64,000 nucleotides of DNA, from positions 15,712 to 79,711 of IMG/VR virus record IMGVR_UViG_3300047476_001238. One strand, given 5' to 3'. This document shows positions 1 to 64,000 of this stretch, one piece after another. Below the pieces are notes generated by a model. That model did not search any database, was not told the origin of the DNA, and was given only the letters and a program-made list of their open reading frames with translations. The position numbers and the translations under genes were made by a program. The stretch is from a virus. Lineage: Duplodnaviria; Heunggongvirae; Uroviricota; Caudoviricetes. How positions within the stretch are numbered: the stretch's first letter is position 1; each line of letters opens with the position of its first letter.

Positions 1-1
1 T

Positions 2-313
2 TTAGGTAATAATGCTTCCCCTGGTCACAGGCTCTATACCAGTGGTGGTTTTGATGTAATGTTTTTGCATGGCATCAATGCTAGGAGCATGCATAATAAC
101 ATGTTCCTTCTGCAGGACCACACCGGCATCTGCATCAGCAGTAAACAGGCTTTGAATAAGTCCCATTCCTTGCGGACTAGGCATTACTGTACAAGGCTTT
201 GCGATTTCGAAGCCATTGGGACCAGAGTCAACGATTCTTGCTACTATTTCGTCGCCAGTGACTAACTTGAAACTAACAATGTCACCTTGTTGATAACCTT
301 TTGATACTAGCAT
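2..313 (-). CDS. hypothetical protein (103 aa), last ORF of the nrd operon
   Basis: Complete minus-strand ORF abutting the nrdC-like gene (313/314). No recognisable motif. Confidence 0.45.
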   Translation of the reverse strand: MLVSKGYQQGDIVSFKLVTGDEIVARIVDSGPNGFEIAKPCTVMPSPQGMGLIQSLFTADADAGVVLQKEHVIMHAPSIDAMQKHYIKTTTGIEPVTRGSIIT

Positions 314-556
314 TTAGTTTTTTACCTTTTCGAAAAATTCAGCTGGTTGTTTATTGAGTCCATCAAACCCACCTGGAATTAACTCGTATCCGTGAAAGAT
401 TTGTGGAACACTTCTAAGGCCTTTATCTAACAACATCTGCCGCGATTCTATATCGTTCTCGATGTTAATTTCGTTAAATGGCACCCCTTTACTTTCTAGT
501 AATTGTTTTGCTCTAACGCAAAACGGGCAATTGTTTTTGGAATATATTGTAAGCAT
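314..556 (-). CDS. nrdC: glutaredoxin-like protein (T4 NrdC-type redoxin)
   Basis: 80 aa with a CPFC active-site motif near the N-terminus and glutaredoxin-fold spacing (VPxI...GGFD). Located in the nrd operon. Confidence 0.8.
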   Translation of the reverse strand: MLTIYSKNNCPFCVRAKQLLESKGVPFNEINIENDIESRQMLLDKGLRSVPQIFHGYELIPGGFDGLNKQPAEFFEKVKN

Positions 557-585
557 AGTGTTTTATTATAATGAATGTTTTGTAT

Positions 586-1719
586 TTACGCAAATTTATA
601 TTGCTCGGGTATTTTGTCCAAAATCATTTGATGCATTTGGTTTCTGATATCTTTTCTATATTGATACAGATGATTGTGGTTGTGCAATCGAATATGTTGT
701 GTTTGGTTTATCACTGTTTCCGGATCCAAGGTACTCAAATATTCAACTTGGTCAAACGCGAGTTTAAATCTTTCGCCGGCGTTATCACAATCGTCGTATG
801 ATTCGTCAATCACATTATCAAAAGTCATGAATCCAAGATCTTTTAAAAACTTCAATGTATGTCTAGGGCCAAACATTACAAATAGTCTCTGCCCTAGTAG
901 AACTTTGGCTGTTTTTTCAGTTATAAAAAACGGTCCTGGATCTTGATATCTGCTGGGCTCGGGATGTTGAAATACCGTTTCGCAACAAATACTGTAATAG
1001 GTATTATTGTAAATTTGCCACGGTGTTATTTCGCTTATTTCTCTTAGTATTTGATCTGACACTTCCATATCTGGAGTCAAATTGGGCGATACATAAGGCC
1101 ATACTAAATTTTTTTCAATCAAACGTACAGTATTTTGATCAAAAAAAGCATCAAGATTATTGTCGTCATATCCAAATTCTTTTCTATATGTAATTATAGA
1201 TTGTGATAACAAATCAGCATTTAATTGAAAACGAGACATCACATACGATCTATGTGCTCTACGTGCTCCTAGCAGTGCTTCAAATAAAAAATCTTTTTTA
1301 CCTTGGTGCGGCTGGAATGAATTCAATCTCATATGTTGAAAAATCCACCAGGGTCTATAAACAAGGTCAGGTTCGCTTATTCGTTTGGTAAGCCCGCCAA
1401 GTGCGATTAAAGAATTTTTTATTCCTGCTTGAGCAGCATATTCTTGAATGAGTTCTAAATTGGTATATTCGATGTCTGATAACAACACCAAATCAAACTT
1501 TGACCAGTCAATTGCACAAAGCATCTGATTATATGAATAACTACCTGGTTGATTGAACAATGCTGGAACAGCAGCAACACGATATGGCTGTGCTAGACAC
1601 TCTTCCAAGTTGTCTGTGGTTTGATGAGGAGAGAAATTTTCCCCTTGCCAATCTGATATGCAATCAACTGCTGAATGGGGAGGTAGCAGAGTAAATATTT
1701 TATATACAAACTGCTTCAT
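586..1719 (-). CDS. hypothetical protein (377 aa) inside the nrd operon
   Basis: Long ORF translationally coupled (ATGA overlap at 1716-1719) with the upstream ORF. No diagnostic motif recognised. Confidence 0.5.
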   Translation of the reverse strand: MKQFVYKIFTLLPPHSAVDCISDWQGENFSPHQTTDNLEECLAQPYRVAAVPALFNQPGSYSYNQMLCAIDWSKFDLVLLSDIEYTNLELIQEYAAQAGIKNSLIALGGLTKRISEPDLVYRPWWIFQHMRLNSFQPHQGKKDFLFEALLGARRAHRSYVMSRFQLNADLLSQSIITYRKEFGYDDNNLDAFFDQNTVRLIEKNLVWPYVSPNLTPDMEVSDQILREISEITPWQIYNNTYYSICCETVFQHPEPSRYQDPGPFFITEKTAKVLLGQRLFVMFGPRHTLKFLKDLGFMTFDNVIDESYDDCDNAGERFKLAFDQVEYLSTLDPETVINQTQHIRLHNHNHLYQYRKDIRNQMHQMILDKIPEQYKFA

Positions 1720-2567
1720 ATCCTGCTTGATATATCTTGGCGAATCTTATCAAAATTTATTACAGTGTTGGTATGAAATTCAAATAATATGCTATCATCA
1801 AGTCTTGGACACGCATCAACATAACAATTATAATCAACAGAATTTAATTTTGACATTTCGTTGCTGTCGTTGATGTTTCTTATTTCGCATCTACGCTGTA
1901 CAGTTCTATCTATGTTTCTTCTGGTCAAAACATAATTACCAAGAATTTCGTATTCGCTGAACCATATAAGATTGGTTTCCGCTTCTCTGTGACAGTTGTC
2001 AATGATTGCGTCAAGAAAATGTTTACCGGTCCGTTGTTCTAATTGCTGTCGCATTGCGACCCAATCTTCTTTGAGGAATGGTAAAAATTCAGTGATAAAA
2101 CAATCGGTGGTTTGTCGTGGTATGCCCAGGCTGTTTTCTATAACAGAGTAGTACCCAGGACTGTGTGTAGTGTCAGGAAGAACAAAAAAATTGGGTGTAT
2201 TGCCGTTGAAGCATTGGTATGGGCGTATTGCAAATGTGTCGGGATCTTGTATAAGAATTTTTTCATCTTTGAAATAATCTAGACATGCAATTTTCAAAGC
2301 CTGTTGTCTAAGCCATGTTCCTCTGTAATCACCAGGTTGATCCCAATTTAGAATTTCTGGGTATGCATCAATTAATTCTTGATCATTTACATAAACAAAT
2401 CTACTGGGATCGTCTACGTACTTTCTTAGAGTTTCGTTATAATGCTTTTCGGCAATATTACTTACGATATAAGTTTTATCTATACCTTCAAGAAAGTGAT
2501 CAAACTGAAAGGACATGATTGCATGTCCCATCCGATATCCGCCAACAAATACAGCTCTAGCCGTCAA
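1716..2567 (-). CDS. hypothetical protein (283 aa) inside the nrd operon
   Basis: ORF coupled to the nrdB stop (2564-2567 overlap). No diagnostic motif. Confidence 0.5.
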
Positions 2568-3691
2568 AGACTAAATCCTTTAAACGTGTTGGAGTCTACG
2601 TCTTGTTTTGTCCCGCCAATCACATAACTTGAAATCTCTGTTTCTTGCGGTGCCACTTGCACTTCTGCTCCAGCGATCCATTTGGCTGTCCATGGTAGCG
2701 GATTGGATCCTGGCTTCATACCACAATTCAATCCAACTGCGGTCATGCGCTTGCAGGTTAACCAATCTACATATTGACTCAGCAACTGCTCATTGAGACC
2801 AATCATGCTGCCGTCTTTGAACAAGTAGTGTGCCCAGGCTTTTTCTTGTGCGGCTGCTGCCAAAAACATTGCTTCACATTCTGCACGAGTTTCTTCTTTG
2901 ATAGAAGCATAATCAGGATCATCCTGAGGTAGCAATTTGAGCAGGGTTTGCGTGGACCCTAAGTGTACGTTTTCGTCTCGTGCAATCAGTTTAATGATCT
3001 TGGCATTGCCTTCCATCTTCTTTAGTTCTGCAAATGCCCACGAACAAGCAAAGCTCACATAAAAACGGATACCTTCTAGTGCGTTGACACTGTTAAGACA
3101 CAGCCATAGTTTTTTCTTCAAGTCTCGTTGGCCTACAACGATTTCTTTGCCGTTAACAGTGTGACGGCCATACCCTAACAGTTTATAATACTGTACAGTT
3201 TCAATAAGATCATCGTAGTACTTGCTGATATCTTTTGCACAATCTACAATTTCTTTTATATCCGTGAGCTCATCAAATATAACACTAGGGTCACTATAAA
3301 CATTGCGGATAATGTGAGTATAGCTACGGCTATGAATCGTTTCGTTAAAGGCCCAGGTTTGAATCCAAGTTTCGAGCTCAGGAATAGTAGCGATGGGAAG
3401 AAAAGCAAGATTGGGACTACGACCTTGAACACTATCCAAAAGGATTTGTCGCTTAAGATTACTTGTGAAAATATGCTGTTCATGTTCGGTCAATTCCTTG
3501 AAGTCTTTTGCATCTCGAAGTACATCTACTTCTTCTGGTCGCCAGAAGAATCCCAATTGTTTATCTGTCAGTTTGTCAAACTGTCTATACTTTAGTACAT
3601 CATATCGTTGAATAGGATGTGCGCCCGATTCGTCAAGAAATGCCAAAGCCTGTGTGTGATTATTTTTATTATTAATGTTAAAGACGCTCAT
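2564..3691 (-). CDS. nrdB: ribonucleotide reductase class Ia beta subunit
   Basis: 375 aa colinear with E. coli NrdB: [55 protein letters not shown]. Confidence 0.92.
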
Positions 3692-3693
3692 TG

Positions 3694-4143
3694 TTATTTT
3701 CCAACCTCGTAAGTTTTTTCAAATATTTCTCTTTTTACTACACCGTAGTCGTTGGGACCGTGGCGGACAATATAGTCATTGCCTGCTGTATAGTTTAGCA
3801 CTTCGCCCCAACTGGTTGCAACTGATCCATCATGATCGGCCAATTTGGCCAATTTTATTATTTTCTTGGGATAACAAATACCGTTGCCTGCGTCATCTTT
3901 TAATTCACGAAACTTTTCTGGAGGGATAGGGTATTGTTCGCCCTTGGGTCCGGTAAGGATATAATAACCTCGTTTATAGTTTACCGGGCCTTCGAGAGTT
4001 TGAATAACGCCATCCTCTTCGGCTATTTCGTATTGCTCAGGGTTGGGTTTTTTATAGGTTTTAAAAGACCCGTCTTTGAACCAATCATCAGTGATACCAA
4101 TAGCGGTATCCTCAAACAGATTGATATATTTTCGTAGATTCAT
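3694..4143 (-). CDS. PGDYG-domain-like protein
   Basis: 149 aa with a C-terminal [12 protein letters not shown] stretch resembling the PGDYG motif family. Sits between nrdA and nrdB. Confidence 0.5.
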
Positions 4144-4150
4144 AACTCTA

Positions 4151-6454
4151 TTAGATTACGCAACTGTCGCAGTCTTCTTGACTGGTGTATTCTGTTTCTT
4201 CTACTGGTTTAGAGTCAACTAACTTGTCGATGTTGATTTCGCCTTGACCATCAAAGGTGTTAAAATAATACAGTTGCTTCAATCCATACTTGTAGCACAT
4301 TAAAAGATGCTGTAGCATTTCCGACATAGGAATCTTTTCATCATCGTAGTACTGTGGATTGTAGGAAGTATTTACACTGATACCTTGATCAATATATTTT
4401 TGTAGCACTGCACACAGCTTGAGATAGCCCTCGGGGCTGACTTGATCCCAAAGCAGTTCATATTTGTTCTTTAAACGACGATATTCAGGAACTACCTGAC
4501 GTAATGCGCCGTGTTTGCTTTGCTTTACTGACACATACGAACGTGGTGGCTCAATTCCATTAGTAGCATTACTGATCTGAGCACTTGTCTCTGCAGGCAT
4601 CAAAGCCATTAGTGTGGCATTGCGCTGACCAGTACGTTGGATTTGTTCGCGTAGTGATTGCCAAGGCATACGCTCTTGGTAGGGCACCAATTCGTCCACA
4701 TCTCGTTTACGTGTATCAATAGGTAATACGCCGTTTGCACTCTTTAAATCCTTCCAGCGAGTGCAAGCGCCTTGTTCTTCGGCGAGGTCTGCAGAAGCTT
4801 TGATCAAATAATACGACCAAGCTTCTGCATACTCGTCAACTAAAGCTAACGCCTTAGGGTCACTATAACTAACATCATTCTTAGCTAGGAAGTAGGCAAA
4901 ATTAATAATTCCAACCCCAATTGGCCTAAACTCTTCGGTCGCTAAACGTGCTGCAAGGATCGGATAATTTTGATACGACAACAATGCATCCAATCCTCTT
5001 ACCGCCAACCGACACATCTTTTCGAAGTCATGTGGGCTTTTTACATTGCCCCAATTGATCGCTGATAGAGTACACAGGGCGATCCTACCATCCTCGTCGT
5101 TGACATCTTTTAACGGCACAGTTGGCAAATCAATTTCAGCGCAAAGATTACTCATCTTGATTGGTGCAACTCGTTCATCAAACGGCGAATGCGTGTTTGC
5201 ATGATCGACATTCTGGAGATAGATACGACCAGTATCCTTGCGTTCCTGCATGAATCTACTAAACAAATCAGCAGCCTTGAAAGTTTTCTTTCTCAGCTTG
5301 GTATTACGCTCTGCTCGCTCATATAGCTCTTTGAATCGATCTTGATCATTGAAAAAGGCAGAGTACAGCTCTGGTACATCATTAGGACTAAAGCAGGTAA
5401 TATCGCCACCTGTAATTAGTCTTTCATACATCAACTTGTTAAACTGCACACCATAGTCCATATGGCGTACACGATTGTCTTCGGTTCCTTTGTTGTTCTT
5501 GAGAACAATCAAATCCTCAATCTCGAGGTGCCAGATCGGGTAGTACAAAGTAGCGGCGCCATTACGGACACCCCCTTGCGAACAACTACGAGTGGCGCTT
5601 TGGAACAGCTTGTAAAAGGGTATAACCCCGGTGTGGTAAGCATCTCCATTTCGGATTGGGCTTCCGAGTGCTCGTATTCTACCTGCACCGATTCCAATGC
5701 CGGCTTTTTGGCTGACGTACTTAACAATGGAAGAAGTAGTAGCATTAATACTGTCAAGACTATCGTCCGTTTCAATAAGAACGCAACTACTGAATTGCTT
5801 TTGCGGAGTGCGTACACCGGCCATAACAGGAGTAGGCAAGCTGATATCGTGTAAGCTAATGGCGTCATAATAATCTTTTACCCATTGTAATCTTGTTTCT
5901 CGCGGATAATTTTGAAATAATGTTGCGGCGATAAGCAGATATGCCACTTGCGGTGTTTCGTATATCTCATTGGTCACACGATTTTGTACAAGATATTTAC
6001 CGCGCCATTGTTCCATGGCCACATAGGTAAAGTTCTCGTCTCTGTCGTGGTGAATAAATGAATTCAGTCGTGCCCACTCGTCCTCACTGTAGGCGGCGAG
6101 AAGTCCTGTATCGTAAAATCCCGACTCCACATTCTTTTTTACAAGATCTATCAAGGGCCAAGGCTGGTAGTCACCATAAACCTGTTTGCGAAGATGATAG
6201 TTAATCAATCTTCCTGCTACATATTGATAGTTTGGGGTTTCTTCGCTGATTAGATCAGCGGCTGACTTAATTAATGTTTCTTGGATATCCGATGTACGGA
6301 TTCCGTTATAAAATTGAATATGACTTTTTATTTCTACTTCACTTGCACTAACTCCAGTGATCCCTTCAGTTGCCCAAAACACCACTTTATGTAGTTTTTC
6401 TAAATCTAGTGTTTCTTTACGTCCGTCTCTTTTAGTTATTTGAATCTGCGTCAT
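4151..6454 (-). CDS. nrdA: ribonucleotide reductase class Ia alpha subunit
   Basis: 767 aa with an N-terminal ATP-cone (VTKRDGRKETLDLEKL), the catalytic NLCAEI and CSQGGVRNGAAT loops, and a C-terminal Cys pair. Length is typical of NrdA. Confidence 0.93.
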   Translation of the reverse strand: MTQIQITKRDGRKETLDLEKLHKVVFWATEGITGVSASEVEIKSHIQFYNGIRTSDIQETLIKSAADLISEETPNYQYVAGRLINYHLRKQVYGDYQPWPLIDLVKKNVESGFYDTGLLAAYSEDEWARLNSFIHHDRDENFTYVAMEQWRGKYLVQNRVTNEIYETPQVAYLLIAATLFQNYPRETRLQWVKDYYDAISLHDISLPTPVMAGVRTPQKQFSSCVLIETDDSLDSINATTSSIVKYVSQKAGIGIGAGRIRALGSPIRNGDAYHTGVIPFYKLFQSATRSCSQGGVRNGAATLYYPIWHLEIEDLIVLKNNKGTEDNRVRHMDYGVQFNKLMYERLITGGDITCFSPNDVPELYSAFFNDQDRFKELYERAERNTKLRKKTFKAADLFSRFMQERKDTGRIYLQNVDHANTHSPFDERVAPIKMSNLCAEIDLPTVPLKDVNDEDGRIALCTLSAINWGNVKSPHDFEKMCRLAVRGLDALLSYQNYPILAARLATEEFRPIGVGIINFAYFLAKNDVSYSDPKALALVDEYAEAWSYYLIKASADLAEEQGACTRWKDLKSANGVLPIDTRKRDVDELVPYQERMPWQSLREQIQRTGQRNATLMALMPAETSAQISNATNGIEPPRSYVSVKQSKHGALRQVVPEYRRLKNKYELLWDQVSPEGYLKLCAVLQKYIDQGISVNTSYNPQYYDDEKIPMSEMLQHLLMCYKYGLKQLYYFNTFDGQGEINIDKLVDSKPVEETEYTSQEDCDSCVI

Positions 6455-6463
6455 CTATTGCCT

Positions 6464-6913
6464 CTAGTATTGTTCTAATTTTAAATCTATTGCTGTGTAG
6501 CAATATTTTAAGTTAAATTGTTGATTAATGTGTTCTTTATTTACGATCTCGTCCTCAATCAAATTAAGAACATATTTCCCATCGGCAAAGTATGCTATAT
6601 GATATTGATATCTATCAACTGGATCATTATATACTCGTATTTCCGGTTTTAGATTTTTGCCGTGATCGCTAAGATGTAAAGTATATACTATTCCCAAGCA
6701 TTTTGCAAGATCGCAATAGTAATTTTCTATCAGTAATTCCCAAGGATTGGGCCACGAGTCAGGTTGCTCGGCTGTGAGATAGAACGGAGTAAAAGGACAA
6801 GTTTGCCAAAGTCGTTGAGTTTCCTCCAATGCACGTTCAAGTGGCATACTACCAATTTGACTTCGAAAATTCTTCCAATAGGCCAAACGCCTATTAGCAG
6901 ATAGTTTGAACAT
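6464..6913 (-). CDS. hypothetical protein (149 aa)
   Basis: ORF with a TATAAT/TTTATAAATG-like element immediately upstream. No motif. Confidence 0.45.
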   Translation of the reverse strand: MFKLSANRRLAYWKNFRSQIGSMPLERALEETQRLWQTCPFTPFYLTAEQPDSWPNPWELLIENYYCDLAKCLGIVYTLHLSDHGKNLKPEIRVYNDPVDRYQYHIAYFADGKYVLNLIEDEIVNKEHINQQFNLKYCYTAIDLKLEQY

Positions 6914-6920
6914 TTATAAA

Positions 6921-8282
6921 TTATACAAATTGTGTAAGACTATATTTTAAAGTACCAGTGCCCGAATCTAAGGAACAAATTAAACTGTCTGCATTGGCAA
7001 ACAAATTTGCCTTGAGACTTATATTTGATTCAGTATAACTGTCGGTAAAATTACTGTAAGTACCATCAGTAGAAAACGTAAATGTACCAAAGCGTTTAGC
7101 AGAGCTATTGCTCAATTCATAACGTATTTTTCCTGCGGTGTTTGGAACTAAACTGGCCACATAAGTGGTACCTGTAATGGATGCCCCTCGTGCTACCCCT
7201 GTCAATAAATTTCCCAAGAACATACCTAAGCCAGCGTCTGATCCTGTTTGGAATGTTTCACCAAAACTCACAAAGCTCACAGCCGAGTCCTTCAAGAAGA
7301 CTGCTGACTGTCCTGCGTAGTAATTGTTAATTGAAGAAACAGAATCTATAGAATTCATCACAAAAGCAGTATTCGACAGACCATCGTATCTACTGTTCAT
7401 GATACTCAATGAACGTGTAGTAGTTCCAAAATTAACTATCCCATTACCGCCGCCAACGAAACGACATCCATCAAAAGTTAACGAATTAACTGGTGACACA
7501 GTACTGTAGATGTGTACCACATTTGGAAACACAGTTGCAGATACATTTGATCCAAAATGAGTATTTACTATTCTGACGTTAGATGCACTGTCAATGTTCA
7601 AAACAGGTTGTGCTACACCGGCGCTGGTGTTAACAAACGACATGCCGCTGATTTCAATACCTTGTGGTAATATAGCTGTTCCTGAGCCAATCAATGGTCC
7701 AGAATTAAAAGAAGAATCGCAAAGGTTTGCTACAGATAAATTACCAAACTTGGCCTTGATAATTGTGCTATCAATACCATCACCTACCAATCTAGCATAA
7801 GGAGGAATTTGAATAGTATTGGATGTTAGATACGTGCCGCCGGGCAAATAAATTGTTCTACGTGTGCGAGGATCTATTTCGTTTAACGATGTTCTATAAA
7901 TTTGAGTTATTGCTCGATTAATTGCAGCATAGTCATCGTCCAAGCCATTGCCTTTGGCTCCAAAATCTCTAACATTTACAAAGTCGTCAAACTTTTGTTG
8001 GAAGCTACGAACAGTTGGATTTAGTAGACTGCTGCCAGTCTGTACCGAAAATCCTGTTGCATTGCCTACAAATGTGTAAGTTCCAAGTAGAGCAGTAAGG
8101 TCAGAGTACTGAGTTAAAATTTCAGTGACTCCCAGTGTCGGGGCACCTTCATCCAAGGTACCATTACCAATGTATAATTTTCTGGTGTCCAAACTCCAAC
8201 CAAGTTCAGCTGAAGCTAACTGCGGAAGATCTTGCTCTAATCCTCTGCGATGTTGAATTCTGCTTATCTGCGTAACGGCCAT
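6921..8282 (-). CDS. late-expressed putative virion protein with beta-helix-like repeats (fiber/spike-like)
   Basis: 453 aa, Gly/Asn/Thr/Ser-rich with repetitive short beta-strand segments. A CTAAATA late-promoter motif (8304-8310) and a GAGGA RBS lie upstream. Confidence 0.5.
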   Translation of the reverse strand: MAVTQISRIQHRRGLEQDLPQLASAELGWSLDTRKLYIGNGTLDEGAPTLGVTEILTQYSDLTALLGTYTFVGNATGFSVQTGSSLLNPTVRSFQQKFDDFVNVRDFGAKGNGLDDDYAAINRAITQIYRTSLNEIDPRTRRTIYLPGGTYLTSNTIQIPPYARLVGDGIDSTIIKAKFGNLSVANLCDSSFNSGPLIGSGTAILPQGIEISGMSFVNTSAGVAQPVLNIDSASNVRIVNTHFGSNVSATVFPNVVHIYSTVSPVNSLTFDGCRFVGGGNGIVNFGTTTRSLSIMNSRYDGLSNTAFVMNSIDSVSSINNYYAGQSAVFLKDSAVSFVSFGETFQTGSDAGLGMFLGNLLTGVARGASITGTTYVASLVPNTAGKIRYELSNSSAKRFGTFTFSTDGTYSNFTDSYTESNISLKANLFANADSLICSLDSGTGTLKYSLTQFV

Positions 8283-8303
8283 GCTAAATCCTCAATTATT
8301 GTG

Positions 8304-8310
8304 TATTTAG
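8304..8310 (-). promoter_or_regulatory. CTAAATA late-promoter-like motif (cyanomyovirus-type variant)
   Basis: 21 nt upstream of the ATG of the beta-helix protein. A second copy at 12591-12597 sits upstream of the 231-aa gene. Confidence 0.4.
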
Positions 8311-9005
8311 CTTGTAAGATAGTAGAGCTCTACTCTACGCATCCACTGATCACTCCAATAAGCAAAATCCTTGGGTTCTAGTACAAATTCCTGGTATTGA
8401 GGCGTTGCGTGTTCATCAGTAGGTCGAGCACACATGAGAATAACACCCGTGTTAATGTTTGTTCCATATGTGTCGTTGTGAGCCGCAGCATATGCCGCGA
8501 GCTGTAGAAAATAATCGTCGATCCACTCACGCTTTTTAGGCTTGTTCGTTTGCTTAAAATCCATGATTGCAGGCTGTCCCTTCCACACCCCGACACAGTC
8601 AGTAGTACCAGCATATAGCCCAGAATAGTATAAAGGAACCTCGCAACCCCAATATTCATCAACATTACCTAATCCTTCTAAAATAACTTGTGCAGCCATA
8701 AACCAGCTAGGCTGTGCAAACGGGTTGGAGGGGAAATCGCCTATATCGTCATTTTTAACATAACGCTCAAGATAGGTATGCATACGGGTGCCACGATTGG
8801 CAGCTTCTGTGGTAATTTGCTGTGCTCGTTCATGCCCAACACGATCTTTCCATTCTTGAAGCTTTTGTCTTGCTTCAGCAGGTTTAGTACGATCTAGGAT
8901 TGTTGTGACACTAGGAACACGGCTACCATCAGGAAGGGCGTAATGACGTTTACCCTCTACACTTTCTCTAGCTAGAGGGGTATAATCAAATTTTGGTATA
9001 ATCAT
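8307..9005 (-). CDS. PD-(D/E)XK family exonuclease (Cas4/YqaJ-like)
   Basis: 232 aa with IMDFKQ (hxDhK) and upstream acidic residues typical of PD-(D/E)XK nucleases, plus a conserved Cys. Confidence 0.55.
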   Translation of the reverse strand: MIIPKFDYTPLARESVEGKRHYALPDGSRVPSVTTILDRTKPAEARQKLQEWKDRVGHERAQQITTEAANRGTRMHTYLERYVKNDDIGDFPSNPFAQPSWFMAAQVILEGLGNVDEYWGCEVPLYYSGLYAGTTDCVGVWKGQPAIMDFKQTNKPKKREWIDDYFLQLAAYAAAHNDTYGTNINTGVILMCARPTDEHATPQYQEFVLEPKDFAYWSDQWMRRVELYYLTS

Positions 9006-9332
9006 TTAAACTCGAAAACTTTCTCCGCAACCGCAGCGGTCACGTTCGTTTGGGTTGATAAACTCGAAACCTTCGTTGAGTCCTTGCCGCTTGTAATCCA
9101 TAGTAAGACCATTTACGTAAGGCAAATCTCGACCGTTAACATATATTTTAACACCATTGCTGTCATAAGTCATCCAGTCTCTAGTGACCGGAGGAACATC
9201 TACATATTCTAACTTATAAGCAAGACCCGAGCACCCGGTAGTACGGACGCCAATCATTATGCCAGATCCACGACCACGTTTGATTAAGTGCTGTTGTACT
9301 TTTTTTGCTGCTTTTTCGGTGAGAGTAATCAT
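9006..9332 (-). CDS. HesB/IscA-type Fe-S cluster insertion protein
   Basis: 108 aa with a GCSGLAYKL core and the C-terminal CGCGESF signature of A-type carriers. Confidence 0.85.
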   Translation of the reverse strand: MITLTEKAAKKVQQHLIKRGRGSGIMIGVRTTGCSGLAYKLEYVDVPPVTRDWMTYDSNGVKIYVNGRDLPYVNGLTMDYKRQGLNEGFEFINPNERDRCGCGESFRV

Positions 9333-11056
9333 TATTCAAATCCTGCTAGCGTTTCTATTTTAACATTTAAACGATTGCCGTTTTTTACTAAATTGTTTTT
9401 TATAAATTCTGTTGGAGACATTACCCCAGGATCAAGATTTTTAGCAATTAGGGTGAGAAGTTTGTGATTACCTGCCCAAATTGATCCAGTAAGGAAAATA
9501 TAACAGGCGGTGATTGCTTCTTGTCCAAATAGCGGTCTGCCATCAACACCTTTGGTATAATAAAATTTATTGTGATTTGTCCAATTATCGTACAAATTGT
9601 CTTCAACTGCTTTGCACATTGGCGATTCTAAGAAATCATCAACTACCTGTTCCAAATTAAAAGTTGCAATTTTTTGACTTCTGAATTGAGTAAGAGCAGA
9701 ATAAATGTGTGATAGCACTGTCATTCTTACAAAATCTTTTTTACTAAAACTAATGCACGTTTCAGGAAATGTTGCATCAAAATAGTGATGTCCATTGAAA
9801 CGTTCGCTAGTGGTATAGGTAAATTTAAACTTTTCTTGATAAGTTTTATCTCTTGCTGCTGGGCTGGCTGGTAAAAGTTCGCTGATAAAAATTTGCAATT
9901 GTAAATCGTGTCTGCTTATTTCTTTAAGTGTTTCTCTCCAGCTTTCTACTGTTTGTCCCGGTAGTCCTTGAATCAATTGAATTTTTGAATGTAGATGTGG
10001 GTAAGCTTCTTTTAATTCTTGTATCATTGACAGATGCACATCCCACCCAACGTCGGGTCTATCAATATTTTCCAATACAGTTTTATTGATATCTTGTACT
10101 GAAATTGTAAATCCCGCAACATCGGTTAGCATATTACTTTTTGCCAATATGTGATAAATTTTTAAATTGTTTTCTTTTCTTAATTTACTAAAATTACCAT
10201 CAATTTTAAAACCAGCATTTTCAAAAATATTTTTATTGCCCATGTATTCAATCATGTCAATATCTTCTTGATACTGACCAACATTGGCATCTGACAGATA
10301 GATGTTCTTGACCTTTAACTCTTGAAACAAATCAATTTCATCTTTATAACTGTTTTTACGTCTAGTGGTTTTATTAGTTAGACCGCTATTCCAATCACAA
10401 AATGTACAACTGTAAGGACAACCCCTAGTCAAATCATAAGGAAGAACTACGCTTATCTGTTTGCTTTGCACATCCTTGATCATTGATGCAAATAATTCTT
10501 TATTGCTCAAGTATGGACTAACTGACAATTGTGGTACGTATTTAAAATCAGCCACAACAGTTTTATTTTTTACTTTATCCAGCCAGGCCACGTTTGAGGT
10601 ATTAAAAGCTATCAGCTTTTTGTTTTTTAAAATGCTTTCTACTATGTCAGCAAATGCCACTTCGCCTGCACCATATATGGCATAATCAGGGAATGTTTTT
10701 TTGGTAAAAAATTCTGGATCAATGTTTACATCAATGCTAGGACCGCCTGCTATAAAACAAATACTTGATGGAACCTTACTCTTGATTCTATTCAATTGAT
10801 CGCAGATAAAACTATCATTCCAAATGTAATGACTACTGCAAAACAGGTCTGGCTTTTCTTTCTCTAATAGACTTACCAACTCATCATCTGACATCTTTTT
10901 TTGTATCGGAAGCATCCAATCTAATTTTTCTCCGATTTCAGGACGATTTTGGTCGATCCATGTTTTTAAATACAGAGCTGCTACTCCCAAAAATAATAAT
11001 TTTTCGGCACTTTCTCTCAGAGTATCATTTGCATGATAAAATAAAACTTTAAGCAT
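9332..11056 (-). CDS. B12-binding-domain radical SAM enzyme (class B type)
   Basis: 574 aa. The N-terminal Rossmann-like block (ICFIAGGPSID) resembles a cobalamin-binding domain. A CPYSCTFC (Cx3Cx2C) radical SAM motif lies mid-protein. Confidence 0.75.
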   Translation of the reverse strand: MLKVLFYHANDTLRESAEKLLFLGVAALYLKTWIDQNRPEIGEKLDWMLPIQKKMSDDELVSLLEKEKPDLFCSSHYIWNDSFICDQLNRIKSKVPSSICFIAGGPSIDVNIDPEFFTKKTFPDYAIYGAGEVAFADIVESILKNKKLIAFNTSNVAWLDKVKNKTVVADFKYVPQLSVSPYLSNKELFASMIKDVQSKQISVVLPYDLTRGCPYSCTFCDWNSGLTNKTTRRKNSYKDEIDLFQELKVKNIYLSDANVGQYQEDIDMIEYMGNKNIFENAGFKIDGNFSKLRKENNLKIYHILAKSNMLTDVAGFTISVQDINKTVLENIDRPDVGWDVHLSMIQELKEAYPHLHSKIQLIQGLPGQTVESWRETLKEISRHDLQLQIFISELLPASPAARDKTYQEKFKFTYTTSERFNGHHYFDATFPETCISFSKKDFVRMTVLSHIYSALTQFRSQKIATFNLEQVVDDFLESPMCKAVEDNLYDNWTNHNKFYYTKGVDGRPLFGQEAITACYIFLTGSIWAGNHKLLTLIAKNLDPGVMSPTEFIKNNLVKNGNRLNVKIETLAGFE

Positions 11057-11429
11057 TTTGTTTATTCTTATAGTCTGCTAGTGCCGCTTTGATTGCATCT
11101 TCTGCTAATATAGAACAGTGAATTTTAACAGGCGGTAGTGCAAGTTCTTCTGCAATTTGAGTGTTTTGAATTGCTGCTGCTTCATCAAGACTCTTTCCCT
11201 TGAGCCACGTTGTGACCAATGATGAACTTGCGATTGCCGAACCGCAACCATAAGTCTTGAATTTGGCATCTGTAATCACATTGTTTTCTACTTGTATTTG
11301 TAATTGAAGTACATCTCCGCAAGCAGGAGCTCCTACTAGACCTGTTCCTACACTGGGATCATTTTTATCCAGTTTACCAACGTTTCTTGGATTTTCATAG
11401 TGATCCAAGACTTGACCTGAGTAAGCCAT
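11049..11429 (-). CDS. iscU: IscU/NifU-like Fe-S cluster scaffold
   Basis: 126 aa with the IscU signature GAPACGDV...YGCGSAIASSS...HCSILAEDA (three conserved Cys). Confidence 0.88.
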   Translation of the reverse strand: MAYSGQVLDHYENPRNVGKLDKNDPSVGTGLVGAPACGDVLQLQIQVENNVITDAKFKTYGCGSAIASSSLVTTWLKGKSLDEAAAIQNTQIAEELALPPVKIHCSILAEDAIKAALADYKNKQNA

Positions 11430-11458
11430 TTTATTCTCCTTGGATTATTGTAATTTAT

Positions 11459-11872
11459 TTACGATCTTTTTGCAAGAGCAGACTTAGCCATTGAATCTAC
11501 TGTACGCTCAGGGGGTGTTCTAGGAGCGTTTGAGTCACCAATTGCGGCCAATTCTTCATCGTCGTCGGCAAACGGAGTTAGGTACACATACTTTACTCCA
11601 GTTGCGTCGTCTTTGATATCTTTAACAAGAGCTTTCAAAGATTCGTTGTTTGATAGAGCTTGATCTAATGTATCTAAATTAAATTGCGGATGCTGCATTT
11701 GCACTAGATTTATTAGTGAATCGGCCCGTACTCGTGGCACCGCGTGAGTGTCATGAGCACGGTTTCTCATAGTTTCAAGTATGTTCATCAGATCAAGAAT
11801 AGCCGGATCTGCTGCCTCGTCTTCGAGGATCTCATCAATAGCATCCTCAGTGATAATTTCACGAATACGCAT
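11459..11872 (-). CDS. hypothetical acidic protein (137 aa)
   Basis: ORF with acidic low-complexity termini. Confidence 0.45.
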   Translation of the reverse strand: MRIREIITEDAIDEILEDEAADPAILDLMNILETMRNRAHDTHAVPRVRADSLINLVQMQHPQFNLDTLDQALSNNESLKALVKDIKDDATGVKYVYLTPFADDDEELAAIGDSNAPRTPPERTVDSMAKSALAKRS

Positions 11873-12567
11873 TAACGTTTTTCTCTGCCTACAACATTTG
11901 GACCTGCTGCTGCACTAGTTGCTGCGAATTCGTCAGTATCAAGATCACTGCCCATATCTGCTGCTGGCATTTCAGTACCGTCAGGCATTGCACCAGGTGC
12001 TGCATCAGCTCCCATGCCCATACCCATTGGTTGCGCCACTTGTTCTCCTGCAAGAGCTCTAGCAGCGGTATCAGCTGTGCTTCGTGCCGAGCTTAACTGC
12101 TGGCTCATGTTAGCCAATAATGGCTCAACTGCGGCTTTAAATGCGTCAGCTTGTTCCATGCCAATTTGGTCACGAATAGTGTCTAGTAATGCAGGCATCT
12201 GCTCGTTTTGCATTTTGCTAACTTCTTCAAGCATGTCCTGGATACTGTCAACCATGTCCTTGGCAGCTAGAATAGCCTGGCTCTTGCCCATTTCGCTTTC
12301 TAGGATCAGTTGTTGTTTGTTTTCAACCATCCAGCGATGTAGGCCTTCACGTACCATTAGCAGCTCCATGTACTTAGGATTCTTTTCTGCTACGTGTACT
12401 CCGTGGCTGTGCTTGATTTTTTCAAGGCTCTCAGTTAGGCCACGTGCTAATACATATGCACGTTTGAAGTCTAAATTGGCGTAATCAATTTTAACGCCAA
12501 AACGGCTTTCCATTACTTTGTTAATTTTTTTTGCTGTGGGCTTGGTGCCCATTTCTGTTAGTCTCAT
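11872..12567 (-). CDS. hypothetical alpha-helical protein (231 aa), late-expressed, scaffold-like composition
   Basis: A CTAAATA motif (12591-12597) and an AGGAA RBS lie upstream. The protein is coiled-coil-like and Glu/Gln/Met-rich with a GMGMG tail. Confidence 0.5.
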   Translation of the reverse strand: MRLTEMGTKPTAKKINKVMESRFGVKIDYANLDFKRAYVLARGLTESLEKIKHSHGVHVAEKNPKYMELLMVREGLHRWMVENKQQLILESEMGKSQAILAAKDMVDSIQDMLEEVSKMQNEQMPALLDTIRDQIGMEQADAFKAAVEPLLANMSQQLSSARSTADTAARALAGEQVAQPMGMGMGADAAPGAMPDGTEMPAADMGSDLDTDEFAATSAAAGPNVVGREKR

Positions 12568-13090
12568 AGCTGTTGTTCCTAAAGTTAAAGTATTTAGCCG
12601 AAATTAAAGTTTTTTTCAAAATCTGTATTGAATCTTTACGCTGCATTCTGGCATCTAATAGTCTATTGTATGCAACGTCTTTTTTAAAATTATCCTGTTT
12701 TTTTCGTTGTAATGCTTTTTCGTAGTGTATAATATCAGTACTTAGTTTTCCTATTTTTTTATCAAGCTCTAATAGCGTATTGGCTTGAGGAAATTGTCCG
12801 CGTGTTTCATACAAACAATACAAAATCGCTGTAATTTTATCAACAAAATCATGAACGTATTTGTCATCAAATTGAGTCACTGTCCAACAATATGTGTGTT
12901 TACCAACAATTTGAAACGATCCAACAAAAAACCTGTAGTCCCCAATCGGAATAACTACAGGCTTTGATCTATATTTTGCTAGTTCTTGACGGGTCCATGA
13001 TTGAATATAATTTAGCCCAAATTCTGTAAATGCTGCTCTGGCATTGTCCAAATCAGACTTTCTTTTTGTAATAAATTTGCCCTTCGTCAT
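12521..13090 (-). CDS. hypothetical protein (189 aa)
   Basis: ORF overlapping both neighbours. No motif. Confidence 0.4.
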   Translation of the reverse strand: MTKGKFITKRKSDLDNARAAFTEFGLNYIQSWTRQELAKYRSKPVVIPIGDYRFFVGSFQIVGKHTYCWTVTQFDDKYVHDFVDKITAILYCLYETRGQFPQANTLLELDKKIGKLSTDIIHYEKALQRKKQDNFKKDVAYNRLLDARMQRKDSIQILKKTLISAKYFNFRNNSYETNRNGHQAHSKKN

Positions 13091-13259
13091 TTTTTCTATA
13101 TAGTATATCTTTGTTTACCAATTGGTTAGCTAATAATACTTCTCTTGGACTTAAATCTTTTTTTAATATTTCCGTTGATTCGCTAAATTTACCTAAGATG
13201 TCTGATTCTTCGTTGGTAATTGGTAATCTAACTTTATTTAATAATTCTATTATCTTCAT
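13053..13259 (-). CDS. hypothetical protein (68 aa)
   Basis: Small ORF with a plausible composition. Confidence 0.3.
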   Translation of the reverse strand: MKIIELLNKVRLPITNEESDILGKFSESTEILKKDLSPREVLLANQLVNKDILYRKNDEGQIYYKKKV

Positions 13260-13261
13260 TA

Positions 13262-13528
13262 TTATTTCAGGACAAGTTGTACAATAACCATAATTAAGCC
13301 TGTGAGCATTGCTACACCAAAAGCTGTGCCAATGGTAATCAACTGCCCGCTAGTTTTACTGGTAGCCTCGGCAGTAGATTCCGAAATTTTCGTGCGGATA
13401 ACTATGATGTTTTCTTCCATATTAGTCATACGCTGTTCTAGTTTGTCTAATTTATCTTCCAATGCCTTGTATCTTTCGGCGCATAAATCCACGTGCGCTC
13501 CAAGGCTTGTTCTTTCGCTTGCTGCCAT
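13262..13528 (-). CDS. hypothetical protein with a C-terminal transmembrane helix (88 aa)
   Basis: N-terminal coiled region followed by a hydrophobic C-terminal 25 aa. Confidence 0.45.
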   Translation of the reverse strand: MAASERTSLGAHVDLCAERYKALEDKLDKLEQRMTNMEENIIVIRTKISESTAEATSKTSGQLITIGTAFGVAMLTGLIMVIVQLVLK

Positions 13529-13612
13529 AGTACTCTTTCATAAAAATTAGAGGGTTCTGTGTTGTTGTCTAGATTGTGAGCCATAAAGAAAATGCCTTAA
13601 AATGCCAATGAT

Positions 13613-14065
13613 TTAAATTGTATTTAAGTTCATTCTGCCAGTTTTAAAGTATATGTTTTTTATAGCGCCATATGGATAAAAAATTGGTAATATAAACCTT
13701 GCAGTTTCATCTAGCCCACAAATTATAGGCACTTGAGCAAAATCTTTGTCCAATCCGCCAACCGGATCACGGTCTTCAAGAAATACATCTTCATGTTCGA
13801 CCCCAAAGCAGAAAATCCATGCTCGCTGCTTGCCATAGTACATCTCACCGAAGCCGCTGGTTTCATCGATGTCAAATTCTGCACAAATTGGTCCTTCAAT
13901 CAACTGTGGCTGTGATCTAAGACCTATTACCTGTAATACTGTTTCCCAATTTCTTTGTTGATCCCGTTGAACTTCTTGGCCAGGTCTGTGTCTGGTGATA
14001 CCAGTAGCAGTAATATCAACTAATGTTATGCCAGTATAAAATTTCATATAGATATTTATAGCCAT
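13613..14065 (-). CDS. hypothetical late protein (150 aa)
   Basis: TATAAATA (14053-14060) lies only 5 nt upstream of the ATG, on a T4 late-type promoter. Confidence 0.5.
   Translation of the reverse strand: MAINIYMKFYTGITLVDITATGITRHRPGQEVQRDQQRNWETVLQVIGLRSQPQLIEGPICAEFDIDETSGFGEMYYGKQRAWIFCFGVEHEDVFLEDRDPVGGLDKDFAQVPIICGLDETARFILPIFYPYGAIKNIYFKTGRMNLNTI
14053..14060 (-). promoter_or_regulatory. T4-type late promoter TATAAATA
   Basis: Exact octamer 5 nt upstream of the ATG at 14065. Confidence 0.5.
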
Positions 14066-14093
14066 AAAAAAAGCAGACCAAAGTCTGCTTTTT
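14066..14093. terminator. bidirectional rho-independent terminator (AGCAGAC-CAAA-GTCTGCT)
   Basis: Perfect 7 bp stem with flanking A and T runs. Nearly identical copy at 14516-14546. Confidence 0.65.
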
Positions 14094-14110
14094 GTTGTAA
14101 TTTTTAAAAA

Positions 14111-14461
14111 TTACGATACTACAAAACTAGTTCCGTCTGTCACAGTTGCGCTACCTAAGTTAACAGAACCTTTCTTGGTGCCAATAGCCTGTAGTGCTGT
14201 CTGTAGTGCGCTAGCTGCTGGGGCATTTACACCATCGCAGATAATGCTAATAATGCCGCTAGTAGCATGAGCAAAATATGCTAGTACTGGTGGGAATGCC
14301 TGAATGATTGCTTCATAAGCTTCGTTTGCTGCATCATCTTCTGATGACAAGTTAACGCCAGCATCAACTACATATAACTTAACGCTTTGACCAGGAACGA
14401 TCAAAGTTCCAGTTGTACCTGCAAAAAAGTAGCCTGCGCTACGATCTAAACCAATTGCCAT
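14111..14461 (-). CDS. small Ala/Gly/Thr-rich late protein A (116 aa), probable abundant virion-associated protein
   Basis: CATAAATA late-type promoter plus a strong AGGAGA RBS upstream, flanked by rho-independent terminators. Paralogous architecture with the next gene. Confidence 0.65.
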   Translation of the reverse strand: MAIGLDRSAGYFFAGTTGTLIVPGQSVKLYVVDAGVNLSSEDDAANEAYEAIIQAFPPVLAYFAHATSGIISIICDGVNAPAASALQTALQAIGTKKGSVNLGSATVTDGTSFVVS

Positions 14462-14515
14462 TTTATTTCTCCTAAATTATTTGCGTGTTATCGCATGTTA
14501 ATATTTATGCTGGTT
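14462..14515 (-). promoter_or_regulatory. late promoter (CATAAATA) plus conserved 5'UTR with AGGAGA RBS, copy 1 of a duplicated unit
   Basis: About 90% identical over roughly 55 nt to 15010-15061. Confidence 0.55.
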
Positions 14516-14546
14516 ATAAAAAAAGCAGACCGAAGTCTGCTTTTTA
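14516..14546. terminator. bidirectional rho-independent terminator (AGCAGAC-CGAA-GTCTGCT)
   Basis: Perfect stem flanked by A and T runs. Confidence 0.65.
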
Positions 14547-14562
14547 ATTAACTTAAATTTAA

Positions 14563-15009
14563 TTAAGCTAGTTTGATACCGCCAGTTGACGATACAGTAG
14601 CCAATGCTGGGAATACGTTGCCGTATGCACCAATGTTAGCACCAGCTGTACCATTGTGGGTTAGTGTGCGAATCTGAGCTTGTAGATCAGCATCTGACCA
14701 TGAGCTACGCTCTACTAGAACGCTTAGTTGTGCGCTTGAACCAGCTGCATCAACTTGGTATGCAATAACAGATGCGTTTGTAGAAATGGTCTTGATTAGG
14801 GTTTCTACTGCACCTACTAGACCTGCACCGCTTGGCTCGCCTAGTTCTGCTGCTAAGTTAGCAGTTGCACCTAAGGTACCAATCTTGATTGCACTGATAG
14901 GTGAAGCGATACCTGTATTAATGATCTTTGCATTTGCAAAAAATTGACCTGCATCAACGTTGTTTACACCAGCACTATTGCCGTGTACTTTTTGGACTCC
15001 AATTGCCAT
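14563..15009 (-). CDS. small Ala/Gly/Ser-rich late protein B (148 aa), paralogous unit to protein A
   Basis: Exact TATAAATA late promoter plus the same AGGAGAAATAAAATG leader as gene A. No Cys, low complexity. Confidence 0.65.
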   Translation of the reverse strand: MAIGVQKVHGNSAGVNNVDAGQFFANAKIINTGIASPISAIKIGTLGATANLAAELGEPSGAGLVGAVETLIKTISTNASVIAYQVDAAGSSAQLSVLVERSSWSDADLQAQIRTLTHNGTAGANIGAYGNVFPALATVSSTGGIKLA

Positions 15010-15061
15010 TTTATTTCTCCTTAATTATTTGCGTATTACCGCATGCTAATATTTATACCAA
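15010..15061 (-). promoter_or_regulatory. late promoter (TATAAATA at 15050-15057) plus conserved 5'UTR, copy 2
   Basis: Exact T4 late octamer and the same leader and RBS as copy 1. Confidence 0.6.
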
Positions 15062-16174
15062 TTAGTTCATTTTGGCGAAATTAGCGGCACTAAACACTTC
15101 TCTGTCCACGATTTTGACCAAACCTGTTGAGGTTGGAAACACAAAACCTTCGCCTGCGGGCTGTCCGTTTACATATTCTTCAATTCCTTGCACTTGCGAT
15201 GCCAGCTGTTTAGCCAGGTGTTGTTTAAAGGCGTAAATGCTGTTCCAGATTGCTTTGAGTCCAACATACCCAGGACTCTCAACTATTTGTCCGCTGGGGT
15301 CTTGTGCAAACAGTTTTCCAGTATAATTGTCGCCAGCTAGAGCGTTATACTGCACTTTGCTAACGTTTGCGGCTAACCATGTATGCAAAGGCTCGGTGGT
15401 TTGTCTAGTGATAAATTTATTAAAATATGTTTTGATTCTGTCTCTGGTGCTTTGTGGGATGGATCCCAACAGTTCATCTACTGCTGCGCCATATTTTTTT
15501 AGGGCTGCATCTGCTGCACGTTCCTGTTGTACCGGAGTTTTTAGTGTAAATTTATTACCCGCTGTGGGAGAAATAATAGCAATGCCGCCAGGCACGTTTG
15601 CTAGTCCCTTGCCGTTCCACTGCGTTGGTTGTCCACCTACACTGTCAAAATATTGATGCACTACGATTCCGCCAACAGATCCTGCAATAATCTTTCCTAG
15701 AGCACTGTTGGTTGCTATTCTGTATTCAACTAGATTGGGTTGGAAAACAAATTTTCCTTGAGTCGGCTGTAGCTGTCCTGCATAAAGCAAATCGCCCCAA
15801 TAGAAACCTGGTCCTTGTACTGCTTGATTTAGTGCAGGCCAAATTGTTTCTAATAGATTATAAAGGCTACCTCTGAGATTGCCTGATGCTTTTTGTGAGT
15901 CGTATCGTTTCCAATCTTCTACATTTTTTGCCAGGAAGCCGGCATCAAACATGTACTTGTCCATGATTGCCAACTGCCCATCACTGTCCCTACCAAAAAT
16001 AAGAGCAGGCTTACCGTCCCATTTGATGGTAAGGTTTCTTGGATTTGATATTACAGATTTTAATCCGGCTATTTGTTGAGCTGCGGCAGCACTACCAGAT
16101 AGTATTGCATCTTCAGGATGTGGAGTTCTGGGATTAGTAGCCTCCATTAGATATTCGACAAATTCAAAATACAT
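15062..16174 (-). CDS. hypothetical late protein (370 aa)
   Basis: Translationally coupled (TAATG) to the upstream late genes. No diagnostic motif beyond a KWDGK stretch. Confidence 0.55.
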   Translation of the reverse strand: MYFEFVEYLMEATNPRTPHPEDAILSGSAAAAQQIAGLKSVISNPRNLTIKWDGKPALIFGRDSDGQLAIMDKYMFDAGFLAKNVEDWKRYDSQKASGNLRGSLYNLLETIWPALNQAVQGPGFYWGDLLYAGQLQPTQGKFVFQPNLVEYRIATNSALGKIIAGSVGGIVVHQYFDSVGGQPTQWNGKGLANVPGGIAIISPTAGNKFTLKTPVQQERAADAALKKYGAAVDELLGSIPQSTRDRIKTYFNKFITRQTTEPLHTWLAANVSKVQYNALAGDNYTGKLFAQDPSGQIVESPGYVGLKAIWNSIYAFKQHLAKQLASQVQGIEEYVNGQPAGEGFVFPTSTGLVKIVDREVFSAANFAKMN

Positions 16175-16917
16175 TACGATAGTTTATCCGTGTATGTTCT
16201 GAACCAAGCAGCAGTGCCTGGAGCAGGCGCTGCCTCAGGTAATTGAATATCGCTCTTGGCCAGGGTTTCTCTAGCTGCTGCAATCAACTGTTCATAGTTG
16301 GGTCTTTTGCTAATAGCATCCAATATATCGTCAGCTGAATTTAACTTGGCAGCAGGAATGCCTGTTATTTTACTGAGTGTAGCTGGGCTTTTACCATCCT
16401 CGATTGTGGTATTAGTGACTCTATCAACCAGTCCGTGTTTATAACTCCATTTAAGTCCTGGGTGCAGGGCAGCAACAACACTGGCAAGAATAACATGACG
16501 ACTCATACCAGTCAGTTTGCTACCTTCTGCAGCACCACTCATACTAAATGCTTGCCACTTAGGGTCACCAAACATCAAGTCTGCTTGTACATATCCTTGA
16601 CCTAAACGACCGCCAATTGGTGCTTTGACATGTACGCTGTCACCGGACTTTTTGATATCTTTGGCGTCAACACCAGCTGATAATAATACTGCAACTAGTG
16701 TATCTTTATCTATACTGGTTTCGTCAACAGCTAGATCTAAATCACCTGAACTGGATTTTCTTCCTGTGGTGCCTAGCCATGTTTCTTCCGGAAATCTAAT
16801 TCCTGACACATGCTCGATCCATTTAATTGTTGCAGGAACGTCATCGCGATTGATTCTTTGTGTTAACGGTTGCCCATCGGGACTCTTGAAAATATTGCCG
16901 CCTTCGTTGATTTGCAT
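16174..16917 (-). CDS. hypothetical late protein (247 aa)
   Basis: Coupled TAATG junctions at both ends. Confidence 0.55.
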   Translation of the reverse strand: MQINEGGNIFKSPDGQPLTQRINRDDVPATIKWIEHVSGIRFPEETWLGTTGRKSSSGDLDLAVDETSIDKDTLVAVLLSAGVDAKDIKKSGDSVHVKAPIGGRLGQGYVQADLMFGDPKWQAFSMSGAAEGSKLTGMSRHVILASVVAALHPGLKWSYKHGLVDRVTNTTIEDGKSPATLSKITGIPAAKLNSADDILDAISKRPNYEQLIAAARETLAKSDIQLPEAAPAPGTAAWFRTYTDKLS

Positions 16918-17609
16918 TATAGTTTTCCTCGTTCTTTAGTTAGGAAAGTCTGCAATGCAGGAGTGACTTTTCTTGTGGTACCAAACGGATGGAACTCACC
17001 GTAATCATCCATTTCGAATCTTTTACCTTTGTACTGAATAACCAAAGGAACAGATTGTACTATTGATACATCAGGATGTAATGGTTCTGTTATAGATGGC
17101 TCCCCAACAGGCCCTTCATCACCAGGCATTACAATAGAAGAATCTGTAGTTCCTGGTTCTGCACTGGTGTCGTTATTACGTGGATCAAAAGTAAGTTGTC
17201 CATTTTGTTGTGCTAGATTTTCCAATGATGCTACAGATTGCGGGTCTACTATTTCCGATCCTTCGCTGTTTGCCCAAAAACCAGTTTTGTCTTTAGAATT
17301 TGGTTTAGCGGAATATTTGAAGTATCTACGACCGTCTTTGGTTTGAACTACCAACATTCTACCCGGTGGTACTCGATAACGTTTGATTTTCTCTTTCCTG
17401 TCATCGGTTGGCGCCTTTACCCATTGACTACCCGAGTCCGCACCCAGTCTGTCAGCTACTCCTTGCAGCATGTTTGTGAATGATCTGGGATTATTTTCAG
17501 TATTACCTGTATATTCTCCAGTTTCCGGATCTCGTTCATAATCTGTACCAAATTGATCTCTACGGCGTCTAGTTCCAAACGCTTCACTTACAATATCTCT
17601 AATCTTCAC
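16917..17609 (-). CDS. hypothetical late protein (230 aa), charged/Pro-rich
   Basis: Part of the late operon downstream of TATAAATA at 17866-17873. Confidence 0.5.
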   Translation of the reverse strand: MKIRDIVSEAFGTRRRRDQFGTDYERDPETGEYTGNTENNPRSFTNMLQGVADRLGADSGSQWVKAPTDDRKEKIKRYRVPPGRMLVVQTKDGRRYFKYSAKPNSKDKTGFWANSEGSEIVDPQSVASLENLAQQNGQLTFDPRNNDTSAEPGTTDSSIVMPGDEGPVGEPSITEPLHPDVSIVQSVPLVIQYKGKRFEMDDYGEFHPFGTTRKVTPALQTFLTKERGKL

Positions 17610-17847
17610 GCCTAAATCTCCTTACGCCGCGAGCAAATTTAGCAGGATCTTGGGCTCTAATACTATTGAGCAATCTACGCTCCAATTCAGCTGATTGTTC
17701 TGCATCATAGTTTTCTTTGATATAATTGATCAGATTGATAGCACCTTGTATCACATGGCTAGCACGACTTTCCACAAGATTTTCCCGATCTCGACTGACG
17801 GGCATGTGGGCTAATTCATCAAGAATACTGCGAGTACGCTTTTGCAA
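17599..17847 (-). CDS. hypothetical protein (82 aa), first gene of the late operon (TTG start)
   Basis: TTG start with a GGAG RBS and TATAAATA 20 nt upstream. Confidence 0.4.
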   Translation of the reverse strand: MQKRTRSILDELAHMPVSRDRENLVESRASHVIQGAINLINYIKENYDAEQSAELERRLLNSIRAQDPAKFARGVRRFRRED

Positions 17848-17865
17848 AATCTACTCCGTTTTATA

Positions 17866-17873
17866 TATTTATA
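17866..17873 (-). promoter_or_regulatory. T4-type late promoter TATAAATA driving the 82/230/247/370-aa late operon
   Basis: Exact octamer about 20 nt upstream of the TTG start. Confidence 0.5.
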
Positions 17874-19032
17874 TTATAGAAGTTAATACTTCTTTCCACT
17901 CAGCATGCGTTTTTTCAAATTTAGTACTTCTTAAATTATCAAATTTATCAATTTGATCTAAGAATTTTTGGTGGGAAAATTCTTCTCGTATGGGTATCGA
18001 TTTAAGTAGCTGTAATAACATCGGATAGTCGGCGAACTTATTTCTTAATATATTATATTGGGTTTTATCCAAAAACTCTAATCTAAAATCATGCAGACCA
18101 GGATAAGGCAGTACCTTTTGAAAAATTAAATTTACAGGATCACCTAATCTATTTTCTTTGAGATTCATTTTATGCCAGTCAACCAATTGATCAAGATAAT
18201 AAAAATTCAAGTAGCTGTATACACAATTAACTTTAAACATATGATTAACCGGCATATTTTCTTTGTACCAAGTTAAATTCTCTGTTATTCTTTCCCAAGA
18301 AACCCCCGGTCTCTGATACTCGAATCTTTGTTCTATATCGTCAATACTAAAATATAATTCTACTAATCTACATTCAGACCACAAATTCAAAATTTCATCA
18401 GAAACTCGTACAGTTCCATTGGTGTTATAAAACACATGAACATCAGACAATCCCTTGACTTTTTTAATATTTTTTAAAAAAGTGATATGACTATCACTTA
18501 ACAATGGTTCGCCGCCACCGTGAAAATGCACATTGCGAATATTTTGTAGCTGATTGTCGGTTATTTCAATTTGATTATTTTTTTGATATTTGAATTTTGT
18601 TGCATCAGCTTCGGGAAATAATTTTTGATAGTCAGGCACCCAAGATGAACTATTACCGGGATTGCACACTAAACATTTTAAATTACACAAATTTCCAACG
18701 CTGTAGTCAATGCTAATCGGTCCGGGTGAATTGGTGTCAGAATCATTAAAAAAATTTTCATACAATTCAACCACACCTTGACGCCTACTTGTTAACCCCA
18801 ACGCTTCATCATTATAACAATTAATACATCCAGGAACTTTTTGATCTGATTCTATTAATTTTTTTATTCCGATATGCTTTTTGTTATTCCAAACTTTGGC
18901 TATGCTAATATTATCGTCTGTTCCTATATCACCAGTGTAAAAAGAACAAGGAGTATATTTGATTCTTCCGTTATGGGACCATATGGCCAAATTTTTATAC
19001 ACTTCATAACAAAAGTATTTGTTCTTTTTCAT
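17869..19032 (-). CDS. radical SAM enzyme with a SPASM/twitch-like C-terminal domain (paralog 1)
   Basis: CNLKCLVC (Cx3Cx2C) and a GGGEP SAM-binding motif, with additional Cys pairs N- and C-terminal. Similar layout to the ORF at 61470-62747. Confidence 0.8.
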   Translation of the reverse strand: MKKNKYFCYEVYKNLAIWSHNGRIKYTPCSFYTGDIGTDDNISIAKVWNNKKHIGIKKLIESDQKVPGCINCYNDEALGLTSRRQGVVELYENFFNDSDTNSPGPISIDYSVGNLCNLKCLVCNPGNSSSWVPDYQKLFPEADATKFKYQKNNQIEITDNQLQNIRNVHFHGGGEPLLSDSHITFLKNIKKVKGLSDVHVFYNTNGTVRVSDEILNLWSECRLVELYFSIDDIEQRFEYQRPGVSWERITENLTWYKENMPVNHMFKVNCVYSYLNFYYLDQLVDWHKMNLKENRLGDPVNLIFQKVLPYPGLHDFRLEFLDKTQYNILRNKFADYPMLLQLLKSIPIREEFSHQKFLDQIDKFDNLRSTKFEKTHAEWKEVLTSII

Positions 19033-19037
19033 GTATT

Positions 19038-20501
19038 TTATTCGGTTTTAGTTTTTAAGCTGGCAAGCATTTGTTTCAATTTTGTGCTATCTACATTGGC
19101 CTGTACTTTGCTTTCGATGTCAAATCCCGGCTTTGGTGTAGCTTTAATAAAGGGTGCAGCACCTGCACCTTCAGTTGTGGTAGTGCTTTTGGCTTTGATT
19201 TGATTCATTATGCTACCAGGCGCACTTGGACCACCAGGACGCCCATACCCGATTGTACCAGCCTCAGCTGCATCTTCACCAGGGTCAGTGATACGCATGG
19301 TTTCAATGTTGTATTCTAGATCTACTTTTTGACCCACACCGGTACTGCTTCGACTTTTCATACACTGGATTTGATAGCGTCCGCGCTCGCGCATGGCACG
19401 ACTTGTAAAAATACCAAACACATTATCTGCTGTGTTAATTTTACTGATACCACCTGAAATGTGACTGTGATCAAATTCAATTTCGTCAACTGCGCCTCGG
19501 TTCAGCTGACTTGCAGTGACCATGAGCACCCCCAATTCTTTACTCAAATTACGCAGTTCTTCTGATACATATTTGTCTTTCACAAACAAATCATTGGGAC
19601 TAACTTTGGCACTCACAGGCATCAGCAGATCTAAATAGTCGATCATCATAAAGTCAATTTTGCGCCCTGTTTGGATTTGGTATTCTTTTAGGAATGCTCT
19701 GATATCGTTGATATTGCTTTGTGCAGGCAATGCTTTGACTTGATAAGTGCCAGACTTTTTACCAACCATTTTAATTTTAAGTGCCGCGGTATCTTTGTCT
19801 TTGCGTATGTCTTTGGTACTCATGTTGGTCAACATGGCCGCTGTACGCAAACCTGTTAATTCTTGACTGAGTTCTAGTGTGATATAAACTCCATGAAGTC
19901 CTTGTTGTACCCAGTTAAGGGCAATGTTCATCATGACCAAGCTTTTACCTGAGCCCGATCCGCCAGCAAAAATATTAAGCTCACCTCTACTGAAACCACC
20001 ATACAACAGTTTGTCTACCTGTGGCCAGCCTGTGCTAACTTGCCCACCTGAATCAAAATATCTAGTAATCATGCCAGACGGATCTTCCCAGAAGTCCATG
20101 CCTAGATCTTTGGTAAGACTGATTTGTACAGCATCTTTGATTAGTTTTTCCACAGGATCAAAGTCGCCTTTTTCAATCATGTCTGCTGCTTGCAGAATAG
20201 CTCGTTCAAGTTCTTGTTTACGACTGAATCCTTCAAATTCTTTTAAAAACCAATCGTAGTGACCTTCTTTAAGGTCAGGAACTTCCCTGAGCTCTACACC
20301 TGTTGCTGCTTGAATCTGTTCTTTAGTAGGCAACGTTTTGTGATCATCGCTGTGTTTTTTGATAAACTTTGCAGCTTCTCTAAGACTGCGATCAAAATTT
20401 TCTGCATTGTAAATGTTCTGCACACGCACATATACTTCTGCGTCTTGCAGCATCATCTCCAGGAAAAGTTTTTGTATGTCGGGATTATAATCTTTTGTCA
20501 T
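19038..20501 (-). CDS. 41: DnaB-like replicative DNA helicase (T4 gp41 type)
   Basis: 487 aa with Walker A GGSGSGKS and DnaB-family H2-H4 motifs (IDYLDLL, TASQLNR). Confidence 0.88.
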   Translation of the reverse strand: MTKDYNPDIQKLFLEMMLQDAEVYVRVQNIYNAENFDRSLREAAKFIKKHSDDHKTLPTKEQIQAATGVELREVPDLKEGHYDWFLKEFEGFSRKQELERAILQAADMIEKGDFDPVEKLIKDAVQISLTKDLGMDFWEDPSGMITRYFDSGGQVSTGWPQVDKLLYGGFSRGELNIFAGGSGSGKSLVMMNIALNWVQQGLHGVYITLELSQELTGLRTAAMLTNMSTKDIRKDKDTAALKIKMVGKKSGTYQVKALPAQSNINDIRAFLKEYQIQTGRKIDFMMIDYLDLLMPVSAKVSPNDLFVKDKYVSEELRNLSKELGVLMVTASQLNRGAVDEIEFDHSHISGGISKINTADNVFGIFTSRAMRERGRYQIQCMKSRSSTGVGQKVDLEYNIETMRITDPGEDAAEAGTIGYGRPGGPSAPGSIMNQIKAKSTTTTEGAGAAPFIKATPKPGFDIESKVQANVDSTKLKQMLASLKTKTE

Positions 20502-21451
20502 GACTTGGGACAGTTAAATGTACAAGCTTTTGGCTTGATTGTTTCGATATTGTTGTAAAAATCTTTTAAATTGTTGATAACTTGCGATAACGTTGTTTTA
20601 CTTATTGCAAATTTTTCTTTTTGTTTATAAAAATCACTCTCGTAATAGAATCTATGATCGCCCATCCAGCAACAGGGCAAATAAAAACCCGAAGCTGAAA
20701 TGAAATGCATAGAATGAGTAATTTTGCAAACAGGGTTTATGTCATTTTTGTTGTTGCTGTTTTTCCATTGTATGATACTATCATTTCGATTTCCATCAAA
20801 GCTGCCGTTAGACAGTATTCCAGTTTCTGTTTTATAACCGGTATCAACGTATCGTTTAGGATTCAACCAATCGTTAACATCGTCCCAACGATCACTATTG
20901 TTTAAAACAAACTCGTTGATTCCTAAATTTTTGCTCAACTGTTGAGCTGTTTCGATGTCATTGATATTATAACTAAACACAATAAATTTCCAAACAGTCT
21001 TTGCTCGACTCTTGGTCATTATGCTTATACCACGTTCAATGCTGGGCCAATCTGCATTTACTCTATACTGTGTAAAATTCTCAGGAACGCCATCAATGCT
21101 GAAATTCACAACATCTGTTTCGTCAAGAATTTCTGCCAGTTGCTCCCAGGTTGCATTGCTGGCGTAGCTGCCGTTTGTGGTAATAATTATATTGCATCCT
21201 GCAGATTTAAAATATTTTATCAATGGAATTAGGTCAGGGTAATACAGTGGATCTCCGTAATTTCCATTCAATGCAACGAGCTTTCCTTTAAGATCTATAT
21301 CTAAAAAATTTTTTAGATCTTCAAAATTTAAATTTAAATTTTTCCATTTTTTTGGAAACTTTTTAATAAACTCTGTTCGCGAACATCGCGGGCATTTTAA
21401 GGTGCAAATGTTAGTTGGTTCAAGATGAATGCCACGAATAGATTCAAGCAT
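20498..21451 (-). CDS. radical SAM enzyme with a SPASM/twitch-like domain
   Basis: N-terminal CTLKCPRC (Cx3Cx2C) at residue 16, and a C-terminal Cys cluster (C..CC..C..C). Lies between the helicase and primase genes. Confidence 0.8.
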   Translation of the reverse strand: MLESIRGIHLEPTNICTLKCPRCSRTEFIKKFPKKWKNLNLNFEDLKNFLDIDLKGKLVALNGNYGDPLYYPDLIPLIKYFKSAGCNIIITTNGSYASNATWEQLAEILDETDVVNFSIDGVPENFTQYRVNADWPSIERGISIMTKSRAKTVWKFIVFSYNINDIETAQQLSKNLGINEFVLNNSDRWDDVNDWLNPKRYVDTGYKTETGILSNGSFDGNRNDSIIQWKNSNNKNDINPVCKITHSMHFISASGFYLPCCWMGDHRFYYESDFYKQKEKFAISKTTLSQVINNLKDFYNNIETIKPKACTFNCPKS

Positions 21452-22469
21452 ATAACTTTTTCTTCTTTAACTCTATTTTAAGTCGACTAGTTTCTCTCGC
21501 TGCCAGAATACATTTAAGCACAAACAATTTGCCGTATTTGACTACTGCTTCATTGATGTCTTTGCAGGTCTCCTGCCAGACTGGAAAACTCACAGTCCAC
21601 CCTGCTTCTATTGCGCGGTCAACCAGCTTCTTACCTGCTCGGTCTGAATCAGGAACTACAATGACTTCTCGTTGCAATCTATCAATTTGATCAACTTGTA
21701 TGTCGGATATTTCTGCTCCGTTAAGTGCAACTCCGTCTATGCTCATTGCATCAAATGGTCCTTCGCACACAATAACAAACTTATTATCAGGCTTTTGATT
21801 GTCTAAGTTAAACACAAAGTCTGCTGGATGACTGCTCCAATACTTGGGCTTGATACCATCTGTAATTGCTCGGCTTGTATAGCCTACTGTTTCGCCACGA
21901 TAACGGAAAGGGATGATTATCCTACGATGTAGGTTATACGCTTCTTCGGGTGTCCAATAAAATTCGTATCGGTTTATGTCAATGGATCTACGATGTACGT
22001 ATTCGATAGCAGCAAGTAGTTCGGCTGGTACATTGTTATAATCGCCAATGCTGTAAAAGTTGGCAAGTTCGACCACGTTCTTTGCCTGTTCAGGCAACGA
22101 TCTTGCTTCATACGCAATCTCTTGCTCGGGTTCTTTGGCTAATTCTTCAGGCGCAACTAATTCTCTGAGTCTGACTGCATCAATAACCAATCTCCGGACA
22201 GTTAGGTCGTCGGCACCTAACCAAGCAAGCAACTTTCTAAACTTAAAAGTTAAATGTCTGCCGGGAACAAAACTGGCTTTAAAGCCGCAATTGAAGCAAT
22301 GATAGCTTACAGCACCTGCATTGGTTTTAACCCCGCCACGCCCTCTAGTGTCAGCAGTTTCACCATTATGTACACAGCACGGAGCATTGAAACTGGTCCA
22401 GCCATTCTGACCCGTTTTTTTACGGGCAGGAAGCAGTTGAAGGACAGAATCTTGAATAGTAGTCAGCAT
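21444..22469 (-). CDS. 61: DNA primase (T4 gp61 type)
   Basis: Zinc-ribbon CCVHNG...HCFNCG followed by a TOPRIM block VIVCEGPFDAMS and DSDRAGKK. The start could instead be the TTG at 22499. Confidence 0.82.
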   Translation of the reverse strand: MLTTIQDSVLQLLPARKKTGQNGWTSFNAPCCVHNGETADTRGRGGVKTNAGAVSYHCFNCGFKASFVPGRHLTFKFRKLLAWLGADDLTVRRLVIDAVRLRELVAPEELAKEPEQEIAYEARSLPEQAKNVVELANFYSIGDYNNVPAELLAAIEYVHRRSIDINRYEFYWTPEEAYNLHRRIIIPFRYRGETVGYTSRAITDGIKPKYWSSHPADFVFNLDNQKPDNKFVIVCEGPFDAMSIDGVALNGAEISDIQVDQIDRLQREVIVVPDSDRAGKKLVDRAIEAGWTVSFPVWQETCKDINEAVVKYGKLFVLKCILAARETSRLKIELKKKKLYA

Positions 22470-22550
22470 CCTAGTATTATATACTAAAACACACAACAAC
22501 TCAAATAATTTATAGGTTTGTTATTCGATTTTAAATGTTTCAAAAGACTG

Positions 22551-23003
22551 TCAAGGCGCAGGAGCAAAGTATGCTGGTAATACTTCTAAATCAAGCGGTG
22601 CAGTCCAATTATCATCTACATAAACCGGGCGAGCAATATTGCCCACATTTGATACTGTTTTTAATGTTAACCAGTAAAATCTTTGATCCAAACTGCTTAC
22701 CTCAGCATTGGGTATAGTAAATGTTCCGCGTCCTTTGGTCTGATCTGTAAATGTAATTGTATAGCTGTGTGCTGTTGTTTGACTCAACGGATCTTGTACT
22801 TCGGCACGAAGAGTGTGCCCAGTCAAATCAACTGGTTTTTGATCTTGGTTTAGAACCACAATTTGTATGGGATTGTCTATACCTTGATAGACTTTAATAG
22901 GGCGGCTGTACACGACTCGATTCCTTGGTGTAAAAATTGTCTGGTCCCATATTTGGACCGTGACTGTGTTTGGATATAAATAAGCTTGGATTTGCATTAT
23001 CAT
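22551..23003 (-). CDS. hypothetical protein (150 aa), probably late
   Basis: An AATAAATA late-like motif lies upstream. Composition is beta-rich. Confidence 0.45.
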   Translation of the reverse strand: MIMQIQAYLYPNTVTVQIWDQTIFTPRNRVVYSRPIKVYQGIDNPIQIVVLNQDQKPVDLTGHTLRAEVQDPLSQTTAHSYTITFTDQTKGRGTFTIPNAEVSSLDQRFYWLTLKTVSNVGNIARPVYVDDNWTAPLDLEVLPAYFAPAP

Positions 23004-23018
23004 GTATTTATTGAAAAA

Positions 23019-23396
23019 ATGGTCGAACCTGATTACACAGAATTATTAAAAAAATATCCGTTCTTGACTTACCTTGTGTATGGCGGCAACGAGTATATAG
23101 GAGTTATCCAAAACCTAGACGAAGTAATTACTACTATATACGACTACGGCGCCTTAAAAACCCTAGATCAAAAACAGCAGTTTTTAGAGCTTGCAGAAAT
23201 GTGGTGGTGGGAAAGTAATAGGTTAATACCAATAAACGTGTTCTTGAAACAGGAGTGGACTCCGTTTAGAAGCGTTGTTAAAACAATGAACAGCAAAGAT
23301 GTGGAAATCAAGTTTGGCCCGCAAGTGAGCCTTAAAGAAATTGCTGCCAAACGCAGCAAACGTAGATCAATTACACTGGTACGTAAAGTGGGTTAG
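23019..23396 (+). CDS. hypothetical protein (about 125 aa), rare plus-strand gene
   Basis: Fills an otherwise non-coding 390 bp gap and has a protein-like composition. The start is uncertain (TTG at 22986 or ATG at 23019). Confidence 0.35.
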   Translation: MVEPDYTELLKKYPFLTYLVYGGNEYIGVIQNLDEVITTIYDYGALKTLDQKQQFLELAEMWWWESNRLIPINVFLKQEWTPFRSVVKTMNSKDVEIKFGPQVSLKEIAAKRSKRRSITLVRKVG

Positions 23397-23986
23397 AGAT
23401 ATTCTGCGCTGATTTGTTCGCAGATCAAGTTCATGTTAACAGCAACCAAGTGTGCGTATCCCACAGCATGAGCTTTCTTAAAGTAGTATTCATCACCGTC
23501 CGGGCGCTCCCAAACAGTTTCTGCTACTTCGCGCCAAGTCCGACCAATCAAATGCCGTTTGGCAGGTCTTATAACTGCAAGAAACATAGCCAGTCTTGGA
23601 ATTGTGTTAACAGGCTCGGGCATTCGAACCAGTGTGTCGTAATGTGACCCAATGTGTATCAACTGACTGCAAAAGTCTCGGTCTAGCAGTAAATCCCAAA
23701 GCGGATCCTGACTCATCAAATGCTGCAAATGCTGTTCATTTTTAATCTGAGAATATAACCCAACATTAAGAACGTCTACTTTTACGTAGCCACGCTCTTC
23801 AGCTGCTTCATAATCCAAACTTGCCCGACCAGTAAAAGGATCCACTGGAACGGGTGTAAAGTACACACCAGTATTGTGTTTGGTGATTTTACCGTCGCGT
23901 ATGATACTTGCTGCGGTATGATCAAGCACTGCAAGTGCCTGATCTCTATCAGCTACATCAATATCAATGTCCGACTTAAATTTCAT
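23393..23986 (-). CDS. hypothetical protein (197 aa)
   Basis: ORF coupled to the upstream gene (23983-23986 overlap). Confidence 0.5.
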   Translation of the reverse strand: MKFKSDIDIDVADRDQALAVLDHTAASIIRDGKITKHNTGVYFTPVPVDPFTGRASLDYEAAEERGYVKVDVLNVGLYSQIKNEQHLQHLMSQDPLWDLLLDRDFCSQLIHIGSHYDTLVRMPEPVNTIPRLAMFLAVIRPAKRHLIGRTWREVAETVWERPDGDEYYFKKAHAVGYAHLVAVNMNLICEQISAEYL

Positions 23987-24663
23987 AGCCCGGCTTCCTG
24001 AAGAACATGTTTACACCACTCTGCATCAGCTACGTAATCCGAGAACTTACGATTCCAATAATCAGGATCAATCCAAGGAATAATAATGGCCAAAAGCCCC
24101 TCGTCAAGAGACTCGAGAAACTCAATACCGCTAGCACAATTAAACACAATCCAAGGACTAATGCGACCAGTGGTAATATGATGACAAATCCTATTATGAT
24201 TCCCGTACTTAAAATAATGGCTGTAAGTAGCAAGGCCACTGTCTCCATTGGCGTATTCCTCCATGGTTTTGAGTCCACGCTCGAGTGCATCCTGGACTGC
24301 TTCCTTTTTAAGATATTCATGTAGCCATTCCTCGTAAAAACTATCCTTGCACCAATAGTCTAATTTCTTATTATTTTTTAATAGCCATTCTGTAAAACTC
24401 GTGCTATTAACACAGCGAATAGCAACCATGTATCTACCGAACCGAACAAAAGCATTGTAATAGGGACTTGCAACAAAGTCATGATAGCTTTTGAGCCGTG
24501 CGCTGCCTTGTGTGGTTTCATAAAATTTTAAATATGCTCTGAGCCCAAACTGTACTCCTGTTTCAGATTCTTGTTGCCAGCGTCTTTTGGTTTCACACAG
24601 ATGTGCTGTTAGTGTACTTTCTTTTCTAAATTCTTTATCACAATATTTACACTTGTAGCTCAT
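23983..24663 (-). CDS. C2H2 zinc-finger-containing protein (226 aa)
   Basis: N-terminal CKYCDKEFRKESTLTAHLC classical C2H2 finger. Confidence 0.5.
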   Translation of the reverse strand: MSYKCKYCDKEFRKESTLTAHLCETKRRWQQESETGVQFGLRAYLKFYETTQGSARLKSYHDFVASPYYNAFVRFGRYMVAIRCVNSTSFTEWLLKNNKKLDYWCKDSFYEEWLHEYLKKEAVQDALERGLKTMEEYANGDSGLATYSHYFKYGNHNRICHHITTGRISPWIVFNCASGIEFLESLDEGLLAIIIPWIDPDYWNRKFSDYVADAEWCKHVLQEAGL

Positions 24664-24748
24664 GCTGTCTAATATAGTTTTCTAAATAGTCTTTTAACGG
24701 TTTGTGTGATCCTGGCTGTCTGTGTCGCATATCAATTACTTGAGCATG

Positions 24749-25216
24749 TTATTTAAACAATGCTTTTATTTCTTTGTCTGGCATGCCGTGTTCTCTGGCC
24801 AGTTGTTTGATATCATCGGTGTCGTTAATTTGGACTAGCAATTCCAATTCATCTTCTTTGTAGTCTGGATACACCTGTCTTAGAAATTTAATAACTTTGT
24901 TGTTGTTGCTGTCTCTTTTCTTTTGTTTGATCCAGTCGTGCCTGAATGCGCCCATGCCCGGACTCACTGTTGTTGCCGACAACCATTGTAATTCTGGGTA
25001 CTTGGCCAAATCAAAAAAGTGCTTGTTGAGATTTTCGTTGCACGAAAGCAAATAGTATTGTTGCAATTCGGCGCTGCCTTGCACACTCGAACCCCAACGA
25101 ATCATAAGGAAGTTGCTGAACTTTTTTCGCTCTTCGTCAGTAAGGTCAGCATAAAAATTTCGATCCTTGCGATCAAATGCTTGCATTTCATTGGCTATGG
25201 TTAATTTATCTGTCAT
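24749..25216 (-). CDS. hypothetical protein (155 aa)
   Basis: ORF with no motif. Confidence 0.45.
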   Translation of the reverse strand: MTDKLTIANEMQAFDRKDRNFYADLTDEERKKFSNFLMIRWGSSVQGSAELQQYYLLSCNENLNKHFFDLAKYPELQWLSATTVSPGMGAFRHDWIKQKKRDSNNNKVIKFLRQVYPDYKEDELELLVQINDTDDIKQLAREHGMPDKEIKALFK

Positions 25217-25485
25217 ACCGGATGATGGAAAAGTGGGTCTTCTTGTTTGCTTAACTCGTATATAATTTTAACACGTTCCAGTGCATCTTGTAAAGCAGGA
25301 TTATGCTCGGCTGCTTCCAGTATTGGAATCCAAGCGTCTGATAATTCCATTCTACGTTGTTGAATATCTAGTGCGTAATCTTCGCCAATTAACACTCGCT
25401 CGGAATCGCCAACTTTGCGAGCATATATTCTAGGGCCATCACGCTCGTATATATAAGTGGCACCCGGTTCTAGTTGACTTGTCAT
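25213..25485 (-). CDS. hypothetical protein (90 aa)
   Basis: Coupled ORF. Confidence 0.4.
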   Translation of the reverse strand: MTSQLEPGATYIYERDGPRIYARKVGDSERVLIGEDYALDIQQRRMELSDAWIPILEAAEHNPALQDALERVKIIYELSKQEDPLFHHPV

Positions 25486-26102
25486 GAAAAAAATACCTGT
25501 ATGCTATGTCTGCAACTCAATCCAATCAAATCATCAACAGCGGATACTGGTGTCACCGAGTGTTGATACATTGCAGGAAAAATTACCAATCTATCATTTA
25601 CACATTCTATCACAGTTGTTTCCGTTCGTTGTTCTTGATAAAGCCCGTTGCTCAATTCAAAATCGCCTCCAACAAATTGTTTAGGTGTTTGGTAGCAGAA
25701 ATAATTCCAAGTCACATGCCCGCCGCCATCGGTATGCCATTTATAAAAATCAGCAGTCTGATATCTACTTAAAACCATATTGTAGTTTCTTGATTGTGAC
25801 CCAACAAAATGATCTAGTTCTGGCATCTGGGCAACTGCTTGCGCTATATCAGCATGAAAAAACTTTTCTGTAAAAAAAGCCATTATTCCCAAGGTGTCAT
25901 TATCAAATGTATCCAACCACAAGTTTAGATTTTTTCTAAATCCGTGATCAATCCTTCGCACTCCATGATCAATAATTTCTGCATCAATCATTTTATCCTC
26001 AACAGCCGATATCATATTCAATATGCGGCTGTTGTTTTTTGCGCCCAGAAAATTGTCAATCACAATGTGGGGTACTGGTTTAGAGAAACAATTTATTTGC
26101 AT
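25482..26102 (-). CDS. 2OG-Fe(II) oxygenase superfamily protein
   Basis: HTDGGG (HxD) iron-binding motif followed by a distal H (AMYQHSV), with prolyl-hydroxylase-like spacing. Confidence 0.7.
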   Translation of the reverse strand: MQINCFSKPVPHIVIDNFLGAKNNSRILNMISAVEDKMIDAEIIDHGVRRIDHGFRKNLNLWLDTFDNDTLGIMAFFTEKFFHADIAQAVAQMPELDHFVGSQSRNYNMVLSRYQTADFYKWHTDGGGHVTWNYFCYQTPKQFVGGDFELSNGLYQEQRTETTVIECVNDRLVIFPAMYQHSVTPVSAVDDLIGLSCRHSIQVFFS

Positions 26103-26662
26103 GATAAAAAACTTCTAGCTCTATCTGTTATTATATACCTGCCGGTAAGTCTGTCTTGAAAATCTTCAATTACACTTTTGTGTATTGGCAAGTCATCAAG
26201 ACTGTATTCTTGAGCAGTAAATTCATCTGTTGCATTAAATGTACTAGCGAAATAGATTTGCGGGAAATCAACCTTGGACACTATATCATAAAGCAACTTG
26301 TGATGTATATGACCGTAGTCTCCGTCTTGATTGTGTGTTAGTACTAATACTGGCTGTACAGTATTGATTACTCGATGAACATTTTGCTCTGCGTCCGCAG
26401 GATTCCAAAAATTAAACTGTTGCGTTTGTTGATCTTGGTAGTCATCTACAAATCCTAGAAATTCGCAGGTGACATTTCTTTGTGACCAAAAATTTTCAAC
26501 TTCTTGAGCTCGAGGATCTATTTTGGTGTAGGTAAGATACGCAATGTGCCAATCAAAATTTGAATAATGTTCAATCAAAGGTAAAGCAAATATAATGCAA
26601 TCGTCTGGGTGTGCAACAACTGCTAATGCTTTACCAGCACTTGGCATAATCAACCACTTCAC
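26093..26662 (-). CDS. LmbE/PIG-L-like (GlcNAc) deacetylase family protein
   Basis: N-terminal VVAHPDDCIIF matches the (A)HPDD(E) zinc-binding motif. A downstream H..DH cluster is present. Confidence 0.55.
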   Translation of the reverse strand: MKWLIMPSAGKALAVVAHPDDCIIFALPLIEHYSNFDWHIAYLTYTKIDPRAQEVENFWSQRNVTCEFLGFVDDYQDQQTQQFNFWNPADAEQNVHRVINTVQPVLVLTHNQDGDYGHIHHKLLYDIVSKVDFPQIYFASTFNATDEFTAQEYSLDDLPIHKSVIEDFQDRLTGRYIITDRARSFLSCK

Positions 26663-27134
26663 TTTGTCTGGATATGTCTTTTACAAAATAAGCGCACAAG
26701 GGTTTTTCAACACCAGATTCTAACGGAATGGCCAACAGTTGTCCAGGTTTGAGTTTAGGAAAATACCATTTGACGTCTTGATAAATGTCTACAATTTCAA
26801 TTTGTGCAAACTCAGGCCTAAAACTGCTCAGTGGGTTAAAACAATATACACTGAATCCTCGATCGTTGATACTGGTTAACGGAACCACTTCGAGATCGCC
26901 TAGATCCGGTTCACCAATTAATACATGCCAATCCACTGGCATTTTAATTACGTTTTCCCCAATACGTAAAACCAGGGCCGGGCTGTTAAAGCTTTCTAAA
27001 AAAATTAAGGGAATATAAAAATAATCTGGGGTACGAGGATCTGAATTATCAAGTACTGCAAATCTTAAATCTTCTACTTCGTCGGGTATTTCGTTTAGCT
27101 CGTAGGCTGTGTTTTCTAGTGTTAGTATTCTCAT
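26631..27134 (-). CDS. hypothetical protein (about 167 aa)
   Basis: Start set at the ATG overlapping the upstream stop (TAATG). The longer ORF would overlap by 43 nt. Confidence 0.4.
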   Translation of the reverse strand: MRILTLENTAYELNEIPDEVEDLRFAVLDNSDPRTPDYFYIPLIFLESFNSPALVLRIGENVIKMPVDWHVLIGEPDLGDLEVVPLTSINDRGFSVYCFNPLSSFRPEFAQIEIVDIYQDVKWYFPKLKPGQLLAIPLESGVEKPLCAYFVKDISRQSEVVDYAKCW

Positions 27135-28072
27135 TAGTATTTTAATCTCCATCCAGTGATTGAGTGGTCGTACCACATTTCTAAATCTGTGTCAGGTTTT
27201 TTAACATGTGGCAAAATTGTTTTTGCAGGATTGCCCCACCATGTTTCAGTGACTGGCATTACAATATCATCGTACATGTTTGCTCTCCAAAATAACACTA
27301 CAACAAATGTATTTGGCGGTATCTTGTTGGCCGGTACAGTGATACGAATATCATTAATGTCAGTTGTTCCGTTCAAGTCAATATTCAAAGGTTCACTCTG
27401 ATACAGTTTTTTTAATTTTAAATCTGTAAATCTAGGCAACATAGTAAACAAATTCTGCACGTAGCCGGCGCGATACACAGTTGAGTCTAGTGGATGCTGT
27501 GCCTGAAACGAGTCATTGATAATTTTTTCAAATGCAGGATCAATATCAATGTCGGGCTGAAATTCAAAGGCGCCAGATTCGGGCATAACCAACGGGAAGA
27601 TTGGATGATCATCGTAAATTTCCACCCATAGATCAAAGCTTCCAGGTATAAACTGTCCCCCATGCCTTGTAGCATGTTGTGCTATTGCAATGATATCTTC
27701 ATTGAAGACCGGAGTTCCAATTGTTTCTGATACAAAAATGTCAGCATGTATGTCTGTATCAAAAAAGTTTTTGTGAATCACTTCAATCTGATCAGACAGC
27801 CCGACCTGCTGAATAATTTTTCTAGCAAAGTCGGCTCTACCTGGATCCATCTCAACGCTGTACACTTTTTTGGCACCAGCTTTGGCCGCTAGGATGCTCA
27901 ATAGTCCTGTGCCTGTTCCAATATCACAAACAACTTTGCCTGGAACTGCGGCTTCAATTGCTCGTTTGTAATACACGTTGCGACCAGTGTCGTTGATCAT
28001 GGGCATGTAAATGCCGTTGTGTTTAAACCAATCAAAATCCTCTTCAGAGTTTGTAATTGTATTATCTGTCAT
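27134..28072 (-). CDS. protein arginine N-methyltransferase (PRMT)-like SAM methyltransferase
   Basis: Motif I VVCDIGTGTGLLSILAAKAGAKKVYSVE, a double-E-like loop FVSETIGT, and motif III-like HGGQFIP. Confidence 0.7.
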   Translation of the reverse strand: MTDNTITNSEEDFDWFKHNGIYMPMINDTGRNVYYKRAIEAAVPGKVVCDIGTGTGLLSILAAKAGAKKVYSVEMDPGRADFARKIIQQVGLSDQIEVIHKNFFDTDIHADIFVSETIGTPVFNEDIIAIAQHATRHGGQFIPGSFDLWVEIYDDHPIFPLVMPESGAFEFQPDIDIDPAFEKIINDSFQAQHPLDSTVYRAGYVQNLFTMLPRFTDLKLKKLYQSEPLNIDLNGTTDINDIRITVPANKIPPNTFVVVLFWRANMYDDIVMPVTETWWGNPAKTILPHVKKPDTDLEMWYDHSITGWRLKY

Positions 28073-28871
28073 AATGTTTGTTTATAAGTTCGTAGTATCT
28101 GTTTGCAAGGTATTCTTGACTGGCTTCGCTACCGTGATAGCCAGGATCTTCGCCTGCAAAGGGGTATGCATTAGTAGCGTATGCCGGAGTATCTTCGTAT
28201 CGTAAAGTAAAGCAACGGTCTGGAATAGCAGAAGGAAATGCTTCTCGAACAGTATTGCTGGTCCATATATTACAGGCTACCAATAAGAATGGTATATTGG
28301 CATGATGCAATCTAAAAACGCCATCACTGATCAACCATCTGTCTTGCTGTAGTTTCCAGTTGCTGTCGTAAAGAAAATTTACATACTGCTTGACTGCATC
28401 TTGTGTGTGACGGTCTAGCTTGGACGAGCGATAGTGATGATCGTAATTTTCAGCGAGGCTAAAGATAGTTTCTGAAATCATTCTGTACGGATTGTTGCCA
28501 AAATTGATATTGTCAACTCCGACCGCCGGGTCGTATCCTATGCCGTGATTCTCTTGCAGGTGTTTTTGCAGATCGCTGTTCCACCCTTTGTTTTCATTCT
28601 TGGGAGGAACATATGGTGCTGCACCTGCTGGTATTTCCATACGGTCATGAAATGTAGGAGCAACAATAGCAAAGTCTGGTCGCTGTCGAACAATCTCATC
28701 AATCATAACTCTAATGCCGCCATTGCTCATGCCTTGGCGAGCTAGATGTACTAGGTCCCAATCTAATTTAGCAGCCAGTTTTTCTCCCCAACTGGTACCT
28801 TTTAATTCAGGCCGAGTGCTAGGTGCGCTAAAACTGCACCCAGTGATCATTATTTTTTTTCTCATTGCCAA
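28062..28871 (-). CDS. SGNH/GDSL-hydrolase-like protein
   Basis: N-terminal IMITGCSFSA resembles the GDS(L) block I. Confidence is low. Confidence 0.4.
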   Translation of the reverse strand: MAMRKKIMITGCSFSAPSTRPELKGTSWGEKLAAKLDWDLVHLARQGMSNGGIRVMIDEIVRQRPDFAIVAPTFHDRMEIPAGAAPYVPPKNENKGWNSDLQKHLQENHGIGYDPAVGVDNINFGNNPYRMISETIFSLAENYDHHYRSSKLDRHTQDAVKQYVNFLYDSNWKLQQDRWLISDGVFRLHHANIPFLLVACNIWTSNTVREAFPSAIPDRCFTLRYEDTPAYATNAYPFAGEDPGYHGSEASQEYLANRYYELINKHYDR

Positions 28872-30316
28872 TCAGCCTTTTCAACTGTGAAAGGATAGTT
28901 AGCCTCTTTGTAAAAGGCTTTTCTTTTTGTTAAATGTCGTTTTGCGAACTTACAGGTGGATGTGATATCCCAGATTTGGACGAAGTCTTTGTCCTCAGCT
29001 TTGCGAATACCTCGACCAATGCTTTGTATAACTCTGACAAAAGATTTGCCAGGCTCAAGTAAAACAAGATTAAAAATGCGGGGAATATTGATACCAACAG
29101 CAGCAACGCCATAAGTGGCGATGATGATTTTGTCGGATACTTCGGCCACCTCATCATAGTGCTCTTTACGCTCCCCAGCTTTAGTGGCACCAGAAACAAA
29201 AACACTATTTGGCAATCTACTAGCTAACGCTCGGCCGGCACTTATTCTATCTACTAGAATAAGAGTATTTCCAGTATCAACAATTGTACTTATCAATTGT
29301 GCTATATAGTCCAGTCTTTCGCTGGTTTCTATTAGATATTTTAGCTCGCTTTGATAGTTTGTGTACTCTTTGTTATCCACTAGCTGCACAACATTAACAT
29401 GACATTGTGCTAGGTGCCCGGCTTCCTGTAGCTCGCTGGCGCTCAACTGTCCCACTACTGGACCCAGCATGCAGAAAATACTTTGTCTAGCATAATCTTC
29501 TTTGGGAATTGTGCCTGTGAGTCCCCAGCGAATAGGCACTTGAGCGAACGGACCCGACAATAATGTTTTAAGTGCATCGGCTTTGGCTTGATGTGTTTCG
29601 TCTACAATAACCGCAACTACACCTTCTAAGAATTCGCCAATAGTAATATCGGCTTCGTGATTTTTTGTGTTCTTGAGCAGATTGTTTAGGCTTTGCCAGG
29701 TACAGATAGTATGTGTTCTATTGTATTCTTTTCTGTCGCCAAAATACACACCCACATCCAATTGCATGTTAACAAAGTCATCTTCGGTCTGTGTGACCAA
29801 GCTCTTGTTGGGTACAATCACAATACTACGACCATATGCACTCACTCCGTCGGCCAAGGCCGCAGTGATTACAGTTTTACCTGCACCTGTTGCTACTTCT
29901 TGTACACACTGCGGATTGGCAAAGAATCTATTGATAATTTCGGGCTGATAGTCACGCATGACCATGGGCTCGCCAGCTTTGGGATGACCTTTAGGCCACT
30001 TGATATGGCTGTAGCTTTGTTCGTTAACTTCAGCAAATTCAAATGTGGTACGATACTCTCTTGCATCTTCAACTTCAATATCATAACCTTGTTCGTCCAA
30101 GTACGGAAGTATTTCGGGCAGCAAATTGATATAAGTGGTTCCGCCAAGATTGAAGAACGGTACCTTGCCGTCCCAACGGCCAAGACGAACGCTAGGTTGA
30201 TACCTAGCGCCGGGTATTTCGTATTTGTATTTTTTAACTAGAGCTGTTCGAGTGTTTAACTCTAGCCCTTCAATTTTTACATTGACTTCGTCGCGGATTA
30301 TTAGTTTGGCTTGCAT
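28862..30316 (-). CDS. uvsW: UvsW-type SF2 DNA helicase
   Basis: ATGAGKT Walker A, VDETH (DExH) and the helicase C motifs QSIGRGIR. Size is about 480 aa. Confidence 0.82.
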   Translation of the reverse strand: MQAKLIIRDEVNVKIEGLELNTRTALVKKYKYEIPGARYQPSVRLGRWDGKVPFFNLGGTTYINLLPEILPYLDEQGYDIEVEDAREYRTTFEFAEVNEQSYSHIKWPKGHPKAGEPMVMRDYQPEIINRFFANPQCVQEVATGAGKTVITAALADGVSAYGRSIVIVPNKSLVTQTEDDFVNMQLDVGVYFGDRKEYNRTHTICTWQSLNNLLKNTKNHEADITIGEFLEGVVAVIVDETHQAKADALKTLLSGPFAQVPIRWGLTGTIPKEDYARQSIFCMLGPVVGQLSASELQEAGHLAQCHVNVVQLVDNKEYTNYQSELKYLIETSERLDYIAQLISTIVDTGNTLILVDRISAGRALASRLPNSVFVSGATKAGERKEHYDEVAEVSDKIIIATYGVAAVGINIPRIFNLVLLEPGKSFVRVIQSIGRGIRKAEDKDFVQIWDITSTCKFAKRHLTKRKAFYKEANYPFTVEKADWQ

Positions 30317-31476
30317 TAACTTGGTTTAGTTTTTTTATTATTATAAACTTCTGTTGCGAAGTACACAACCTTTTCGGCTCGTTGCAGCAACAAAGTTTTT
30401 TCCCCGCCATGCATCATGCCTTGTCCACTAACAAGCAAAGGAATAGGTTGATCCCATGCGGTCATATACTTATTAAAGTAAATTACTTTTTTATGCACAG
30501 TGGGAATCTCTTTTTTAAGATCTTTGGCTTGATAAATGTCGTCGGGATCAAAGTACCGTGATACAAAATTTTTGTAGAGACGTCCGCTTAGATCCGGCTC
30601 GTATACATATATCGGAAATCGTCCAGTGACCTGAGCATAATCAATCAAGTCTGTGTAAATGCTGTCATCGCTGTCAGGTCTAAACTTGGATTCTTGGGCT
30701 GTCATTAAATTACAAATTCTAGCATTGTGCCGTGTTGCTGTATCATCCAAGATTGATTGATCTACGGTGTATCCATATATGGCAGAATTATCAACTAGTG
30801 TATCAACATTGCTGGAATCAAACCCGCAGTAATTGCGGATGGCATCAATTAAACTGCTTGATGCGTTTTGTATTTCGAGACCTGCTTCTGTCTTAATCAG
30901 TTTGATTGCATAAGGAGTTTGTTCACAGCGAACAACTTCTTGTAAGAGAGATAAGAATTCTTCACCAATTTCAAATTCGTGATTTGCGGCAAATCCGTTT
31001 GCTGCCACAACATTGACCTCGGTGATAGCCAAGCGCCAAGCTCGAGCATTGCTGTCAAATGCCCAAGTGCCTTGACTGATCTTGGCAAGGTCTCGCAAGT
31101 CATCAATCAGTTTTGTATCATACGGAAACTTTAAAACGATATGATCGTTTTCAACATACAGCAGCTTCCTACGATCAATTGTTCGTATGCCGTGTCTGTA
31201 TTGCGGAGTTCGTATTGGATCAATACTGATCTCTAATTTTTCCAACTGCTTTTGATACTTTTGTATTATCTTTACTGCCAACTCGGCTTGTCGATCAGTC
31301 AATGCCCGACCGCTTTGTGTAGCTGCGCTCATACTGGCCAACACTTGCACATCGTATCGAGCCAAACTAACAATTGGTTGAGTGCTATCAAACAGTCCGT
31401 AAATTTTACCCGTGTTCGGATCACGGTCGCCGTTGATAACTTCTAGATAATCTTCAACATAGGTAAATGTTTTCAT
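30316..31476 (-). CDS. hypothetical protein (about 386 aa)
   Basis: Start set at MKTF because a perfect TTGACT-N17-TATAAT promoter lies within the longer ORF extension. Confidence 0.5.
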   Translation of the reverse strand: MKTFTYVEDYLEVINGDRDPNTGKIYGLFDSTQPIVSLARYDVQVLASMSAATQSGRALTDRQAELAVKIIQKYQKQLEKLEISIDPIRTPQYRHGIRTIDRRKLLYVENDHIVLKFPYDTKLIDDLRDLAKISQGTWAFDSNARAWRLAITEVNVVAANGFAANHEFEIGEEFLSLLQEVVRCEQTPYAIKLIKTEAGLEIQNASSSLIDAIRNYCGFDSSNVDTLVDNSAIYGYTVDQSILDDTATRHNARICNLMTAQESKFRPDSDDSIYTDLIDYAQVTGRFPIYVYEPDLSGRLYKNFVSRYFDPDDIYQAKDLKKEIPTVHKKVIYFNKYMTAWDQPIPLLVSGQGMMHGGEKTLLLQRAEKVVYFATEVYNNKKTKPS

Positions 31477-31482
31477 AAGAAT

Positions 31483-31511
31483 ATTATAGCATATAACAAA
31501 ATCAAAGTCAA
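31483..31511 (-). promoter_or_regulatory. sigma70-like early promoter (TTGACT-N17-TATAAT), leaderless-type
   Basis: Read directly from the sequence. The -10 ends 6 nt before the ATG at 31476. Confidence 0.6.
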
Positions 31512-31580
31512 AAAAATGCCCCACCGAAGCAGGGCAAAGAACCGAAGTAAAAGGAGCTAACAAAAACTTCGGGTAAAACC

Positions 31581-32384
31581 TTATTTGTTTAACATTAGGC
31601 CAGTGAAGTTGCTAGGAACCACAATGGTCTGCACTCGTCCACTCTTGATACCTTCACTGATATTGAGCATGGCCTGTGCCTGCATAAACGCAATTGAACT
31701 AGAACTGTTGTTGGCCAGTGCTGCCATACGGCGTGATTCGGCTTCAGCAGTTTTAACTTCAACTTCTTTCTGCTTGAGTTCGTTCTTGGCACGAACAAGA
31801 GCGTTGGCACTTTCAACTACACTGTCAGCTGGCACAACATTACGGATCAGGACCTGGCTGATAGTAATCGAACCGTCAAGTTTTTCGTCGGCAAGATTCT
31901 TTTGAATTTCTTCTTGGATAAACTTTTCCATATCCGAACGGTTGTCTGCCATGTCCAGTGCTTCATACTTACGTGCAGCCTTGTAAATAGCATTACGGGC
32001 ATTTTGCACAACATAATTGTACATCACATAAGTGTCGCCACGGAACTCAGCATGAAAGGCCTTGTTCTTGGTCGAATACAGTTCTGCTACACTCTGAGGA
32101 TTAATATTATAAACGACCACGGCATCAAGGTCCTTCATGGTACTGTTGTCTTTGGCTACCGGAGTCATGTTCTCTAGCACCACGTTGACATCTTTGATTG
32201 GGAATGTGAGCACATCGCCAATAATGGTTTGATTAAAACTACCTGGCAGTAGTTCGCCTTGTTGGATCTGCTTATCAAAGCCAATACGCACACCAACTTC
32301 GCCGGTTTCAACACGAGTACACCCGGTACTCATAACAGCAGCAGCAACAAGAGTAAGAACAGAAAGACTAGCAATACGTTTCAT
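31581..32384 (-). CDS. SPFH/band-7 (stomatin/prohibitin-like) lipoprotein
   Basis: Signal peptide with lipobox MKRIASLSVLTLVAAAVMSTGC and an SPFH-like core with a C-terminal Ala/Glu coiled segment. AAGGAA RBS upstream. Confidence 0.7.
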   Translation of the reverse strand: MKRIASLSVLTLVAAAVMSTGCTRVETGEVGVRIGFDKQIQQGELLPGSFNQTIIGDVLTFPIKDVNVVLENMTPVAKDNSTMKDLDAVVVYNINPQSVAELYSTKNKAFHAEFRGDTYVMYNYVVQNARNAIYKAARKYEALDMADNRSDMEKFIQEEIQKNLADEKLDGSITISQVLIRNVVPADSVVESANALVRAKNELKQKEVEVKTAEAESRRMAALANNSSSSIAFMQAQAMLNISEGIKSGRVQTIVVPSNFTGLMLNK

Positions 32385-32495
32385 TTTATTTCCTTTTAAA
32401 AAACTGTTATCGAGCAACTAGTATTATTACTGCTAATCCAAATGCCAGCAAAGGGTGCCCGGCGAATATCAGGAATAATACTACCAACCAGGCCA

Positions 32496-33524
32496 TTATG
32501 CACTCTTCATGCAAGTGCTTTGTGCCAGTGCCTGCCACTTGGTAGGAAAGCTCTTGTACAGCTGACCAATCTTGATTGCCATACGCAGGCTCATCTCACG
32601 CAAGCGATTCTTGTTGGTATCCATAAACGAGATGATCTCGTCTTGTGCAACTTCGCTGAGTTCAAGATCACTGAACAGTTCGCCACTACGTGCAATTTGC
32701 TTGATACGCAGAACCTTGTCACGCATGGTGTCCAGTGTAAGATCCAGATAGTGGCAGCGTGACTGCAAGGCATCCAGGTGATCCTTGAGCTTCTGGCTCT
32801 TGAGCTTGTCAAACTTGAGGTTGGTAATAAAGATAACCGAACCTTGGAAGTTGAAGCTGTCCGGAATGCCTTCGCTGCGAAGGATACGACTGTCACTCAG
32901 CCACGAAATCTTACGCTTCTTGCCTGAGTCCAGGGCACCTTTCAGCAAGTTCAGTGCAACATCGTCCAGCAGGATTGAATCGCAGTCGTCAAACACAATC
33001 ACGCAGTTTGGATCCGAGTACTTGTACAAGGTTTGATACAAGCCAATAGCACTTGCCGAACCTTTAACTACCTCGGCACGAAGACGTCGGCCAGCAATTT
33101 GATCCAGCAGTGTGGCCTTTTCGATTTCAAGCTCAACACCATAGCTCTTGCCCACGCCAGGAGGACCCGACACAATCATGGCACGGATGTCACCGTTAGT
33201 AGCAGCCTTGGTCATCTCATGCAGGATTTCAAAACGCTCGGCAATCTCAGCCATGCGTTCTTCGTCGGTCTGTTGGCTAGCAACTTCTGCTTGGATGCAT
33301 TCTGGAATTGACACATCGCCTTCGGCGACAAATTCATAATCACTCATGTTGTTTACTTTGACACGGATGTCTTCAGGAAATCCAGGAAACTGACCACCAT
33401 TCTTGACAGTGACATAACCACCTTTGGCGCCACTACGGAATTGGTCTACCAATTGAAATACACGACCGGATACATCCGTGGTACGGTAGGCACCGGCTTT
33501 GATACGAACAAATGCGTTAGACAT
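32496..33524 (-). CDS. AAA+ ATPase (MoxR/CobS-like)
   Basis: Walker A GPPGVGKS, Walker B VIVFDDCD, and an about 100 aa N-terminal extension. Confidence 0.7.
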   Translation of the reverse strand: MSNAFVRIKAGAYRTTDVSGRVFQLVDQFRSGAKGGYVTVKNGGQFPGFPEDIRVKVNNMSDYEFVAEGDVSIPECIQAEVASQQTDEERMAEIAERFEILHEMTKAATNGDIRAMIVSGPPGVGKSYGVELEIEKATLLDQIAGRRLRAEVVKGSASAIGLYQTLYKYSDPNCVIVFDDCDSILLDDVALNLLKGALDSGKKRKISWLSDSRILRSEGIPDSFNFQGSVIFITNLKFDKLKSQKLKDHLDALQSRCHYLDLTLDTMRDKVLRIKQIARSGELFSDLELSEVAQDEIISFMDTNKNRLREMSLRMAIKIGQLYKSFPTKWQALAQSTCMKSA

Positions 33525-33569
33525 ACAAGCTCCTTGTTATAAAGTTGAAGTATTTTTGTTATTTTTAAT

Positions 33570-33598
33570 ATTATACAATAATGCCCAATTATGGTCAA
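33570..33598 (-). promoter_or_regulatory. sigma70-like early promoter TTGACC-N17-TATAAT for the AAA+ ATPase gene
   Basis: Exact hexamers. A GGAG RBS lies 5 nt before the ATG. Confidence 0.6.
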
Positions 33599-33601
33599 CT
33601 A

Positions 33602-33952
33602 TTACTTGACGAGCGCATACGGCGCATTCCATTTACCAACATGAACATTGATATAGTGTGAACAATGAAAGTAATCGGTTTGTGCATCCGAATGATCAAA
33701 ATAATCAGGGCCGTACATGGCCGGGATAACTTCGCTCAAGAATTCTTTAGCGCGGCCAGTAAAGTGTTCATGGTACCAGTACGGATTAATTTGGACATAG
33801 TCGCCACCAAAGTCAATGTCGCCTTGCTTGATAGTCAGCACCAGGGTGCTATGGTTATGGACAGAAAGAAAAGCCTTGACGTTGTATTTTTTGCAAATTG
33901 CCTTGATAGTAGGTGCCAGTTTTGCTTTGTGTTCTTGACTCATGTAAGCCAT
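33602..33952 (-). CDS. hypothetical protein (116 aa)
   Basis: Preceded by an early promoter at 33985-34013. Confidence 0.5.
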   Translation of the reverse strand: MAYMSQEHKAKLAPTIKAICKKYNVKAFLSVHNHSTLVLTIKQGDIDFGGDYVQINPYWYHEHFTGRAKEFLSEVIPAMYGPDYFDHSDAQTDYFHCSHYINVHVGKWNAPYALVK

Positions 33953-33984
33953 TTGTCGCGCTCCTTATTAATTACTATATCAAT

Positions 33985-34013
33985 ATTATAGCAAAATGGT
34001 GAATTATGGTCTA
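33985..34013 (-). promoter_or_regulatory. early promoter (TAGACC-N17-TGcTATAAT, extended -10)
   Basis: Member of the repeated CCATTTTGYTAYAAT promoter family. Confidence 0.5.
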
Positions 34014-34048
34014 CCAAAAAAAGTGTTGCTAAAAAGCAACACTTTTGT
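34014..34048. terminator. bidirectional rho-independent terminator (GTGTTGC-loop-GCAACAC)
   Basis: 7 bp perfect stem flanked by an A-run and a T-run. Confidence 0.6.
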
Positions 34049-34054
34049 TAACAA

Positions 34055-34240
34055 TTATGCAACTCGGGTATAACTTGCGCGGTAGAAACATTCGCTATCA
34101 CCGTCCGCATATTCCTCGCAGAACTTTTTAGCTTCAGCTTCGGTTGTAAAGAACTTCTCTCCCATCGGGCGTTGTCCCCAACCACGCTCATATTCAGTCA
34201 TTGTCACTTTGTAAAGGGTACCAACTTGGACTTCGGGCAT
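34055..34240 (-). CDS. hypothetical protein (61 aa)
   Basis: Small ORF followed by the terminator. Confidence 0.35.
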   Translation of the reverse strand: MPEVQVGTLYKVTMTEYERGWGQRPMGEKFFTTEAEAKKFCEEYADGDSECFYRASYTRVA

Positions 34241-34313
34241 TTTGTTCTCCTTTCTATCTACTGTAATTACAGTATAAAGGAAACAGTCTTTTTGGACAAC
34301 CGTTGCTTTTTTG

Positions 34314-34577
34314 TTAATCTTTTAGAGCATGCCAAACTTCGGGATCCATACCCAGGTAAATGCGGTACAGCAACTTATTACGCCAAACGCTAAAGCCATT
34401 GATTTTGTTTTCGAACCAAATTAATAAGTCGTCTCTGAACCACAAAGGATTCAACAAGAACACGCAGAGCAGAATAAAAATAGGCAGGAACATTACAGCA
34501 AGGATGCTCCAATGTGTGAAACGCATCCTCCACCAGTTCCCGCCTTCGGGGGTCATTGATACAGTTTGTTTTTTCAT
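34314..34577 (-). CDS. hypothetical membrane protein (87 aa)
   Basis: Two hydrophobic helices. Confidence 0.4.
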   Translation of the reverse strand: MKKQTVSMTPEGGNWWRMRFTHWSILAVMFLPIFILLCVFLLNPLWFRDDLLIWFENKINGFSVWRNKLLYRIYLGMDPEVWHALKD

Positions 34578-34776
34578 AGATTAATTGTAGTTTCTATGAA
34601 AAAATTTGTCAAGCAATTTCTCGTGGAGCGTACAGATTAGCTCGCTGCCAGTTCCACAGATCTTTAATCTCGTTAAAGACTGGGCCAAACAAGTAGCCGG
34701 TTTCGACTACACAGGTCTGCCAACCACCGATAACACTTTTGCATTGGATATTCATGAGCTTGTCCTTATAATCGTA

Positions 34777-35022
34777 TCAATCAGCGATCAAAATTTTGAA
34801 CATTTTGAGACTGGCGTTGTCTCCGGGAATTTGCACTCGGGTTGCAAACTTGACTCCGTCCTGCACCGGAATCTCCAGCGTGAGCCAAGTATTCAAAAAA
34901 CCAGGCCGGGCAGTAGGAGCAACTTTGATATTGCGAACCACAGCATCACGGCGGCCTGCGGCACTTGTGTATTGAATTTTGGTACCAATTGCTAGTTCCA
35001 TCATCTGCTCCTTGTTATTCAC
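34777..35022 (-). CDS. hypothetical protein (81 aa)
   Basis: Preceded by an early promoter at 35032-35060. Confidence 0.4.
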   Translation of the reverse strand: MNNKEQMMELAIGTKIQYTSAAGRRDAVVRNIKVAPTARPGFLNTWLTLEIPVQDGVKFATRVQIPGDNASLKMFKILIAD

Positions 35023-35031
35023 TATACCAAT

Positions 35032-35060
35032 AGTATAACAAAATGGATCTTTACGAACAA
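35032..35060 (-). promoter_or_regulatory. early promoter (TTGTTC-N17-TGtTATACT)
   Basis: Same conserved spacer GATCCATTTTG as neighbouring promoters. Confidence 0.45.
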
Positions 35061-35066
35061 CCGTTT

Positions 35067-35249
35067 TTAGGCGGCTTTGAGAAGAAAAATGTTGCTTGTT
35101 TGCAAACTTGCTTCAAGTTTTGAACGATCAAGAGCAAACATGATTGCTAGATCTTTAATTGCAAATTCAGCAACTATTTGATTCTTGTATTCTACACGAT
35201 AAAGAGTTGCAATTTTATTAACTGTTGCACCTGTCCCAAATTGGCCCAT
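35067..35249 (-). CDS. hypothetical protein (60 aa)
   Basis: Small ORF downstream of the promoter at 35280-35308. Confidence 0.35.
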   Translation of the reverse strand: MGQFGTGATVNKIATLYRVEYKNQIVAEFAIKDLAIMFALDRSKLEASLQTSNIFLLKAA

Positions 35250-35279
35250 TGCTGACTCCTTATTAATTACTATACCTAT

Positions 35280-35308
35280 ATTGTAGCAAAATGGATCTTT
35301 TTGGTCAA
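35280..35308 (-). promoter_or_regulatory. early promoter (TTGACC-N17-TGcTACAAT)
   Basis: Exact -35 and an extended -10. Confidence 0.55.
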
Positions 35309-35461
35309 CTGTTGCTTATTTGTTAACTTTACGACTGAACCGCCATATGGGTCCAATTTCAGGATGCCCGCGGTCGCCGCCTACTGCTATTTGTGCATCA
35401 AGTGGCGCACCATAACTGTAGTAATTCACATAATCGGCGATTTTTCTATTGCTGGTGCGAA

Positions 35462-35938
35462 TTAAACATAGTCCCGCGTCGTTGGTGACCATGTATTGTA
35501 CCATTCCAAGTTCGTCGCGGTCAATGAAGAGCATACCATATTTATAGCTCTATCAATTTGGTCCGTGGGTACACCGTTTTCTTGATAACCTTCAGTGACC
35601 ATTTCCAAATAACCGGAGCCCGGCTCTTGTACATAACTTTGGTCGTTCATTTGATATACCAAAGCTTTTACAGTTTGATCGCCGGTATGCACTCGAACTT
35701 TGAAACGAGTATAGTAGTAGGGATAGCCTTCAAGGGCATCAAGTGCTCGTAAATCCCGATCAGTCAATTCCCAAAGAACTCCATAGCAGATTGAGCCCGG
35801 AGACTTTTCAACGTCAGCATGAGTTCTAAATTTAAACTCATAATCGTTGATCCAGGCAGGACCCAGGCAAACAGCCGTCGGACAACGACTTCGCATTTGC
35901 TCCAAGTTGGTATTCATTCCGTATGCAAAATATTTCAT
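35462..35938 (-). CDS. gamma-glutamyl cyclotransferase (GGCT/AIG2)-like protein
   Basis: N-terminal YFAYGMNTN matches the GGCT-family YFAYGSNM motif. Promoter TTGACA-N17-TACACT at 35948-35976. Confidence 0.65.
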   Translation of the reverse strand: MKYFAYGMNTNLEQMRSRCPTAVCLGPAWINDYEFKFRTHADVEKSPGSICYGVLWELTDRDLRALDALEGYPYYYTRFKVRVHTGDQTVKALVYQMNDQSYVQEPGSGYLEMVTEGYQENGVPTDQIDRAINMVCSSLTATNLEWYNTWSPTTRDYV

Positions 35939-35972
35939 AATACGCCAAGTGTATAAGAAATATTCTTAATTG

Positions 35973-36758
35973 TCAACCACCAAAAGTTTGTTGCAATTTT
36001 GTTAAGTCTGCACAAGTATAGGTTTGGTAGCTATACTCCAGGTGCTTGGGAAACGGAATTTGTTCAATTAAGGCACCGTATTGATTGGCTTTTTCTTGAG
36101 CGACATCTAGGAACGATCGTGTTTGGCCTGTTCCAATATTCCATACACCACTTTCTTCGATGTCACAATTTATAAATTGAAATTGTACGCCTAGCACTTG
36201 GTCCACAGGAACAAAGTCTCTTTTAAAATTTTCGCTTCCTTCAAACACTTTTATAATTCCAGTGGATTGTGCCTGAACAGCAAATTGATACTGAGGGCTA
36301 GCTTGTGTTCCTTTGTGCATTTCGTTTGCACCATACACATTAAAGTATCTAAATCCTTGGCACCGAACATGCGTCGGATTCTTTTCAACATAGTGTTCGA
36401 ATAGATATTTTGACCACGCATACGGGCTGCGAGGATCCACGGGTGCGGATTCTCTAAAATCTGTGCCAAGGCCATACACGCTCGCTGAGCTTGACCATTG
36501 AAGATTAACATCATGTTTCCTACATTCCTCGTATAACCAAATAGAGAAGTCTACATTTTGGCGCATGACTTTGGCAACATCACGTTCTGTAGTGCTACTA
36601 ATAGCACCAAAATGAAATACCCAATCCAGGCCTTCAATTCTAGGTAGAACACGCTCATCCCACTCGTATGTGTAGATTTCATGGACTCCCATCTTTTGCC
36701 AAAAACTTACAGCATGACTGCCGATGAAGCCTCTACTTCCTGTTATTAATATTTTCAA
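35973..36758 (-). CDS. hldD: ADP-L-glycero-D-manno-heptose 6-epimerase
   Basis: Colinear with E. coli HldD/RfaD: ITGSRGFIGSH, SSSASVYG, YAWSK, FRYFNVYG...KVFEGSENFKRDFV. Confidence 0.85.
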   Translation of the reverse strand: MKILITGSRGFIGSHAVSFWQKMGVHEIYTYEWDERVLPRIEGLDWVFHFGAISSTTERDVAKVMRQNVDFSIWLYEECRKHDVNLQWSSSASVYGLGTDFRESAPVDPRSPYAWSKYLFEHYVEKNPTHVRCQGFRYFNVYGANEMHKGTQASPQYQFAVQAQSTGIIKVFEGSENFKRDFVPVDQVLGVQFQFINCDIEESGVWNIGTGQTRSFLDVAQEKANQYGALIEQIPFPKHLEYSYQTYTCADLTKLQQTFGG

Positions 36759-37137
36759 TTATTTTACTCGTTGAATAATTTTGTACTAGTGGATAGTATT
36801 TAATGTCGCCACAATATTCAGATCCTGTGATCTTTTTGCCTTGGTAATCTGATCCTTTAATCATTAGATCTGGTTTGTAAAGTTTACAAATATGTTCCAG
36901 TTCCTGTTGTGTGTCAAAAATCCATACTGCATCCACACACTTTAGGTTATCCAATGCAAACTTACGATCTTCTTGATTATTAATTGGTCTTGATGGGCCT
37001 TTTAACTCGCGCACACTACGGTCGCTGTCAATACATACCAATAGATAGGTACCTTGACTACGTGCAAAGTTAAGCATTTCGATATGCCCGCGATGCAGTA
37101 TATCAAAAGTACCGTTAACGATTACTCTTCTATTCAT
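36733..37137 (-). CDS. hldC: D-beta-D-heptose 1-phosphate adenylyltransferase (HldE domain II / HldC)
   Basis: 134 aa cytidylyltransferase-fold protein with GTFDILHRGH (HxGH) and a downstream KGSDY. Confidence 0.78.
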   Translation of the reverse strand: MNRRVIVNGTFDILHRGHIEMLNFARSQGTYLLVCIDSDRSVRELKGPSRPINNQEDRKFALDNLKCVDAVWIFDTQQELEHICKLYKPDLMIKGSDYQGKKITGSEYCGDIKYYPLVQNYSTSKIIENINNRK

Positions 37138-37730
37138 TTTAAATGATCTTTAAACAATTTCAAAATCTCCACCCACGACAAACTTTTGTTGTCTTTGTGC
37201 TCAAATCTGAGACTAATTGTTAATCTCCAATCGTCGTCGTAATTTGCTACTCTGTGAGGAACATTTATTCTAATCAACGTAGGCCCTACTATTCGCTTTC
37301 GTTCAACTTCTACTAGTTTTGATTCATCAAACGGTCTATAATAATCTTCTTTGTTATACGAGCCCGGAATAAAACAATCAGTCACAGTTAACCCAGGTTC
37401 TGGTTTGTAATAAATTTGTTCGGAATCTAGACCCGACATTACCCAATTTACAGCTGGGAGTAAGTAATCTTCGCCGCCGCCATCAATGTGAATACCAGCA
37501 ACAAAATGTGGTGGGGTTTTAAAAATGTTGACTGCATGCATTTTTAAATTTTTAGTATCGATCCAATCTAAAATTTCTTGATTGACTACACTGTTTCCTT
37601 CCTCACGAACGTAAGTCCAAAATAATGGAGTCTGACGGTGTTGGAATGCTATAGCAGTATCGTCTGCAGGAATTACGAAATTTTTATTTAATGGCTCAGA
37701 AAAAAAATTTAAATCATGCATGTATTTCAT
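37134..37730 (-). CDS. hypothetical protein (198 aa) in the heptose operon
   Basis: Coupled ORF. The candidate HIDGGGED-like metal site is weak. Confidence 0.45.
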   Translation of the reverse strand: MKYMHDLNFFSEPLNKNFVIPADDTAIAFQHRQTPLFWTYVREEGNSVVNQEILDWIDTKNLKMHAVNIFKTPPHFVAGIHIDGGGEDYLLPAVNWVMSGLDSEQIYYKPEPGLTVTDCFIPGSYNKEDYYRPFDESKLVEVERKRIVGPTLIRINVPHRVANYDDDWRLTISLRFEHKDNKSLSWVEILKLFKDHLK

Positions 37731-38086
37731 TTTTGACTGTCCCCGGGCTGCACACGATAATTGTCCTCTACCGAGTCTGGTGTTGAGACTTCAATAATCA
37801 CACCTTCTTCAATACAAATCAACTGATGCGGAAACAGGGGCTGATTGCGCCACACATCGCCTACATGTAGTTCCTGTTCTTGCTGAGCTGCATTTTTTGT
37901 ATCAATGTACTTGACTATAAATTTGCCACTTAGCACATACCAGGTCTCATCTTTTTCTGCATGAAAGTGCATGCTAAATCGAGCACCTGGATTAAATTTC
38001 ATTAGCTTACCGCAATAACGATCGTTAGTGGCCCAAATTAGTTCATGTCCCCAGCCTTTTTCTACAAATCCTTCTAGTCTTGTCAT
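37727..38086 (-). CDS. cupin-domain protein (119 aa), possible sugar isomerase/epimerase
   Basis: WGHE...FNPGARFSMHFHAEKDETWYVLSG is a two-His cupin motif. Confidence 0.55.
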   Translation of the reverse strand: MTRLEGFVEKGWGHELIWATNDRYCGKLMKFNPGARFSMHFHAEKDETWYVLSGKFIVKYIDTKNAAQQEQELHVGDVWRNQPLFPHQLICIEEGVIIEVSTPDSVEDNYRVQPGDSQK

Positions 38087-38856
38087 ACCTGTTCAATTTC
38101 CTCTAATGTTGGGCTATACACACCAATGTGCTGTACAGTTATACTGGAAGCCCGAATAGCAAATTGGATTGATGATGTAATGTCTTGTGATAAAACGTAG
38201 TTGTATGCGAGAGCAGATAAAAAAGTATCACCTGCCCCGCATACATCAAACGCCTCTACTTGTGGAGCAGAAATCGTGTGTTCTTTGTACCGGGCACCAT
38301 CTTTCCCGAGTGTGACAATAAGTTCTGTAGGGAAAGTTTTAGCAGCAGCATGTTCAACTTGGTTAATTTTAACGAAGCAACCTTCGAATCTTGCAAGGTC
38401 AGTTTTCTTTGTGTCAACGAAAATAGGACCTGAATAATTCTTTCGAAGATGTTCGATGGTCTCATATTCTACGCTTCCCTTGTTGTAATCACTGACAACT
38501 ATTGCATTGTACTGGTCTATGTTGTTGTAGTCAACTTTTACGGCACGACTAGGCGAGTCTTGATCTATCCTAACCAAGTGTTGTTTTGTTCTTGAATCGA
38601 TCACCCGAGTCTTAACACATGTTTTAAGTCCATGCACAAAATCAACTGCACAACCAAGGCGTTCTAGGTTGTCTTTGACATTTGCTGCCATGCCAGGTTT
38701 GGTCACAGTGTGTGTATAATTCACTACCGGCACCGGTGCTTCTGGACTGATTCTGGTCACTGTGCCGTATTGATACTGATCAATACCGTTATCGCCAATC
38801 AACAGTATTCGCACTTTAGAAGTATTGACAGTTGGGTCTAGGGAAGTAGCATTCAT
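38083..38856 (-). CDS. hldA: D-beta-D-heptose 7-phosphate kinase (HldE domain I / HldA, PfkB family)
   Basis: VRILLIGDNGID N-terminus as in RfaE, and the ribokinase-family DVCGAGDTF motif. Confidence 0.8.
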   Translation of the reverse strand: MNATSLDPTVNTSKVRILLIGDNGIDQYQYGTVTRISPEAPVPVVNYTHTVTKPGMAANVKDNLERLGCAVDFVHGLKTCVKTRVIDSRTKQHLVRIDQDSPSRAVKVDYNNIDQYNAIVVSDYNKGSVEYETIEHLRKNYSGPIFVDTKKTDLARFEGCFVKINQVEHAAAKTFPTELIVTLGKDGARYKEHTISAPQVEAFDVCGAGDTFLSALAYNYVLSQDITSSIQFAIRASSITVQHIGVYSPTLEEIEQV

Positions 38857-39565
38857 TATTTTGTAATGGCTTAATTTTAATTGTTTCTAGCACAGAACTT
38901 TTACCCAGTCCCATAGCAATACTGTAGGCGGCACTTTGATTGCCCATGAACAAATCTGCACCAGCTATTACATCAGCAAGTTCTTTAAAGTCTTTTACAG
39001 CATAGTAGTTTACACGAAAACCAGTGCTTTTTTCAAAGTCTTCATGTTCGTCTTGTGTGCCAACAAATATGCCGTTTTGTGAGATATTGGCCTGTTCCAG
39101 TAGATTTTGCCAGGTGCCTGTGCCATTGGGACAACGATATCTAAATGTTCTATTGATTACCACAGGTGCCACACGCACAGGATCAGCTTCTAGCCATGTT
39201 TCGTTATAGATGTCAGCAGTGACTGGCATGCCAAATGTTCTATGATAGGCTTCAACATAGTTGCCTTCGAATCCGCGGAATAACACACCACGAAAACGAT
39301 CTAGATCCACATCATGGTCACCGGTCCAGACTGTGACAGAGTCAATGTATGATTGCCTTGACAACAAGGGTTTAATCAAATCAAGATCCGCATTGCGGAA
39401 TCTTCCTTGATGTGCAGGATCTACTTCATCGGGTCTATAACCGTATTGGGCTACACAATGTTCTATGTTCTCTAGGTGTACAGCAAAAGTGCCGCCACCC
39501 ATTTTTTTAACCACACTTAGACTGTAGATCAAATCGCCAAATGTTCCTGAATGTCTAAAAATCAT
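38816..39565 (-). CDS. glycosyltransferase family 9 (LPS heptosyltransferase-like) 1
   Basis: FRHSGTFGDLIYSLSVV N-terminal block and C-terminal FMGNQSAAYSIAMGLG, as in WaaC/WaaF. The start is uncertain (39565 or 39619). Confidence 0.7.
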   Translation of the reverse strand: MIFRHSGTFGDLIYSLSVVKKMGGGTFAVHLENIEHCVAQYGYRPDEVDPAHQGRFRNADLDLIKPLLSRQSYIDSVTVWTGDHDVDLDRFRGVLFRGFEGNYVEAYHRTFGMPVTADIYNETWLEADPVRVAPVVINRTFRYRCPNGTGTWQNLLEQANISQNGIFVGTQDEHEDFEKSTGFRVNYYAVKDFKELADVIAGADLFMGNQSAAYSIAMGLGKSSVLETIKIKPLQNNECYFPRPNCQYF

Positions 39566-39770
39566 ATTCTGTTTTAAAATTATAGTTTGAATACATACTA
39601 CCTGGCTGACCAGGTTCATTACTTTCTGTACATTTTAATCTATGATCGCTAGCATGCGGGCAACGTTTATTGCCACACTTGGAGCATACAATCATTCGTG
39701 ATGCGGAAACTGGGAATCCGTATTCATTACGAACTCCATCTAAACAACGATGACAATTTCCACAGTTCAT
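39555..39770 (-). CDS. small Cys-rich protein (71 aa)
   Basis: CGNCHRC...CSKCGNKRC suggests a zinc ribbon. Confidence 0.4.
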   Translation of the reverse strand: MNCGNCHRCLDGVRNEYGFPVSASRMIVCSKCGNKRCPHASDHRLKCTESNEPGQPGSMYSNYNFKTEYDF

Positions 39771-40639
39771 AAGATCTCTAATATGTTAACTGCAATGCGC
39801 TCGGCATCAAAGCTGTTGCTGCAACGAAAATCTCCGTACTTGCAAACAACCTGACTAACAGGCCGTTGTTGATGGTCGTTGCAACCCACACATTCAACTG
39901 AGGATTTAATAGCAGTGTAAGGTTTGTGTTGAGGAGCAATACGTTCAGGTAATAAATGCGTATGCAGACTCACAATGTGTGTGCCACTGGCTACTGCAAT
40001 ATGATATGGGCCGGAATCAATTCCAACAAAGCACCGGGCATGATCCATTAGCAATTTTTGTTGTTGAACACTTAGCCGATCTCTGGCGTCGACAAACAAC
40101 GGATGCTCCACCAATCCATCCTGTGCAGAACCTACACATACAATCTTGAAGTCTGTGCGTTCAGTAAACAGCCGTTCAAACACAGCATACCAAGTGTCCC
40201 AACTCATGTTCTTCAATGGCCAATACCACTGTCTGATATGAACCACAATGTAGTTGTCTAGTTCGTTGTCTTGTAAAAATCCATTTACAGTTGCTACATC
40301 AACTTCGTTGTGGAACAGCTCGGGCGTTTTTGTATCCACTGCTGATGTACCAAAAGCGCGATAGAAATAGCTGTCCAGATAATGATTGAGAGGATTCTGC
40401 TCGTAGGCATCATCCAGATTAATGTATAAATCATATTTGGCCGGGTCCGGCATTGCATTGGTATGATAAATTGCTCTCACGTGAGGATTATTATCATACA
40501 CGTTAGGAAACTCTGTGGCCACATCTATTTCACAGGTATATCTATTTTTAAGTTCGCGCACCACGCCGGTGCTCATAATCACATCGCCAAGTGCTGCACG
40601 TCTGCGTACCAGTATCTGTTGCGGGCGTTCAATATTCAA
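39767..40639 (-). CDS. glycosyltransferase family 9 (LPS heptosyltransferase-like) 2
   Basis: ILVRRRAALGDVIMSTGVVRELK and FVGIDSGPYHIAVASG GT9 signatures. Confidence 0.78.
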   Translation of the reverse strand: MNIERPQQILVRRRAALGDVIMSTGVVRELKNRYTCEIDVATEFPNVYDNNPHVRAIYHTNAMPDPAKYDLYINLDDAYEQNPLNHYLDSYFYRAFGTSAVDTKTPELFHNEVDVATVNGFLQDNELDNYIVVHIRQWYWPLKNMSWDTWYAVFERLFTERTDFKIVCVGSAQDGLVEHPLFVDARDRLSVQQQKLLMDHARCFVGIDSGPYHIAVASGTHIVSLHTHLLPERIAPQHKPYTAIKSSVECVGCNDHQQRPVSQVVCKYGDFRCSNSFDAERIAVNILEIL

Positions 40640-41840
40640 TCTCTACCTCTGGGAAATAACGCAGGAATCTATCATCCATACAATTGCGTTTGGTTTTAAT
40701 TTTTTCTCTAATCTCTTTAAAGAAATTCCACGCCAAGGGTATAAACAAAATCTTGTCATTGTCAGTGTAGTTGTCTAGCACATCAGATCCAACAACAGGA
40801 ATATCCATACCCGGGCTGTAGGTATTTTGTTTAAGTGGATTGTCGTCAATTATACAATCCAATTTGAGTTTTGTGTAATTAAGTAAGGTCATTCCTTTGG
40901 CAGCGGCGCCATACCCAACCAACTTGAATCCAAGTTCTCGATACTCTGCACAGATTTCAATAAGAAAATTTTTAATTGCAAAAACATCGTCGGCCCATTT
41001 TTCGTAGGTTGCTGGATCTTGCAGTTGAGATTCCATGGCAATTAAATTCTTGATGTGTTTGGGTCGTTTATGATTAGGACTCAACACAAATACATAACTG
41101 GTACCGTGTATGGGAGTTTTAATTACGTCTACTAGATTCCACCCAGCTTGTTTGGCCATAGCCCGCATAGACTGAATACAATAGAAACTGATATGTTCGT
41201 GATAGATAGTATCAAATTCGCCATTGAGTACCATGTCGGCTTGGCTGGTCTGAACAAAGAACAGTCCATCCTCTTTCATTAATGGTTCTAACAGTCGTAG
41301 GTATTCAACAGGATTGGGAATATGTGCAAATGCATTTTGCGAGACCACAATGTCAAACTTGCTGTGCTTTAGTTGATTAATGGACTTCTTGTCCCAAAAA
41401 CCACAAACAACTTTATGACCTTTTTTAGAACTTGTTTTGTACAAGTTTTCTGCAGGATCTACACCATGTGTAGTAAATCCAATTTGTCTAAATGCATCTA
41501 GTTGGCTACCATCATTACAGCCAATATCTAATACGTGTCCATGCCAACAATCCACATACTCTCTGCACCAACGTGCAAACCAATCCATGTATTCAAGATA
41601 TGTTTGACTGGTCCCGCTTACATAGGCATAGTTTTTGTAGATTGTTTCTGGATTAACAACATGAGTTAATTGCAAATGATTACAATCCGCACATCTATTA
41701 ACTGCCAAAGGATACTCGGTGTTCTGCCCGGGTTCCTTTAAAAAATTATTAGCCAATGGCTGATCGCCTAGATCTAGAGTGCTGACTAAATCTTTGCTGC
41801 CACAAGCAACACATTCATCAAGCTTTGCCAATTCTGTCAT
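40629..41840 (-). CDS. SAM-dependent sugar C-methyltransferase (TylC3/NovU-like, zinc-ribbon N-terminus)
   Basis: N-terminal CVACGS...CADCNH zinc ribbon, class I motif VLDIGCNDGSQL, and a C-terminal C-methyltransferase-like domain. Confidence 0.75.
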   Translation of the reverse strand: MTELAKLDECVACGSKDLVSTLDLGDQPLANNFLKEPGQNTEYPLAVNRCADCNHLQLTHVVNPETIYKNYAYVSGTSQTYLEYMDWFARWCREYVDCWHGHVLDIGCNDGSQLDAFRQIGFTTHGVDPAENLYKTSSKKGHKVVCGFWDKKSINQLKHSKFDIVVSQNAFAHIPNPVEYLRLLEPLMKEDGLFFVQTSQADMVLNGEFDTIYHEHISFYCIQSMRAMAKQAGWNLVDVIKTPIHGTSYVFVLSPNHKRPKHIKNLIAMESQLQDPATYEKWADDVFAIKNFLIEICAEYRELGFKLVGYGAAAKGMTLLNYTKLKLDCIIDDNPLKQNTYSPGMDIPVVGSDVLDNYTDNDKILFIPLAWNFFKEIREKIKTKRNCMDDRFLRYFPEVEIEY

Positions 41841-41841
41841 A

Positions 41842-42564
41842 TTAATTTTTAATTGCTACACCATTGGGTGCAATTGAACCTTCAACACCAAGTACAGGAA
41901 TTTCTGTCACTAATTCTGTTGGTAAGAACTTGTACAGTACATGTTCAATGTCTGCATAACCGCCTGCAGACACACGCTGTGCCATATAATTTAAACTGTC
42001 TGTGTACGTTTGAATTACACGTTCAGTTTGATCGGCCGGCCACGACCAAAGTCTAGCCATGTATTGTAGTTCGATACCAGTCACTTCAAACGGAAACTGA
42101 CTGCGATTCTTTGGACCAATTATGATTCGATCTGAGTGTTCCTGGTAGATGCCAAGATCAAATTCGTCGTTTAGAATATAGCGGCCTGACATTTTGTGAA
42201 TTCTATCTACGTCTGCAAAGTCGCCGTCGTCTAAACACATTCTTAATGTTTTACCAAAACACATTATTTCAGTACTGTTCTTTACAATATCCCAATTGTC
42301 AGTGCTGTTGTAGATAGCACGTACATCGGCATCTGTGCTAAAGTCTACTAAAAGATCGCAATTTTCTTCTAACAGTTGGCTCTGAGCCTCAGTTAGTGGT
42401 GTTCCGGTACACTCCATGATAATGATTTTAGAGCCTGGAGCTCGAGCTCTAATACTGTCTATTGTTGTTAATGTTTGTTGTAATCGAGCAGCCGGTGTAT
42501 ATACGCCAAATTTTGAATTGATTGCGCTGGTCACTACAAAACAGTGTTTAATTGTTTGATTCAT
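41842..42564 (-). CDS. hypothetical protein (240 aa) in the glycan operon
   Basis: Coupled ORF with no motif. Confidence 0.45.
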   Translation of the reverse strand: MNQTIKHCFVVTSAINSKFGVYTPAARLQQTLTTIDSIRARAPGSKIIIMECTGTPLTEAQSQLLEENCDLLVDFSTDADVRAIYNSTDNWDIVKNSTEIMCFGKTLRMCLDDGDFADVDRIHKMSGRYILNDEFDLGIYQEHSDRIIIGPKNRSQFPFEVTGIELQYMARLWSWPADQTERVIQTYTDSLNYMAQRVSAGGYADIEHVLYKFLPTELVTEIPVLGVEGSIAPNGVAIKN

Positions 42565-43595
42565 TTACGCAACCATCTTTCATTATGTAATGTCCACTGC
42601 ACCATTTCGTTAATACGCTCGCTCAATTTAATCTTGGGTTCCCATCCTAGACTCTTTAGTAGACCACCGTCTAGTGCATAGCGCATGTCGTGTCCTGGGC
42701 GGCTGGTATGAAAATCGGTCATTTCATACTTGAGTTCCTTGCCCACAGCAGCGGCGATCATTTGTGCTAGGGTAAGATTATCAATTTCTTCTGTACCAAC
42801 AAGGTTAAACTTCGGGCAGTGAGCGTGGCCGTAGTCTCCCGAGTGAGTATAATCCTTGAGGCCGAGTATGAACATAAGACCCTCAGCAACATCTCGGGCA
42901 TGGATATACATTCTACTACCTGCCACGGTTCTCGTCGGATCACTGTGTATGATGACTGTTTCCCCATCTCTTACCTTTTGAATAGTTGCCGGAATAAACT
43001 TTTCCGGATGCTGACGCTCACCAAATACATTCATAGTATGGGTGACCACAATAGGCATCTTGTAAGTGTTTTCATATGCAACACAAAACTCTTCCGCTGC
43101 CGCTTTAGACGCTGAATAGGGGTTGGTTGAGTTATATCTATCATACTCTTTATACGATACACCTGGCGGTGCAATCCCATATATCTCGTCAGTGGAAAAG
43201 TATACAAAGCGTTCCAGATTTGGTAAGTTTTTCCTTGCATAGTCTAACATATTGACAGTACCAACTACATTGTCCTGCACAAACTCCATCGGGTAAGCAA
43301 TTGAACGATCCACGTGACTGCCTGCCGCCAAGTGTAGGATGATATCTACCGGTCCAATATCGTGTGCAATTTGACTATTGATTTCGGCACGAAGATCGTG
43401 GAACACAATACGCAACCGCTTGCTTGTTGTTATTGGGTTGTGAGTCATCAACATATCAGCCAATCGATTTAAATTTCCTGATATGTCAAGACGATCCAAA
43501 CAGATAATGTTCCAATCTGTATCTTGTAAAATTTTATCTATAACATGATGCGCGATGAACCCAGCACCGCCGGTGACTAAAACTGTTTTTGACAT
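42561..43595 (-). CDS. NDP-sugar 4,6-dehydratase (RmlB-like SDR)
   Basis: VLVTGGAGFIAHHV Rossmann motif, STDEIYG, YSASKAAAE catalytic YxxxK, and a length of 344 aa. Confidence 0.85.
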   Translation of the reverse strand: MSKTVLVTGGAGFIAHHVIDKILQDTDWNIICLDRLDISGNLNRLADMLMTHNPITTSKRLRIVFHDLRAEINSQIAHDIGPVDIILHLAAGSHVDRSIAYPMEFVQDNVVGTVNMLDYARKNLPNLERFVYFSTDEIYGIAPPGVSYKEYDRYNSTNPYSASKAAAEEFCVAYENTYKMPIVVTHTMNVFGERQHPEKFIPATIQKVRDGETVIIHSDPTRTVAGSRMYIHARDVAEGLMFILGLKDYTHSGDYGHAHCPKFNLVGTEEIDNLTLAQMIAAAVGKELKYEMTDFHTSRPGHDMRYALDGGLLKSLGWEPKIKLSERINEMVQWTLHNERWLRK

Positions 43596-43625
43596 GAATC
43601 CTCAGTAATTGTTGAATAAATGTAT

Positions 43626-43775
43626 TTATTCGCCTGCTTTTGGGGCGATAAATTGCTTGATATGACTCATTGCTTTTCGGGCAGTATCAAATACGTACTC
43701 CACGGTTTCGTCCTCAAGCTGGACGGTGACTACAAAACCATTTGCGACTTTTCTAATTTCAATTGATTCAAACAT
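43626..43775 (-). CDS. small hypothetical protein (49 aa)
   Basis: AAGGAA RBS 5 nt upstream of the ATG and a TTGACT-N17-TAAAAT promoter further upstream. Not in the supplied ORF track because it is under 60 aa. Confidence 0.35.
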   Translation of the reverse strand: MFESIEIRKVANGFVVTVQLEDETVEYVFDTARKAMSHIKQFIAPKAGE

Positions 43776-43831
43776 ATCATTCCTTGAGGTTATTGACATG
43801 CTATTTTAATAAATTAAACAAGAAAAGTCAA

Positions 43832-44464
43832 TTATTTTTGTACCAGTTGATCGACAAAGTTGAGCAAATAACTGTGTCTGCCACCGTGCCATTGACGACG
43901 CATCCACGAATAACTATTGTACCAATGAGGATCTGCTTCGGGATGGCAACCGATCAATCCTATTCGATCTTGAATAATGGCCATCGGAGCATGATTGGGG
44001 TAAGTTGCTATGGTTTCAAATTGCGAGCCTGTATATGTGCAACCATCATAAAAATACATACTTGTTTTGACACCTTGCCACTTGACTGGCATTTCTTTGG
44101 CGTGTGGTCTGCGTGTGCATGTTGTGGGGTGTTTGATATATTGTGTCACCCGCACGTTGTTGAGTAAACCCAAATAGTCAGTGTCGGCCCAATAGGCGCC
44201 CATGCATACGCCCAAATAATAACCGCCATCGGCCACAAAATTTCTGATACGTTGGCCATTTGCTCGCATTAGATAATCGTAAGAATCTGAATCACCAATG
44301 CCGCCTGGAACAGCCACTATATCAACATCATCAAAGAAATCGTCTTCTAGTTCGTGCCGTGTGAATATTTTAAAATTGTAATGGCGTCCCAGAGCGCGAA
44401 TTATACCGTTCCCGGACTGAACAGAACATTTGGGTTGATGTACAAAAAGAGCTATTGTTTTCAT
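43832..44464 (-). CDS. class I glutamine amidotransferase-like (DJ-1/PfpI-fold) protein
   Basis: VAVPGGIGDS...LGVCMGAY nucleophile-elbow-like motif. Confidence 0.5.
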   Translation of the reverse strand: MKTIALFVHQPKCSVQSGNGIIRALGRHYNFKIFTRHELEDDFFDDVDIVAVPGGIGDSDSYDYLMRANGQRIRNFVADGGYYLGVCMGAYWADTDYLGLLNNVRVTQYIKHPTTCTRRPHAKEMPVKWQGVKTSMYFYDGCTYTGSQFETIATYPNHAPMAIIQDRIGLIGCHPEADPHWYNSYSWMRRQWHGGRHSYLLNFVDQLVQK

Positions 44465-44703
44465 CGTGGACGATACCGCACACCAACATAGGTTCCTGCA
44501 AATGCCCCAACAGCAGCAGGAATTAACAACCAGGGATTATGCGCTGATCCAATTATGGCCGAAGCATACAAGATATAAAGAACAGTTGCCCATACAGATG
44601 CTTTCAATGCTTGCGCCCGTTGAATGGACTGTATGTAATAAGCATTGAATACGTCAGTAAAAAACATTGCAAAAAAGGCTGCTGGATATTCCCAAGTTAG
44701 CAT
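44461..44703 (-). CDS. small membrane protein (80 aa)
   Basis: Two transmembrane helices. Confidence 0.4.
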   Translation of the reverse strand: MLTWEYPAAFFAMFFTDVFNAYYIQSIQRAQALKASVWATVLYILYASAIIGSAHNPWLLIPAAVGAFAGTYVGVRYRPR

Positions 44704-44733
44704 GATTGAAATACAATTATACAGTATTTAGTG

Positions 44734-44762
44734 AATAAAAAAGACCCTTGCGGGCCTTTATA
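44734..44762 (-). terminator. rho-independent terminator (GNRA-loop hairpin plus T-run) ending the pstS-porin operon
   Basis: On the minus strand, GGCCCGCAAGGGTC followed by TTTTTT. Confidence 0.45.
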
Positions 44763-44803
44763 CCGGTTACGAGTTCCGGCTGCACTCTATTGGTGTGCTC
44801 GAT

Positions 44804-46210
44804 TTAGAAATTCAATTGACTACGGAATATTACTGCTCTATCGCCATTTACTCGACTACCCGAACTGCCTACTAAACCATCAAACTTGGTGTCAACATAG
44901 TTTACCATAAAACGTAGGTTATCAGTAGCGAACCAAGTGATGCCGTAAGTTGTGGCAGTGGCACGATTGGTTTTGCCAGTTGCCACAGCAATATCGCCGG
45001 CGTCAAATTCGCTGAAACGCACACCAACTTGCCATGCCCCGCGACCACCTTTGTCCAGTGGATTAGCAGGTTTAACTGCGCTAAACACACCATCCTTGTA
45101 GTTGTAGCTTTCGCCGGTTAGATTGTACAAGGCCTGTACATAATAACCTTTAATTTCTTGATTGCTACCTGTGGTAGGATCATATTTGAAATTAAATTGT
45201 TCACCTTGAAGTTTAAAAGCATTGTATGCAAAGGCTGCTTCTAGACCTTGACGAGTTCTGACAGTATCACCACTTAGTGCAGAACCTGTAAAGAAAGCAC
45301 TCTGTGATCTGCTCTCTGTGCGACTGCTAGCTGGTGCTACACCACCTTTGATATCACCTACACTGTATGCAGCACCTAGGTGTGCGATGTATGCCTTGCT
45401 GCCAGTAAGCTCAGCAATATTGGTTGTGACGCGACCAATATAGTCAAACCCATCGTTTGCGGCATCTTTGTTGCCACGACCGCGACTCACTGCCACAGCA
45501 TAGGTTAAACCAGTTTTAGGCACACCGTGCAGCATGAATCCTGTTTCCTTGCCAGGAATGAATTCACCTTCAACTTGACCTACTAGGCTACGTTCCATAA
45601 AATCAATATTGTTAGAACTGGTCAATTGCTCTAAGCTGAATGGCATCTTGAATAAACCAAACTGAAATTGCAGTTCAGGATTGGCTGCATAATTTACCCA
45701 GGCTACATCCATAAGGCTCGATGTTGAACTGAAGCCAACGTCGTTGCCAAAATTACCAACAAATTCGTATTTGAAATCCTTCTGGAATTGTCCACGTACA
45801 CCAAATCTAGCACGACGAACTTCTGCTAGGTTCTGATACGAATCTGTGGTTTGACCTGTACCGTAAGACGGGGAGTATTGACGATAGTCCATATGTAATC
45901 GACCTGTAAGCTGAATGGTATTGTTGCCATCTTTGCTTTTGAGCCCGATTCCGTTTTCGGTGACTGCACCATCGCTGGCCCTGGCTTGTCTGTATTTGAC
46001 TGACTCACTAACATCTTTGTCGATTCTTTGTTCTGCAAATCTTTTGTTTTCTGCTTTGTCTTTGTATTCTTCAACTTTGACATCATATTCCTTTTGTGTC
46101 AAGATACCTTTTTCACGTAAGATATTTAACGTGTCGATGTACTCGTCTGCGTATGCCGGCACACTAAATGCCAAACTTAACGCCAATGCAATTTTTGTAA
46201 ATGTTTTCAT
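44804..46210 (-). CDS. phosphate-selective porin O/P family outer membrane protein
   Basis: Signal peptide MKTFTKIALALSLAFSVPAYA, Lys/Arg-rich repetitive beta-strand pattern, C-terminal aromatic ...SQLNF. Length 468 aa is typical of OprO/OprP. Confidence 0.75.
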   Translation of the reverse strand: MKTFTKIALALSLAFSVPAYADEYIDTLNILREKGILTQKEYDVKVEEYKDKAENKRFAEQRIDKDVSESVKYRQARASDGAVTENGIGLKSKDGNNTIQLTGRLHMDYRQYSPSYGTGQTTDSYQNLAEVRRARFGVRGQFQKDFKYEFVGNFGNDVGFSSTSSLMDVAWVNYAANPELQFQFGLFKMPFSLEQLTSSNNIDFMERSLVGQVEGEFIPGKETGFMLHGVPKTGLTYAVAVSRGRGNKDAANDGFDYIGRVTTNIAELTGSKAYIAHLGAAYSVGDIKGGVAPASSRTESRSQSAFFTGSALSGDTVRTRQGLEAAFAYNAFKLQGEQFNFKYDPTTGSNQEIKGYYVQALYNLTGESYNYKDGVFSAVKPANPLDKGGRGAWQVGVRFSEFDAGDIAVATGKTNRATATTYGITWFATDNLRFMVNYVDTKFDGLVGSSGSRVNGDRAVIFRSQLNF

Positions 46211-46219
46211 TACTGTTCC

Positions 46220-47246
46220 TTATTTCCAAATTGGGTTGCCATCGGGACCTTTTAGATCACGTTTCCAACTGTCCTGATTTAATTTTATAACCGCCTGTGG
46301 CAAGTGAACGTATTCTAGTTCTTCACTCATCTTGGCTCCGTTCTTCCAACTCCAATCAAAGAATTTAAGAACAGCACGACCTGTTAGCGCATCTGCCTGA
46401 GACTTGTGCATGATAATAAAACTTGCACCTGTTGCTGGCCAAGCATCTCGGCCTGTCTGCCAGGTTAGTAGCAAATACATACCAGGAGCATTGACCCAGT
46501 CTGCGCCGGCTGCTGCTGCTTTGAATGTTGAGTCATCTGGTGATACAAAATTGCCATCGCGATTTTTTAGCTGTGCAAAAGTAATTTTATTTCTTTTAGC
46601 GAATGCATATTCTACATAACCAAATGCACCTTTGATACGCTGCACTTGTACAGCAACGCCTTCGTTGCCTTTACCGCCTACACCCACTGGCCATTTGACA
46701 GCAGTACCTTCGCCAACACCTTTAGCAAAATCAGCACTGGCTTTGCTTAAGAAGTTAGTCCAGATAAATGTAGTGCCTGAACCATCTGCACGATGAATTA
46801 CCACGATAGGAATAGCAGGCATACTAACACCTGGGTTCAAGTCTGCGATTGCTTTGTCATTCCACTTAGTGATTTTACCAAGATGAATGTTTGCAACGAT
46901 TTCGGGGGTTAACTTCAATTGACCTGGCGCAATACCGTCTAAGTTAAAAACTGGAACTACTCCGCCAATGATTGCCGGGAATTGCATTAGGCCTTCTTTT
47001 TCAAGTTCTTCTAATTTTAGTGGCATATCACTAGCACCAAAGTCTACTGTTTTTCCTTTGATTTGCTTGATACCGCCGCCTGATCCAATTGATTGATAAT
47101 TGAGACCAATACCTGTTGCTGCTTTGTATGCCTCAGCCCACTTGGCATAGATAGGAAAAGGGAATGTTGCTCCTGCTCCTGTTAATTCTGCTGCTCCGGC
47201 ATATCCGGTTAGTGCAACGAATACAATTGCTAATAGTTTTTTCACT
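46220..47246 (-). CDS. pstS: phosphate ABC transporter substrate-binding protein
   Basis: GTG start with a GGAG RBS, a signal peptide, and PstS blocks TGAGATFPFPIY, SIGSGGG, DFGASD, ADGSGTTF. Confidence 0.88.
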
Positions 47247-47321
47247 CTATAATCTCCATTTAATGTGCATTGCACAATAATATTTAAACATAGCAAGATT
47301 ACAAGCGTGTTACAAAACCAT

Positions 47322-47348
47322 AAAAAAAGGCACAAAAGTGCCTTTTTT
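47322..47348. terminator. bidirectional rho-independent terminator (GGCAC-AAAA-GTGCC)
   Basis: Perfect hairpin flanked by an A-run and a T-run, between pstS and the OMP gene. Confidence 0.6.
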
Positions 47349-47368
47349 GATTAAAATATTTAATCTAA

Positions 47369-47929
47369 TTAGAAACTACGTGTATAACTCACACGCCATT
47401 GATTAGTTTCTGTGTCGCCGTAGCTACGTGCATAACGAACACCCACTGAATCTTTAGGTGTGACTGCATAGTTCAAGCCAAAGTGTGGTCTAGTGGTTTG
47501 AAAATTGTTAGCTGTGTCGTATGCATTACGATATCTAACACCCACATCACCACTCAGTGAGCCGGCGATAGGAAATCTTGTACCAACGATAACATTGTAC
47601 TGTGCAAAGGTGTCGTTTGATTTCACAATTTGTCCGGTACGTAGACTGACATATGGCTTTAGGGTACCAAGATCAAACAATCTAGTGACACGAGCCTCTA
47701 GTCCGTTTGTAATTGCGCCATCACCTAGTTCGGCTTGACTGGTACGCATCTGTACAGAAAAATCCCAAGTTTTGTCTACTGTCATACCAGGTACAATTGC
47801 GTAGGCATAGTTTTTGGCACTGGTGTTGACATTTTCTTCGTCGTAGTATTCGAAGCGAACGTATCCTTTGGTCTCAGCCTGCGCTGCACCAGCAATTAAT
47901 AATGCAAATAATAGTAAAAATTTTTTCAT
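47369..47929 (-). CDS. small outer membrane beta-barrel protein (OmpW/OmpA-like, 8-10 strands)
   Basis: Signal peptide MKKFLLLFALLIAGAAQA, alternating hydrophobic beta pattern, and a C-terminal ...YTRSF. Confidence 0.6.
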   Translation of the reverse strand: MKKFLLLFALLIAGAAQAETKGYVRFEYYDEENVNTSAKNYAYAIVPGMTVDKTWDFSVQMRTSQAELGDGAITNGLEARVTRLFDLGTLKPYVSLRTGQIVKSNDTFAQYNVIVGTRFPIAGSLSGDVGVRYRNAYDTANNFQTTRPHFGLNYAVTPKDSVGVRYARSYGDTETNQWRVSYTRSF

Positions 47930-47957
47930 TGTTTTCTCCTTAAAAAAAATTGTTTAA

Positions 47958-48797
47958 TTAATCAGCCCAATTGGACTGCATTTTAGTGACGTACTGATTT
48001 ACTTCATCTAAATCTTTTTGCTTGATATCCCAATTGGCAACTGTGTCTGATGTTTCTAAAAATTTGTTAAAGTCTCTGCTTTGAACAGCGTATCTAAGAT
48101 TTTTTAGAACATTGGGATCAGTTGCATTAGTGTATACCACATAGGTAATTTGGAAATTAGGAATAGGTAAATTTAGTTTTTTACCAATAAAGTTTTTGGC
48201 TGCGGGATCTGTGCTGTAGATACAATCAAGATTGGCGCCTTGTTTTTTTGCCATTCCTGATCCTATCCAACCCAGGTCAACATCGCCAGACCGTACAGCA
48301 GTCACAATTTCTGCGCTACCAGGATATGGAACCAATTTGGTACTTGATCCGGCGCTGACAAAATTGTTTTCATGCTTGGGTACGGCGTACATACTGGCCA
48401 TGCCTAGTGTAGTTTTGTTATTACCAAAATCCACTGTTGACCCTGGTTTACGGCAGATGTTCACATAAGTATAACCAATGAACAGTATCTGCTGAGGCTT
48501 AATGCCTGCCAATGAGCAATTGATTTTTTTATTGCGAGCAGCAAAATCAATTGAACTGTTGTAAACCATAACAGCATTTTTATTGTTGTTAAAAGTGGCG
48601 ATAGCATCTTCGCAATCTCGTGCTTGATACCAGTCTCCATTAACAGCACTTCTATAGGCCTGACCCACCACTGTGGCAGGACTGGCTTTGTTGCTTGGAT
48701 TGATCACAAGAGGTTCCACTAAGTTAGCTGAACCAGGTTCAGCTACAGCAGATCCCATTGTCAAAATCAAAGCAGTTATAAAACTAACAAATTTCAT
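47958..48797 (-). CDS. TctC/Bug-family-like periplasmic substrate-binding protein
   Basis: Signal peptide MKFVSFITALILTMGSAVA. LVPYPGSAEIVTAVRSGDVDLGW resembles the TctC VPYKGG...GG.VD motif. Confidence 0.55.
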   Translation of the reverse strand: MKFVSFITALILTMGSAVAEPGSANLVEPLVINPSNKASPATVVGQAYRSAVNGDWYQARDCEDAIATFNNNKNAVMVYNSSIDFAARNKKINCSLAGIKPQQILFIGYTYVNICRKPGSTVDFGNNKTTLGMASMYAVPKHENNFVSAGSSTKLVPYPGSAEIVTAVRSGDVDLGWIGSGMAKKQGANLDCIYSTDPAAKNFIGKKLNLPIPNFQITYVVYTNATDPNVLKNLRYAVQSRDFNKFLETSDTVANWDIKQKDLDEVNQYVTKMQSNWAD

Positions 48798-48808
48798 TTT
48801 TTTTCTCC

Positions 48809-50101
48809 TTAGAAATAAAGTGTGTAAGCTTGTAAATATAACCAAACAAGTTTGTCGCCCAAAATTATTGTAAACAACAATGGTAATGAGCTAACGTTCT
48901 TGAATTTTAAAATTAAACCTATTGTAGTAAAAAATGCAAGTAAAGTCAAGTATGATACTACCGTAGTTTCGGCTGTGTACAAGTCAATGCCTATCAGTGC
49001 TGCCACAACTCCAATCATGACAAATTTCATTCGAGAATGTAAACTCACAATCAATCTAGCATAAAAATCTATTAGCCGTGTGCTCAAAAAATAGTAAACA
49101 AACAAACTAACTGTTAACGAAATCGCAGTGATATCTAGCACAGTCAGTGTGCCCATGAAACTATTTTCAAATATAGCACTTGGTAAGAATAAACTTTTTA
49201 AGTCTGCCAGATTTGACATTATCAAAGTGTTTTGATTGATTGGTAATGCAAATGCCAGCAGCGGCAATGCACATGCAATAACCGAACTGTTGTTTGCAGT
49301 TTCAGCAGCAACGATTCGATCATTAGTGCCAATTGTGGTTTTATAGGCCAATACTGATGCAGTAGTTGCACTTGGTCCGGGAACCAGTCCGGCCACTATA
49401 CCAAGTACAGTTGACTTCGCAGTCAGCCATAAATTTTGAGTTCTGCGAGCGATGTAATTCAATTGACTGTCATAGGTTGAACTGTCGTGTTTGGCAAACA
49501 CCTGCGGTATGATCATTACTCCCAGTAGTACCATAAAGAATGTGTACCCTTGAAATAAAGTTTTTAGTTCAAACCACGATGCTGTGATTGCATAATTGTT
49601 CTGTGGACTAATTGCAAATCCTAAACAGATTAACAATAAGGTCCACAGATAGTTTTTGTTTACATACAACAAACTTAATAACGTGATTGTGTATAAAACT
49701 ATCTGAAACTTTATACTGGACAAGAATGGTAAATTATCCAAGTTTACATACTGTAAAGCCACGTAGAGAAACACAGTACTCGCTATACCTGCAATTAAAC
49801 TACCAACAGCAGTTTGATACAACAATGCACGACGTTCATCTAGTGTAAGATAATCTAGATCTTTGAGATATACTAAAGAACTTTCTTCCCCAGGTATCTT
49901 GGTTGTAATAGTGGCCACGCTGCCAAAAAATTGACTGCCAGACACTACTACTAACCAAAACACCAGCAAGTACTCCAACGATAAATCGTTGTGAAAGTAA
50001 TACAGTATGAAAGGGCCTATGTAAACAGGCAATGCTGGAAGCAAGCCTGTTATGATACCCACAAAGATACCTGCCAGAATAATTAAAGTTAATGTAATCA
50101 C
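48809..50101 (-). CDS. tctA: TctA-family (tripartite tricarboxylate transporter large subunit) membrane protein
   Basis: 430 aa polytopic protein with repeated halves and the GLVPGPSATTA signature of TctA/DUF112. Starts on a GTG. Confidence 0.75.
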   Translation of the reverse strand: MITLTLIILAGIFVGIITGLLPALPVYIGPFILYYFHNDLSLEYLLVFWLVVVSGSQFFGSVATITTKIPGEESSLVYLKDLDYLTLDERRALLYQTAVGSLIAGIASTVFLYVALQYVNLDNLPFLSSIKFQIVLYTITLLSLLYVNKNYLWTLLLICLGFAISPQNNYAITASWFELKTLFQGYTFFMVLLGVMIIPQVFAKHDSSTYDSQLNYIARRTQNLWLTAKSTVLGIVAGLVPGPSATTASVLAYKTTIGTNDRIVAAETANNSSVIACALPLLAFALPINQNTLIMSNLADLKSLFLPSAIFENSFMGTLTVLDITAISLTVSLFVYYFLSTRLIDFYARLIVSLHSRMKFVMIGVVAALIGIDLYTAETTVVSYLTLLAFFTTIGLILKFKNVSSLPLLFTIILGDKLVWLYLQAYTLYF

Positions 50102-50269
50102 GATGCCAAAATAAACTCGTAGAGAAATTACAATCTCAAAATTTAGTTTATATGCTTGTAGGGGATCTACGTACGGTCGGCGTTATACTGAAACACAGTA
50201 AAAAGGAGTTGTTTCTCTCCCCGTCGATTTTTGAACCGGCGTCAACAGAACGTTGGCGCTGCATAAGTT

Positions 50270-50277
50270 TATTTATA
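50270..50277 (-). promoter_or_regulatory. T4-type late promoter motif TATAAATA, about 170 nt upstream of tctA and overlapping the GT17 stop codon
   Basis: Exact octamer on the coding strand. Confidence 0.4.
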
Positions 50278-51103
50278 CTAGATAAGATCTTGCACTAGGA
50301 AAATTTCCAACAATAATATTGCTACTACCTTGTACATGCTTGGGCAAGTATTCATCTACTGCAACAGGAGCAAAACGATAATTTACATCGGTCTGTATAA
50401 TACCTGCACCACGTGCTATACTGGCTTCTATGTCCAGCTGTTCGAGTATGTCTGGCCGATTGGTTTCTGCATGAGCAAAACTTTGTATTTTGGTTTTTGC
50501 AAAATCTTCGTTGCCAAGATAAGTGAAATGCCACCCGGCATGTTCAACAATTTCCAGCATGGAATCTCGGGCTCCGTATTCAAAATCATTTAATGCGTGT
50601 CGCATGCGTCTAAAATCTTCTGCACTGACCAATAGTTTTTTTCTTAATGCGCCGGACCAGACTGTGTAGCAATCTTGGTTGATCAGCATGTAATTGTATC
50701 GGAAATTGAACAGGGGCATACGGAATCCCCAAATACTTCTTTCACTGGTTCTTAGATAATCCACTGTTTCTGGACGCGGAATTTCGTCTGCATCACCAAT
50801 CATGATAATATCTTCTGGTGCGGCATCGGCTACCGCTTGCACAATAGCATCGCGTTGATACCGTTCTCTTGCCCAAGCATCTGTGTCCACAGGCATATCT
50901 TCTACTACATAATGTATTATTTTGTCTGCCCATTCAGCGAATCGAATCGCATTTTCTTTGTAGTACAATGGTTTTTCTTTGTTCTGGAAAGTTCTTCTGG
51001 CTTCAACCAAAACAAAATGATCCACATGATCATAAAGTTCACGGAGACGTAGTTCTAGTAGCTCGAACTCGTTAAAAAATGTAAAACAGTCGTAGATTTT
51101 CAT
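50273..51103 (-). CDS. glycosyltransferase family 17-like protein
   Basis: N-terminus MKIYDCFTFFNEFELLELRL is typical of bacterial and phage GT17 homologs. DADEIP acidic motif present. Confidence 0.65.
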   Translation of the reverse strand: MKIYDCFTFFNEFELLELRLRELYDHVDHFVLVEARRTFQNKEKPLYYKENAIRFAEWADKIIHYVVEDMPVDTDAWARERYQRDAIVQAVADAAPEDIIMIGDADEIPRPETVDYLRTSERSIWGFRMPLFNFRYNYMLINQDCYTVWSGALRKKLLVSAEDFRRMRHALNDFEYGARDSMLEIVEHAGWHFTYLGNEDFAKTKIQSFAHAETNRPDILEQLDIEASIARGAGIIQTDVNYRFAPVAVDEYLPKHVQGSSNIIVGNFPSARSYLV

Positions 51104-51154
51104 GTCAATACTTAGTATAATAAATACTCTACAAATTGATTTTCAAGGAACTAT

Positions 51155-51796
51155 ATGCACGCCGTTGCTAGTCTACACGATGCCAATTATGCTGATTTGG
51201 CAAAACTAACCGATTCACCAAAACAAGAATACTGCGAACGTCACGGATACAAATTTTTTGTGCTTGATGAAATGAAGTATAGCACAATTACTGGCTTTAA
51301 CAAAATTCATTTTACTCTAGACTTATTCCAACAGCACCCAGAAATTGAATGGCTGTTGTTTAGTGAGTGCGACGCAATGATTACCAATTTAACAATTCGA
51401 ATTGAGGATCGTGTGGATGACAACTATCACTTTATTGTGCCTGTGGATCGACTGAATCTAAACTCAGGCAATTTCCTGGCTCGCAATAGCGAACAAGGTC
51501 GTGCATACTTGCAAATGATTGTAGACAGTGAAGCCGAATACAAAGATGTTGAATGGGCCGAACAACAAGTGATCATCGATACCATTGATCAATACCAAGA
51601 CATTGTCAAAATTGTTCCGCAAAAATACATGAACAGCTACGAACCGGAAATTTACGACTACTGCGACGCCAGCCGAGATATACTAGGCAACAGCGGTGCG
51701 TGGGAACCCGGAGATTGGATTGTTCATTGGCCCGGAACATACAAACCCACACGCATCAGTCGAGCAAATCATCACCTATCACAATTGACCAGATGA
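51155..51796 (+). CDS. putative GT-A glycosyltransferase (GMA12/MNN10-like)
   Basis: DXD-like ECD and a C-terminal HWPG. Confidence is low. Confidence 0.4.
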   Translation: MHAVASLHDANYADLAKLTDSPKQEYCERHGYKFFVLDEMKYSTITGFNKIHFTLDLFQQHPEIEWLLFSECDAMITNLTIRIEDRVDDNYHFIVPVDRLNLNSGNFLARNSEQGRAYLQMIVDSEAEYKDVEWAEQQVIIDTIDQYQDIVKIVPQKYMNSYEPEIYDYCDASRDILGNSGAWEPGDWIVHWPGTYKPTRISRANHHLSQLTR

Positions 51797-52635
51797 AAAT
51801 TTTTATTACTGGCGCTACAGGTTTTGTTGGGCAAAACCTAGTAGATTATTATTCTAAACGCGGTCACGAAGTCTATGCATTTCGTAGAGATGAGCAATTA
51901 CACGAATGCTTGCGTAAATTTCAGCCAGACGCTATAATTAACTCAGCAGCCGAGATATACGATCCCGAACACATGTTTGAACCGAACATTGTAATGGTTC
52001 AGACTGTGTTAGAATATGTTCGCGAATGTGATCAATACTGCCGTTTGGTTCAAATTGGTTCCAGCAGTGAATATGGGCCAACTGATCACTCAACTGCTGA
52101 AACAGATTTATTGAAGCCAGTTGATTACTATCAAGCTACCAAAGGTGCTGCAACATTGATGTGCCAAGGCTGGGCAAGATTTTTCAATTTGCCCGTTTGG
52201 ATTGTGAGACCGTACAGTGTATATGGCCCAGGTGAACGACCGCATAGATTGTTTCCTAGGTTGTATCGTGCGTTCAATTACAACGAGCCAATGACTCTGT
52301 ATCAAGGACATCATGATTTCATTTATATAAATGATTTTGTTCGTGGAATTGATTTGGTATTGCAAGAATGGGACCTGGCTCCGGGAGAAATTGTGAACTT
52401 CGGTAGCGGATCACAAACAAGTAATTTTGATCTATTGGACTTATGGATACGTATTACAGAAAATACCAATGCACCGGTGGCCAAGGTGGCCGAAATGCGA
52501 AAGGCGTTTGAAAACAACGTATGGGTCTGTGACGTTGCCAAATCTTTCAAATTGGGATTTGACTGCGAGTACACATTAGAAACAGGAATAAGAGATTTTT
52601 TATTAAAGGCAAAATATGATAGAACGATTAATTAA
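51793..52635 (+). CDS. NAD-dependent sugar epimerase/reductase (SDR, RmlD/GalE-like)
   Basis: Start at the ATG overlapping the upstream stop (ATGA). Rossmann motif ITGATGFVGQNL and YYQATK (YxxxK). Confidence 0.78.
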   Translation: MKIFITGATGFVGQNLVDYYSKRGHEVYAFRRDEQLHECLRKFQPDAIINSAAEIYDPEHMFEPNIVMVQTVLEYVRECDQYCRLVQIGSSSEYGPTDHSTAETDLLKPVDYYQATKGAATLMCQGWARFFNLPVWIVRPYSVYGPGERPHRLFPRLYRAFNYNEPMTLYQGHHDFIYINDFVRGIDLVLQEWDLAPGEIVNFGSGSQTSNFDLLDLWIRITENTNAPVAKVAEMRKAFENNVWVCDVAKSFKLGFDCEYTLETGIRDFLLKAKYDRTIN

Positions 52636-53323
52636 AACAAGTCAACAAAAGGACTTTGTTTATCAAAGCGAACATCCCGATGTCACGGCATGGTTCAATA
52701 ATCCAGAAAATTACACTGATGTAATTTTGAAACAAATAAACGAGGACGGCATGTACGATCCTATTTTTGCTGGACGCACTGATATGACTGTGCTTGATCT
52801 TGGAGCCAATTGCGGACTGTTCAGTTTATATGCAGCAGACAGTTGCAAGAAACTGATCTCTGTAGAACCAACACCAAAAACATTTGGTGTACTACAAGAA
52901 ATTGTTCGAGATCACGCAAATATTACTCCATTACAACTGGCTATTGGTCCACACAACGAAATGATTTCGTTCTATATTAACGAAAACTCAACCACCAATA
53001 GCATGCTCAATCGTAATGGCACCGAAACTCAAGTACAATGTATGACCCTAGAAACTTTGTTTCACATGCAGGGACTTGATCATGTAGACTTTATCAAATG
53101 TGACATTGAAGGTTCAGAAATGCAAGCATTAACTGATGCTACTCTTGGTCCAATTGCAGACCGGGTTAATTTTTGGTTTGTGGAAGTTCACCAAACTGAT
53201 GTTAAAGAAAATGCCTGGCCTGGCAACCTGGGTGCAAATAGGCAGCAACTTGCTGAACTGTTTCAACGTCACGGGTATCAAACTGAAATGGTCATTCACG
53301 ATCAATTGCTTGCATGGAAATGA
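52616..53323 (+). CDS. FkbM-family SAM methyltransferase
   Basis: VLDLGANCGLFSLYAA and FIKCDIEGSE FkbM signature blocks. Confidence 0.75.
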   Translation: MIERLIKTSQQKDFVYQSEHPDVTAWFNNPENYTDVILKQINEDGMYDPIFAGRTDMTVLDLGANCGLFSLYAADSCKKLISVEPTPKTFGVLQEIVRDHANITPLQLAIGPHNEMISFYINENSTTNSMLNRNGTETQVQCMTLETLFHMQGLDHVDFIKCDIEGSEMQALTDATLGPIADRVNFWFVEVHQTDVKENAWPGNLGANRQQLAELFQRHGYQTEMVIHDQLLAWK

Positions 53324-53934
53324 ACACACTAGCTCGTAGGGTAATTGATATTACCTACCAAGAACGTCTGAGTCACCTCAGCTCGACACTGAGTGCTTTG
53401 CCTATTATTGAAGAAATTTATGCTCAGAAGAAGGATGATGAAGTATTCATTCTGAGTAATGGTCATGCAGGACTTGCTCTATACGTGGTGCTTGAAAAAT
53501 ACCACGGTGTTGATCCAGTTGCTATGCTTCACAAACATGGGATCCATCCAGGTAGAGATCTAGAGAATCATTTGTACTGCTCTACAGGCAGTCTTGGTTC
53601 TGGATTACCTATCGCAGTTGGACACGCATTGGCAACTCCCAACAAGCAAGTTTACTGCATGATCAGTGACGGCGAAGCAGCCGAAGGTAGTATCTGGGAA
53701 GCATTACGTTTTATACAAGATAATAACATCACTAATCTACATGTGTACGTAAACATCAATGGTATGGGTGCATACGATGAGTTAGATACTCATCAATTGG
53801 CCTATCGGCTAGAAGCATTTTTACCTAGGATCAATTTAAGATTTAGCGATCCACCGCGATGGTCATTTGCAAAAGACCTACTAACACATTATTATGTTCT
53901 TAAAGAGCAAGACTACAAGGAGATTACTCAATGA
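53314..53934 (+). CDS. transketolase-like TPP enzyme, N-terminal (PP-domain) subunit
   Basis: GH...GSLGSGLPIAVGHALA and SDGEAAEGSIWEA (GDG-x-EG) thiamine-diphosphate-binding motifs. Only 206 aa. Confidence 0.8.
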   Translation: MEMNTLARRVIDITYQERLSHLSSTLSALPIIEEIYAQKKDDEVFILSNGHAGLALYVVLEKYHGVDPVAMLHKHGIHPGRDLENHLYCSTGSLGSGLPIAVGHALATPNKQVYCMISDGEAAEGSIWEALRFIQDNNITNLHVYVNINGMGAYDELDTHQLAYRLEAFLPRINLRFSDPPRWSFAKDLLTHYYVLKEQDYKEITQ

Positions 53935-54413
53935 GAAAAGAGTGTGCTAGTCTGTTATTAGAAAGCATGGTCAATACCGACCATATTCGTGTGATCACTG
54001 CTGATCTTGGATTTGGCATTTTGGACCAAATTCGCAATGCTTTTCCAGAACGTTTTTACAATGTTGGTGCAGCCGAACAACTGATGATTGGTGCTGCTGT
54101 AGGAATGGCACAAGAAGGTCTAGTACCTGTGTGTTATTCGATGAGTAGCTTTTTGCTCTATCGTCCTTTTGAATTCTTACGCAATTATGTCAATCACGAA
54201 CAGATACCAGTTAAACTGATTGGCTCTGGTAGAGATCGGGATTATAGCCACGATGGTATTAGCCATTGGGCACACGATGACGAACAGGTGCTTGCTGCTT
54301 TACCAAATATTAAATTATACAAACCTCAATCAATTGCTGAACTAGAGGATATTTGGCCTGTGTTTATTGGTTCCAAAGAACCTGCTTATTTAAATTTGAC
54401 AAGAAAAATATGA
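53931..54413 (+). CDS. transketolase-like TPP enzyme, pyrimidine-binding subunit (short, lacks the C-terminal domain)
   Basis: FNVGAAEQ, a Pyr-domain GxDGxTH-like SHDGISHWAHDD, and only 160 aa. Confidence 0.7.
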   Translation: MRKECASLLLESMVNTDHIRVITADLGFGILDQIRNAFPERFYNVGAAEQLMIGAAVGMAQEGLVPVCYSMSSFLLYRPFEFLRNYVNHEQIPVKLIGSGRDRDYSHDGISHWAHDDEQVLAALPNIKLYKPQSIAELEDIWPVFIGSKEPAYLNLTRKI

Positions 54414-55366
54414 CAACAAAAGTAGTTTACGTCACCGGCTGTCTGGGCTTTATTGGATATCACGTGACTAAAAAATGTCTAGCACAAGGATACTATGTTA
54501 TTGGTGTAGACAAGAAAACCTATGCAGCAAATGTACAGTTCCTTCCAGAACTGTTAGAATATAAAGATCAGTTCAAGTTCATTGATTCCGATATCAACGA
54601 TCTTGACATGCTGTACGACTGTGATTATATTATCAATACCGCAGCCGAGACACATGTTGATAACAGTATTGTGAGCAGTGATGTTTTCTTACGTAGCAAT
54701 GTAAATGGTGTACATCATTTGCTCAACTTGATCAAAGAGCGTCATCGTTTCAAAATGCCCACGCTACTGCATTTTAGTACAGACGAAGTCTACGGCGACA
54801 TCGAAGAAGGCGCACATGTTGAAACAGATCTACTAAAACCTAGTAATCCTTATTCGGCCACAAAAGCAGCAGCGGATCAATTGATTATTGCATGGGCACG
54901 TACATTCCGGGTGCCTTATGTTATTGTTAGACCTACAAACAATTACGGCATTGGTCAATACACAGAAAAGTTTATTCCTAAAACTATTAAGAGTTTGCAG
55001 TTAGGAAGAAAAATTCCGCTGCATGATGCCGGTATGCCACGCCGTACTTGGCTTCATGTGAGTGATACTGCATCGGCTGTTATAAAAATCATTGAGTCTG
55101 GTGTTCAAAACGAAATTTTCAACATAAGCGGAAATCACGAAGAACAAAATATTGTGATTGCCATGCAAATTATTGATATGTTTTGTCCCAACGAAGTAGA
55201 CGATTACGATTTGTATTTGGACTTGTCTATTAAACGACCCGGACAAGATGTTCGATACAGTATTGACGATCAAAAATTAAAGGCTCTTGGATGGAAACCA
55301 AAAGCTATTTTTGAAGTAGAACTGGCTAAGATTGTTCAGTACTATTCCCAGACGTTTGTGTGGTAG
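54410..55366 (+). CDS. NDP-sugar 4,6-dehydratase/epimerase (SDR)
   Basis: ATGA-coupled start. VYVTGCLGFIGYHV, STDEVYG, YSATKAAAD. Confidence 0.82.
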   Translation: MTTKVVYVTGCLGFIGYHVTKKCLAQGYYVIGVDKKTYAANVQFLPELLEYKDQFKFIDSDINDLDMLYDCDYIINTAAETHVDNSIVSSDVFLRSNVNGVHHLLNLIKERHRFKMPTLLHFSTDEVYGDIEEGAHVETDLLKPSNPYSATKAAADQLIIAWARTFRVPYVIVRPTNNYGIGQYTEKFIPKTIKSLQLGRKIPLHDAGMPRRTWLHVSDTASAVIKIIESGVQNEIFNISGNHEEQNIVIAMQIIDMFCPNEVDDYDLYLDLSIKRPGQDVRYSIDDQKLKALGWKPKAIFEVELAKIVQYYSQTFVW

Positions 55367-55832
55367 CAACTTCAATCCACGTATAATCACCTAACCACTT
55401 GACTGGTGCAATGTAGCTATAGCTCTCCGGTGCACCAGTCGTCCAGTCATTGGGTCCTTGGTGACACAATCTAGTACGATTTATTTTACTATCAAAACAT
55501 AACCAATAGGTTTGTCCGTGGTATACCTGAAACTGATATTCAGCTGCATGTACTGCATCAGTGATGTACAATCTACGTTTTATATCGTCGGCCTGTTTCT
55601 GTAAGACCTTTACCAAATCCATAATACGATCATACTCTTGCTCGGCGTGCATGCGAGCAACATTGACCATTATATCTTTTTGTTTTTGTACGGGAATTAA
55701 ATCAAAGGCGGGACCACCAACTTCGGTGGCGTAGGGTGTGATATTTTTATTAAAAAAGGCGACTAATTCGCCGCCTATTTGTGCATCGTAGCTGTCCTTG
55801 CCTTTAGCTACATTACTTTTTTTCTTGCTCAT
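55326..55832 (-). CDS. hypothetical protein (168 aa)
   Basis: ORF with no motif. Confidence 0.45.
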   Translation of the reverse strand: MSKKKSNVAKGKDSYDAQIGGELVAFFNKNITPYATEVGGPAFDLIPVQKQKDIMVNVARMHAEQEYDRIMDLVKVLQKQADDIKRRLYITDAVHAAEYQFQVYHGQTYWLCFDSKINRTRLCHQGPNDWTTGAPESYSYIAPVKWLGDYTWIEVATTQTSGNSTEQS

Positions 55833-56160
55833 TGCTCTGTTTAATAATAGTTGGATTTTCAGGCGCAGAACCTCTGACGTTTCTCAATACCCAACTGCTG
55901 TAATTTATAAAAGCTGCGAAAGGATAAGAAACTATTGCCAGTGATGCAGTTAAACAAACAAATAAAAATAAAAACAAAATTGTAAACACAGTGAACACAA
56001 TTTCAAGCATGAAATTCCAAAAACCATTTACACCAATATCAAATTCTGGAGTCAGGCTCCGACCTGAATTGTGGGATCTGATGTGTGTTCGTAATGATTC
56101 TATCTGTTCGATACCACGCATTACCAAAATTTCAAGCAAACCACGATACAGCTCAGTCAT
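55813..56160 (-). CDS. hypothetical membrane protein (115 aa)
   Basis: Central hydrophobic helices. Confidence 0.4.
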   Translation of the reverse strand: MTELYRGLLEILVMRGIEQIESLRTHIRSHNSGRSLTPEFDIGVNGFWNFMLEIVFTVFTILFLFLFVCLTASLAIVSYPFAAFINYSSWVLRNVRGSAPENPTIIKQSNEQEKK

Positions 56161-56428
56161 AAATTTTACTCCATTGTTTTAGTTTCAGTTTTTTGTTTTG
56201 TTTGGCGTCATCTAATCTTTTTTGATCTAGCACACCTTGTTCCAACAATATATCAATCATTGCAAGAACATCACCAATTTCAATTTCAAGCATATGATTG
56301 TGTTCGATTCCGGTTTTATAATGAACGGAATCTAATCCGAAGCGACGACATTTGCTAACTTCGACAATCACTTCAGCGCACTCTTCTTGAAGAATATCTA
56401 GGGCTTCTTGTGTTTTATCATTCATCAA
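56153..56428 (-). CDS. MazG-like nucleotide pyrophosphohydrolase (small)
   Basis: EECAEVIVE and EIGDVLAMIDIL resemble the MazG EExxE...E/D motifs. Confidence 0.55.
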   Translation of the reverse strand: MMNDKTQEALDILQEECAEVIVEVSKCRRFGLDSVHYKTGIEHNHMLEIEIGDVLAMIDILLEQGVLDQKRLDDAKQNKKLKLKQWSKIYD

Positions 56429-56675
56429 CTAGATCCAACTCTTCTACAATAGGAGCAACTGACCAATCGGTATTATCTCTAATATCTTTAATCATTTCGT
56501 CACAAGCCTGTTGTGCCTGATCTTTGTTGACGTAAGCTTTTTCGAAAATACGATTTCCGTCGGCAAACTCTGCCATGGCAATATAAATTTTTTTCATGTT
56601 ATAATTATAAACGATTTGAAAATTATTGTCAATGAACTTTGGCATCAGTGCAGCTTTTACACAAACTGTCTGCAC
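56418..56675 (-). CDS. hypothetical protein (85 aa)
   Basis: Coupled ORF. Confidence 0.35.
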   Translation of the reverse strand: MQTVCVKAALMPKFIDNNFQIVYNYNMKKIYIAMAEFADGNRIFEKAYVNKDQAQQACDEMIKDIRDNTDWSVAPIVEELDLVDE

Positions 56676-57477
56676 TGTAGCAAGGTTTCATATTTTCTCT
56701 GATAAGATTTACCATAGGAGATCCGGTATACAAATCATCGTAAGAATCGCGTACCAAGTTTCCTATCACATGTTTTAAATCGTAATCCATACAGCACAAA
56801 ACTACGTCTCCGTTTGGTAATAATACATGCTGATCGTAATTTGCTGTTTTGCTGCAACTGACCGGGCGTTCATGGCGAGTAATAAAATTTACTGGTTGCT
56901 CTTTGACTTGTTCTTTGTTAAGACTTCCTGCTCGGTCATGACCAAACCAATTGTAAAGCTGTATTCCCAAATGGCTGAGATCTTTGTGTACTTTACCATG
57001 ATTGCTCATGGTCATTGCTTCAAGTTTAATATTGGCTTCTCGTACTGCGGTGGTCACCATATGGAATACTGCTTCCCATTCGGTGCTGTATTTCCACCCT
57101 CGCATGTTTCCGTACTCATCTGGAAAATGTACACTCAGCACTTCAATTTGTGCTCTGTACCGGTAAAGTAATGGTATCACTCGCTCGGCAGTTTCAATGT
57201 CCCAATTATAAAAAGTAGTGTAGATAGCCACATTGTGTCCAGAAATCAATGCATGCTCTAACATGTCTGTTGCAGCAGGATTGATCCAGGCTTCGGCCAT
57301 GCCCGAAAAATCAATTCGAGTATTTTTTGGCACCTTTGATAGTGCTGTTTTGAATGTGTCCAGACTCATGTACTTGACATCATTGCCATACATTTCTCTG
57401 AGATTGTCTTGAGGACAAAAATTGCACATCAGTGAACAACCAATCATGGTTGTTATTTCCATTGTAGGTCTTTGCAT
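56629..57477 (-). CDS. radical SAM enzyme with a SPASM/twitch-like Cys-rich C-terminus
   Basis: CSLMCNFC (Cx3Cx2C) at residue 14 and a C-terminal VLCCMDYD...CYSADSLCKSC cluster. Confidence 0.8.
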   Translation of the reverse strand: MQRPTMEITTMIGCSLMCNFCPQDNLREMYGNDVKYMSLDTFKTALSKVPKNTRIDFSGMAEAWINPAATDMLEHALISGHNVAIYTTFYNWDIETAERVIPLLYRYRAQIEVLSVHFPDEYGNMRGWKYSTEWEAVFHMVTTAVREANIKLEAMTMSNHGKVHKDLSHLGIQLYNWFGHDRAGSLNKEQVKEQPVNFITRHERPVSCSKTANYDQHVLLPNGDVVLCCMDYDLKHVIGNLVRDSYDDLYTGSPMVNLIRENMKPCYSADSLCKSCTDAKVH

Positions 57478-57481
57478 GTTT

Positions 57482-58942
57482 TTACTTATCGCGTTTTTGA
57501 CGTGGAGTTGAATCTTTATCTCGTGGTTCGGCTTGACGACCTTTTGGTCTAATTTGAACTCGCGTTTGTTCCGGATCTGGAACTTCTAATTCTTTAAACT
57601 TTCGATCTTGTACCTTGGTTATTTCTTCAAGCAAGGAACCTTTTTCAATGTAATTTCTTACATAAGGTCCTGACTTTTTATTTTCTACTTTGCAACGAAT
57701 TGAGATCAATTCTCGTTTGGGATTCTCAACATCGTGAATACTGATTTCTGGTCGTGTCTTGCCTGTATAACTAGCGGTTAGATCTATTGTACGTAATTTG
57801 TATTCTAAATTTTTAAATCGTAAAATCTTGAATCCGCCTTTGTCAAAATCAACCAATTCCACATTTGGATCACCCAGTGTGGCGAAATGTGTCACTGCAT
57901 GGGCCACTTGATCCACAAAGCGGGCTTCTTCGGTATCATCATTACCGGCAAGTCGTCTTTGTAGTTCTTCGGTGATCTGACGATACATAAACTCTACTGC
58001 TTTGATTGGATCTTTTTTGTATTGTTTTTCAAATTTGTCAACATACGGAGCAACATCAATACCAAAGTATCCAAATAGTTTGGTCATTGACTGTGTGTCA
58101 CTACCGCCTACTTGCCCAAATTGTGCAACGCCGCCGACCTTCAAACTAGCATTAAGTTTTAAGGTACGCATAGCACCGTTTTGATCTCTGATGCCTACCC
58201 ATACATCAGACTTCTTTTCAGTTTCGCTAGCTGCACCATCAGCAACAATATTGATCTCATCTGCTTTACCGTTAAGGTAGAAGTACTTGCTGTAGCGTTC
58301 GGCCATTGCACTATTAACATAAGCCGCTGCACTGTTGAGTTCGTTAACAAGAAGCTTTCGCTTCATGGGATTCATTAGATCTTGATACGGTCCTGTTTTT
58401 AATCTTAGAACAAAACTGATAGTGTCAGCTACTTCACTGTCGGCATCGTTAACAGTGACGCTGTAAGTATCGTCACCTTGTGACTGTAAACTATCAAGTA
58501 CATTGGTAATGTCTGCTGAACTAACAGTGCCCACTTCCTCGCTGGGTTGGCGTTTTGTAAATTTAGCGAACATGGCTGCACCAAGAATACCCTCACTGAC
58601 TTCACCCCTATTGCTGATAGCTGCTTCTTTGCTGTGATTTAAAGCACCTTGTATCGCACTGGTTGTACCTTGTACATAAAAATATATGTTATCTTCGGTT
58701 CTAAATTCATAAACATCGTTGCCTTTTCCCATTACTACCACAGTTTCGCCACGTTGGGTAAGTGCCTGATCTCCTAAGCTTTTGTTAGTAAGTTCAATTG
58801 GTCCAACAATTTCAAGCCCTTGTTGTACAAGCAAGCCCGACAACATTTGCCCAGACTGACTATTACTGACAATAAATTTTTGCCCTGGGCCGTACTTGCT
58901 TAGGGTCACTTCGTTAAGAATAATGTTTATAAGATCGCGCAT
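57482..58942 (-). CDS. hypothetical protein (486 aa) with a basic C-terminal tail
   Basis: Large ORF with no motif. C-terminal KGRQAEPRDKDSTPRQKRDK. Confidence 0.5.
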   Translation of the reverse strand: MRDLINIILNEVTLSKYGPGQKFIVSNSQSGQMLSGLLVQQGLEIVGPIELTNKSLGDQALTQRGETVVVMGKGNDVYEFRTEDNIYFYVQGTTSAIQGALNHSKEAAISNRGEVSEGILGAAMFAKFTKRQPSEEVGTVSSADITNVLDSLQSQGDDTYSVTVNDADSEVADTISFVLRLKTGPYQDLMNPMKRKLLVNELNSAAAYVNSAMAERYSKYFYLNGKADEINIVADGAASETEKKSDVWVGIRDQNGAMRTLKLNASLKVGGVAQFGQVGGSDTQSMTKLFGYFGIDVAPYVDKFEKQYKKDPIKAVEFMYRQITEELQRRLAGNDDTEEARFVDQVAHAVTHFATLGDPNVELVDFDKGGFKILRFKNLEYKLRTIDLTASYTGKTRPEISIHDVENPKRELISIRCKVENKKSGPYVRNYIEKGSLLEEITKVQDRKFKELEVPDPEQTRVQIRPKGRQAEPRDKDSTPRQKRDK

Positions 58943-59022
58943 AATAACATATTTACCGGTTTTAAATATTCTGTTAATTCATGTTGCACTGCAATAAATA
59001 TACACAACAACTAAAGGAAACT

Positions 59023-59193
59023 ATGACCATCGACTTTGAAAGTATCAAAGAACGTCTAAGAGAGATGTTCCCGAACCAATATAAAAGCGACATCGAACAA
59101 TATATTGAAAGCAAAAATCCAAAGAATGCTGCTGATGTAGAACATTATATGAAGCAGTGGACTTATAGTAGTCAAAAATATCAAGGATTATGA
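59023..59193 (+). CDS. small hypothetical protein (56 aa)
   Basis: AAGGAA RBS 5 nt upstream of the ATG at 59023. A longer ORF begins at 58981. Confidence 0.35.
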   Translation: MTIDFESIKERLREMFPNQYKSDIEQYIESKNPKNAADVEHYMKQWTYSSQKYQGL

Positions 59194-59243
59194 TGCGCGG
59201 ATTTATTCAAGCCTTAATCGAAGCAAGACAACGTCAAGCAGAT

Positions 59244-60032
59244 TTATATCTGCGCTGCTTGACTGCCGGAATCTAATCGTTCAATATCTTCTTCGACACA
59301 TTGCTCGCCGTATTGAATTTCAACAATTGTACAAGGTCGCGTAAACGGATTAGTCAGTTGATGCCAGGTGTTTTTTGGTACACGCCATTCATCGTACTTT
59401 CCTAAGATTTTAGGCGGATTTTGCATATCTCCGGGCAAGGCCATATTGATCATACAGGTGCCCTCTGTCACCATCCAGTACTCATTGCGATGTTGATGGC
59501 GCTGCATACTGAGTGTTTGCCCGGGCATTACTTGTAATGTTTTTACTTTGGCACCGGGTATTTCATTTAGTACTGTATAACTGCCCCAAGCACGTTGAAC
59601 TTCAACCGAAGTCCAACGCTTTAAAATATCGCTGCTGCTGTTTAGTTTGTCATCACCGCCTACACCAAACACAAATTCAACATCGCTAAAAATCATTTCA
59701 GGAATGTTATCTTGAGTTCTATCCCCGCCATTGGCAAAAATGATTTTTCCTTTGGGGAACATCTCTTTGACTCGTCTTATAGCATCACAAGCAGTTCCGT
59801 CTGTGTCGTCAAACTCAATTACACGATCGACCATGTGTAAATTGTCTAGCACTGTCATGCGTTCGTGCCAGGTCATAAATGAACGCCCTTTTTTACGTGC
59901 AAGCCAAGCATCTGAGTTTAGCCCAACCACGAGCCAATCGCCCAAGTGGTCAGCATGGTTGAGGTAGGATATGTGTCCACTGTGTACTGGATCAAATCCG
60001 CCAGTGCATATTACAATTCGTTCAGCGTTCAT
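59244..60032 (-). CDS. bifunctional-looking sugar-phosphate nucleotidyltransferase (HIGH-motif cytidylyl/adenylyltransferase fold) fused to a C-terminal cupin domain
   Basis: N-terminal CTGGFDPVHSGH (HxGH). C-terminal QRHQHRNEYWMVTEG cupin motif. Confidence 0.65.
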   Translation of the reverse strand: MNAERIVICTGGFDPVHSGHISYLNHADHLGDWLVVGLNSDAWLARKKGRSFMTWHERMTVLDNLHMVDRVIEFDDTDGTACDAIRRVKEMFPKGKIIFANGGDRTQDNIPEMIFSDVEFVFGVGGDDKLNSSSDILKRWTSVEVQRAWGSYTVLNEIPGAKVKTLQVMPGQTLSMQRHQHRNEYWMVTEGTCMINMALPGDMQNPPKILGKYDEWRVPKNTWHQLTNPFTRPCTIVEIQYGEQCVEEDIERLDSGSQAAQI

Positions 60033-60790
60033 TCTTTGGGTAAATGGAAATCTTTGTCTAACCAGGTTGTAATTATTTCATCTTGCTTTACATAACCGTA
60101 CTTGTTTAAGCTGTTCATAACACTGTCATTTAACAAGTTTAAATCAGCTAAATCATACCACGATGTGGTTTTTGGGTCCATGGGTTCTATGTCTGTTTTG
60201 TATACCGCAGCAGAAAGCCATGGATCATTTTCTTCTTTTAGGAAATAAGCATCTCTACAATCAAATCCATTTACGGCCAACATGTACATCAAGTTAATCA
60301 AGTTGTGATTATAAAAACACCCGTTATAACTGTGTGTTTGAAGTCTGTTGTAGGAGTAGTGAATGGCCTGTGGGAAAATCATCAACAGCATGCCATTGAC
60401 ATTTAACTGCTTGTTCCATGTTTTCAGCGTCAACAAAGGATTGGTAATATACTGAAAAGTATTATGACACCAAATAAAATCTATGGATCTGCTGATAGGA
60501 ACTTCGTCACCATCAATATCCTTGTTGACTAGATAAACATTCTCTAGTTTTTTTAGATCAGGATCTAGATATTTAAAATCTCTGTCAACTGCGTATGTTA
60601 GATAATTTCGCGGCTCTGGCGGATCATCTCGCGTTTCCAAGGTAGCCCACCAACGTGTGTCTAGCCCAGATCCACATCCAAAGTCAGCCACTGATTCTAA
60701 ACTGTCAAGAAAGCTATCGTAGCCATACAGTAAATCTAAAGTCTTTTTACTGTGTTCATGACTTTCATATGCGTTTTTAAACGGAACCAT
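60029..60790 (-). CDS. class I SAM-dependent methyltransferase
   Basis: VADFGCGSGLDT motif I, with acidic post-I and motif II spacing. Confidence 0.65.
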   Translation of the reverse strand: MVPFKNAYESHEHSKKTLDLLYGYDSFLDSLESVADFGCGSGLDTRWWATLETRDDPPEPRNYLTYAVDRDFKYLDPDLKKLENVYLVNKDIDGDEVPISRSIDFIWCHNTFQYITNPLLTLKTWNKQLNVNGMLLMIFPQAIHYSYNRLQTHSYNGCFYNHNLINLMYMLAVNGFDCRDAYFLKEENDPWLSAAVYKTDIEPMDPKTTSWYDLADLNLLNDSVMNSLNKYGYVKQDEIITTWLDKDFHLPKE

Positions 60791-61031
60791 TTTTTAATAC
60801 CTCTATAACTATTTTTTCTTTTAAGGGTTTTAATCTAGACTCCAGCTGATTGCATGCTTCGGCCAATTCTAATTCTGATCCCCAATTCAATGCATGTATC
60901 AGATGAGTTGCCCATCTACCACACACATCTTTTTCGATTTGAATATCTACTGCGTTGTATTTTGGCTTGGCACTAGAGCACAGAGCCCACTCGTATAATA
61001 TGTTCTTTGCATGTTCTTTATAGTCCATCAA
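60777..61031 (-). CDS. hypothetical protein (84 aa)
   Basis: Coupled ORF. Confidence 0.35.
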   Translation of the reverse strand: MMDYKEHAKNILYEWALCSSAKPKYNAVDIQIEKDVCGRWATHLIHALNWGSELELAEACNQLESRLKPLKEKIVIEVLKNGSV

Positions 61032-61480
61032 AGTGTGATATCTTCCATTCCTGCTGTTCTTAAACGAACAACATGGCCTAACATAAAGTTTTTACTTTCT
61101 AGACCTTTCATGACTCCGAGCCATCGATTTCTAAGAAAAGCAACTTCATTAATAATAGTTTCATAATCAATAACTTCGTCTTCACCGTCCACATATTTCT
61201 CGGCATCCCGGGATGATAGCGAACGAGCGTAGGATTCAAGATATTTCTGAAAGTGTTTGCGTCGTATCTTACGAAGTTGTATATTAAGATAATTAAGTAC
61301 AGCTTCGATTTCCTGAAGTTGGTTGAACCTGTGTTCCGTAATACCTGGTAGGCCCGCGGTGGACTTCTCCAGGTTTCCCTTAATAGCTGTATCATATTTT
61401 GCTTGTTGGAGTTCACCTTCGTAATAATTTATGAAGTCAGGTATATTACCAAGATCTGCAACTATTCGATTATACCACAT
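61028..61480 (-). CDS. hypothetical protein (150 aa)
   Basis: Coupled ORF. Confidence 0.4.
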   Translation of the reverse strand: MWYNRIVADLGNIPDFINYYEGELQQAKYDTAIKGNLEKSTAGLPGITEHRFNQLQEIEAVLNYLNIQLRKIRRKHFQKYLESYARSLSSRDAEKYVDGEDEVIDYETIINEVAFLRNRWLGVMKGLESKNFMLGHVVRLRTAGMEDITL

Positions 61481-62747
61481 ATTTTTCTAACCATGGAAAC
61501 AAGACTCGCCAATTTGTATTACGCCGTCTATCTTTTTCATCAAGGAACGTAAACAATTTTACTAGTTCTTCATTGTTTTGTACACTACATTGGCATTCAG
61601 ACATTATTCCTTGCATGTATTTTACTACAGTTTTTTCTTCTTCGGAGTCTGTTTTCATTAGGCTTAAAATTTTAGCGAACGACTCTTGAAATTCGCTGCC
61701 TCCTAATATTTTTGGGTGCATATAAGTTGGCCCTGTTTGTGCCGATGGTGTTGTAAAATACTGTCCAATTTTTCTCTTTTTACTTTGTTCATTTAAGTAT
61801 TCCAACAACTCTGGCATGGTTTTGATAGTTAATACTGTAATAACTTGATTGATATTTAATTTGATCCAAGCTTGATCAATTAGATATTCAAAATTCTTTT
61901 TCCATTGTTCTAAATCTAGACCGCTGCGAACGTATTCCTGCTGAGGACCAAAACAATCTATGCTGCATGTGATGTCTAGTCTTTTTATTTTTTTAGTTGC
62001 CAGCATGTTTTGAAACTGTGCAATAAACTTTTTTAACATCTCATGAGGAACCATTAAATTTGTCACGATGTTAATTTCACAATTGGAATTTTTTTGTTGT
62101 GATAAAAAATCAAGCAGTATCACAAATTCTCGTTGAAAGAATGGTTCTCCACCAAGTACATTTAATCTTTCTAGACTAGAATAGTTTTTATCTAACCATT
62201 CGAGTAATAAAGGAAACAATTCTGCAGAATTATCTTGTGCAATTGGTTTTAGTGTTATTCCGTTTTTATCAAAATTGCCAAATTTGATGTGTTCTTGATT
62301 TATAACTGAACTGTTAGATGGGCTGCAATATAGACAGCCCAGGTTGCAAACATTGTTTAGATATACTTCAAGAATTCTAGGACTTACTATAACCGCAGTG
62401 GGATCATTCTCTAGTTCTACAGGCACTTGATCCGGAATTGCAAGATGTTGCATCCTGTCACTGAATCCGCCAACTTTTTCTATTTCTTGACAATGACTGC
62501 AATTGTGTTCCGGCCATTCACCAGCAAGCATGTGTTGTCTATCTTTTATCACATGCTTGTTGTTGTGAAAATTAAAAAAATTTTCTTTATTTAATGGATG
62601 AAAAGTGGTCCGATGGCAACTGGACGATACCCCATTATGGAGGTACAGAGTTGACCAGGACCACTTTAATTTACAGGCAGTTTCTGTGTTTATAGGAAAA
62701 AATTTTTTTTCCTTATTCATCATCGTAGTCGTCGGGTTCCTCATCAA
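61470..62747 (-). CDS. radical SAM enzyme with a SPASM/twitch-like domain (paralog 2 of 17869-19032)
   Basis: CNLGCLYC (Cx3Cx2C) and LGGEP. The N-terminal Cys/Trp-rich extension (CKLKWSW...SCHRTTF) parallels the other paralog. Confidence 0.8.
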   Translation of the reverse strand: MMRNPTTTMMNKEKKFFPINTETACKLKWSWSTLYLHNGVSSSCHRTTFHPLNKENFFNFHNNKHVIKDRQHMLAGEWPEHNCSHCQEIEKVGGFSDRMQHLAIPDQVPVELENDPTAVIVSPRILEVYLNNVCNLGCLYCSPSNSSVINQEHIKFGNFDKNGITLKPIAQDNSAELFPLLLEWLDKNYSSLERLNVLGGEPFFQREFVILLDFLSQQKNSNCEINIVTNLMVPHEMLKKFIAQFQNMLATKKIKRLDITCSIDCFGPQQEYVRSGLDLEQWKKNFEYLIDQAWIKLNINQVITVLTIKTMPELLEYLNEQSKKRKIGQYFTTPSAQTGPTYMHPKILGGSEFQESFAKILSLMKTDSEEEKTVVKYMQGIMSECQCSVQNNEELVKLFTFLDEKDRRRNTNWRVLFPWLEKYVV

Positions 62748-62934
62748 CCACGTATTCTTTTAATGCTCTGGCAAGTGCAGCATCTGTGGCTCCAAACACT
62801 TTGAGTTCTTCATCGGACAACATATCAACCATAACACTCATTAAGTTGTCTGCACACTCTTGGCGATCTTTTGTTGGGACATAAGATTTCATAATTGTGT
62901 ACAACTCAACTAACACTTCTACATCAATGCTCAT
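62713..62934 (-). CDS. small acidic protein (73 aa)
   Basis: ORF with an Asp/Glu-rich tail. Confidence 0.35.
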   Translation of the reverse strand: MSIDVEVLVELYTIMKSYVPTKDRQECADNLMSVMVDMLSDEELKVFGATDAALARALKEYVVDEEPDDYDDE

Positions 62935-63998
62935 TCTACAGTTTCCTCTTCTGATTGAACAGCAGCAGTATCTTTATGCGGATTCTTTGCAAAGTCTTCC
63001 ATGACCTTGTCCAAGCTGCCGTCATCATTGCGCTCCCACGCCTTACGGAATTGCTTGATAACGGTACCGTCTGCTAGCGTGTATTTAAGACTGTTGCCTT
63101 CTTTCTGCAATAAACCTTTGCCTTCAAACATGTCTACTAGCCCTGAGTACGGATTCATACCAGATTCATAAGGAATCTTGACTTGTACACTTTCAAAAGG
63201 CTTGGCATAGCGTGTTTTCATGATTTTACATGCGGCACGAATACCTTTAACTTCCGAAATCTTGTTGCCATCTTCATCTTCTTTGAGCTTGAGCTTACGC
63301 ATAGCAACAACAATTGAACTTGCGTAAATGAAGCCTTGTCCGCCCGAGATCTTGTCATCAGGGTCAAACATGTCTTGGCTAGCATAGGTATGATTTGTGG
63401 CAACCAGACCGATGTTCAAGCTACCAAACATGTTTACACAATTACGTACCAGAGCTGTCAGTGCCTTGGGCTTACGACCCATGTCACCTTTCAAGTCACC
63501 GGCTTCAAATTGATTAACATCTGTGGGAGTTAATAACATACCCAAGCTATCTAATACGATTAACACTTTAGGACGCTCAGTCTCTGGTAGTGTTTTGTAC
63601 TCTTTAACAAACTCTGTGATCATTTTAGCAACGTCATCGATCATTGCCATGTTGAGTTTGAGAAGCTTGTTTTCAGAAGTATCGACGCCGAGTGCGTGAA
63701 GCCAGGCTTCGTCGAGTGCGTTTTCAGTATCGATAAGAATAACATATATACCTTGTTCTTGTGCGTTCTTAACCAGATTTCCTGAGCAGATAAAGCTTTT
63801 GCCTGCACCAGACTCTCCAGCAAATACAGTAACCTTACCCATTGGAATACCCTTATTAAAGTCCCCGCTAATAAGATAGTTGAGAGCGTAATTGTTTGTG
63901 GAGATCCAGTCTGTTGGGTCGTTAAATCCGACACTGATACCGTCAATACTTTTTGTAATACTTTTGCGAAACTTGCTTACGTCAAATGGTTTAGCCAT
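62931..63998 (-). CDS. uvsX: UvsX (RecA-like) recombinase
   Basis: Walker A FAGESGAGKSF. ATNHTYASQDMF and NPYSGLVDMF correspond to the T4 UvsX INHTYETQEMF and DPYSGLLDMA blocks. Confidence 0.85.
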   Translation of the reverse strand: MAKPFDVSKFRKSITKSIDGISVGFNDPTDWISTNNYALNYLISGDFNKGIPMGKVTVFAGESGAGKSFICSGNLVKNAQEQGIYVILIDTENALDEAWLHALGVDTSENKLLKLNMAMIDDVAKMITEFVKEYKTLPETERPKVLIVLDSLGMLLTPTDVNQFEAGDLKGDMGRKPKALTALVRNCVNMFGSLNIGLVATNHTYASQDMFDPDDKISGGQGFIYASSIVVAMRKLKLKEDEDGNKISEVKGIRAACKIMKTRYAKPFESVQVKIPYESGMNPYSGLVDMFEGKGLLQKEGNSLKYTLADGTVIKQFRKAWERNDDGSLDKVMEDFAKNPHKDTAAVQSEEETVE

Positions 63999-64000
63999 GA

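Follow-up and report, generated by a model that had tools for sequence, protein, structure and literature searches.

Gene content and phage context of the locus

The window analysed here is a 64,000-nucleotide stretch of a Caudoviricetes record, with positions counted from its first letter. Five open reading frames, all on the minus strand, were found where a preliminary description had placed them: a tctA-like permease gene (48809..50101), a gene for a divergent periplasmic binding protein of TctC/Bug fold (47958..48797), a gene for a small outer-membrane protein (47369..47929), pstS (46220..47245) and a gene for an outer-membrane porin of the OprO/OprP family (44804..46210). The Porin_O_P, PstS and TctA assignments all passed curated profile thresholds. 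Signal peptides, judged by inspection, are of Sec type ending in A-x-A and are present in four of the products; TctA, to which one had also been ascribed, is a polytopic membrane protein without one. The two terminators proposed earlier were both recovered by terminator scan on the minus strand, one closing the tctA-tctC-OMP unit (47323..47348, 11-bp stem and T-run) and the other closing the pstS-porin operon (44740..44759, 8-bp stem and T-run). The view of the five genes as a single nutrient-uptake unit was not borne out. Among 80 related viral loci, pstS-porin was present in 80 and tctA-tctC-OMP in none, and because of these different distributions we distinguish two modules.

The window is a replication and accessory region of a jumbo phage, belonging to a large freshwater phage. 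Its helicase is 45-49% identical to those of Atu_ph07, PA5oct and Phosso, and RNR, primase and a UvsX-like recombinase are encoded together with phage-only PHROGs. The uptake genes are embedded in an extensive block of genes for glycosyltransferases, heptosyltransferases and sugar nucleotides. A betaproteobacterium from freshwater is the probable host.

The pstS-porin module and its upstream region

The pstS gene encodes a periplasmic phosphate-binding protein of 341 aa from a GTG start (47245), also chosen by independent gene callers and preceded by a GGAG ribosome-binding site. The product scored 406.8 bits against the NCBIfam PstS equivalog (cut-off 339) and aligned to crystallised PstS with an E-value of 1e-111, the ATFP, GSGGG, ASD and RADGSGTT segments being intact. 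The porin (468 aa, with signal peptide and C-terminal Phe) scored 174 bits against Pfam Porin_O_P (cut-off 20.9); it aligns to OprO/OprP over the barrel (E-value 4e-20) and carries an N-terminal extension of about 60 residues. Translational coupling of the porin to pstS had been proposed: the two genes are indeed tightly linked, the porin ribosome-binding site overlapping the pstS stop codon, but the reading frames do not overlap and lie 9 nt apart. The pair forms one operon between the two terminators.

A phage-borne phosphate porin had been considered unusual. This no longer holds, as at least 98 IMG/VR contigs matched the porin and oprP of amoC-phages has been reported in a preprint of June 2026 (bioRxiv 10.64898/2026.06.18.733297). 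Each of the 80 viral loci fetched from IMG/VR, on contigs of up to 220 kb, has pstS directly followed by a porin gene, the porins being 67-85% identical. The nearest cellular porin found is 47% identical, and its bacterial locus also has phoX. The residues of the OprP lysine cluster, whose roles we take to be as described for OprP, are mostly replaced in the phage porin when it is aligned to OprO, so its selectivity for phosphate is uncertain.

Upstream of pstS, a Pho-box-like direct repeat TTGTAAC-ACGC-TTGTAAT (47298..47315, minus strand; 7+4+7, with an 11-bp phase) occupies the -35 position of the promoter. A -10-like element, TAAATA (47281..47286, minus strand), lies 11 nt downstream, and a palindrome able to form a hairpin, TGTGCA-A-TGCACA (47264..47276, minus strand), stands between the latter and the ribosome-binding site. 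In an alignment of 12 pstS leaders, the GTAA cores of the repeat are invariant and its spacers variable, and T-TAAATA-T is invariant throughout. The palindrome arms vary yet stay complementary in relatives (TGTACA/TGTACA, TATGC/GCATA and GTACACA/TGTGTAC). Of 42 distinct pstS leaders, 31 carry a phased GTNAY-N6-GTNAY pair, located between -52 and -82, the expectation being 0.018 per leader; the strict pattern is absent from about a quarter of the leaders. In locus L086 the same leader accompanies pstS and the porin is absent. In the nearest bacterial locus, the porin and phoX are preceded by TTGTCAT-CAAA-TT.., a box of TTGTCAT type.

The pstS-porin pair thus appears, from its sequence, to be driven by a Pho-box-type promoter. 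The phage repeats match CTGTCAT, the half-site of E. coli, at only 4-5 of 7 positions, and bioinformatic Pho-box calls in phages have been described as unreliable (PMC10976474); control of phage pstS by host PhoBR nevertheless has precedent in the same work. From the conservation of the repeat we infer control by host PhoB. Since a Pho-box-type direct repeat stands in place of a -35 element, host PhoB would bind there and switch pstS-porin on once the infected cell runs short of phosphate. The porin would then raise the permeability of the outer membrane to phosphate. PstC and PstA are not encoded in the window, where TctA is the only polytopic membrane product; the extra PstS would therefore pass its phosphate to the host's own PstCAB importer, on which it would depend. 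More phosphate might thereby be available for phage DNA synthesis.

The tctA module, its leader and the small barrel

The tctA gene starts at a GTG, and its 430-aa product, in which hydropathy shows about 10-12 hydrophobic segments, scored 127.7 bits against Pfam TctA (cut-off 28.9) over model positions 2-422 of 423, in agreement with its earlier assignment, and belongs to a metagenome-only subfamily of about 430 aa with more than 120 clusters. The next gene had been read as a 295-aa TctC from a TTG start, on motifs alone. We prefer the ATG at 48797, which has an AAGGAG ribosome-binding site and is the start given by gene callers, yielding a 279-aa protein with a signal peptide and four invariant cysteines. 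This protein has no match in Pfam or NCBIfam, failing the Pfam TctC model, and its N-terminal ligand-loop motif has diverged. The TctC call itself stands on fold and neighbourhood: the AF2 model (pLDDT 90.7) retrieved only TctC/Bug proteins among its top 14 PDB matches with Foldseek, at 10-15% identity, and the gene lies directly downstream of tctA in all 10 independent phage-like loci, with TctA identity down to 38%. The family comprises 74 clusters. The reported lack of TctB was confirmed, no TctB-like reading frame being found here or in any of these 10 loci. Canonical TTT systems need TctB.

A search of 185,579 species genomes returned a single tctA/tctC-like match; the 7-kb contig that bears it shares synteny with a phage-like contig of 338 kb. 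The pair is thus virus-restricted and essentially absent from cellular genomes. The accessory region in which it lies differs from phage to phage, with radical-SAM clusters or PP-loop enzymes as neighbours, and in distant loci orphan DctP-type and canonical TctC binding-protein genes lie alongside it.

The small outer-membrane protein (186 aa, with signal peptide and C-terminal Phe) is predicted to form a 10-stranded beta-barrel with a cationic lumen lined with invariant arginines, the lumen being assigned by strand parity and not from coordinates. It follows the tctA-tctC-like pair in the window's subclade, is absent in L087, L089, L097, L098 and L104, stands alone in L092 and is recurrently linked to pstS. 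It is therefore a facultative companion of TctA-TctC. Small barrels frequently lack an open channel, and channel activity of this one is putative.

The non-coding leader of the cassette, about 170 nt (50102..50277, minus strand), extends from TATAAATAAAC, overlapping the stop codon with which the preceding GT17 gene ends, to the tctA GTG start. It is 89-98% identical at the nucleotide level among the window and relatives L099, L101, L086 and L102, whereas identity at third codon positions of the neighbouring tctA is no more than 54-79% in the same relatives. In the window's subclade the leader is thus far more conserved than coding DNA. The contexts upstream of it are unrelated among relatives, its sole small reading frame is broken by indels, and an Rfam search of the leader gave no match. 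In one hairpin the changes preserve pairing; in a terminator-like hairpin detected by the terminator scan, GGGGAGAGAAACAACTCCTT followed by TTTTT (50203..50222, minus strand), the stem is invariant and the loop variable. The TATAAATA motif, previously taken for a late motif upstream of tctA, is present at 50277-50270, but the late-promoter reading has no statistical support: the motif is not enriched, with 6 occurrences in the window where 4.7 are expected, and relatives differ in its first two bases.

The three genes form a second transcription unit behind this leader and would act as a TctB-less secondary importer of the tripartite tricarboxylate type; the binding protein, and possibly the route of entry through the outer membrane as well, would be supplied by the phage itself. 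The imported solute would be a small anion, probably carboxylate-bearing.

Interpretation and comparison with known systems

We consider it probable that the segment combines two accessory uptake modules, independent of each other, in a jumbo phage of fresh water, operating as proposed above. Taken together, the two modules suggest that the phage re-equips the envelope of its host during infection and may rewire its phosphate and organic-acid uptake. The rival that it arose by mis-joining of host DNA into a phage contig, a chimera envisaged in the preliminary description, could draw on the bacterial type of the genes and on the warning in the above preprint that assembly graphs can be confounded by host-like stretches around oprP. 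Five independent assemblies (JGI, Logan) nevertheless share the same junctions, gene order and identical proteins, the same five-gene order recurs in L102 within a different phage context, and the G+C content (0.38-0.45 against a window mean of 0.40) shows no break. With pstS-porin also found in 80 diverged viral loci and the nearest cellular porin so distant, a chimera is vanishingly improbable. Neutral, recently captured morons, of no use to the phage, would fit an island composition varying among close relatives. This is very improbable as well, since the frames remain intact across many phage lineages, at amino-acid identities of 67-85% for the porin and 38-95% for TctA, regulatory DNA is conserved, and invariant Cys and Arg patterns persist.

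Two further readings concern function. The porin and small barrel might mask or replace receptors and so block superinfection, uptake being incidental; the porin of lambdoid phage PA-2 exemplifies such exclusion. Outer-membrane proteins make up two of the five products, the surrounding sugar genes would alter the cell surface too, and the small barrel is also found with no transporter partner beside it. Exclusion is distinctly unlikely, however, as it leaves the inner-membrane permease and periplasmic binding protein unexplained, PstS keeps its ligand-binding segments, and pairing of the porin with pstS behind a Pho-box-like promoter follows the logic of a phosphate regulon. Alternatively, the TctA/TctC-like system might import one specific precursor for a phage-specific pathway, for instance the sugar or radical-SAM chemistry encoded nearby, in place of general carbon or energy, its link with the phosphate genes being only a shared accessory hotspot. 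A virus-restricted pair whose binding protein is far from characterised Bug/TctC proteins suggests a special ligand, which the conserved leader may sense, and radical-SAM or PP-loop genes adjoin the pair in different phages. Yet no biosynthetic partner is consistently linked, and the DctP-type and canonical TctC proteins of distant loci typically bind common organic acids; we regard this reading as unlikely.

Phage pstS is classic and phage oprP figures in the June 2026 preprint; the searchable literature contains no description of the TctA/TctC-like pair restricted to viruses, of the mini-barrel with its arginine lining, of the conserved Pho box or of the leader. As in cyanophages P-SSM2 and S-PM2d, whose pstS is under host PhoBR control (PMC10976474 and work cited there), the phage PstS comes without pstCAB genes and with a Pho-box-type element upstream, and it would presumably help hosts starved of phosphate to acquire more of it. 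In contrast, PstS is here of proteobacterial (E. coli/Burkholderia) type and apparently co-transcribed with an outer-membrane porin, and the box is a TGTnA(C/T) 7+4+7 repeat where the cyanobacterial one is PyTTAAPyPy(T/A). The amoC-phages, some of them assigned to the PA5oct-like Arenbergviridae, share with the window an OprO/OprP-family porin in a large freshwater phage, and the helicase also resembles that of PA5oct; no amoC-like membrane reading frame is present in the window. In the preprint oprP serves as a host-like marker, and there is no mention of pstS, of a Pho box or of TctA.

The porin belongs to the same Pfam family as Pseudomonas aeruginosa OprP/OprO (2o4v, 4rjw) and aligns over the whole barrel, keeping the GRL..DY, RRA, D-x-A, TSS and ER segments. 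It differs in being distant (75 bits), in the replacement of several cluster lysines and in its N-terminal extra segment, which is common to the phage porin and its nearest bacterial relative. The small barrel, which has no characterised relative, is 6-14% identical to other ten-stranded barrels (Legionella porin I 9nh1, OpcA 2vdf, OmpT 7xw0 and the designed TMB10 8uzl), from which it differs by its arginine-lined lumen and very short loops, and hence by having no adhesin or protease loops. As in TctABC and Bug/TctC systems (4x9t, 2qpq, 6hke, 7ndr, 2f5x), TctA adjoins a TctC/Bug-fold protein, which retains the conserved 'VPY-G-S...A..GDID' segment. The latter departs from TctC/Bug proteins by its low identity, the lack of a Pfam TctC match and its four invariant cysteines. 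Canonical TctA has about 500 aa and the phage TctA about 430, without TctB; unlike canonical TctABC, the phage family is nearly confined to phage-like contigs.

Gene content and phage context of the island

All five minus-strand reading frames that the preliminary description placed between 44804 and 50101 were confirmed at their coordinates. Its porin, PstS and TctA assignments held in Pfam and NCBIfam profile searches, with scores far above the curated cut-offs. The porin gene (46210..44804, minus strand) encodes 468 aa (Pfam Porin_O_P, 174 bits), pstS (47245..46220, minus strand) encodes 341 aa from a GTG start (NCBIfam PstS equivalog, 407 bits), and tctA (50101..48809, minus strand) encodes 430 aa, also from a GTG start (Pfam TctA, 128 bits, whole model covered). 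The gene described as a 295-aa TctC is present, but its better start is the ATG at 48797, giving 279 aa; this start has an AAGGAG ribosome-binding site and was chosen by independent gene callers. Both terminators were recovered (47348-47323 and 44759-44740). By inspection, Sec-type signal peptides could be recognised in four of the products, TctA being polytopic instead. The porin and pstS genes, described as translationally coupled, are close but are separated by 9 nt.

Phage hallmarks are encoded in the window, namely an RNR, a DnaB-type helicase, a primase, a UvsX-like recombinase and members of phage-only PHROG families; the window's helicase shares 45-49% identity with the helicases of three jumbo phages, Atu_ph07, PA5oct and Phosso. 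No close GenBank phage was found at the DNA level by megablast of the region and of window positions 1-25000. Searching GenBank phages with tblastn gave no match to the porin and only two records for TctA, weak and doubtful. No tRNA gene was detected in the window by a tRNA scan. A chimeric assembly with host DNA had been raised as a concern. Five contigs assembled independently, from two JGI samples and three SRA runs, contain the exact porin, their proteins being identical and their flanks alike on both sides, and the contig containing the window measures at least 137 kb. Given these shared flanks, the phage genes and the absence of any visible G+C break, the chimera hypothesis was rejected. 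We infer that the host is a freshwater betaproteobacterium.

The island lies within a large block of surface-sugar genes (~35400-44500 and 50273-55400, with gene calls as in the fetched loci L001 and L003). This block comprises a GT9 heptosyltransferase-like gene, a cupin/mannose-phosphate-isomerase-like gene, GT17, GT34, several epimerases/dehydratases, methyltransferases, and a PfkB kinase with a CTP_transf_like gene, a pair whose domains are reminiscent of ADP-heptose synthesis. These gene calls suggest that the phage may also remodel LPS or another glycan. Elsewhere in the window, radical-SAM enzymes are encoded on the minus strand at 17869-19032, 20498-21451 and 61470-62747, and a related contig bears a run of four radical-SAM genes (L089, 10710-16248).

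The pstS-porin module and its Pho-box-like promoter

The island had been read as a single five-gene unit, a view that its distribution among viral loci does not bear out. Scanning IMG/VR recovered 98 viral contigs of up to 220 kb with a full-length porin relative, at 67-85% identity. pstS was directly upstream of the porin gene in all 80 fetched IMG/VR loci; neither tctA nor the 279-aa gene was found near pstS-porin in any of these 80, and the small outer-membrane protein (OMP) gene was nearby in three only. Locus L086, whose TctA is 76% identical, presents the order GT17-pstS-tctA-279aa-OMP without the porin, and L102 (TctA 82% identical) has the same five-gene order as the window, but behind a DNA ligase. 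Because pstS-porin occurs without tctA in 80 loci and L086 and L102 are arranged in this way, the island is a hotspot combining two separable cassettes with different distributions, pstS-porin and tctA-TctC-like-OMP.

The porin scores 174.3 bits against Porin_O_P (threshold 20.9) over model positions 1-346 of 370, and aligns to the OprO and OprP chains across the barrel (E 4e-20). Its translation shows on inspection an export signal, MKTFTKIALALSLAFSVPAYA followed by DE, and the C-terminus ...QLNF. Aligned to OprO with HMMER, it keeps the equivalents of R34, R59, R60, D94, S124, S125 and R133 and has other residues at those of K13, K15, K25, K30, K109, K121 and K126, the alignment being unreliable in the second half of the arginine ladder. 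We take these positions to be the arginine ladder, the central binding site and the lysine cluster of OprP. By its sequence the porin belongs to the OprO/OprP family; its selectivity for phosphate is uncertain.

The nearest cellular porin found, P0256 from an uncultured freshwater Burkholderiales MAG, is 47% identical, in a search clustered at 50% in which closer cellular homologs may be hidden. We therefore dropped the idea that the porin has no close cellular homolog, in view of this clustering and of the 60-76% or higher identity reported between phage and host OprP (bioRxiv 10.64898/2026.06.18.733297). The P0256 gene sits between ppx and corA and near phoX (bacterial locus L095), a Pho-type neighbourhood on account of Ppx and PhoX. 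Directly downstream of the porin in the window, two overlapping minus-strand reading frames encode an 80-aa hydrophobic protein (44461-44703) and a 210-aa BPL_N-domain protein (43832-44464); homologs of this pair recur within a few kb of pstS-porin, on either side, in many of the loci L006-L085.

PstS scores 406.8 bits against NF008171 (cut-off 339) and 374.7 bits against TIGR00975 (cut-off 205), and closely resembles PstS proteins of proteobacteria that have been crystallised (E 1e-111). The segments ATFP, GSGGG, ASD and RADGSGTT, which by their roles in E. coli PBP are phosphate-liganding, align with the crystallised proteins and are intact. PstCAB was not found in the window, where apart from TctA no reading frame has three or more hydrophobic segments; PstS must therefore use the PstCAB of the host, as in cyanophages.

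PhoB-dependent promoters carry at least two 7-bp direct repeats in an 11-bp phase, which replace the -35 element, the -10 element following about 10 bp further downstream. Upstream of pstS, TTGTAAC-ACGC-TTGTAAT (47315-47298, minus strand) is separated by 11 nt from a downstream TAAATA, after which come a palindrome and the ribosome-binding site, so that phased repeats occupy the -35 place before a -10-like element, as in the Pho regulon. Of 42 distinct viral pstS leaders, 31 have the phased pattern GTNAY-N6-GTNAY at -52 to -82, for an expectation of 0.018 per leader, and most of the others display relaxed or multi-copy versions of the repeat. Across 12 aligned leaders, neither of the two GTAA cores nor the -10-like element changes, while the spacers vary. 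The same leader accompanies the pstS of L086, which has no porin. In the bacterial locus L095, TTGTCAT-CAAA-TT.. boxes are located upstream of the porin and of phoX (4778-4900 and 7734-8000). Judged on these motifs, the pstS-porin promoter has a PhoB-dependent architecture, and control by the PhoB of the host is probable. Host PhoBR control of a phage pstS has a precedent in cyanophages, in a study which also cautions that predicted Pho boxes can fail (PMC10976474).

The palindrome that follows the -10-like element and precedes the pstS ribosome-binding site (47264-47276, minus strand) has equivalents in L006-L086. Its arms vary and stay complementary (TGTGCA/TGCACA, TGTACA/TGTACA, TATGC/GCATA, GTACACA/TGTGTAC) around a centre of 1-3 nt. 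This covariation, together with the variable centre, suggests a 5'-terminal RNA stem-loop rather than a fixed-spacing operator.

The TctA/TctC-like pair, the small barrel and the tctA leader

TctA matches PF01970 with 127.7 bits (threshold 28.9) over model positions 2-422 of 423, and belongs to a subfamily of ~430-aa proteins that comprises more than 120 clusters, each of them metagenomic. Sequence models do not match its 279-aa partner. No Pfam or NCBIfam entry was hit at E<=0.1, a single-sequence viral scan gave no match, the family profile found nothing significant among PDB sequences, and the same profile reached no more than 14 bits against the canonical TctC of L098. What upholds the earlier motif-level guess of a TctC is its fold and its linkage to TctA. 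The AlphaFold model has a pLDDT of 90.7, and TctC/Bug proteins make up all of its 14 best Foldseek matches in the PDB (E 2e-12 to 2e-8, 10-15% identity). The family is unnamed, counts 74 clusters and has four invariant cysteines; ten independent loci, with TctA identities down to 38%, have a member as the gene directly following TctA, and several of these loci sit among phage-type neighbours on contigs of 105-338 kb.

The reported lack of TctB was borne out. No TctB-like membrane reading frame was found in the window or in the ten loci, TctB being so poorly conserved that a divergent or distant copy could escape detection. Genes flanking TctA in L087, L089, L097 and L098 encode soluble proteins, and those directly upstream of TctA in the distant loci were rejected as a cryptic TctB, their products being soluble and PP-loop-like. 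Searching 185,579 species-representative genomes with the TctC-like profile returned a single match, whose 7-kb contig, binned to Polynucleobacter, shares the TctA/TctC-like/DctP layout of a 338-kb phage-like contig. With this one match on a contig resembling a phage-like one, the pair is essentially virus-restricted. The orphan DctP-type and canonical TctC binding-protein genes beside the pair in distant loci fit organic-anion capture.

These orphan DctP-type (TRAP) genes, without DctQM, are located at L087 8916-9857, L089 4799-5740, L097 8322-9266, L098 8217-9194 and 2634-3506 (L098 including the canonical Pfam TctC), L104 1960-2928 and L105 5942-6889. The contigs are distant and jumbo-phage-like, and seem to collect periplasmic binding proteins.

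The 186-aa OMP stays below threshold for both OMP_b-brl (21.3 bits, threshold 28.7) and TonB_dep_Rec_b-barrel (23.4 bits, threshold 27). It has a signal peptide and a C-terminal Phe, and its model is a closed antiparallel membrane barrel, predicted to be a 10-stranded, cationic mini-barrel lined with arginines. On an 87-kb phage-like contig (L094, 5985-7570), pstS overlaps the start of a gene of this small-barrel family by 4 nt; this locus has no OprP-type porin, and the mini-barrel occupies the slot held by the porin in the window.

tctA is preceded by a leader of ~170 nt (50102-50277, minus strand) that runs from TATAAATAAAC to the GTG start. This leader is 89-98% identical among six variants, as against only 54-79% at third codon positions of the adjacent tctA, and the contexts upstream of it are unrelated. 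Copies were located in the window, in L086 (7830-8000), L099, L101 and L102 (2825-3000). The motif TATAAATA had been described as a late motif. It forms the 5' edge of the conserved leader. Since the motif shows no enrichment across the window and relatives differ in its first two bases (TA, CA, GA, GG), a T4-type late promoter is not supported. A leader peptide was also rejected: in L101 and L102 the 38-codon reading frame is interrupted by indels. Among relatives, one hairpin switches from CGGUU/AAUCG to CGGA/UCUG with pairing kept, and a terminator-like hairpin is invariant. Rfam gave no match, either for the whole window at the gathering threshold or for the leader at E<=10; the single-sequence folding energy is unremarkable (z = -1.3), and a metagenome scan for TctA relatives gave three loci, too few for covariation statistics. 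Our leading idea is that the leader acts as a cis-regulatory RNA, which may be new; a small RNA is another possibility.

Relation to known phage uptake genes

Phage-borne pstS is classic. A preprint of June 2026 describes oprP in amoC-phages from fresh water, of which some are PA5oct-like, and makes no mention of pstS, a Pho box or TctA (bioRxiv 10.64898/2026.06.18.733297), and tctA was listed as "domain only" among SUP05 viral genes in 2014. Our literature searches returned nothing else on pstS-porin or TctA/TctC-like cassettes. Within the theme of auxiliary uptake genes, the conserved pstS-porin operon with its probable Pho-box control thus appears new; also new are the virus-restricted TctB-less TctA/TctC-like pair, the predicted arginine-lined mini-barrel and the constrained leader.

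Taken jointly, these elements lead to a speculative proposal, which we consider rather unlikely to hold in all its parts. Freshwater jumbo phages would carry a virus-restricted importer made of a TctB-less TctA and a divergent TctC-fold protein, joined in a subclade by an arginine-lined 10-stranded mini-porin. The phage would so install a complete import route for an anionic nutrient, from the outer membrane to the cytoplasm, the ~170-nt leader would be a new cis-regulatory RNA gating the TctA import route, and the pstS-porin operon would come under the direct control of the PhoB starvation response of the host.

In phosphorus-limited lakes, such modules, if functional, would let the virus set the envelope permeability and the uptake capacity of infected cells, affecting phosphorus and organic-acid fluxes as well as host range. 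A natural TctB-independent TctA system would offer a way to study a poorly understood class of transporters, along with a predicted minimal 10-stranded cationic barrel and a candidate new regulatory RNA. Most known phage genes for nutrient capture encode a single binding protein, PstS for example, which uses host transporters. To these the present island adds a binding protein coupled to an outer-membrane channel behind a conserved, probably starvation-responsive promoter, and a permease with its own binding protein, from a family that is apparently almost virus-only.

What the first reader, a model, noticed from the sequence alone, without database searches (positions are those of the whole stretch)
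50273..55366. Second glycan locus: GT17 and GT-A transferases, two SDR enzymes, an FkbM O-methyltransferase and a minimal split transketolase, forming the only plus-strand block
The only sizeable plus-strand gene block (51155-55366) encodes a GT-A-like transferase, an SDR epimerase/reductase, an FkbM methyltransferase (typically sugar O-methylation), a two-gene split transketolase-like TPP enzyme and a 4,6-dehydratase. The block reads divergently from the GT17-like gene at 50273-51103. A transketolase could raise sedoheptulose-7-P supply for the adjacent ADP-heptose pathway, analogous to cyanophage transaldolase. Alternatively it could perform a two-carbon transfer on an NDP-sugar. Both subunits are much shorter than canonical split transketolases, and the second lacks the C-terminal domain, which suggests a specialised ketol-transferase. 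The strand switch and ATGA couplings suggest acquisition as a module.
Basis: partly seen in the sequence, partly recalled or inferred. Interest (0 to 1): 0.75.

Follow-up and report, generated by a model that had tools for sequence, protein, structure and literature searches.

The report
Phage sugar operon with minimal transketolase
A large uncultured phage carries a tightly packed, widely conserved sugar-building operon whose core is an intact but stripped-down two-piece transketolase-type enzyme, which most likely adds a two-carbon branch to a nucleotide-activated keto-sugar; that chemistry has been proposed for transketolases but never demonstrated.

Summary
Window 50273-55366 carries a GT17 gene on the minus strand and a divergent six-gene plus-strand operon: GT34-like transferase, extended SDR, FkbM methyltransferase, a 206-aa ThDP (PP) subunit, a 160-aa Pyr subunit, and an RmlB-like 4,6-dehydratase. 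All five gene junctions overlap.

The two transketolase pieces are not a broken gene. They belong to a discrete, monophyletic short family under strong purifying selection (dN/dS at most 0.13). Every transketolase cofactor and catalytic residue checked is kept, except E. coli H461 and S385, which could not be placed. What is missing is the whole C-terminal (TKC) domain and a ~45-residue segment of the PP domain.

In 63 related viral loci with enough flank, the pair sits with the SDR (58), dehydratase (56) and GT34 (56). In 10 of 11 bacterial MAG loci an SDR lies next to or near the pair, among glycosyltransferases.

My best reading is ThDP-dependent two-carbon transfer onto an NDP-keto-sugar, followed by reduction, O-methylation and transfer. 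This is inferred, not shown. The sedoheptulose-7-P supply idea is disfavoured by gene context but not excluded by the residues. GC content and codon usage give no sign of recent acquisition. I rate it a new variant of a known kind.

The parts
50273..51103 (-). GT17-family glycosyltransferase (276 aa), divergent from the operon
   Evidence: Pfam PF04724, E 2.5e-29, 102.9 bits against a cut-off of 26. A homologue lies near the cassette in 35 of 63 viral loci. In L126-L133 it sits on the same strand inside the cassette.
51104..51154 (.). 51-bp divergent intergenic region holding the likely control region of both transcription units
   Evidence: Sequence read. It contains TATAATAAATA, which resembles the T4 late-promoter motif TATAAATA, and an AAGGAA Shine-Dalgarno 7 nt before the ATG at 51155. 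A sigma-70-like match on the minus strand lies at 51146-51117. These are pattern matches only.
51155..51796 (+). GT34/GMA12-MNN10-like GT-A glycosyltransferase (213 aa), first gene of the operon
   Evidence: Pfam PF05637, E 2.6e-20, 73.6 bits against a cut-off of 23. Present in 56 of 63 viral cassettes. No PHROG family matches.
51793..52635 (+). Extended short-chain dehydrogenase/reductase 'SDR1' (280 aa); oxidoreductase partner of the ThDP enzyme
   Evidence: PF01370, E 1.4e-38. Conserved GxxGFxG, G[ST]SSEYG and YxxTK motifs in 68 homologues. Present in 58 of 63 viral cassettes. Adjacent to or near the pair in 10 of 11 MAG loci.
52616..53323 (+). FkbM-family SAM methyltransferase (235 aa); optional tailoring step
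   Evidence: TIGR01444, 82.4 bits against a cut-off of 37.7; PF05050, E 1.8e-17. Present in 40 of 63 viral cassettes. In other members a methyltransferase is fused to the PP subunit (P0171, P0212).
53314..53934 (+). Minimal transketolase-type ThDP-binding (PP-domain) subunit, 206 aa
   Evidence: NCBIfam PRK05899.2-5, E 4.8e-23. Human transketolase in PDB, E 1e-11. AF2 model pLDDT 94.6; best fold matches are split transketolase 6yak (TMq 0.78) and human transketolase (0.79), against DXS 0.57 and PDH-E1alpha about 0.55. H21, H51, H78, S118-D119-G120, N149 and H192 correspond to E. coli H26, H66, H100, G154-D155-G156, N185 and H261. All except position 118 (S in 73, T in 2) are invariant in 75 of 75 family members.
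53931..54413 (+). Minimal transketolase-type Pyr-domain subunit, 160 aa, with no TKC domain
   Evidence: PF02779, E 3e-20, covering profile positions 6-170 of 174. C chain of split transketolase 6yaj, E 4e-18. R2, E49, F74, D108, H112 and R158 correspond to E. coli R358, E411, F437, D469, H473 and R520. The protein ends at the last Pyr-domain strand. No stand-alone TKC domain was found in the window.
54410..55366 (+). RmlB-like NDP-hexose 4,6-dehydratase (318 aa); supplies an NDP-4-keto-6-deoxyhexose
   Evidence: TIGR01181, E 5.2e-85, 285 bits, below the equivalog cut-off of 365. The translation shows the STDEVYG (Thr-Asp-Glu) and YSATK motifs and an Asp-ended beta2. Present in 56 of 63 viral cassettes.

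Best explanation
The block is a conserved phage operon for making and transferring a modified deoxy-sugar. Its core is a functional, reduced heteromeric transketolase-lineage ThDP enzyme (PP subunit plus Pyr subunit only).

Proposed pathway (inferred):
1. The RmlB-like enzyme converts an NDP-hexose, supplied by the host or another phage gene, into an NDP-4-keto-6-deoxyhexose.
2. The TKN/TKC enzyme forms a ThDP-bound two-carbon carbanion. This would be dihydroxyethyl-ThDP from a ketose phosphate or hydroxypyruvate if the enzyme is truly TK-like, or hydroxyethyl-ThDP from pyruvate if it is DXS-like. It adds this unit to the sugar carbonyl, giving a C-branched tertiary alcohol.
3. SDR1 reduces the new side-chain (or ring) ketone. 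Alternatively, in loci that lack a dehydratase, SDR1 itself generates the keto-sugar.
4. FkbM O-methylates the product in those phages that carry it.
5. The GT34-like and GT17-like transferases attach the sugar to an unknown acceptor, such as a virion protein or a host envelope glycan.

Shown: gene identities, operon structure, intact cofactor and catalytic residues, purifying selection, and the conserved gene association.

Inferred: the substrates, the order of steps, C-branching as the chemistry, and the acceptor.
For: 1. The enzyme is intact. E. coli transketolase H26, H66, H100, D155, N185, H261, E411, F437 and H473 are conserved in 75 of 75 minimal pairs. R358 is conserved in 75 of 75, R520 in 73 and D469 in 67.

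2. The fold is that of a transketolase PP domain. The AF2 model has pLDDT 94.6 and TMq 0.78-0.79 to split and human transketolase, against 0.5-0.6 for DXS and E1.

3. It is a selected gene family, not decay.
- 112 clusters (at 50% identity) score E<1e-30, nearly all 200-225 aa.
- More than 4000 homologues were found, the top 120 all 203-207 aa.
- dN/dS is 0.02-0.13 with saturated dS.
- The family is monophyletic in an NJ tree.

4. The gene association is conserved.
- In 63 viral loci with adequate flanks, TKC is present in 63, SDR1 in 58, RmlB in 56, GT34 in 56 and FkbM in 40.
- In 10 of 11 MAG loci an SDR1 homologue lies adjacent to or near the pair, with GT2, GT4, GT47-like and methyltransferase neighbours.

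5. Independent contexts point to glycan assembly.
- L177 reads SDR, MT-TKN fusion, short TKC, GT2, an unknown gene, then a PMT_2 GT-C.
- L048 places a canonical split TK next to an SDR-GT2 fusion, a Wzx flippase and NeuB.
- 48 of 69 canonical split-TK loci have at least one SDR/dehydratase-, C-methyltransferase- or nucleotidyltransferase-type homologue within about 8 kb.

6. A methyltransferase is fused to the PP subunit in P0171 and P0212.

7. A dehydratase with the Thr-Asp-Glu signature in the same operon supplies exactly the kind of keto-sugar that the known ThDP sugar-branching enzymes (YerE, alphaKADH2) use. Split-gene transketolases have been proposed for such branching in miharamycin and amipurimycin (PMC12247030).
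Against: - No transketolase has been shown to accept a ketone or an NDP-sugar. The Streptomyces precedent is itself unproven.
- The family keeps the residues that in classical transketolase bind a sugar phosphate and the acceptor C2-OH (R358, R520, D469 equivalents). An ordinary sugar-phosphate ketol transfer is therefore not excluded.
- Some phages carry only SDR-TKN-TKC, with no dehydratase or glycosyltransferase nearby (L173/L174). L172 lacks the dehydratase.
- SDR1's role cannot be assigned from sequence. Its SSE motif resembles UXS/ArnA-type enzymes, and its cofactor-specificity residues are not conserved.
- No hexose-1-phosphate nucleotidyltransferase of the RmlA type was identified in the part of the window that I annotated.
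- Donor, acceptor and final glycan are all unknown.
Confidence: 0.5

Rival explanations
1. The pair is a genuine, miniaturised pentose-phosphate transketolase acting as an auxiliary metabolic gene. It would interconvert sugar phosphates and raise sedoheptulose-7-P for the phage's ADP-heptose-type locus, by analogy with cyanophage transaldolase. On this reading its position in the glycan operon is only co-regulation.
For: - The full transketolase catalytic set is retained, including the phosphate-binding Arg pair and the D469 equivalent.
- The closest folds and sequences are true transketolases.
- The window has RfaE-I-like kinase, RfaE-II-like adenylyltransferase, HldD-like epimerase and GT9-like genes at 35.9-40.6 kb.
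- The phage carries other host-metabolism genes, such as PstS and a phosphate porin.
Against: - The pair is linked to an SDR in 58 of 63 viral loci and 10 of 11 MAG loci, and to a 4,6-dehydratase and GT34 in 56 of 63. Heptose-gene homologues are not conserved neighbours; the HldD-like query hit only overlapping SDRs.
- Methyltransferase fusions and GT2/GT-C or SDR-GT2 contexts have no place in pentose-phosphate metabolism.
- No GmhA (SIS-domain) gene was found in the annotated part of the window.
- The E. coli H461 position is Gly in the alignment.
Confidence: 0.15
2. The enzyme is a ThDP lyase or decarboxylase that cleaves a C-C bond next to a sugar carbonyl rather than forming one. Examples would be shortening a keto-heptose or keto-sugar side chain, or a retro-ketol cleavage. 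The SDR would create or remove the carbonyl.
For: - ThDP chemistry is reversible.
- The phage also encodes heptose-type enzymes and a second dehydratase.
- The SDR-TKN-TKC triad occurs alone in some phages, which would fit a two-step remodelling of a host nucleotide sugar.
Against: - No precedent is known to me for nucleotide sugars.
- The conserved D469 and Arg equivalents and the His set fit a transferase with two substrates.
- The presence of a dedicated dehydratase and transferases is equally well explained by branching.
Confidence: 0.1
3. The two short ORFs are remnants of an ordinary split transketolase: a truncated or frameshifted pseudogene carried along in the operon.
For: - Both ORFs are much shorter than canonical subunits.
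- Pfam Transketolase_N is only at threshold, 22.1 bits against a cut-off of 22.
Against: - The same lengths recur in hundreds of phage and MAG homologues down to about 35% identity.
- dN/dS is 0.02-0.13.
- All cofactor and catalytic residues checked are invariant.
- The model folds with pLDDT 94.6.
- The deletions are clean, at domain and secondary-structure boundaries.
Confidence: 0.01

Closest known systems
Split-gene transketolase (e.g. Carboxydothermus hydrogenoformans alpha2beta2, PDB 6YAK/6YAJ) and classical transketolases (E. coli TktA, human TKT)
   Same: - Same PP-then-Pyr order on two polypeptides.
- Best sequence and fold matches.
- The same ThDP/Mg motif, activating Glu, catalytic His set and phosphate-binding Arg pair.
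   Different: - Lacks the entire TKC domain.
- Lacks a ~45-residue beta-alpha-beta ('GHD') segment of the PP domain.
- The two subunits are 206+160 aa, against about 270+305 aa.
- Always sits in sugar-tailoring or glycosyltransferase neighbourhoods rather than central metabolism.
- Scores far below NCBIfam transketolase equivalog cut-offs.
Split-gene transketolases proposed to transfer a hydroxyacetyl unit to a keto-sugar in miharamycin/amipurimycin biosynthesis (Streptomyces; review PMC12247030)
   Same: A two-gene transketolase paired with an oxidoreductase in a sugar-tailoring cluster. The same hypothetical chemistry is proposed: a ThDP C2 unit added to a sugar ketone.
   Different: - Those are reported only from Streptomyces secondary-metabolite clusters, and their function is still unproven.
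- This family occurs in phages and in diverse uncultured bacteria, sits in glycan-assembly contexts, and is domain-reduced.
YerE/YerF (yersiniose A) and alphaKADH2 E1alpha/beta enzymes (AviB1/B2, aldgamycin, KbDH-alpha/beta)
   Same: The pathway logic matches: an NDP-keto-deoxysugar is made by a dehydratase or decarboxylase SDR, a ThDP enzyme adds a C2 branch, and the branch is then reduced or methylated.
   Different: - These belong to different ThDP superfamilies. YerE is in the decarboxylase/AHAS-like lineage and alphaKADH2 is E1-type.
- For the window's PP subunit, Pfam E1_dh (PF00676) was not reported at E<=0.01. The only E1-type match was NCBIfam TIGR03182 (PDH E1 alpha) at E 1.1e-4, far below its cut-off.
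- Fold similarity to E1alpha is TMq about 0.55, against 0.78 to transketolase.
Cyanophage transaldolase (talC) and other phage pentose-phosphate auxiliary metabolic genes
   Same: A phage-borne homologue of a central carbon-shuffling enzyme.
   Different: - talC is a stand-alone metabolic gene.
- This enzyme is translationally coupled inside a glycan operon, and that arrangement is conserved across phages.
Sulfopyruvate decarboxylase ComD/ComE (from my own knowledge, not tested here)
   Same: A minimal two-subunit ThDP enzyme built only of a Pyr domain and a PP domain, of similar sizes.
   Different: - Opposite gene order (Pyr first).
- It belongs to the decarboxylase-type lineage.
- NCBIfam sulfopyruvate decarboxylase beta matched only marginally, at E 0.0032.

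Membership tests
Transketolase (TK superfamily of ThDP enzymes) | ThDP/Mg2+ binding motif G-D-G ... N in the PP domain | tested here: met
   S118-D119-G120 ... N149. D, G and N are invariant in 75 of 75 family members. SDG is also the commonest form in the canonical split TKs.
Transketolase (TK superfamily of ThDP enzymes) | Cofactor-activating Glu in the Pyr domain, plus the catalytic His set (E. coli E411; H26, H66, H100, H261, H473) | tested here: met
   E49, H21, H51, H78, H192 and H112 are all present in 75 of 75 members.
Transketolase (TK superfamily of ThDP enzymes) | Substrate phosphate and C2-OH binding residues (E. coli R358, S385, H461, D469, R520) | tested here: inconclusive
   R2 is present in 75 of 75, R158 in 73 and D108 in 67. 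The H461 position aligns to Gly and S385 falls in a gap. The alignment in this loop is uncertain.
Transketolase (TK superfamily of ThDP enzymes) | Three-domain architecture PP - Pyr - TKC | tested here: not met
   The Pyr subunit ends at the R520 equivalent. No TKC domain is encoded downstream or elsewhere in the window. The PP domain also lacks about 45 residues.
Transketolase (TK superfamily of ThDP enzymes) | Reaches curated family score cut-offs | tested here: not met
   NCBIfam transketolase equivalogs score 81 bits (PP) and 57 bits (Pyr) against a cut-off of 488. Pfam Transketolase_N scores 22.1 against 22, which is borderline. Pfam Transket_pyr scores 73 against 27, which is met.
Transketolase (TK superfamily of ThDP enzymes) | Ketol transfer between ketose and aldose phosphates | not testable with these tools
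   Needs an enzyme assay.
ThDP-dependent sugar-branching systems (YerE-like, alphaKADH2, proposed TK type) | ThDP enzyme encoded with an enzyme that generates an NDP-keto-sugar, together with tailoring and transfer genes | tested here: met
   An RmlB-like dehydratase, an SDR, FkbM and GT34/GT17 lie in one locus. The association is conserved across loci.
ThDP-dependent sugar-branching systems (YerE-like, alphaKADH2, proposed TK type) | Homology to YerE (decarboxylase lineage) or to E1 alpha/beta (alphaKADH2) | tested here: not met
   Domain order and best matches are of the transketolase type. For the window's PP subunit, Pfam E1_dh was not reported at E<=0.01, and the NCBIfam PDH E1 alpha match was only E 1.1e-4. 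Fold TMq to E1alpha is about 0.55, against 0.78 to transketolase.
ThDP-dependent sugar-branching systems (YerE-like, alphaKADH2, proposed TK type) | Acceptance of a sugar ketone as electrophile, giving a branched product | not testable with these tools
   Needs in vitro reconstitution and LC-MS/NMR.
NDP-hexose 4,6-dehydratase (RmlB type) | Extended SDR with Thr-Asp-Glu and YxxxK catalytic motifs | tested here: met
   STDEVYG and YSATK are visible in the translation. TIGR01181 gives E 5e-85, but its 285 bits fall below the equivalog cut-off of 365. The nucleotide specificity is unknown.
FkbM methyltransferase family | TIGR01444 / PF05050 domain above the curated cut-off | tested here: met
   82.4 bits against 37.7, and 64.4 bits against 22.7.
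CAZy GT17 and GT34 glycosyltransferases | Pfam family domain above the gathering score | tested here: met
   GT17 scores 102.9 against 26. GT34 scores 73.6 against 23, with a partial profile match in two stretches. Donor and acceptor were not tested.
Phage pentose-phosphate auxiliary metabolic gene (talC-like role) | Stand-alone central-metabolism enzyme whose presence does not depend on glycan genes | tested here: not met
   The pair was never found on its own. Wherever enough flank was available it had SDR, dehydratase or glycosyltransferase neighbours.

The most novel reading that the evidence does not exclude
The TKN/TKC pairs define a new, widespread class of minimal transketolase-lineage carboligases built only of a PP and a Pyr domain (about 366 aa in total). 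Together with a partner SDR, they would install a two-carbon (hydroxyacetyl or dihydroxyethyl) branch on nucleotide-activated keto-sugars. That would be the first transketolase-type sugar branching outside Streptomyces antibiotics. Large environmental phages would use it to build an unusual branched, O-methylated sugar on their virions or on the infected cell surface.
Probability: 0.4. Interest if true: 0.78.

Novelty: new variant of a known kind. Interest (0 to 1): 0.62.

Why it matters
- **The chemistry is unproven.** ThDP-dependent C-branching of sugars is established for YerE-like and E1-type enzymes. For transketolases it remains only a proposal (PMC12247030). This family offers a small, abundant and apparently soluble two-subunit system in which to test that proposal directly.
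- **It bears on the role of the TKC domain.** The family is a natural experiment showing that both the TKC domain and part of the PP domain are dispensable in the transketolase lineage. That is relevant to the long-unclear role of the TKC domain and to the design of minimal carboligases for biocatalysis.
- **It adds to phage glycobiology.** The cassette is common: 525 IMG/VR contigs encode a relative of the PP subunit (the cassette itself was checked in the best 80 loci), and there are thousands of metagenomic proteins. It has no PHROG family and no counterpart of the cassette in a cultured phage. Large freshwater phages therefore appear to build elaborate, possibly branched and methylated glycans whose targets and roles are unknown. 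Those roles could include virion shielding, host-surface remodelling or superinfection exclusion.
- **It exposes a related bacterial module.** The same analysis shows an uncharacterised 'split transketolase + SDR' module in bacterial surface-polysaccharide loci.

Tried and rejected
- **Nucleotide search of cultured phages.** A blastn search with the whole block found nothing. A tblastn search with TKN gave only weak hits. These were a lone ThDP-binding ORF in Campylobacter phages CP220/CPt10/CP21, with no Pyr partner or glycan genes, and contigs whose hits look like ordinary split transketolases.
- **Pseudogene reading.** Rejected on family-wide length conservation, dN/dS and invariant catalytic residues.
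- **Recent horizontal acquisition judged by composition.** Rejected, because GC, GC3 and codon usage are indistinguishable from the rest of the window.
- **DXS or PDH-E1 identity.** Considered, because the Pyr subunit hits DXS models and the PP subunit hits TPP_enzyme_C. The fold search and the best sequence matches favour transketolase. The donor (pyruvate or a ketose) stays open, because DXS shares the same His set.
- **Phosphonopyruvate or sulfopyruvate decarboxylase.** Only marginal NCBIfam hits, the wrong domain order, and no PEP mutase nearby.
- **Assigning SDR1 as reductase or oxidase from cofactor motifs.** The Arg after beta2 is conserved in the phage clade (59 of 68 sequences) but not in the bacterial members. 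This was inconclusive.
  - The first 49-sequence alignment was too diverse for the search for related loci.
- **Literature searches.** Searches for transketolase in O-antigen or capsule clusters, or in jumbo phages, found nothing relevant beyond the review.

Full report
**1. What is in the sequence**

| Coordinates | Strand | Gene | Key evidence |
|---|---|---|---|
| 50273-51103 | - | GT17 glycosyltransferase | E 2.5e-29 |
| 51155-51796 | + | GT34/GMA12-like GT-A transferase | E 2.6e-20 |
| 51793-52635 | + | extended SDR, 280 aa | E 1.4e-38 |
| 52616-53323 | + | FkbM methyltransferase | TIGR01444, 82 bits vs cut-off 37.7 |
| 53314-53934 | + | ThDP-binding PP-domain protein, 206 aa | NCBIfam transketolase E 4.8e-23; Pfam Transketolase_N only at threshold |
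| 53931-54413 | + | Pyr-domain protein, 160 aa | PF02779, E 3e-20, nearly the full profile |
| 54410-55366 | + | RmlB-like 4,6-dehydratase | TIGR01181, E 5e-85; STDEVYG and YSATK motifs |

- For the SDR, the ATG at 51793 matches the called homologue in L001, not the upstream GTG.
- The five junctions of the plus-strand genes overlap by 4, 20, 10, 4 and 4 nt, and three are ATGA. The block therefore reads as one translationally coupled operon.
- The operon diverges from GT17 across a 51-bp spacer. The spacer carries a TATAAATA-like element and a good Shine-Dalgarno sequence.
- It is the only multi-gene plus-strand block in the window.

**2. Genomic setting**

- The window is from a large T4-like phage. 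It encodes phage-type ribonucleotide reductase, a DnaB-like helicase, a UvsW-like helicase and a RecA/UvsX-like protein.
- A 352-kb JGI contig (L001) carries the same seven genes in the same order. Its PP subunit is 84% identical to the window's.
- Upstream, at 35.9-43.6 kb, lies another sugar locus. It holds RfaE-I-like kinase, RfaE-II-like adenylyltransferase, HldD-like epimerase, a GT9-like transferase, a TylC3-like C-methyltransferase and a second RmlB-like dehydratase.
- The block's GC (0.402), GC3 (0.348) and codon usage match the rest of the window, where GC is 0.403 and GC3 is 0.346. Composition therefore gives no sign of recent acquisition.

**3. The transketolase pair is a real, reduced enzyme family**

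Distribution and size:
- A search of 1.8 billion representative proteins found 112 clusters (at 50% identity) with E<1e-30, nearly all 200-225 aa.
- The larger collection returned more than 4000 homologues. The top 120 are all 203-207 aa.
- In the fetched loci the sizes are bimodal. Minimal pairs are about 201-216 aa plus 155-161 aa. Canonical split transketolases are 255-290 aa plus 288-325 aa.

Residues, by alignment with E. coli TktA and Dxs:
- Every cofactor and catalytic residue checked is present in 75 of 75 minimal pairs. The E. coli residues are H26, H66, H100, D155, N185, H261, E411, F437 and H473.
- R358 is kept in 75 of 75, R520 in 73 and D469 in 67.

What is missing:
- A ~45-residue beta-alpha-beta segment of the PP domain (the 'GHD' region) is deleted.
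- Everything after the last Pyr-domain strand is absent, meaning the linker and the whole TKC domain.
- No stand-alone TKC domain is encoded in the window.

Fold, selection and phylogeny:
- An AF2 model of the PP subunit is confident (pLDDT 94.6).
- It superposes best on split transketolase 6yak (TMq 0.78) and human transketolase (0.79). It fits DXS (0.57) and PDH-E1alpha (about 0.55) less well.
- Against close phage homologues, dN/dS is 0.03-0.08 for the PP subunit and 0.02-0.13 for the Pyr subunit, with synonymous sites saturated.
- In an NJ tree the minimal pairs are monophyletic and sister to the canonical split transketolases. MAG-derived members are basal and the phage members are nested within them (no bootstrap).

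**4. Conserved company**

Viral loci:
- IMG/VR holds 525 contigs that encode a relative of the PP subunit.
- Of the best 80 loci (60-89% identity), 63 have enough flank to score. Among those, the Pyr subunit is present in 63, the SDR in 58, the dehydratase in 56, GT34 in 56, FkbM in 40 and GT17 in 35.
- Two contigs carry two TKN-TKC pairs (L130, L132).

More distant members:
- A T4-like contig has GT34-SDR-FkbM-TKN-TKC without a dehydratase (L172).
- Another phage has only SDR-TKN-TKC (L173/L174).

Bacterial MAG loci:
- In species-representative genomes, 11 MAG loci carry minimal pairs at 42-53% identity. They come from CPR phyla, Bacteroidales, Flavobacteriaceae, a Gammaproteobacteria MAG, Cloacimonas, Aquaspirillum and Omnitrophota.
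- Ten of the 11 have an SDR1 homologue adjacent to or near the pair, and three have FkbM.
- Two of these loci (L017, L009) were annotated with Pfam. Their neighbours are GT2, GT4, GT47-like and nucleotide-diphospho-sugar transferases, plus methyltransferases.
- Some of these MAG contigs may themselves be phage or mobile DNA. An integrase and a helicase lie nearby.

Two especially informative contexts:
- L177 looks bacterial and reads SDR, [methyltransferase-TKN fusion], short TKC, GT2, an unknown gene, then a PMT_2-type GT-C. This is the layout of an Arn-like pathway that modifies a nucleotide sugar and then transfers it through a polyprenyl phosphate.
- L048 is on a Cloacimonadota chromosome. 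It has a canonical split transketolase followed by an SDR-GT2 fusion, with a Wzx flippase, NeuB and a methyltransferase alongside.

Canonical split-transketolase loci:
- Overall, 48 of 69 have at least one SDR/dehydratase-, C-methyltransferase- or nucleotidyltransferase-type homologue within about 8 kb.
- About 13 have an SDR directly after the Pyr subunit.

The functional unit is thus 'SDR + two-subunit transketolase'. It recurs inside glycan-assembly loci, and the phage cassette is a compact version of it.

**5. Mechanism**

What is shown:
- an operon of sugar-nucleotide-type enzymes and glycosyltransferases;
- a catalytically complete ThDP enzyme of transketolase lineage;
- a dehydratase with the Thr-Asp-Glu signature that would make an NDP-4-keto-6-deoxyhexose.

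What is inferred:
- The ThDP enzyme adds a two-carbon unit to that carbonyl, or to one made by SDR1.
- The SDR reduces the resulting ketone.
- FkbM O-methylates the product.
- GT34 and GT17 transfer the sugar.

Precedents for the logic:
- YerE/YerF and the E1-type alphaKADH2 enzymes branch NDP-keto-sugars in this way.
- Split-gene transketolases paired with an oxidoreductase have been proposed, but never demonstrated, to do the same in miharamycin and amipurimycin biosynthesis (PMC12247030).
- From my own reasoning: the path from C4 to the anomeric phosphate of an NDP-4-keto-hexose has the same number of atoms as C1 to the phosphate in erythrose-4-P. The retained Arg pair and the D469 equivalent could therefore bind such a substrate. 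Loss of the TKC domain and the PP segment might make room for the nucleotide. This is untested.

The main caveat:
- Those same retained residues are what a classical sugar-phosphate transketolase would have.
- No transketolase has yet been shown to take a ketone or an NDP-sugar.
- The identity of the donor cannot be read from the sequence, because E. coli Dxs shares the His set. It could be a ketose phosphate or hydroxypyruvate, or it could be pyruvate.
- SDR1 cannot be assigned as the keto-sugar maker or as the reductase.

**6. Rival explanations**

- **Sedoheptulose-7-P supply.** This is compatible with the active-site residues and with the upstream heptose-type locus. It does not explain the near-invariant linkage to the SDR, dehydratase and glycosyltransferases, the methyltransferase fusions, or the bacterial GT2/GT-C contexts. 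I give it about 0.15.
- **C-C cleavage.** Possible but without precedent. About 0.1.
- **Pseudogene.** Excluded by the conservation data.

**7. Comparison with known systems, and novelty**

- The enzyme works like, and descends from, transketolase. It fails the family's three-domain architecture and the curated equivalog thresholds, so I do not file it as an ordinary transketolase.
- The pathway works like known ThDP sugar-branching systems but uses a different ThDP superfamily.
- Neither the PP subunit nor GT34 matches any PHROG family. No cultured phage in the collection carries the cassette.
- I found no paper describing this family.
- I rate it a new variant of a known kind. It has clear experimental tests, and it is of moderate to high interest for ThDP enzymology and phage glycobiology.

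Noticed in passing
window 35973-43595 (- strand): A first sugar locus. It holds an HldD-like epimerase (35973-36758), an RfaE-II-like adenylyltransferase (36733-37137), a cupin (37727-38086), an RfaE-I-like heptose-7-P kinase (38083-38856), a GT9 heptosyltransferase-like gene (39767-40639), a TylC3-like NDP-hexose C-methyltransferase (40629-41840) and a second RmlB-like 4,6-dehydratase (42561-43595). All score below their equivalog cut-offs. The phage may therefore make two different branched sugars, one C-methyl and one C2-branched.
   Followed up: partly
window 44804-50101 (- strand); compare L001 4441-6912: A block of host-envelope and uptake genes lies next to the cassette: phosphate-selective porin O/P (44804-46210), PstS-like phosphate-binding protein (46220-47335), a small OMP beta-barrel (47369-47929), a possible TctC-like periplasmic protein with no Pfam hit (47958-48845), and TctA (48809-50101). 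In the 352-kb relative L001, no gene is called between PstS and GT17, so the three genes from the beta-barrel to TctA are an insertion/deletion difference between the two phages.
   Followed up: partly
window 59244-60032 (- strand): An unusual fusion of an RfaE-II/cytidylyltransferase-like nucleotidyltransferase domain with a mannose-6-P-isomerase-type C-terminal cupin. The usual partner of that cupin is an NTP_transferase domain. The gene is conserved downstream of the cassette in the close relatives.
   Followed up: no
L038, L039, L042, L046, L048, L058, L060, L068, L073 and others; L048 9633-11600: Canonical-length split transketolases in bacterial genomes are often followed directly by an SDR. 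In L048 that SDR is fused to a GT2 and sits inside a polysaccharide locus with Wzx and NeuB. This 'split TK + SDR' module appears to be uncharacterised.
   Followed up: partly
P0171 / L177 8001-9677; P0212; P0135, P0180, P0190: Fusion proteins involving the PP subunit. P0171 has an N-terminal class I methyltransferase, still keeps the 'GHD' segment, and is paired with a short Pyr subunit. That suggests the TKC domain was lost before the PP-domain deletion. P0212 has a C-terminal Methyltransf_24 domain. P0135, P0180 and P0190 carry an N-terminal segment with an HNH-endonuclease-like Cys/His motif, as judged by eye; they were not profile-searched.
   Followed up: partly
L130 and L132 (IMG/VR contigs): Two TKN-TKC pairs lie on one viral contig, at 60/53% and 72/68% identity to the window's subunits. 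This suggests duplication or a second acquisition of the enzyme.
   Followed up: no
L009 7801-8457; L013 8614-9231; L173 7768-8004 and 8654-8857: In some members, small extra ORFs are inserted between the SDR, the PP subunit and the Pyr subunit. One of them (L013) is weakly TylF-like, a methyltransferase family.
   Followed up: no
L007 5944-6522 (Campylobacter phage CP220 gp072, also CPt10 and CP21): Cultured Campylobacter phages encode a lone 192-aa ThDP-binding protein about 25% identical to the PP subunit. No adjacent Pyr subunit or sugar gene is present, and its function is unknown.
   Followed up: partly
window 17869-19032, 56629-57477, 61470-62747 (- strand): Three radical-SAM/SPASM-type proteins are scattered through the window, two of them close to the glycan cassette. 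I did not examine their roles.
   Followed up: no
window 55326-55366: The dehydratase gene and the convergent DUF2452 gene (55326-55832, - strand) overlap by 41 bp at their 3' ends. The same 41-bp overlap is found in L001 (12010-12050).
   Followed up: no
window 22986-23396 and 34606-34995 (+ strand): Two single plus-strand ORFs (136 and 129 aa) lie in gaps between minus-strand genes and may be real genes. If so, the cassette is the only plus-strand operon but not the only plus-strand coding sequence.
   Followed up: no

Follow-up and report, generated by a model that had tools for sequence, protein, structure and literature searches.

Background

Gene clusters for capsular polysaccharide modification have been described in jumbo phages, and their parts list is that of the locus analysed here: SDR epimerase/dehydratases, cupin sugar isomerases, PfkB kinases, HIGH-superfamily nucleotidyltransferases and diverse glycosyltransferases, which were interpreted as remodelling the host surface glycan (Iyer et al. 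2021, PMC7824862). In its passages on these enzymes, cupin isomerases and HIGH transferases appear as separate components, and neither a fusion of the two nor a position behind uvsY nor bacterial relatives are mentioned. In cultured phages, transferase and cupin are likewise separate genes, usually in different genomes or, as in S-SCSM2R, far apart. The cytidylyltransferase-like proteins gp186 of cyanophage S-SSM7 and gp149 of P-TIM68 (phrog_7878) are ∼50% identical to the N-terminal 147 aa of the fusion protein described below and, like it, are encoded near uvsX. Cyanophage MPI cupins, which are regarded as products of auxiliary metabolic genes, are ∼30% identical to its cupin (S-SCSM1 ORF118). 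The phosphomannose isomerases (PMIs) of types I and II have a phosphate-binding, catalytic and zinc-binding motif, S-x-Q-x-H plus an arginine, in which Ser serves phosphate binding, Gln catalysis and His zinc binding, while Arg marks type II (PMC9602691).

The locus lies in a window of 64,000 nucleotides (positions 15,712 to 79,711 of the Caudoviricetes record IMGVR_UViG_3300047476_001238 of IMG/VR), in which a single ORF joins an HxGH nucleotidyltransferase domain to a PMI-type cupin.

Table 1. Features of the fusion ORF, its neighbour and the heptose locus in the window.
Feature	Position	Strand	Basis
Fusion ORF, 262 aa; HxGH nucleotidyltransferase domain and type II PMI-type cupin	59244..60032	minus	Pfam, NCBIfam, AF2
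N-terminal nucleotidyltransferase domain, aa 1-140, Rossmann-like HIGH fold	59613..60032	minus	phrog_7878, TIGR02199, PDB and Foldseek matches
HxGH motif H17-S-G-H20 within GGFDPVHSGH	59973..59984	minus	translation and family conservation
C-terminal cupin, aa 143-254, type II phosphomannose-isomerase type	59271..59606	minus	PF01050, ManC similarity, Foldseek
PMI motif S175-M-Q177-R-H179-Q-H-R182-N-E184, putative phosphate/catalytic/metal site	59481..59510	minus	family alignment; role per PMC9602691
H224, second-motif cupin His, putative fourth metal ligand	59361..59363	minus	invariant in family alignment; E. coli ManC alignment
Class I SAM methyltransferase, 253 aa, translationally coupled to fusion	60029..60790	minus	Methyltransf_11, AF2, Foldseek, ATGA overlap
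Heptose locus	35973-40639		HldA-like, HldC-like and HldD-like genes, GT9 heptosyltransferase
Separate HldC-like ORF of heptose locus	36733-37137		TIGR02199, 132.5 bits
Cupin of heptose locus	37727-38086		

Domain architecture of the fusion protein

The product of the fusion ORF matches PF01467 (CTP_transf_like) over residues 8-116 (E 5.7e-13) and PF01050 (MannoseP_isomer) over residues 143-254 (E 1.5e-22, 80.4 bits against a gathering cut-off of 23.6), the latter covering profile positions 10-115 of 116; PF07883 (Cupin_2) is matched as well. The AlphaFold2 model consists of two domains (mean pLDDT 89.8). Both Pfam domains and the fold match agree with the sequence-only reading, according to which an HxGH nucleotidyltransferase of the HldC fold is fused to a C-terminal cupin. 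Judging from its homologues, the fusion can be taken as genuine and not as an artefact of ORF calling, since the two-domain length and architecture recur in many of them: in more than 110 clusters that are 63-89% identical and in ∼100 of the best 150 50%-identity representatives listed. Of the 50%-identity representatives, 242 score E<1e-30. The protein is a member of a large family and not a one-off. The family is without a name of its own: NCBI names are generic (‘cytidyltransferase-like’, ‘cupin domain-containing’), the label ‘heptose kinase/adenylyltransferase’ is wrongly attached to some members, and a literature search on heptose-pathway, PMI, cytidylyltransferase and cupin proteins and on SAR11/SAR86 sugar pathways found no paper characterising such a fusion. 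Longer family members were checked for extra fused domains, and none was informative except one transferase-GNAT variant. In this variant (P0256), a close relative of the transferase domain carries a GNAT acetyltransferase in place of the cupin, an arrangement resembling that of GlmU, in which activation is combined with the step before it.

The residues under constraint were identified in an alignment of 65 diverse fusions at 35-52% identity. In the N-terminal half, GGFDPxHxGH, RKKG, NGGDR, E112, K129 and SSS132-134 are invariant or at least 90% conserved; within the HxGH region, G11 and H20 are invariant, and G12, F13, D14, P15, H17 and G19 are conserved in at least 90%. The corresponding positions of the C-terminal half are W149-G150, K164, S175, Q177, H179, R182, E184, W186, H224, N228, E238 and D249. 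In the PMI motif, H179, R182 and E184 are invariant and S175 and Q177 at least 90% conserved, while H181 shows no conservation among the fusions.

The N-terminal domain scores 95 bits against phrog_7878, and its top-scoring NCBIfam family is rfaE_dom_II/HldC (TIGR02199; 78.5 bits, E 4e-22), with a score below the equivalog cut-off of 181.5. Domain II of E. coli HldE shares 45% identity with it over 75 aa (BLASTP, E 3e-17). Matches to PDB sequences include ethanolamine-phosphate cytidylyltransferase (ECT, 3elb), which has the best E-value, HldC (5x9q, E 3.1e-10), TagD (1coz) and the cytidylyltransferase domain of Fom1, whereas Foldseek places the N-terminal half closest to HldC (5xf2, 30-34% identity). 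Of the NCBIfam families, HldC (78.5 bits) and TagD (47.9 bits) score best. Neither FAD synthetase (E 0.005) nor pantoate ligase (no family match) fits better, and FAD synthetase, PPAT and NMNAT are out as the best match, with E-values of 5e-3 to 3e-9 against 4e-22 for HldC.

The model is all-beta from residue 144 on (pLDDT mostly >88), and the Foldseek matches of this half are cupins, the best TM-scores among the matches listed being those to the Thermococcus PMIs 7zvy and 7zvm (TMt 0.84-0.87, rmsd 2.0 Å). By BLASTP, the C-terminal domain of E. coli CpsB/ManC is 35% identical over 110 aa (E 2e-18), and in this alignment H224 pairs with the His of HCLEN. A search of PDB sequences with the cupin half gave only a weak match to BH2720 (E 6e-4). 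The cupin belongs with the type II PMIs, which are of the aldose-ketose isomerase type, and isomerase activity is predicted for it from the sequence. Metal and catalytic residues are retained as the site S-x-Q-x-H-x-x-R-x-E...H. RmlC-type enzymes are without such a metal site. The conserved site, together with the lack of a PF00908 match at E<=0.01, rules out an RmlC-like epimerase, and the RmlC-like step initially suggested for this gene is discarded. A conserved cupin need not amount to an active PMI, because the PMI domain of some ManC-type proteins functions poorly or not at all in vivo, as illustrated by CBU0671 of C. burnetii, a ManC-type protein which does not complement manA (PMC3204966).

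The neighbouring methyltransferase

The stop of ORF 60029-60790 and the start of the fusion ORF share the tetranucleotide ATGA. The only Pfam family matched above its cut-off by the product of this ORF is Methyltransf_11 (26.2 against 21.2 bits). Motif I reads D36-F-G-C-G-S-G-L-D44, with D36, G38, G40 and G42 invariant, and the AF2 model (pLDDT 88.3) has the class I fold. Its top Foldseek matches are all SAM methyltransferases, at TM ∼0.5 and of assorted rRNA, polyketide-synthase and small-molecule types; the best PDB sequence match, to trans-aconitate methyltransferase, is weak (E 6.5e-4). The protein is thus a divergent class I SAM methyltransferase, and motif I, Pfam family and fold concur with its first assignment.

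Fusion and methyltransferase adjoin each other here, but theirs is not a constant partnership. Of 79 related phage loci, 24 (∼30%) have the methyltransferase directly upstream of the fusion, and none of the bacterial loci examined has it there. In seven of the 79 an unrelated methyltransferase is found directly upstream, and in one phage locus the methyltransferase remains beside uvsY and not beside the fusion. The link between the two is weak, and a functional one uncertain. A promoter and terminator scan of 58800-63000 gave counts at or below the shuffle expectation.

Genomic context in phages and bacteria

Fusion members were found in a clade of uncultured T4-like jumbo phages, usually in a slot just past uvsX-uvsY and before variable glycosyltransferase islands. 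Among the 82 phage loci compared (79 for the upstream and 76 for the downstream side), uvsY lies within four genes upstream of the fusion in 43 of 79. At the same distance on the downstream side, 33 of 76 have a GT8 glycosyltransferase and 39 of 76 a recognised glycosyltransferase of any kind; one locus has an NDP-sugar dehydrogenase directly upstream. GT8 enzymes usually use UDP-sugar donors. A megablast search with 56000-64000 against the phage collection returned no close DNA relative, and tblastn with the fusion against its 50,697 records returned half-length matches only, no record covering at least 80%.

In the window, the genes just downstream of the fusion are not glycan genes: they code for a 486-aa product without assigned function and for a SPASM radical-SAM protein. 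Elsewhere the window has two NDP-hexose 4,6-dehydratase-type genes, and its glycosyltransferases belong to the types GT9, GT17 and GT34. No ManC-, GalU-, ManB-, GmhA- or GmhB-like ORF occurs in the window in any frame, and phmmer with E. coli GmhA found nothing in any window ORF at E<=1.

Bacterial members, at 35-53% identity, come from SAR86, SAR11 and other marine bacteria. In SAR86 the fusion lies on the border between pgsA and a variable polysaccharide island, and across the 69 bacterial loci it is often found at the edge of such an island, near a GDP-mannose 4,6-dehydratase (GMD) and an NDP-sugar dehydrogenase. A GMD-like cluster, the representative of which passes TIGR01472 (452 against 415 bits), is present within four genes of the fusion in 16 of the 69 loci, and the dehydrogenase in 13. 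Canonical ManC is absent from the flanks of the bacterial loci, as are HldA, WaaC and WaaF from the 10 kb around the fusion in all 69; canonical GmhA occurs in three SAR86 islands and GmhB in two. In the loci examined, the fusion has no mutase, anomeric kinase or phosphatase next to it. The surroundings of SAR11 and some SAR86 members are of a housekeeping kind, without glycan genes, such as polA-fusion-MFS, pntAB-fusion-gyrA and metK-fusion-ahcY (genes named by reading the sequences).

Predicted function

With moderate confidence, we interpret the fusion as an enzyme of two activities that supplies nucleotide-sugar precursors. It would be analogous to ManC/AlgA by convergence, combining a type II PMI with a sugar-1-phosphate nucleotidyltransferase. 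In the cupin, Q177, H179, E184 and H224 are the predicted ligands of a divalent metal, and the domain would catalyse the reversible conversion between a ketose phosphate and an aldose phosphate of manno configuration, probably fructose-6-P and mannose-6-P or, with seven carbons, sedoheptulose-7-P and D-glycero-D-manno-heptose-7-P. The HxGH domain would transfer an NMP, by family precedent AMP or CMP, onto the corresponding sugar-1-phosphate. The steps in between (a mutase, or a kinase and a phosphatase) would be contributed by other host or phage enzymes, and the product would pass to phage glycosyltransferases and sugar-modification genes. Besides the domain matches, motif conservation and glycan-island contexts, this reading is favoured by the two 4,6-dehydratase-type genes in a window without a ManC-like ORF, by the lack of canonical ManC in the bacterial flanks and by the GNAT-fused relative. 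Against it stand the UDP-sugar preference of the GT8 enzymes, which are the most frequent downstream neighbours in phages, the lack of an accompanying mutase, anomeric kinase or phosphatase, and the non-glycan genes downstream of the fusion in the window.

As to the substrate, a mannose-type hexose is tentatively favoured over a heptose, which is itself a rather doubtful candidate; the remaining probability is shared by other substrates (a different sugar phosphate or a polyol phosphate) and a cupin without catalytic function. Known small-molecule transferases of the HxGH type use ATP or CTP, whereas the neighbouring GMD needs GDP-mannose. A mannose substrate would therefore call for an HxGH enzyme that uses GTP, which would be without precedent, or for split roles of the two domains. 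The general idea of the sequence-only reading, activation of a sugar-1-phosphate coupled to isomerisation in glycan synthesis, gains support from the domains and from the glycan-island context. Of its description as a glycan-tailoring unit the link to glycans stands, but the post-uvsY slot and the island borders fit a precursor-supply gene better than a tailoring gene.

The best surviving alternative, although we hold it to be unlikely, is an ADP-heptose route without GmhA. The cupin, standing in for the SIS-type GmhA, would turn sedoheptulose-7-P into D-glycero-D-manno-heptose-7-P and the transferase, as an HldC paralogue, would adenylylate beta-heptose-1-P; the fusion would thus serve or duplicate the heptose locus of the window. 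The top family of the transferase and its identity to HldE domain II are in accord with this route, as is a window with HldA-, HldC- and HldD-like genes and a GT9 enzyme and without a GmhA or GmhB homologue, and the GmhA reaction is chemically the PMI reaction on seven carbons. However, these ADP-heptose partners form a cluster ∼20 kb from the fusion with a different HldC-like gene, which scores far higher on TIGR02199 (132.5 against 78.5 bits), and with a cupin of its own. A separate HldC-like gene exists besides the fusion in six other phage loci, too. The bacterial loci also argue against the route, through the canonical GmhA and GmhB of the SAR86 islands, the absence of HldA, WaaC and WaaF, and the recurrent neighbours GMD and NDP-sugar 6-dehydrogenase, which are hexose enzymes. 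The earlier proposal that the fusion supplies a missing GmhA-like step is accordingly possible but disfavoured.

The 198-aa ORF at 37134-37730 was considered as GmhB and rejected, having no Pfam or PHROG match and only four homologues in 5.8 billion proteins; from its HxD...H pattern, noted by eye, it seems more oxygenase/cupin-like than phosphatase-like.

It is still less probable that the pair does not act on sugars, the transferase activating glycerol-3-P, phosphoethanolamine, a phosphonate or FMN and the cupin either having a role in structure or oligomerisation or being a metalloenzyme of unrelated function. The matches to ethanolamine-phosphate cytidylyltransferase, TagD and Fom1, the transferase score far under the HldC equivalog cut-off and the housekeeping contexts of SAR11 and some SAR86 members would suit such a role, but they are set against a strong and specific PF01050 match, a PMI motif kept over a family of 35% identity and glycosyltransferase-rich islands which recur around the fusion in phages and bacteria alike. 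Moreover, neither PEP mutase nor teichoic-acid genes were seen in the window among the ORFs scanned, and the phosphonate idea, derived from a split TPP enzyme and the Fom1 match, was dropped because PEP mutase was missing from this set.

Finally, it is very improbable that the fusion and downstream glycosyltransferases provide donor sugars for glycosylation of phage DNA (hypermodified bases) and not for a surface glycan or virion glycoprotein: the phage fusion does lie inside a replication/recombination module directly after uvsX-uvsY, one subgroup has FolE- and QueD-like genes of 7-deazaguanine synthesis nearby (by eye), and heptosylation of 5hmC in DNA has been demonstrated for a phage cluster that encodes a HAD/APH enzyme, a cytidylyltransferase and a GT-B (bioRxiv 10.1101/2023.12.21.572611), but the window has no identified dCMP hydroxymethylase, 5mC methyltransferase/TET pair or DNA glycosyltransferase, its glycosyltransferases and those of its relatives (GT8, GT25, GT4) are of typical LPS/polysaccharide types, and bacterial members reside in O-antigen-like islands.

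To return to the ManC-like precursor enzyme, if both predicted activities hold, an isomerase and a sugar-activating enzyme would have been joined a second time and independently, through exchange of the transferase domain for one with another fold. The family is not rare, being present at the glycan-island edges of SAR86, in SAR11 and in a fixed slot of a phage clade with ∼340-kb genomes, and the product of the fusion would reveal which activated sugar is the common starting point for the diverse glycans of these organisms. In the ocean, such glycans are among the main factors that decide phage-host recognition. A bolder and somewhat unlikely extension is that in SAR86, SAR11 and the aquatic jumbo-phage clade the family takes the part of ManC (or of GmhA together with HldC) without homology to it and seeds hypervariable surface-glycan islands with a nucleotide sugar new for the HxGH fold, such as ADP-, CDP- or GDP-mannose, or ADP-heptose made by a GmhA-independent route. 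If true, its users would include bacteria that rank among the most abundant in the sea.

Comparison with known systems

The PMIs of Thermococcus kodakarensis and T. barophilus (7zvy, 7zvm) are single-domain proteins with only 18% identity to the cupin of the fusion. With HldC and HldE domain II the N-terminal domain has the HxGH, GGD(Y/R) and C-terminal S/T-rich motifs in common. The partner domain of HldE, however, is a PfkB kinase in place of the cupin, the bacterial fusion loci are not accompanied by HldA, GmhA, GmhB and heptosyltransferases (with GmhA in three and GmhB in two as exceptions), and the phage encoding the fusion also has a more canonical HldC-like gene.

The transferase of the ManC/CpsB/AlgA/WbpW/PslB enzymes (TIGR01479) is a GT-A-like PF00483 domain of ∼350 aa, non-homologous to the Rossmann-type HxGH domain of ∼140 aa found here, and the nucleotide used by the fusion is probably other than GTP. 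TIGR01479 gives 68.7 bits (cut-off 372.95) with only profile positions 356-463 matching, and E. coli CpsB aligns over its C-terminal 110 aa only. The cupin of these enzymes, on the other hand, is homologous to the PF01050 domain of the fusion, with the motifs S-x-Q-x-H-x-H-R-x-E-x-W and H-x-L-x-N-P in common. Like ManC, the fusion is predicted to unite an isomerase and a sugar-1-P nucleotidyltransferase in one polypeptide, and like ManC it is encoded at or in polysaccharide gene clusters, beside gmd.

Genomic setting of the fusion gene

An uncultured T4-like jumbo phage is the source of the window, which represents its replication, recombination and nucleotide metabolism region. Its UvsX shares 63–69% identity with UvsX of Phosso, CBB, GAP32 and Atu_ph07 (350–490 kb phages), and UvsY, UvsW, a DnaB-like helicase, a primase and the large and small subunits of ribonucleotide reductase are encoded as well. 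A 338-kb JGI contig has a near-identical gene order; no close DNA relatives were found among deposited phages. Several sugar loci are interspersed among the replication genes. Between uvsX and the fusion, the genes follow one another closely, all on one strand.

Selected features of the window
Feature	Position	Strand	Remark
Radical-SAM/SPASM proteins (five)	9332-11056, 17869-19032, 20498-21451, 56629-57477, 61470-62747		one with B12-binding domain
Auxiliary genes	25482-28072, 31581-33524, 35462-35938, 43832-44464		2OG-Fe(II) oxygenase, PIG-L family deacetylase, PrmA-like methyltransferase, SPFH/Band 7 protein, AAA ATPase, gamma-glutamyl cyclotransferase-like protein; one protein matches biotin-protein ligase N-terminal domain
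HldD-like epimerase	locus 35973-43595	-	TIGR02197, 207.8 bits
HldC-like transferase	locus 35973-43595	-	TIGR02199, 132.5 bits
198-aa ORFan	locus 35973-43595	-	HxD...H pattern by eye
Stand-alone cupin	locus 35973-43595	-	phrog_7851; PF01050 weakly
HldA-like PfkB kinase	locus 35973-43595	-	
GT9 heptosyltransferase	locus 35973-43595	-	
267-aa protein	within 35973-40639	-	function unassigned
NDP-hexose/sugar C-methyltransferase	within 40629-43595		
dTDP-glucose-4,6-dehydratase-like SDR	within 40629-43595		
Phosphate-selective porin O/P	44804-46210	-	PF07396, E 6e-51
PstS-like periplasmic binding protein	46220-47335	-	
Small outer-membrane beta-barrel	47369-47929	-	
TctA-family transporter	48809-50101	-	
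GT17, GT34, SDR, FkbM methyltransferase	within 50273-55366		
Split TPP-dependent enzyme	within 50273-55366		TPP_enzyme_C + Transket_pyr
Second 4,6-dehydratase-like SDR	within 50273-55366		
486-aa protein	57482-58942	-	phrog_3560, function unassigned; just downstream of fusion
Transferase-cupin fusion	59244-60032	-	262 aa
Methyltransferase	60029-60790	-	253 aa
UvsX	62931-63998		

The radical-SAM/SPASM genes lie amid those for replication and recombination; one of the five, in the uvsX-uvsY interval, is of the N-terminal twitch-domain type (NF033640, 232 bits), and relatives have up to two copies there. The minus-strand stretch 44804-50101 is a phage-borne block of host-like uptake genes. In the phage subgroup that has the methyltransferase, homologues of the 486-aa protein (392–458 aa) come after the fusion, and a basic C-terminal tail, EPRDKD(S/T)TPRQKRD, is common to them.

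The minus-strand genes at 35973-40639 form a near-complete ADP-heptose-type locus, while 40629-43595 and 50273-55366 are two further deoxy- or branched-sugar loci, for which the window yielded no nucleotidyltransferase of the PF00483 type. For the 198-aa ORFan, a search of 5.8 billion proteins gave just 4 homologues. When E. coli GmhA, GmhB, ManB, the ManC N-terminal domain and a GalU-like protein were compared by phmmer with window ORFs of at least 50 aa, nothing was matched at E≤1; therefore, no sugar-type nucleotidyltransferase other than the fusion and the HldC-like gene was detected in the 64 kb. The halves of the fusion are only distant paralogues of the split window genes, one at 42% identity over 73 aa, the other at 24% over 82 aa. 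As a substitute for GmhA, the stand-alone cupin is a more direct candidate than the fusion, to which that role had tentatively been given.

Domains and conserved residues

The fusion and methyltransferase ORFs are real. In the fusion, Pfam recognised PF01467 (residues 8–116) and PF01050 (residues 143–254, E 1.5e-22; overlapped by Cupin_2). Among NCBIfam models, the N-terminal half scored highest with rfaE_dom_II/HldC (78.5 bits, under the 181.5 cut-off) and far lower with TagD, PPAT, NMNAT and FAD synthetase, whereas the match of the C-terminal half to the bifunctional GMP-PMI (phosphomannose isomerase) model was confined to the final 110 positions. In pairwise BLASTP against E. coli proteins, HldE domain II aligned at 45% identity and the CpsB/ManC C-terminal domain at 35%. 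The AlphaFold2 model contains two domains (pLDDT 89.8); in Foldseek, the N-terminal half matched HldC of B. pseudomallei (30–34% identity), and the top TM-scores for the cupin half were those of Thermococcus phosphomannose isomerases (TMt 0.84–0.87, rmsd 2.0).

In an alignment of 65 fusions at 35–52% identity, G11, H20, K47, W149, G150, H179, R182, E184, H224, E238, G242 and D249 are invariant, and the remainder of GGFDPxHxGH, RKKG, NGGDR, E112, K129, S132–S134, K164, S175, Q177, W186 and N228 are at least 90% conserved. H181, the second histidine of the classical cupin HxH, is not conserved. Type I PMIs bind zinc through Gln/His/Glu/His, residues which the fusion also has. Type I and II PMIs have a common motif in which Ser serves phosphate, Gln catalysis and His zinc, with an additional arginine in type II (PMC9602691); S175-x-Q177-x-H179-x-x-R182 is this motif together with the type II arginine. 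The PMI-type motif (with E184 and H224) is thus kept in the family. The sequence-only reading, which could have failed through loss of the metal and catalytic residues or a closer kinship of the N-terminal half to FAD synthetase or pantoate ligase, withstands both checks and is correct at the domain level: an HxGH transferase joined to a cupin.

The neighbouring ORF had been called a class I SAM methyltransferase, and this was borne out, as it is a divergent enzyme with motif I which passes the Methyltransf_11 cut-off only. Its model (pLDDT 88) has generic structural neighbours (TM about 0.5).

Distribution and gene neighbourhoods

The fusion belongs to a large unnamed family. A word-indexed search gave 8000 scored matches; the 120 listed are 59–93% identical, nearly all with both domains, the few without PF01467 being shorter (202–230 aa). 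An exhaustive search of 50%-identity representatives returned 242 matches at E<1e-30, mostly 245–275 aa and end-to-end, and longer ones keep the same two domains. One relative, P0256, joins a closely related transferase domain to a GNAT domain in place of the cupin. No full fusion was found in deposited phage genomes, each half existing as a stand-alone version in cyanophages, and our literature search found no paper characterising such a fusion.

IMG/VR holds at least 590 relatives, the best 80 of which, with three others, were examined by our own ORF calling and BLAST clustering. Within four genes upstream of the fusion, uvsY occurs in 43 of 79 phage loci; within four genes downstream, a GT8 glycosyltransferase occurs in 33 of 76, any recognised glycosyltransferase in 39 and a tandem-copy family without assigned identity in 29. 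An NDP-sugar dehydrogenase lies immediately upstream of the fusion in one phage locus (L091) and a few genes away in another (L090). The window's methyltransferase family immediately precedes the fusion in 24 of 79 loci, and an unrelated one (hhalign probability 18%) takes the same slot in 7; in L102 the methyltransferase adjoins uvsY, and the fusion with its glycosyltransferases is inverted some genes off. The ATGA overlap of the methyltransferase stop and fusion start, and the sharing of one slot by two unrelated methyltransferases, hint at a link with the product of the fusion. With the adjacency inconstant, the methyltransferase family wholly absent from the bacterial loci and no specific structural neighbour, this link is weak and no particular substrate is favoured.

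A family of ~286 aa (78 copies in 82 loci, L094–L171), with no Pfam or PHROG match, is repeated in tandem beyond the fusion and GT8, with as many as four copies per array. In one phage subgroup (IMG/VR contigs L097, L110, L127, L145 and L148) a GT-B glycosyltransferase gene comes after the fusion, and beyond it lie a separate HldC-like transferase gene and then FolE- and QueD-like genes (7-deazaguanine synthesis), the last two named by reading sequences.

At least 572 relatives occur in the GTDB species set. The best 80, mostly from SAR86 (the complete genome CP097968.1 among them) and Pelagibacteraceae, with others from Dadabacteria/Thermodesulfobacteriota, Woeseia, Chloroflexota and CPR, show 32–56% identity; their NCBI labels are "adenylyltransferase/cytidyltransferase family protein", "cupin domain-containing protein" or "hypothetical". 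The commonest SAR86 order is uvrC-pgsA-fusion with a variable polysaccharide island beyond it, two others being pntAB-fusion-gyrA and metK-fusion-ahcY, and SAR11 has polA-fusion-MFS (housekeeping genes named by reading sequences). The latter three arrangements place the fusion among housekeeping genes. Among 69 bacterial loci with a full-length fusion, a GDP-mannose 4,6-dehydratase (GMD) cluster, whose representative is bona fide (TIGR01472, 452 bits vs 415), lies within four genes in 16 and an NDP-sugar dehydrogenase in 13. The flanks contain canonical GmhA in three loci and GmhB in two, and no canonical ManC, ManB, HldA or WaaC/WaaF.

The 82 viral sequences all group in a single clade of the neighbour-joining tree. 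Sister to this clade are fusions from a Legionellales MAG (L046) and a Neomarinimicrobiota MAG (L048), whose flanks are packed with small unclustered ORFs; both contigs may be of phage origin and have entered the MAGs through binning.

Proposed function and substrate

The fusion repeatedly heads variable islands rich in glycosyltransferases, in phages and SAR86 alike, and this speaks for a role in providing a common activated precursor, not for the glycan-tailoring unit initially proposed. The fusion would be a bifunctional precursor enzyme, a PMI-type cupin with a sugar-1-phosphate nucleotidyltransferase, a reading which we regard as somewhat favoured. MPI genes of viruses count among the recognised auxiliary metabolic genes (PMC9602691). 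Iyer et al. 2021 (PMC7824862) reported clusters in jumbo phages that combine SDR dehydratases, cupin isomerases, PfkB kinases, HIGH-superfamily transferases and glycosyltransferases, and read them as capsular or O-antigen modification.

A mannose-type hexose is our tentative choice of substrate: PMI is the only known activity of this cupin domain family, and GMD and NDP-sugar 6-dehydrogenase genes neighbour the fusion. To our knowledge, HxGH small-molecule transferases use ATP or CTP, which counts against GDP-mannose specifically. Heptose, suggested by HldC as the nearest family of the transferase domain, by the chemical equivalence of the two isomerase reactions and by the failure to find GmhA in the window, seems somewhat less likely, as separate, more canonical HldC-like genes accompany the fusion in the window and six other phage loci, and some SAR86 islands with the fusion also encode a canonical GmhA. 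Service in phage DNA glycosylation has a low probability, its precedent being a phage cytidylyltransferase which, with a HAD/APH enzyme and GT-B, heptosylates 5hmC in DNA (10.1101/2023.12.21.572611).

The proposed bifunctional enzyme resembles ManC/AlgA, in which a PMI-type cupin is likewise fused to a sugar-1-phosphate nucleotidyltransferase; the transferase of the fusion, however, has the HIGH/HxGH fold and that of ManC/AlgA the PF00483 fold. Like GlmU, it would combine an upstream step with activation, a pattern which the transferase-GNAT protein P0256 fits as well.
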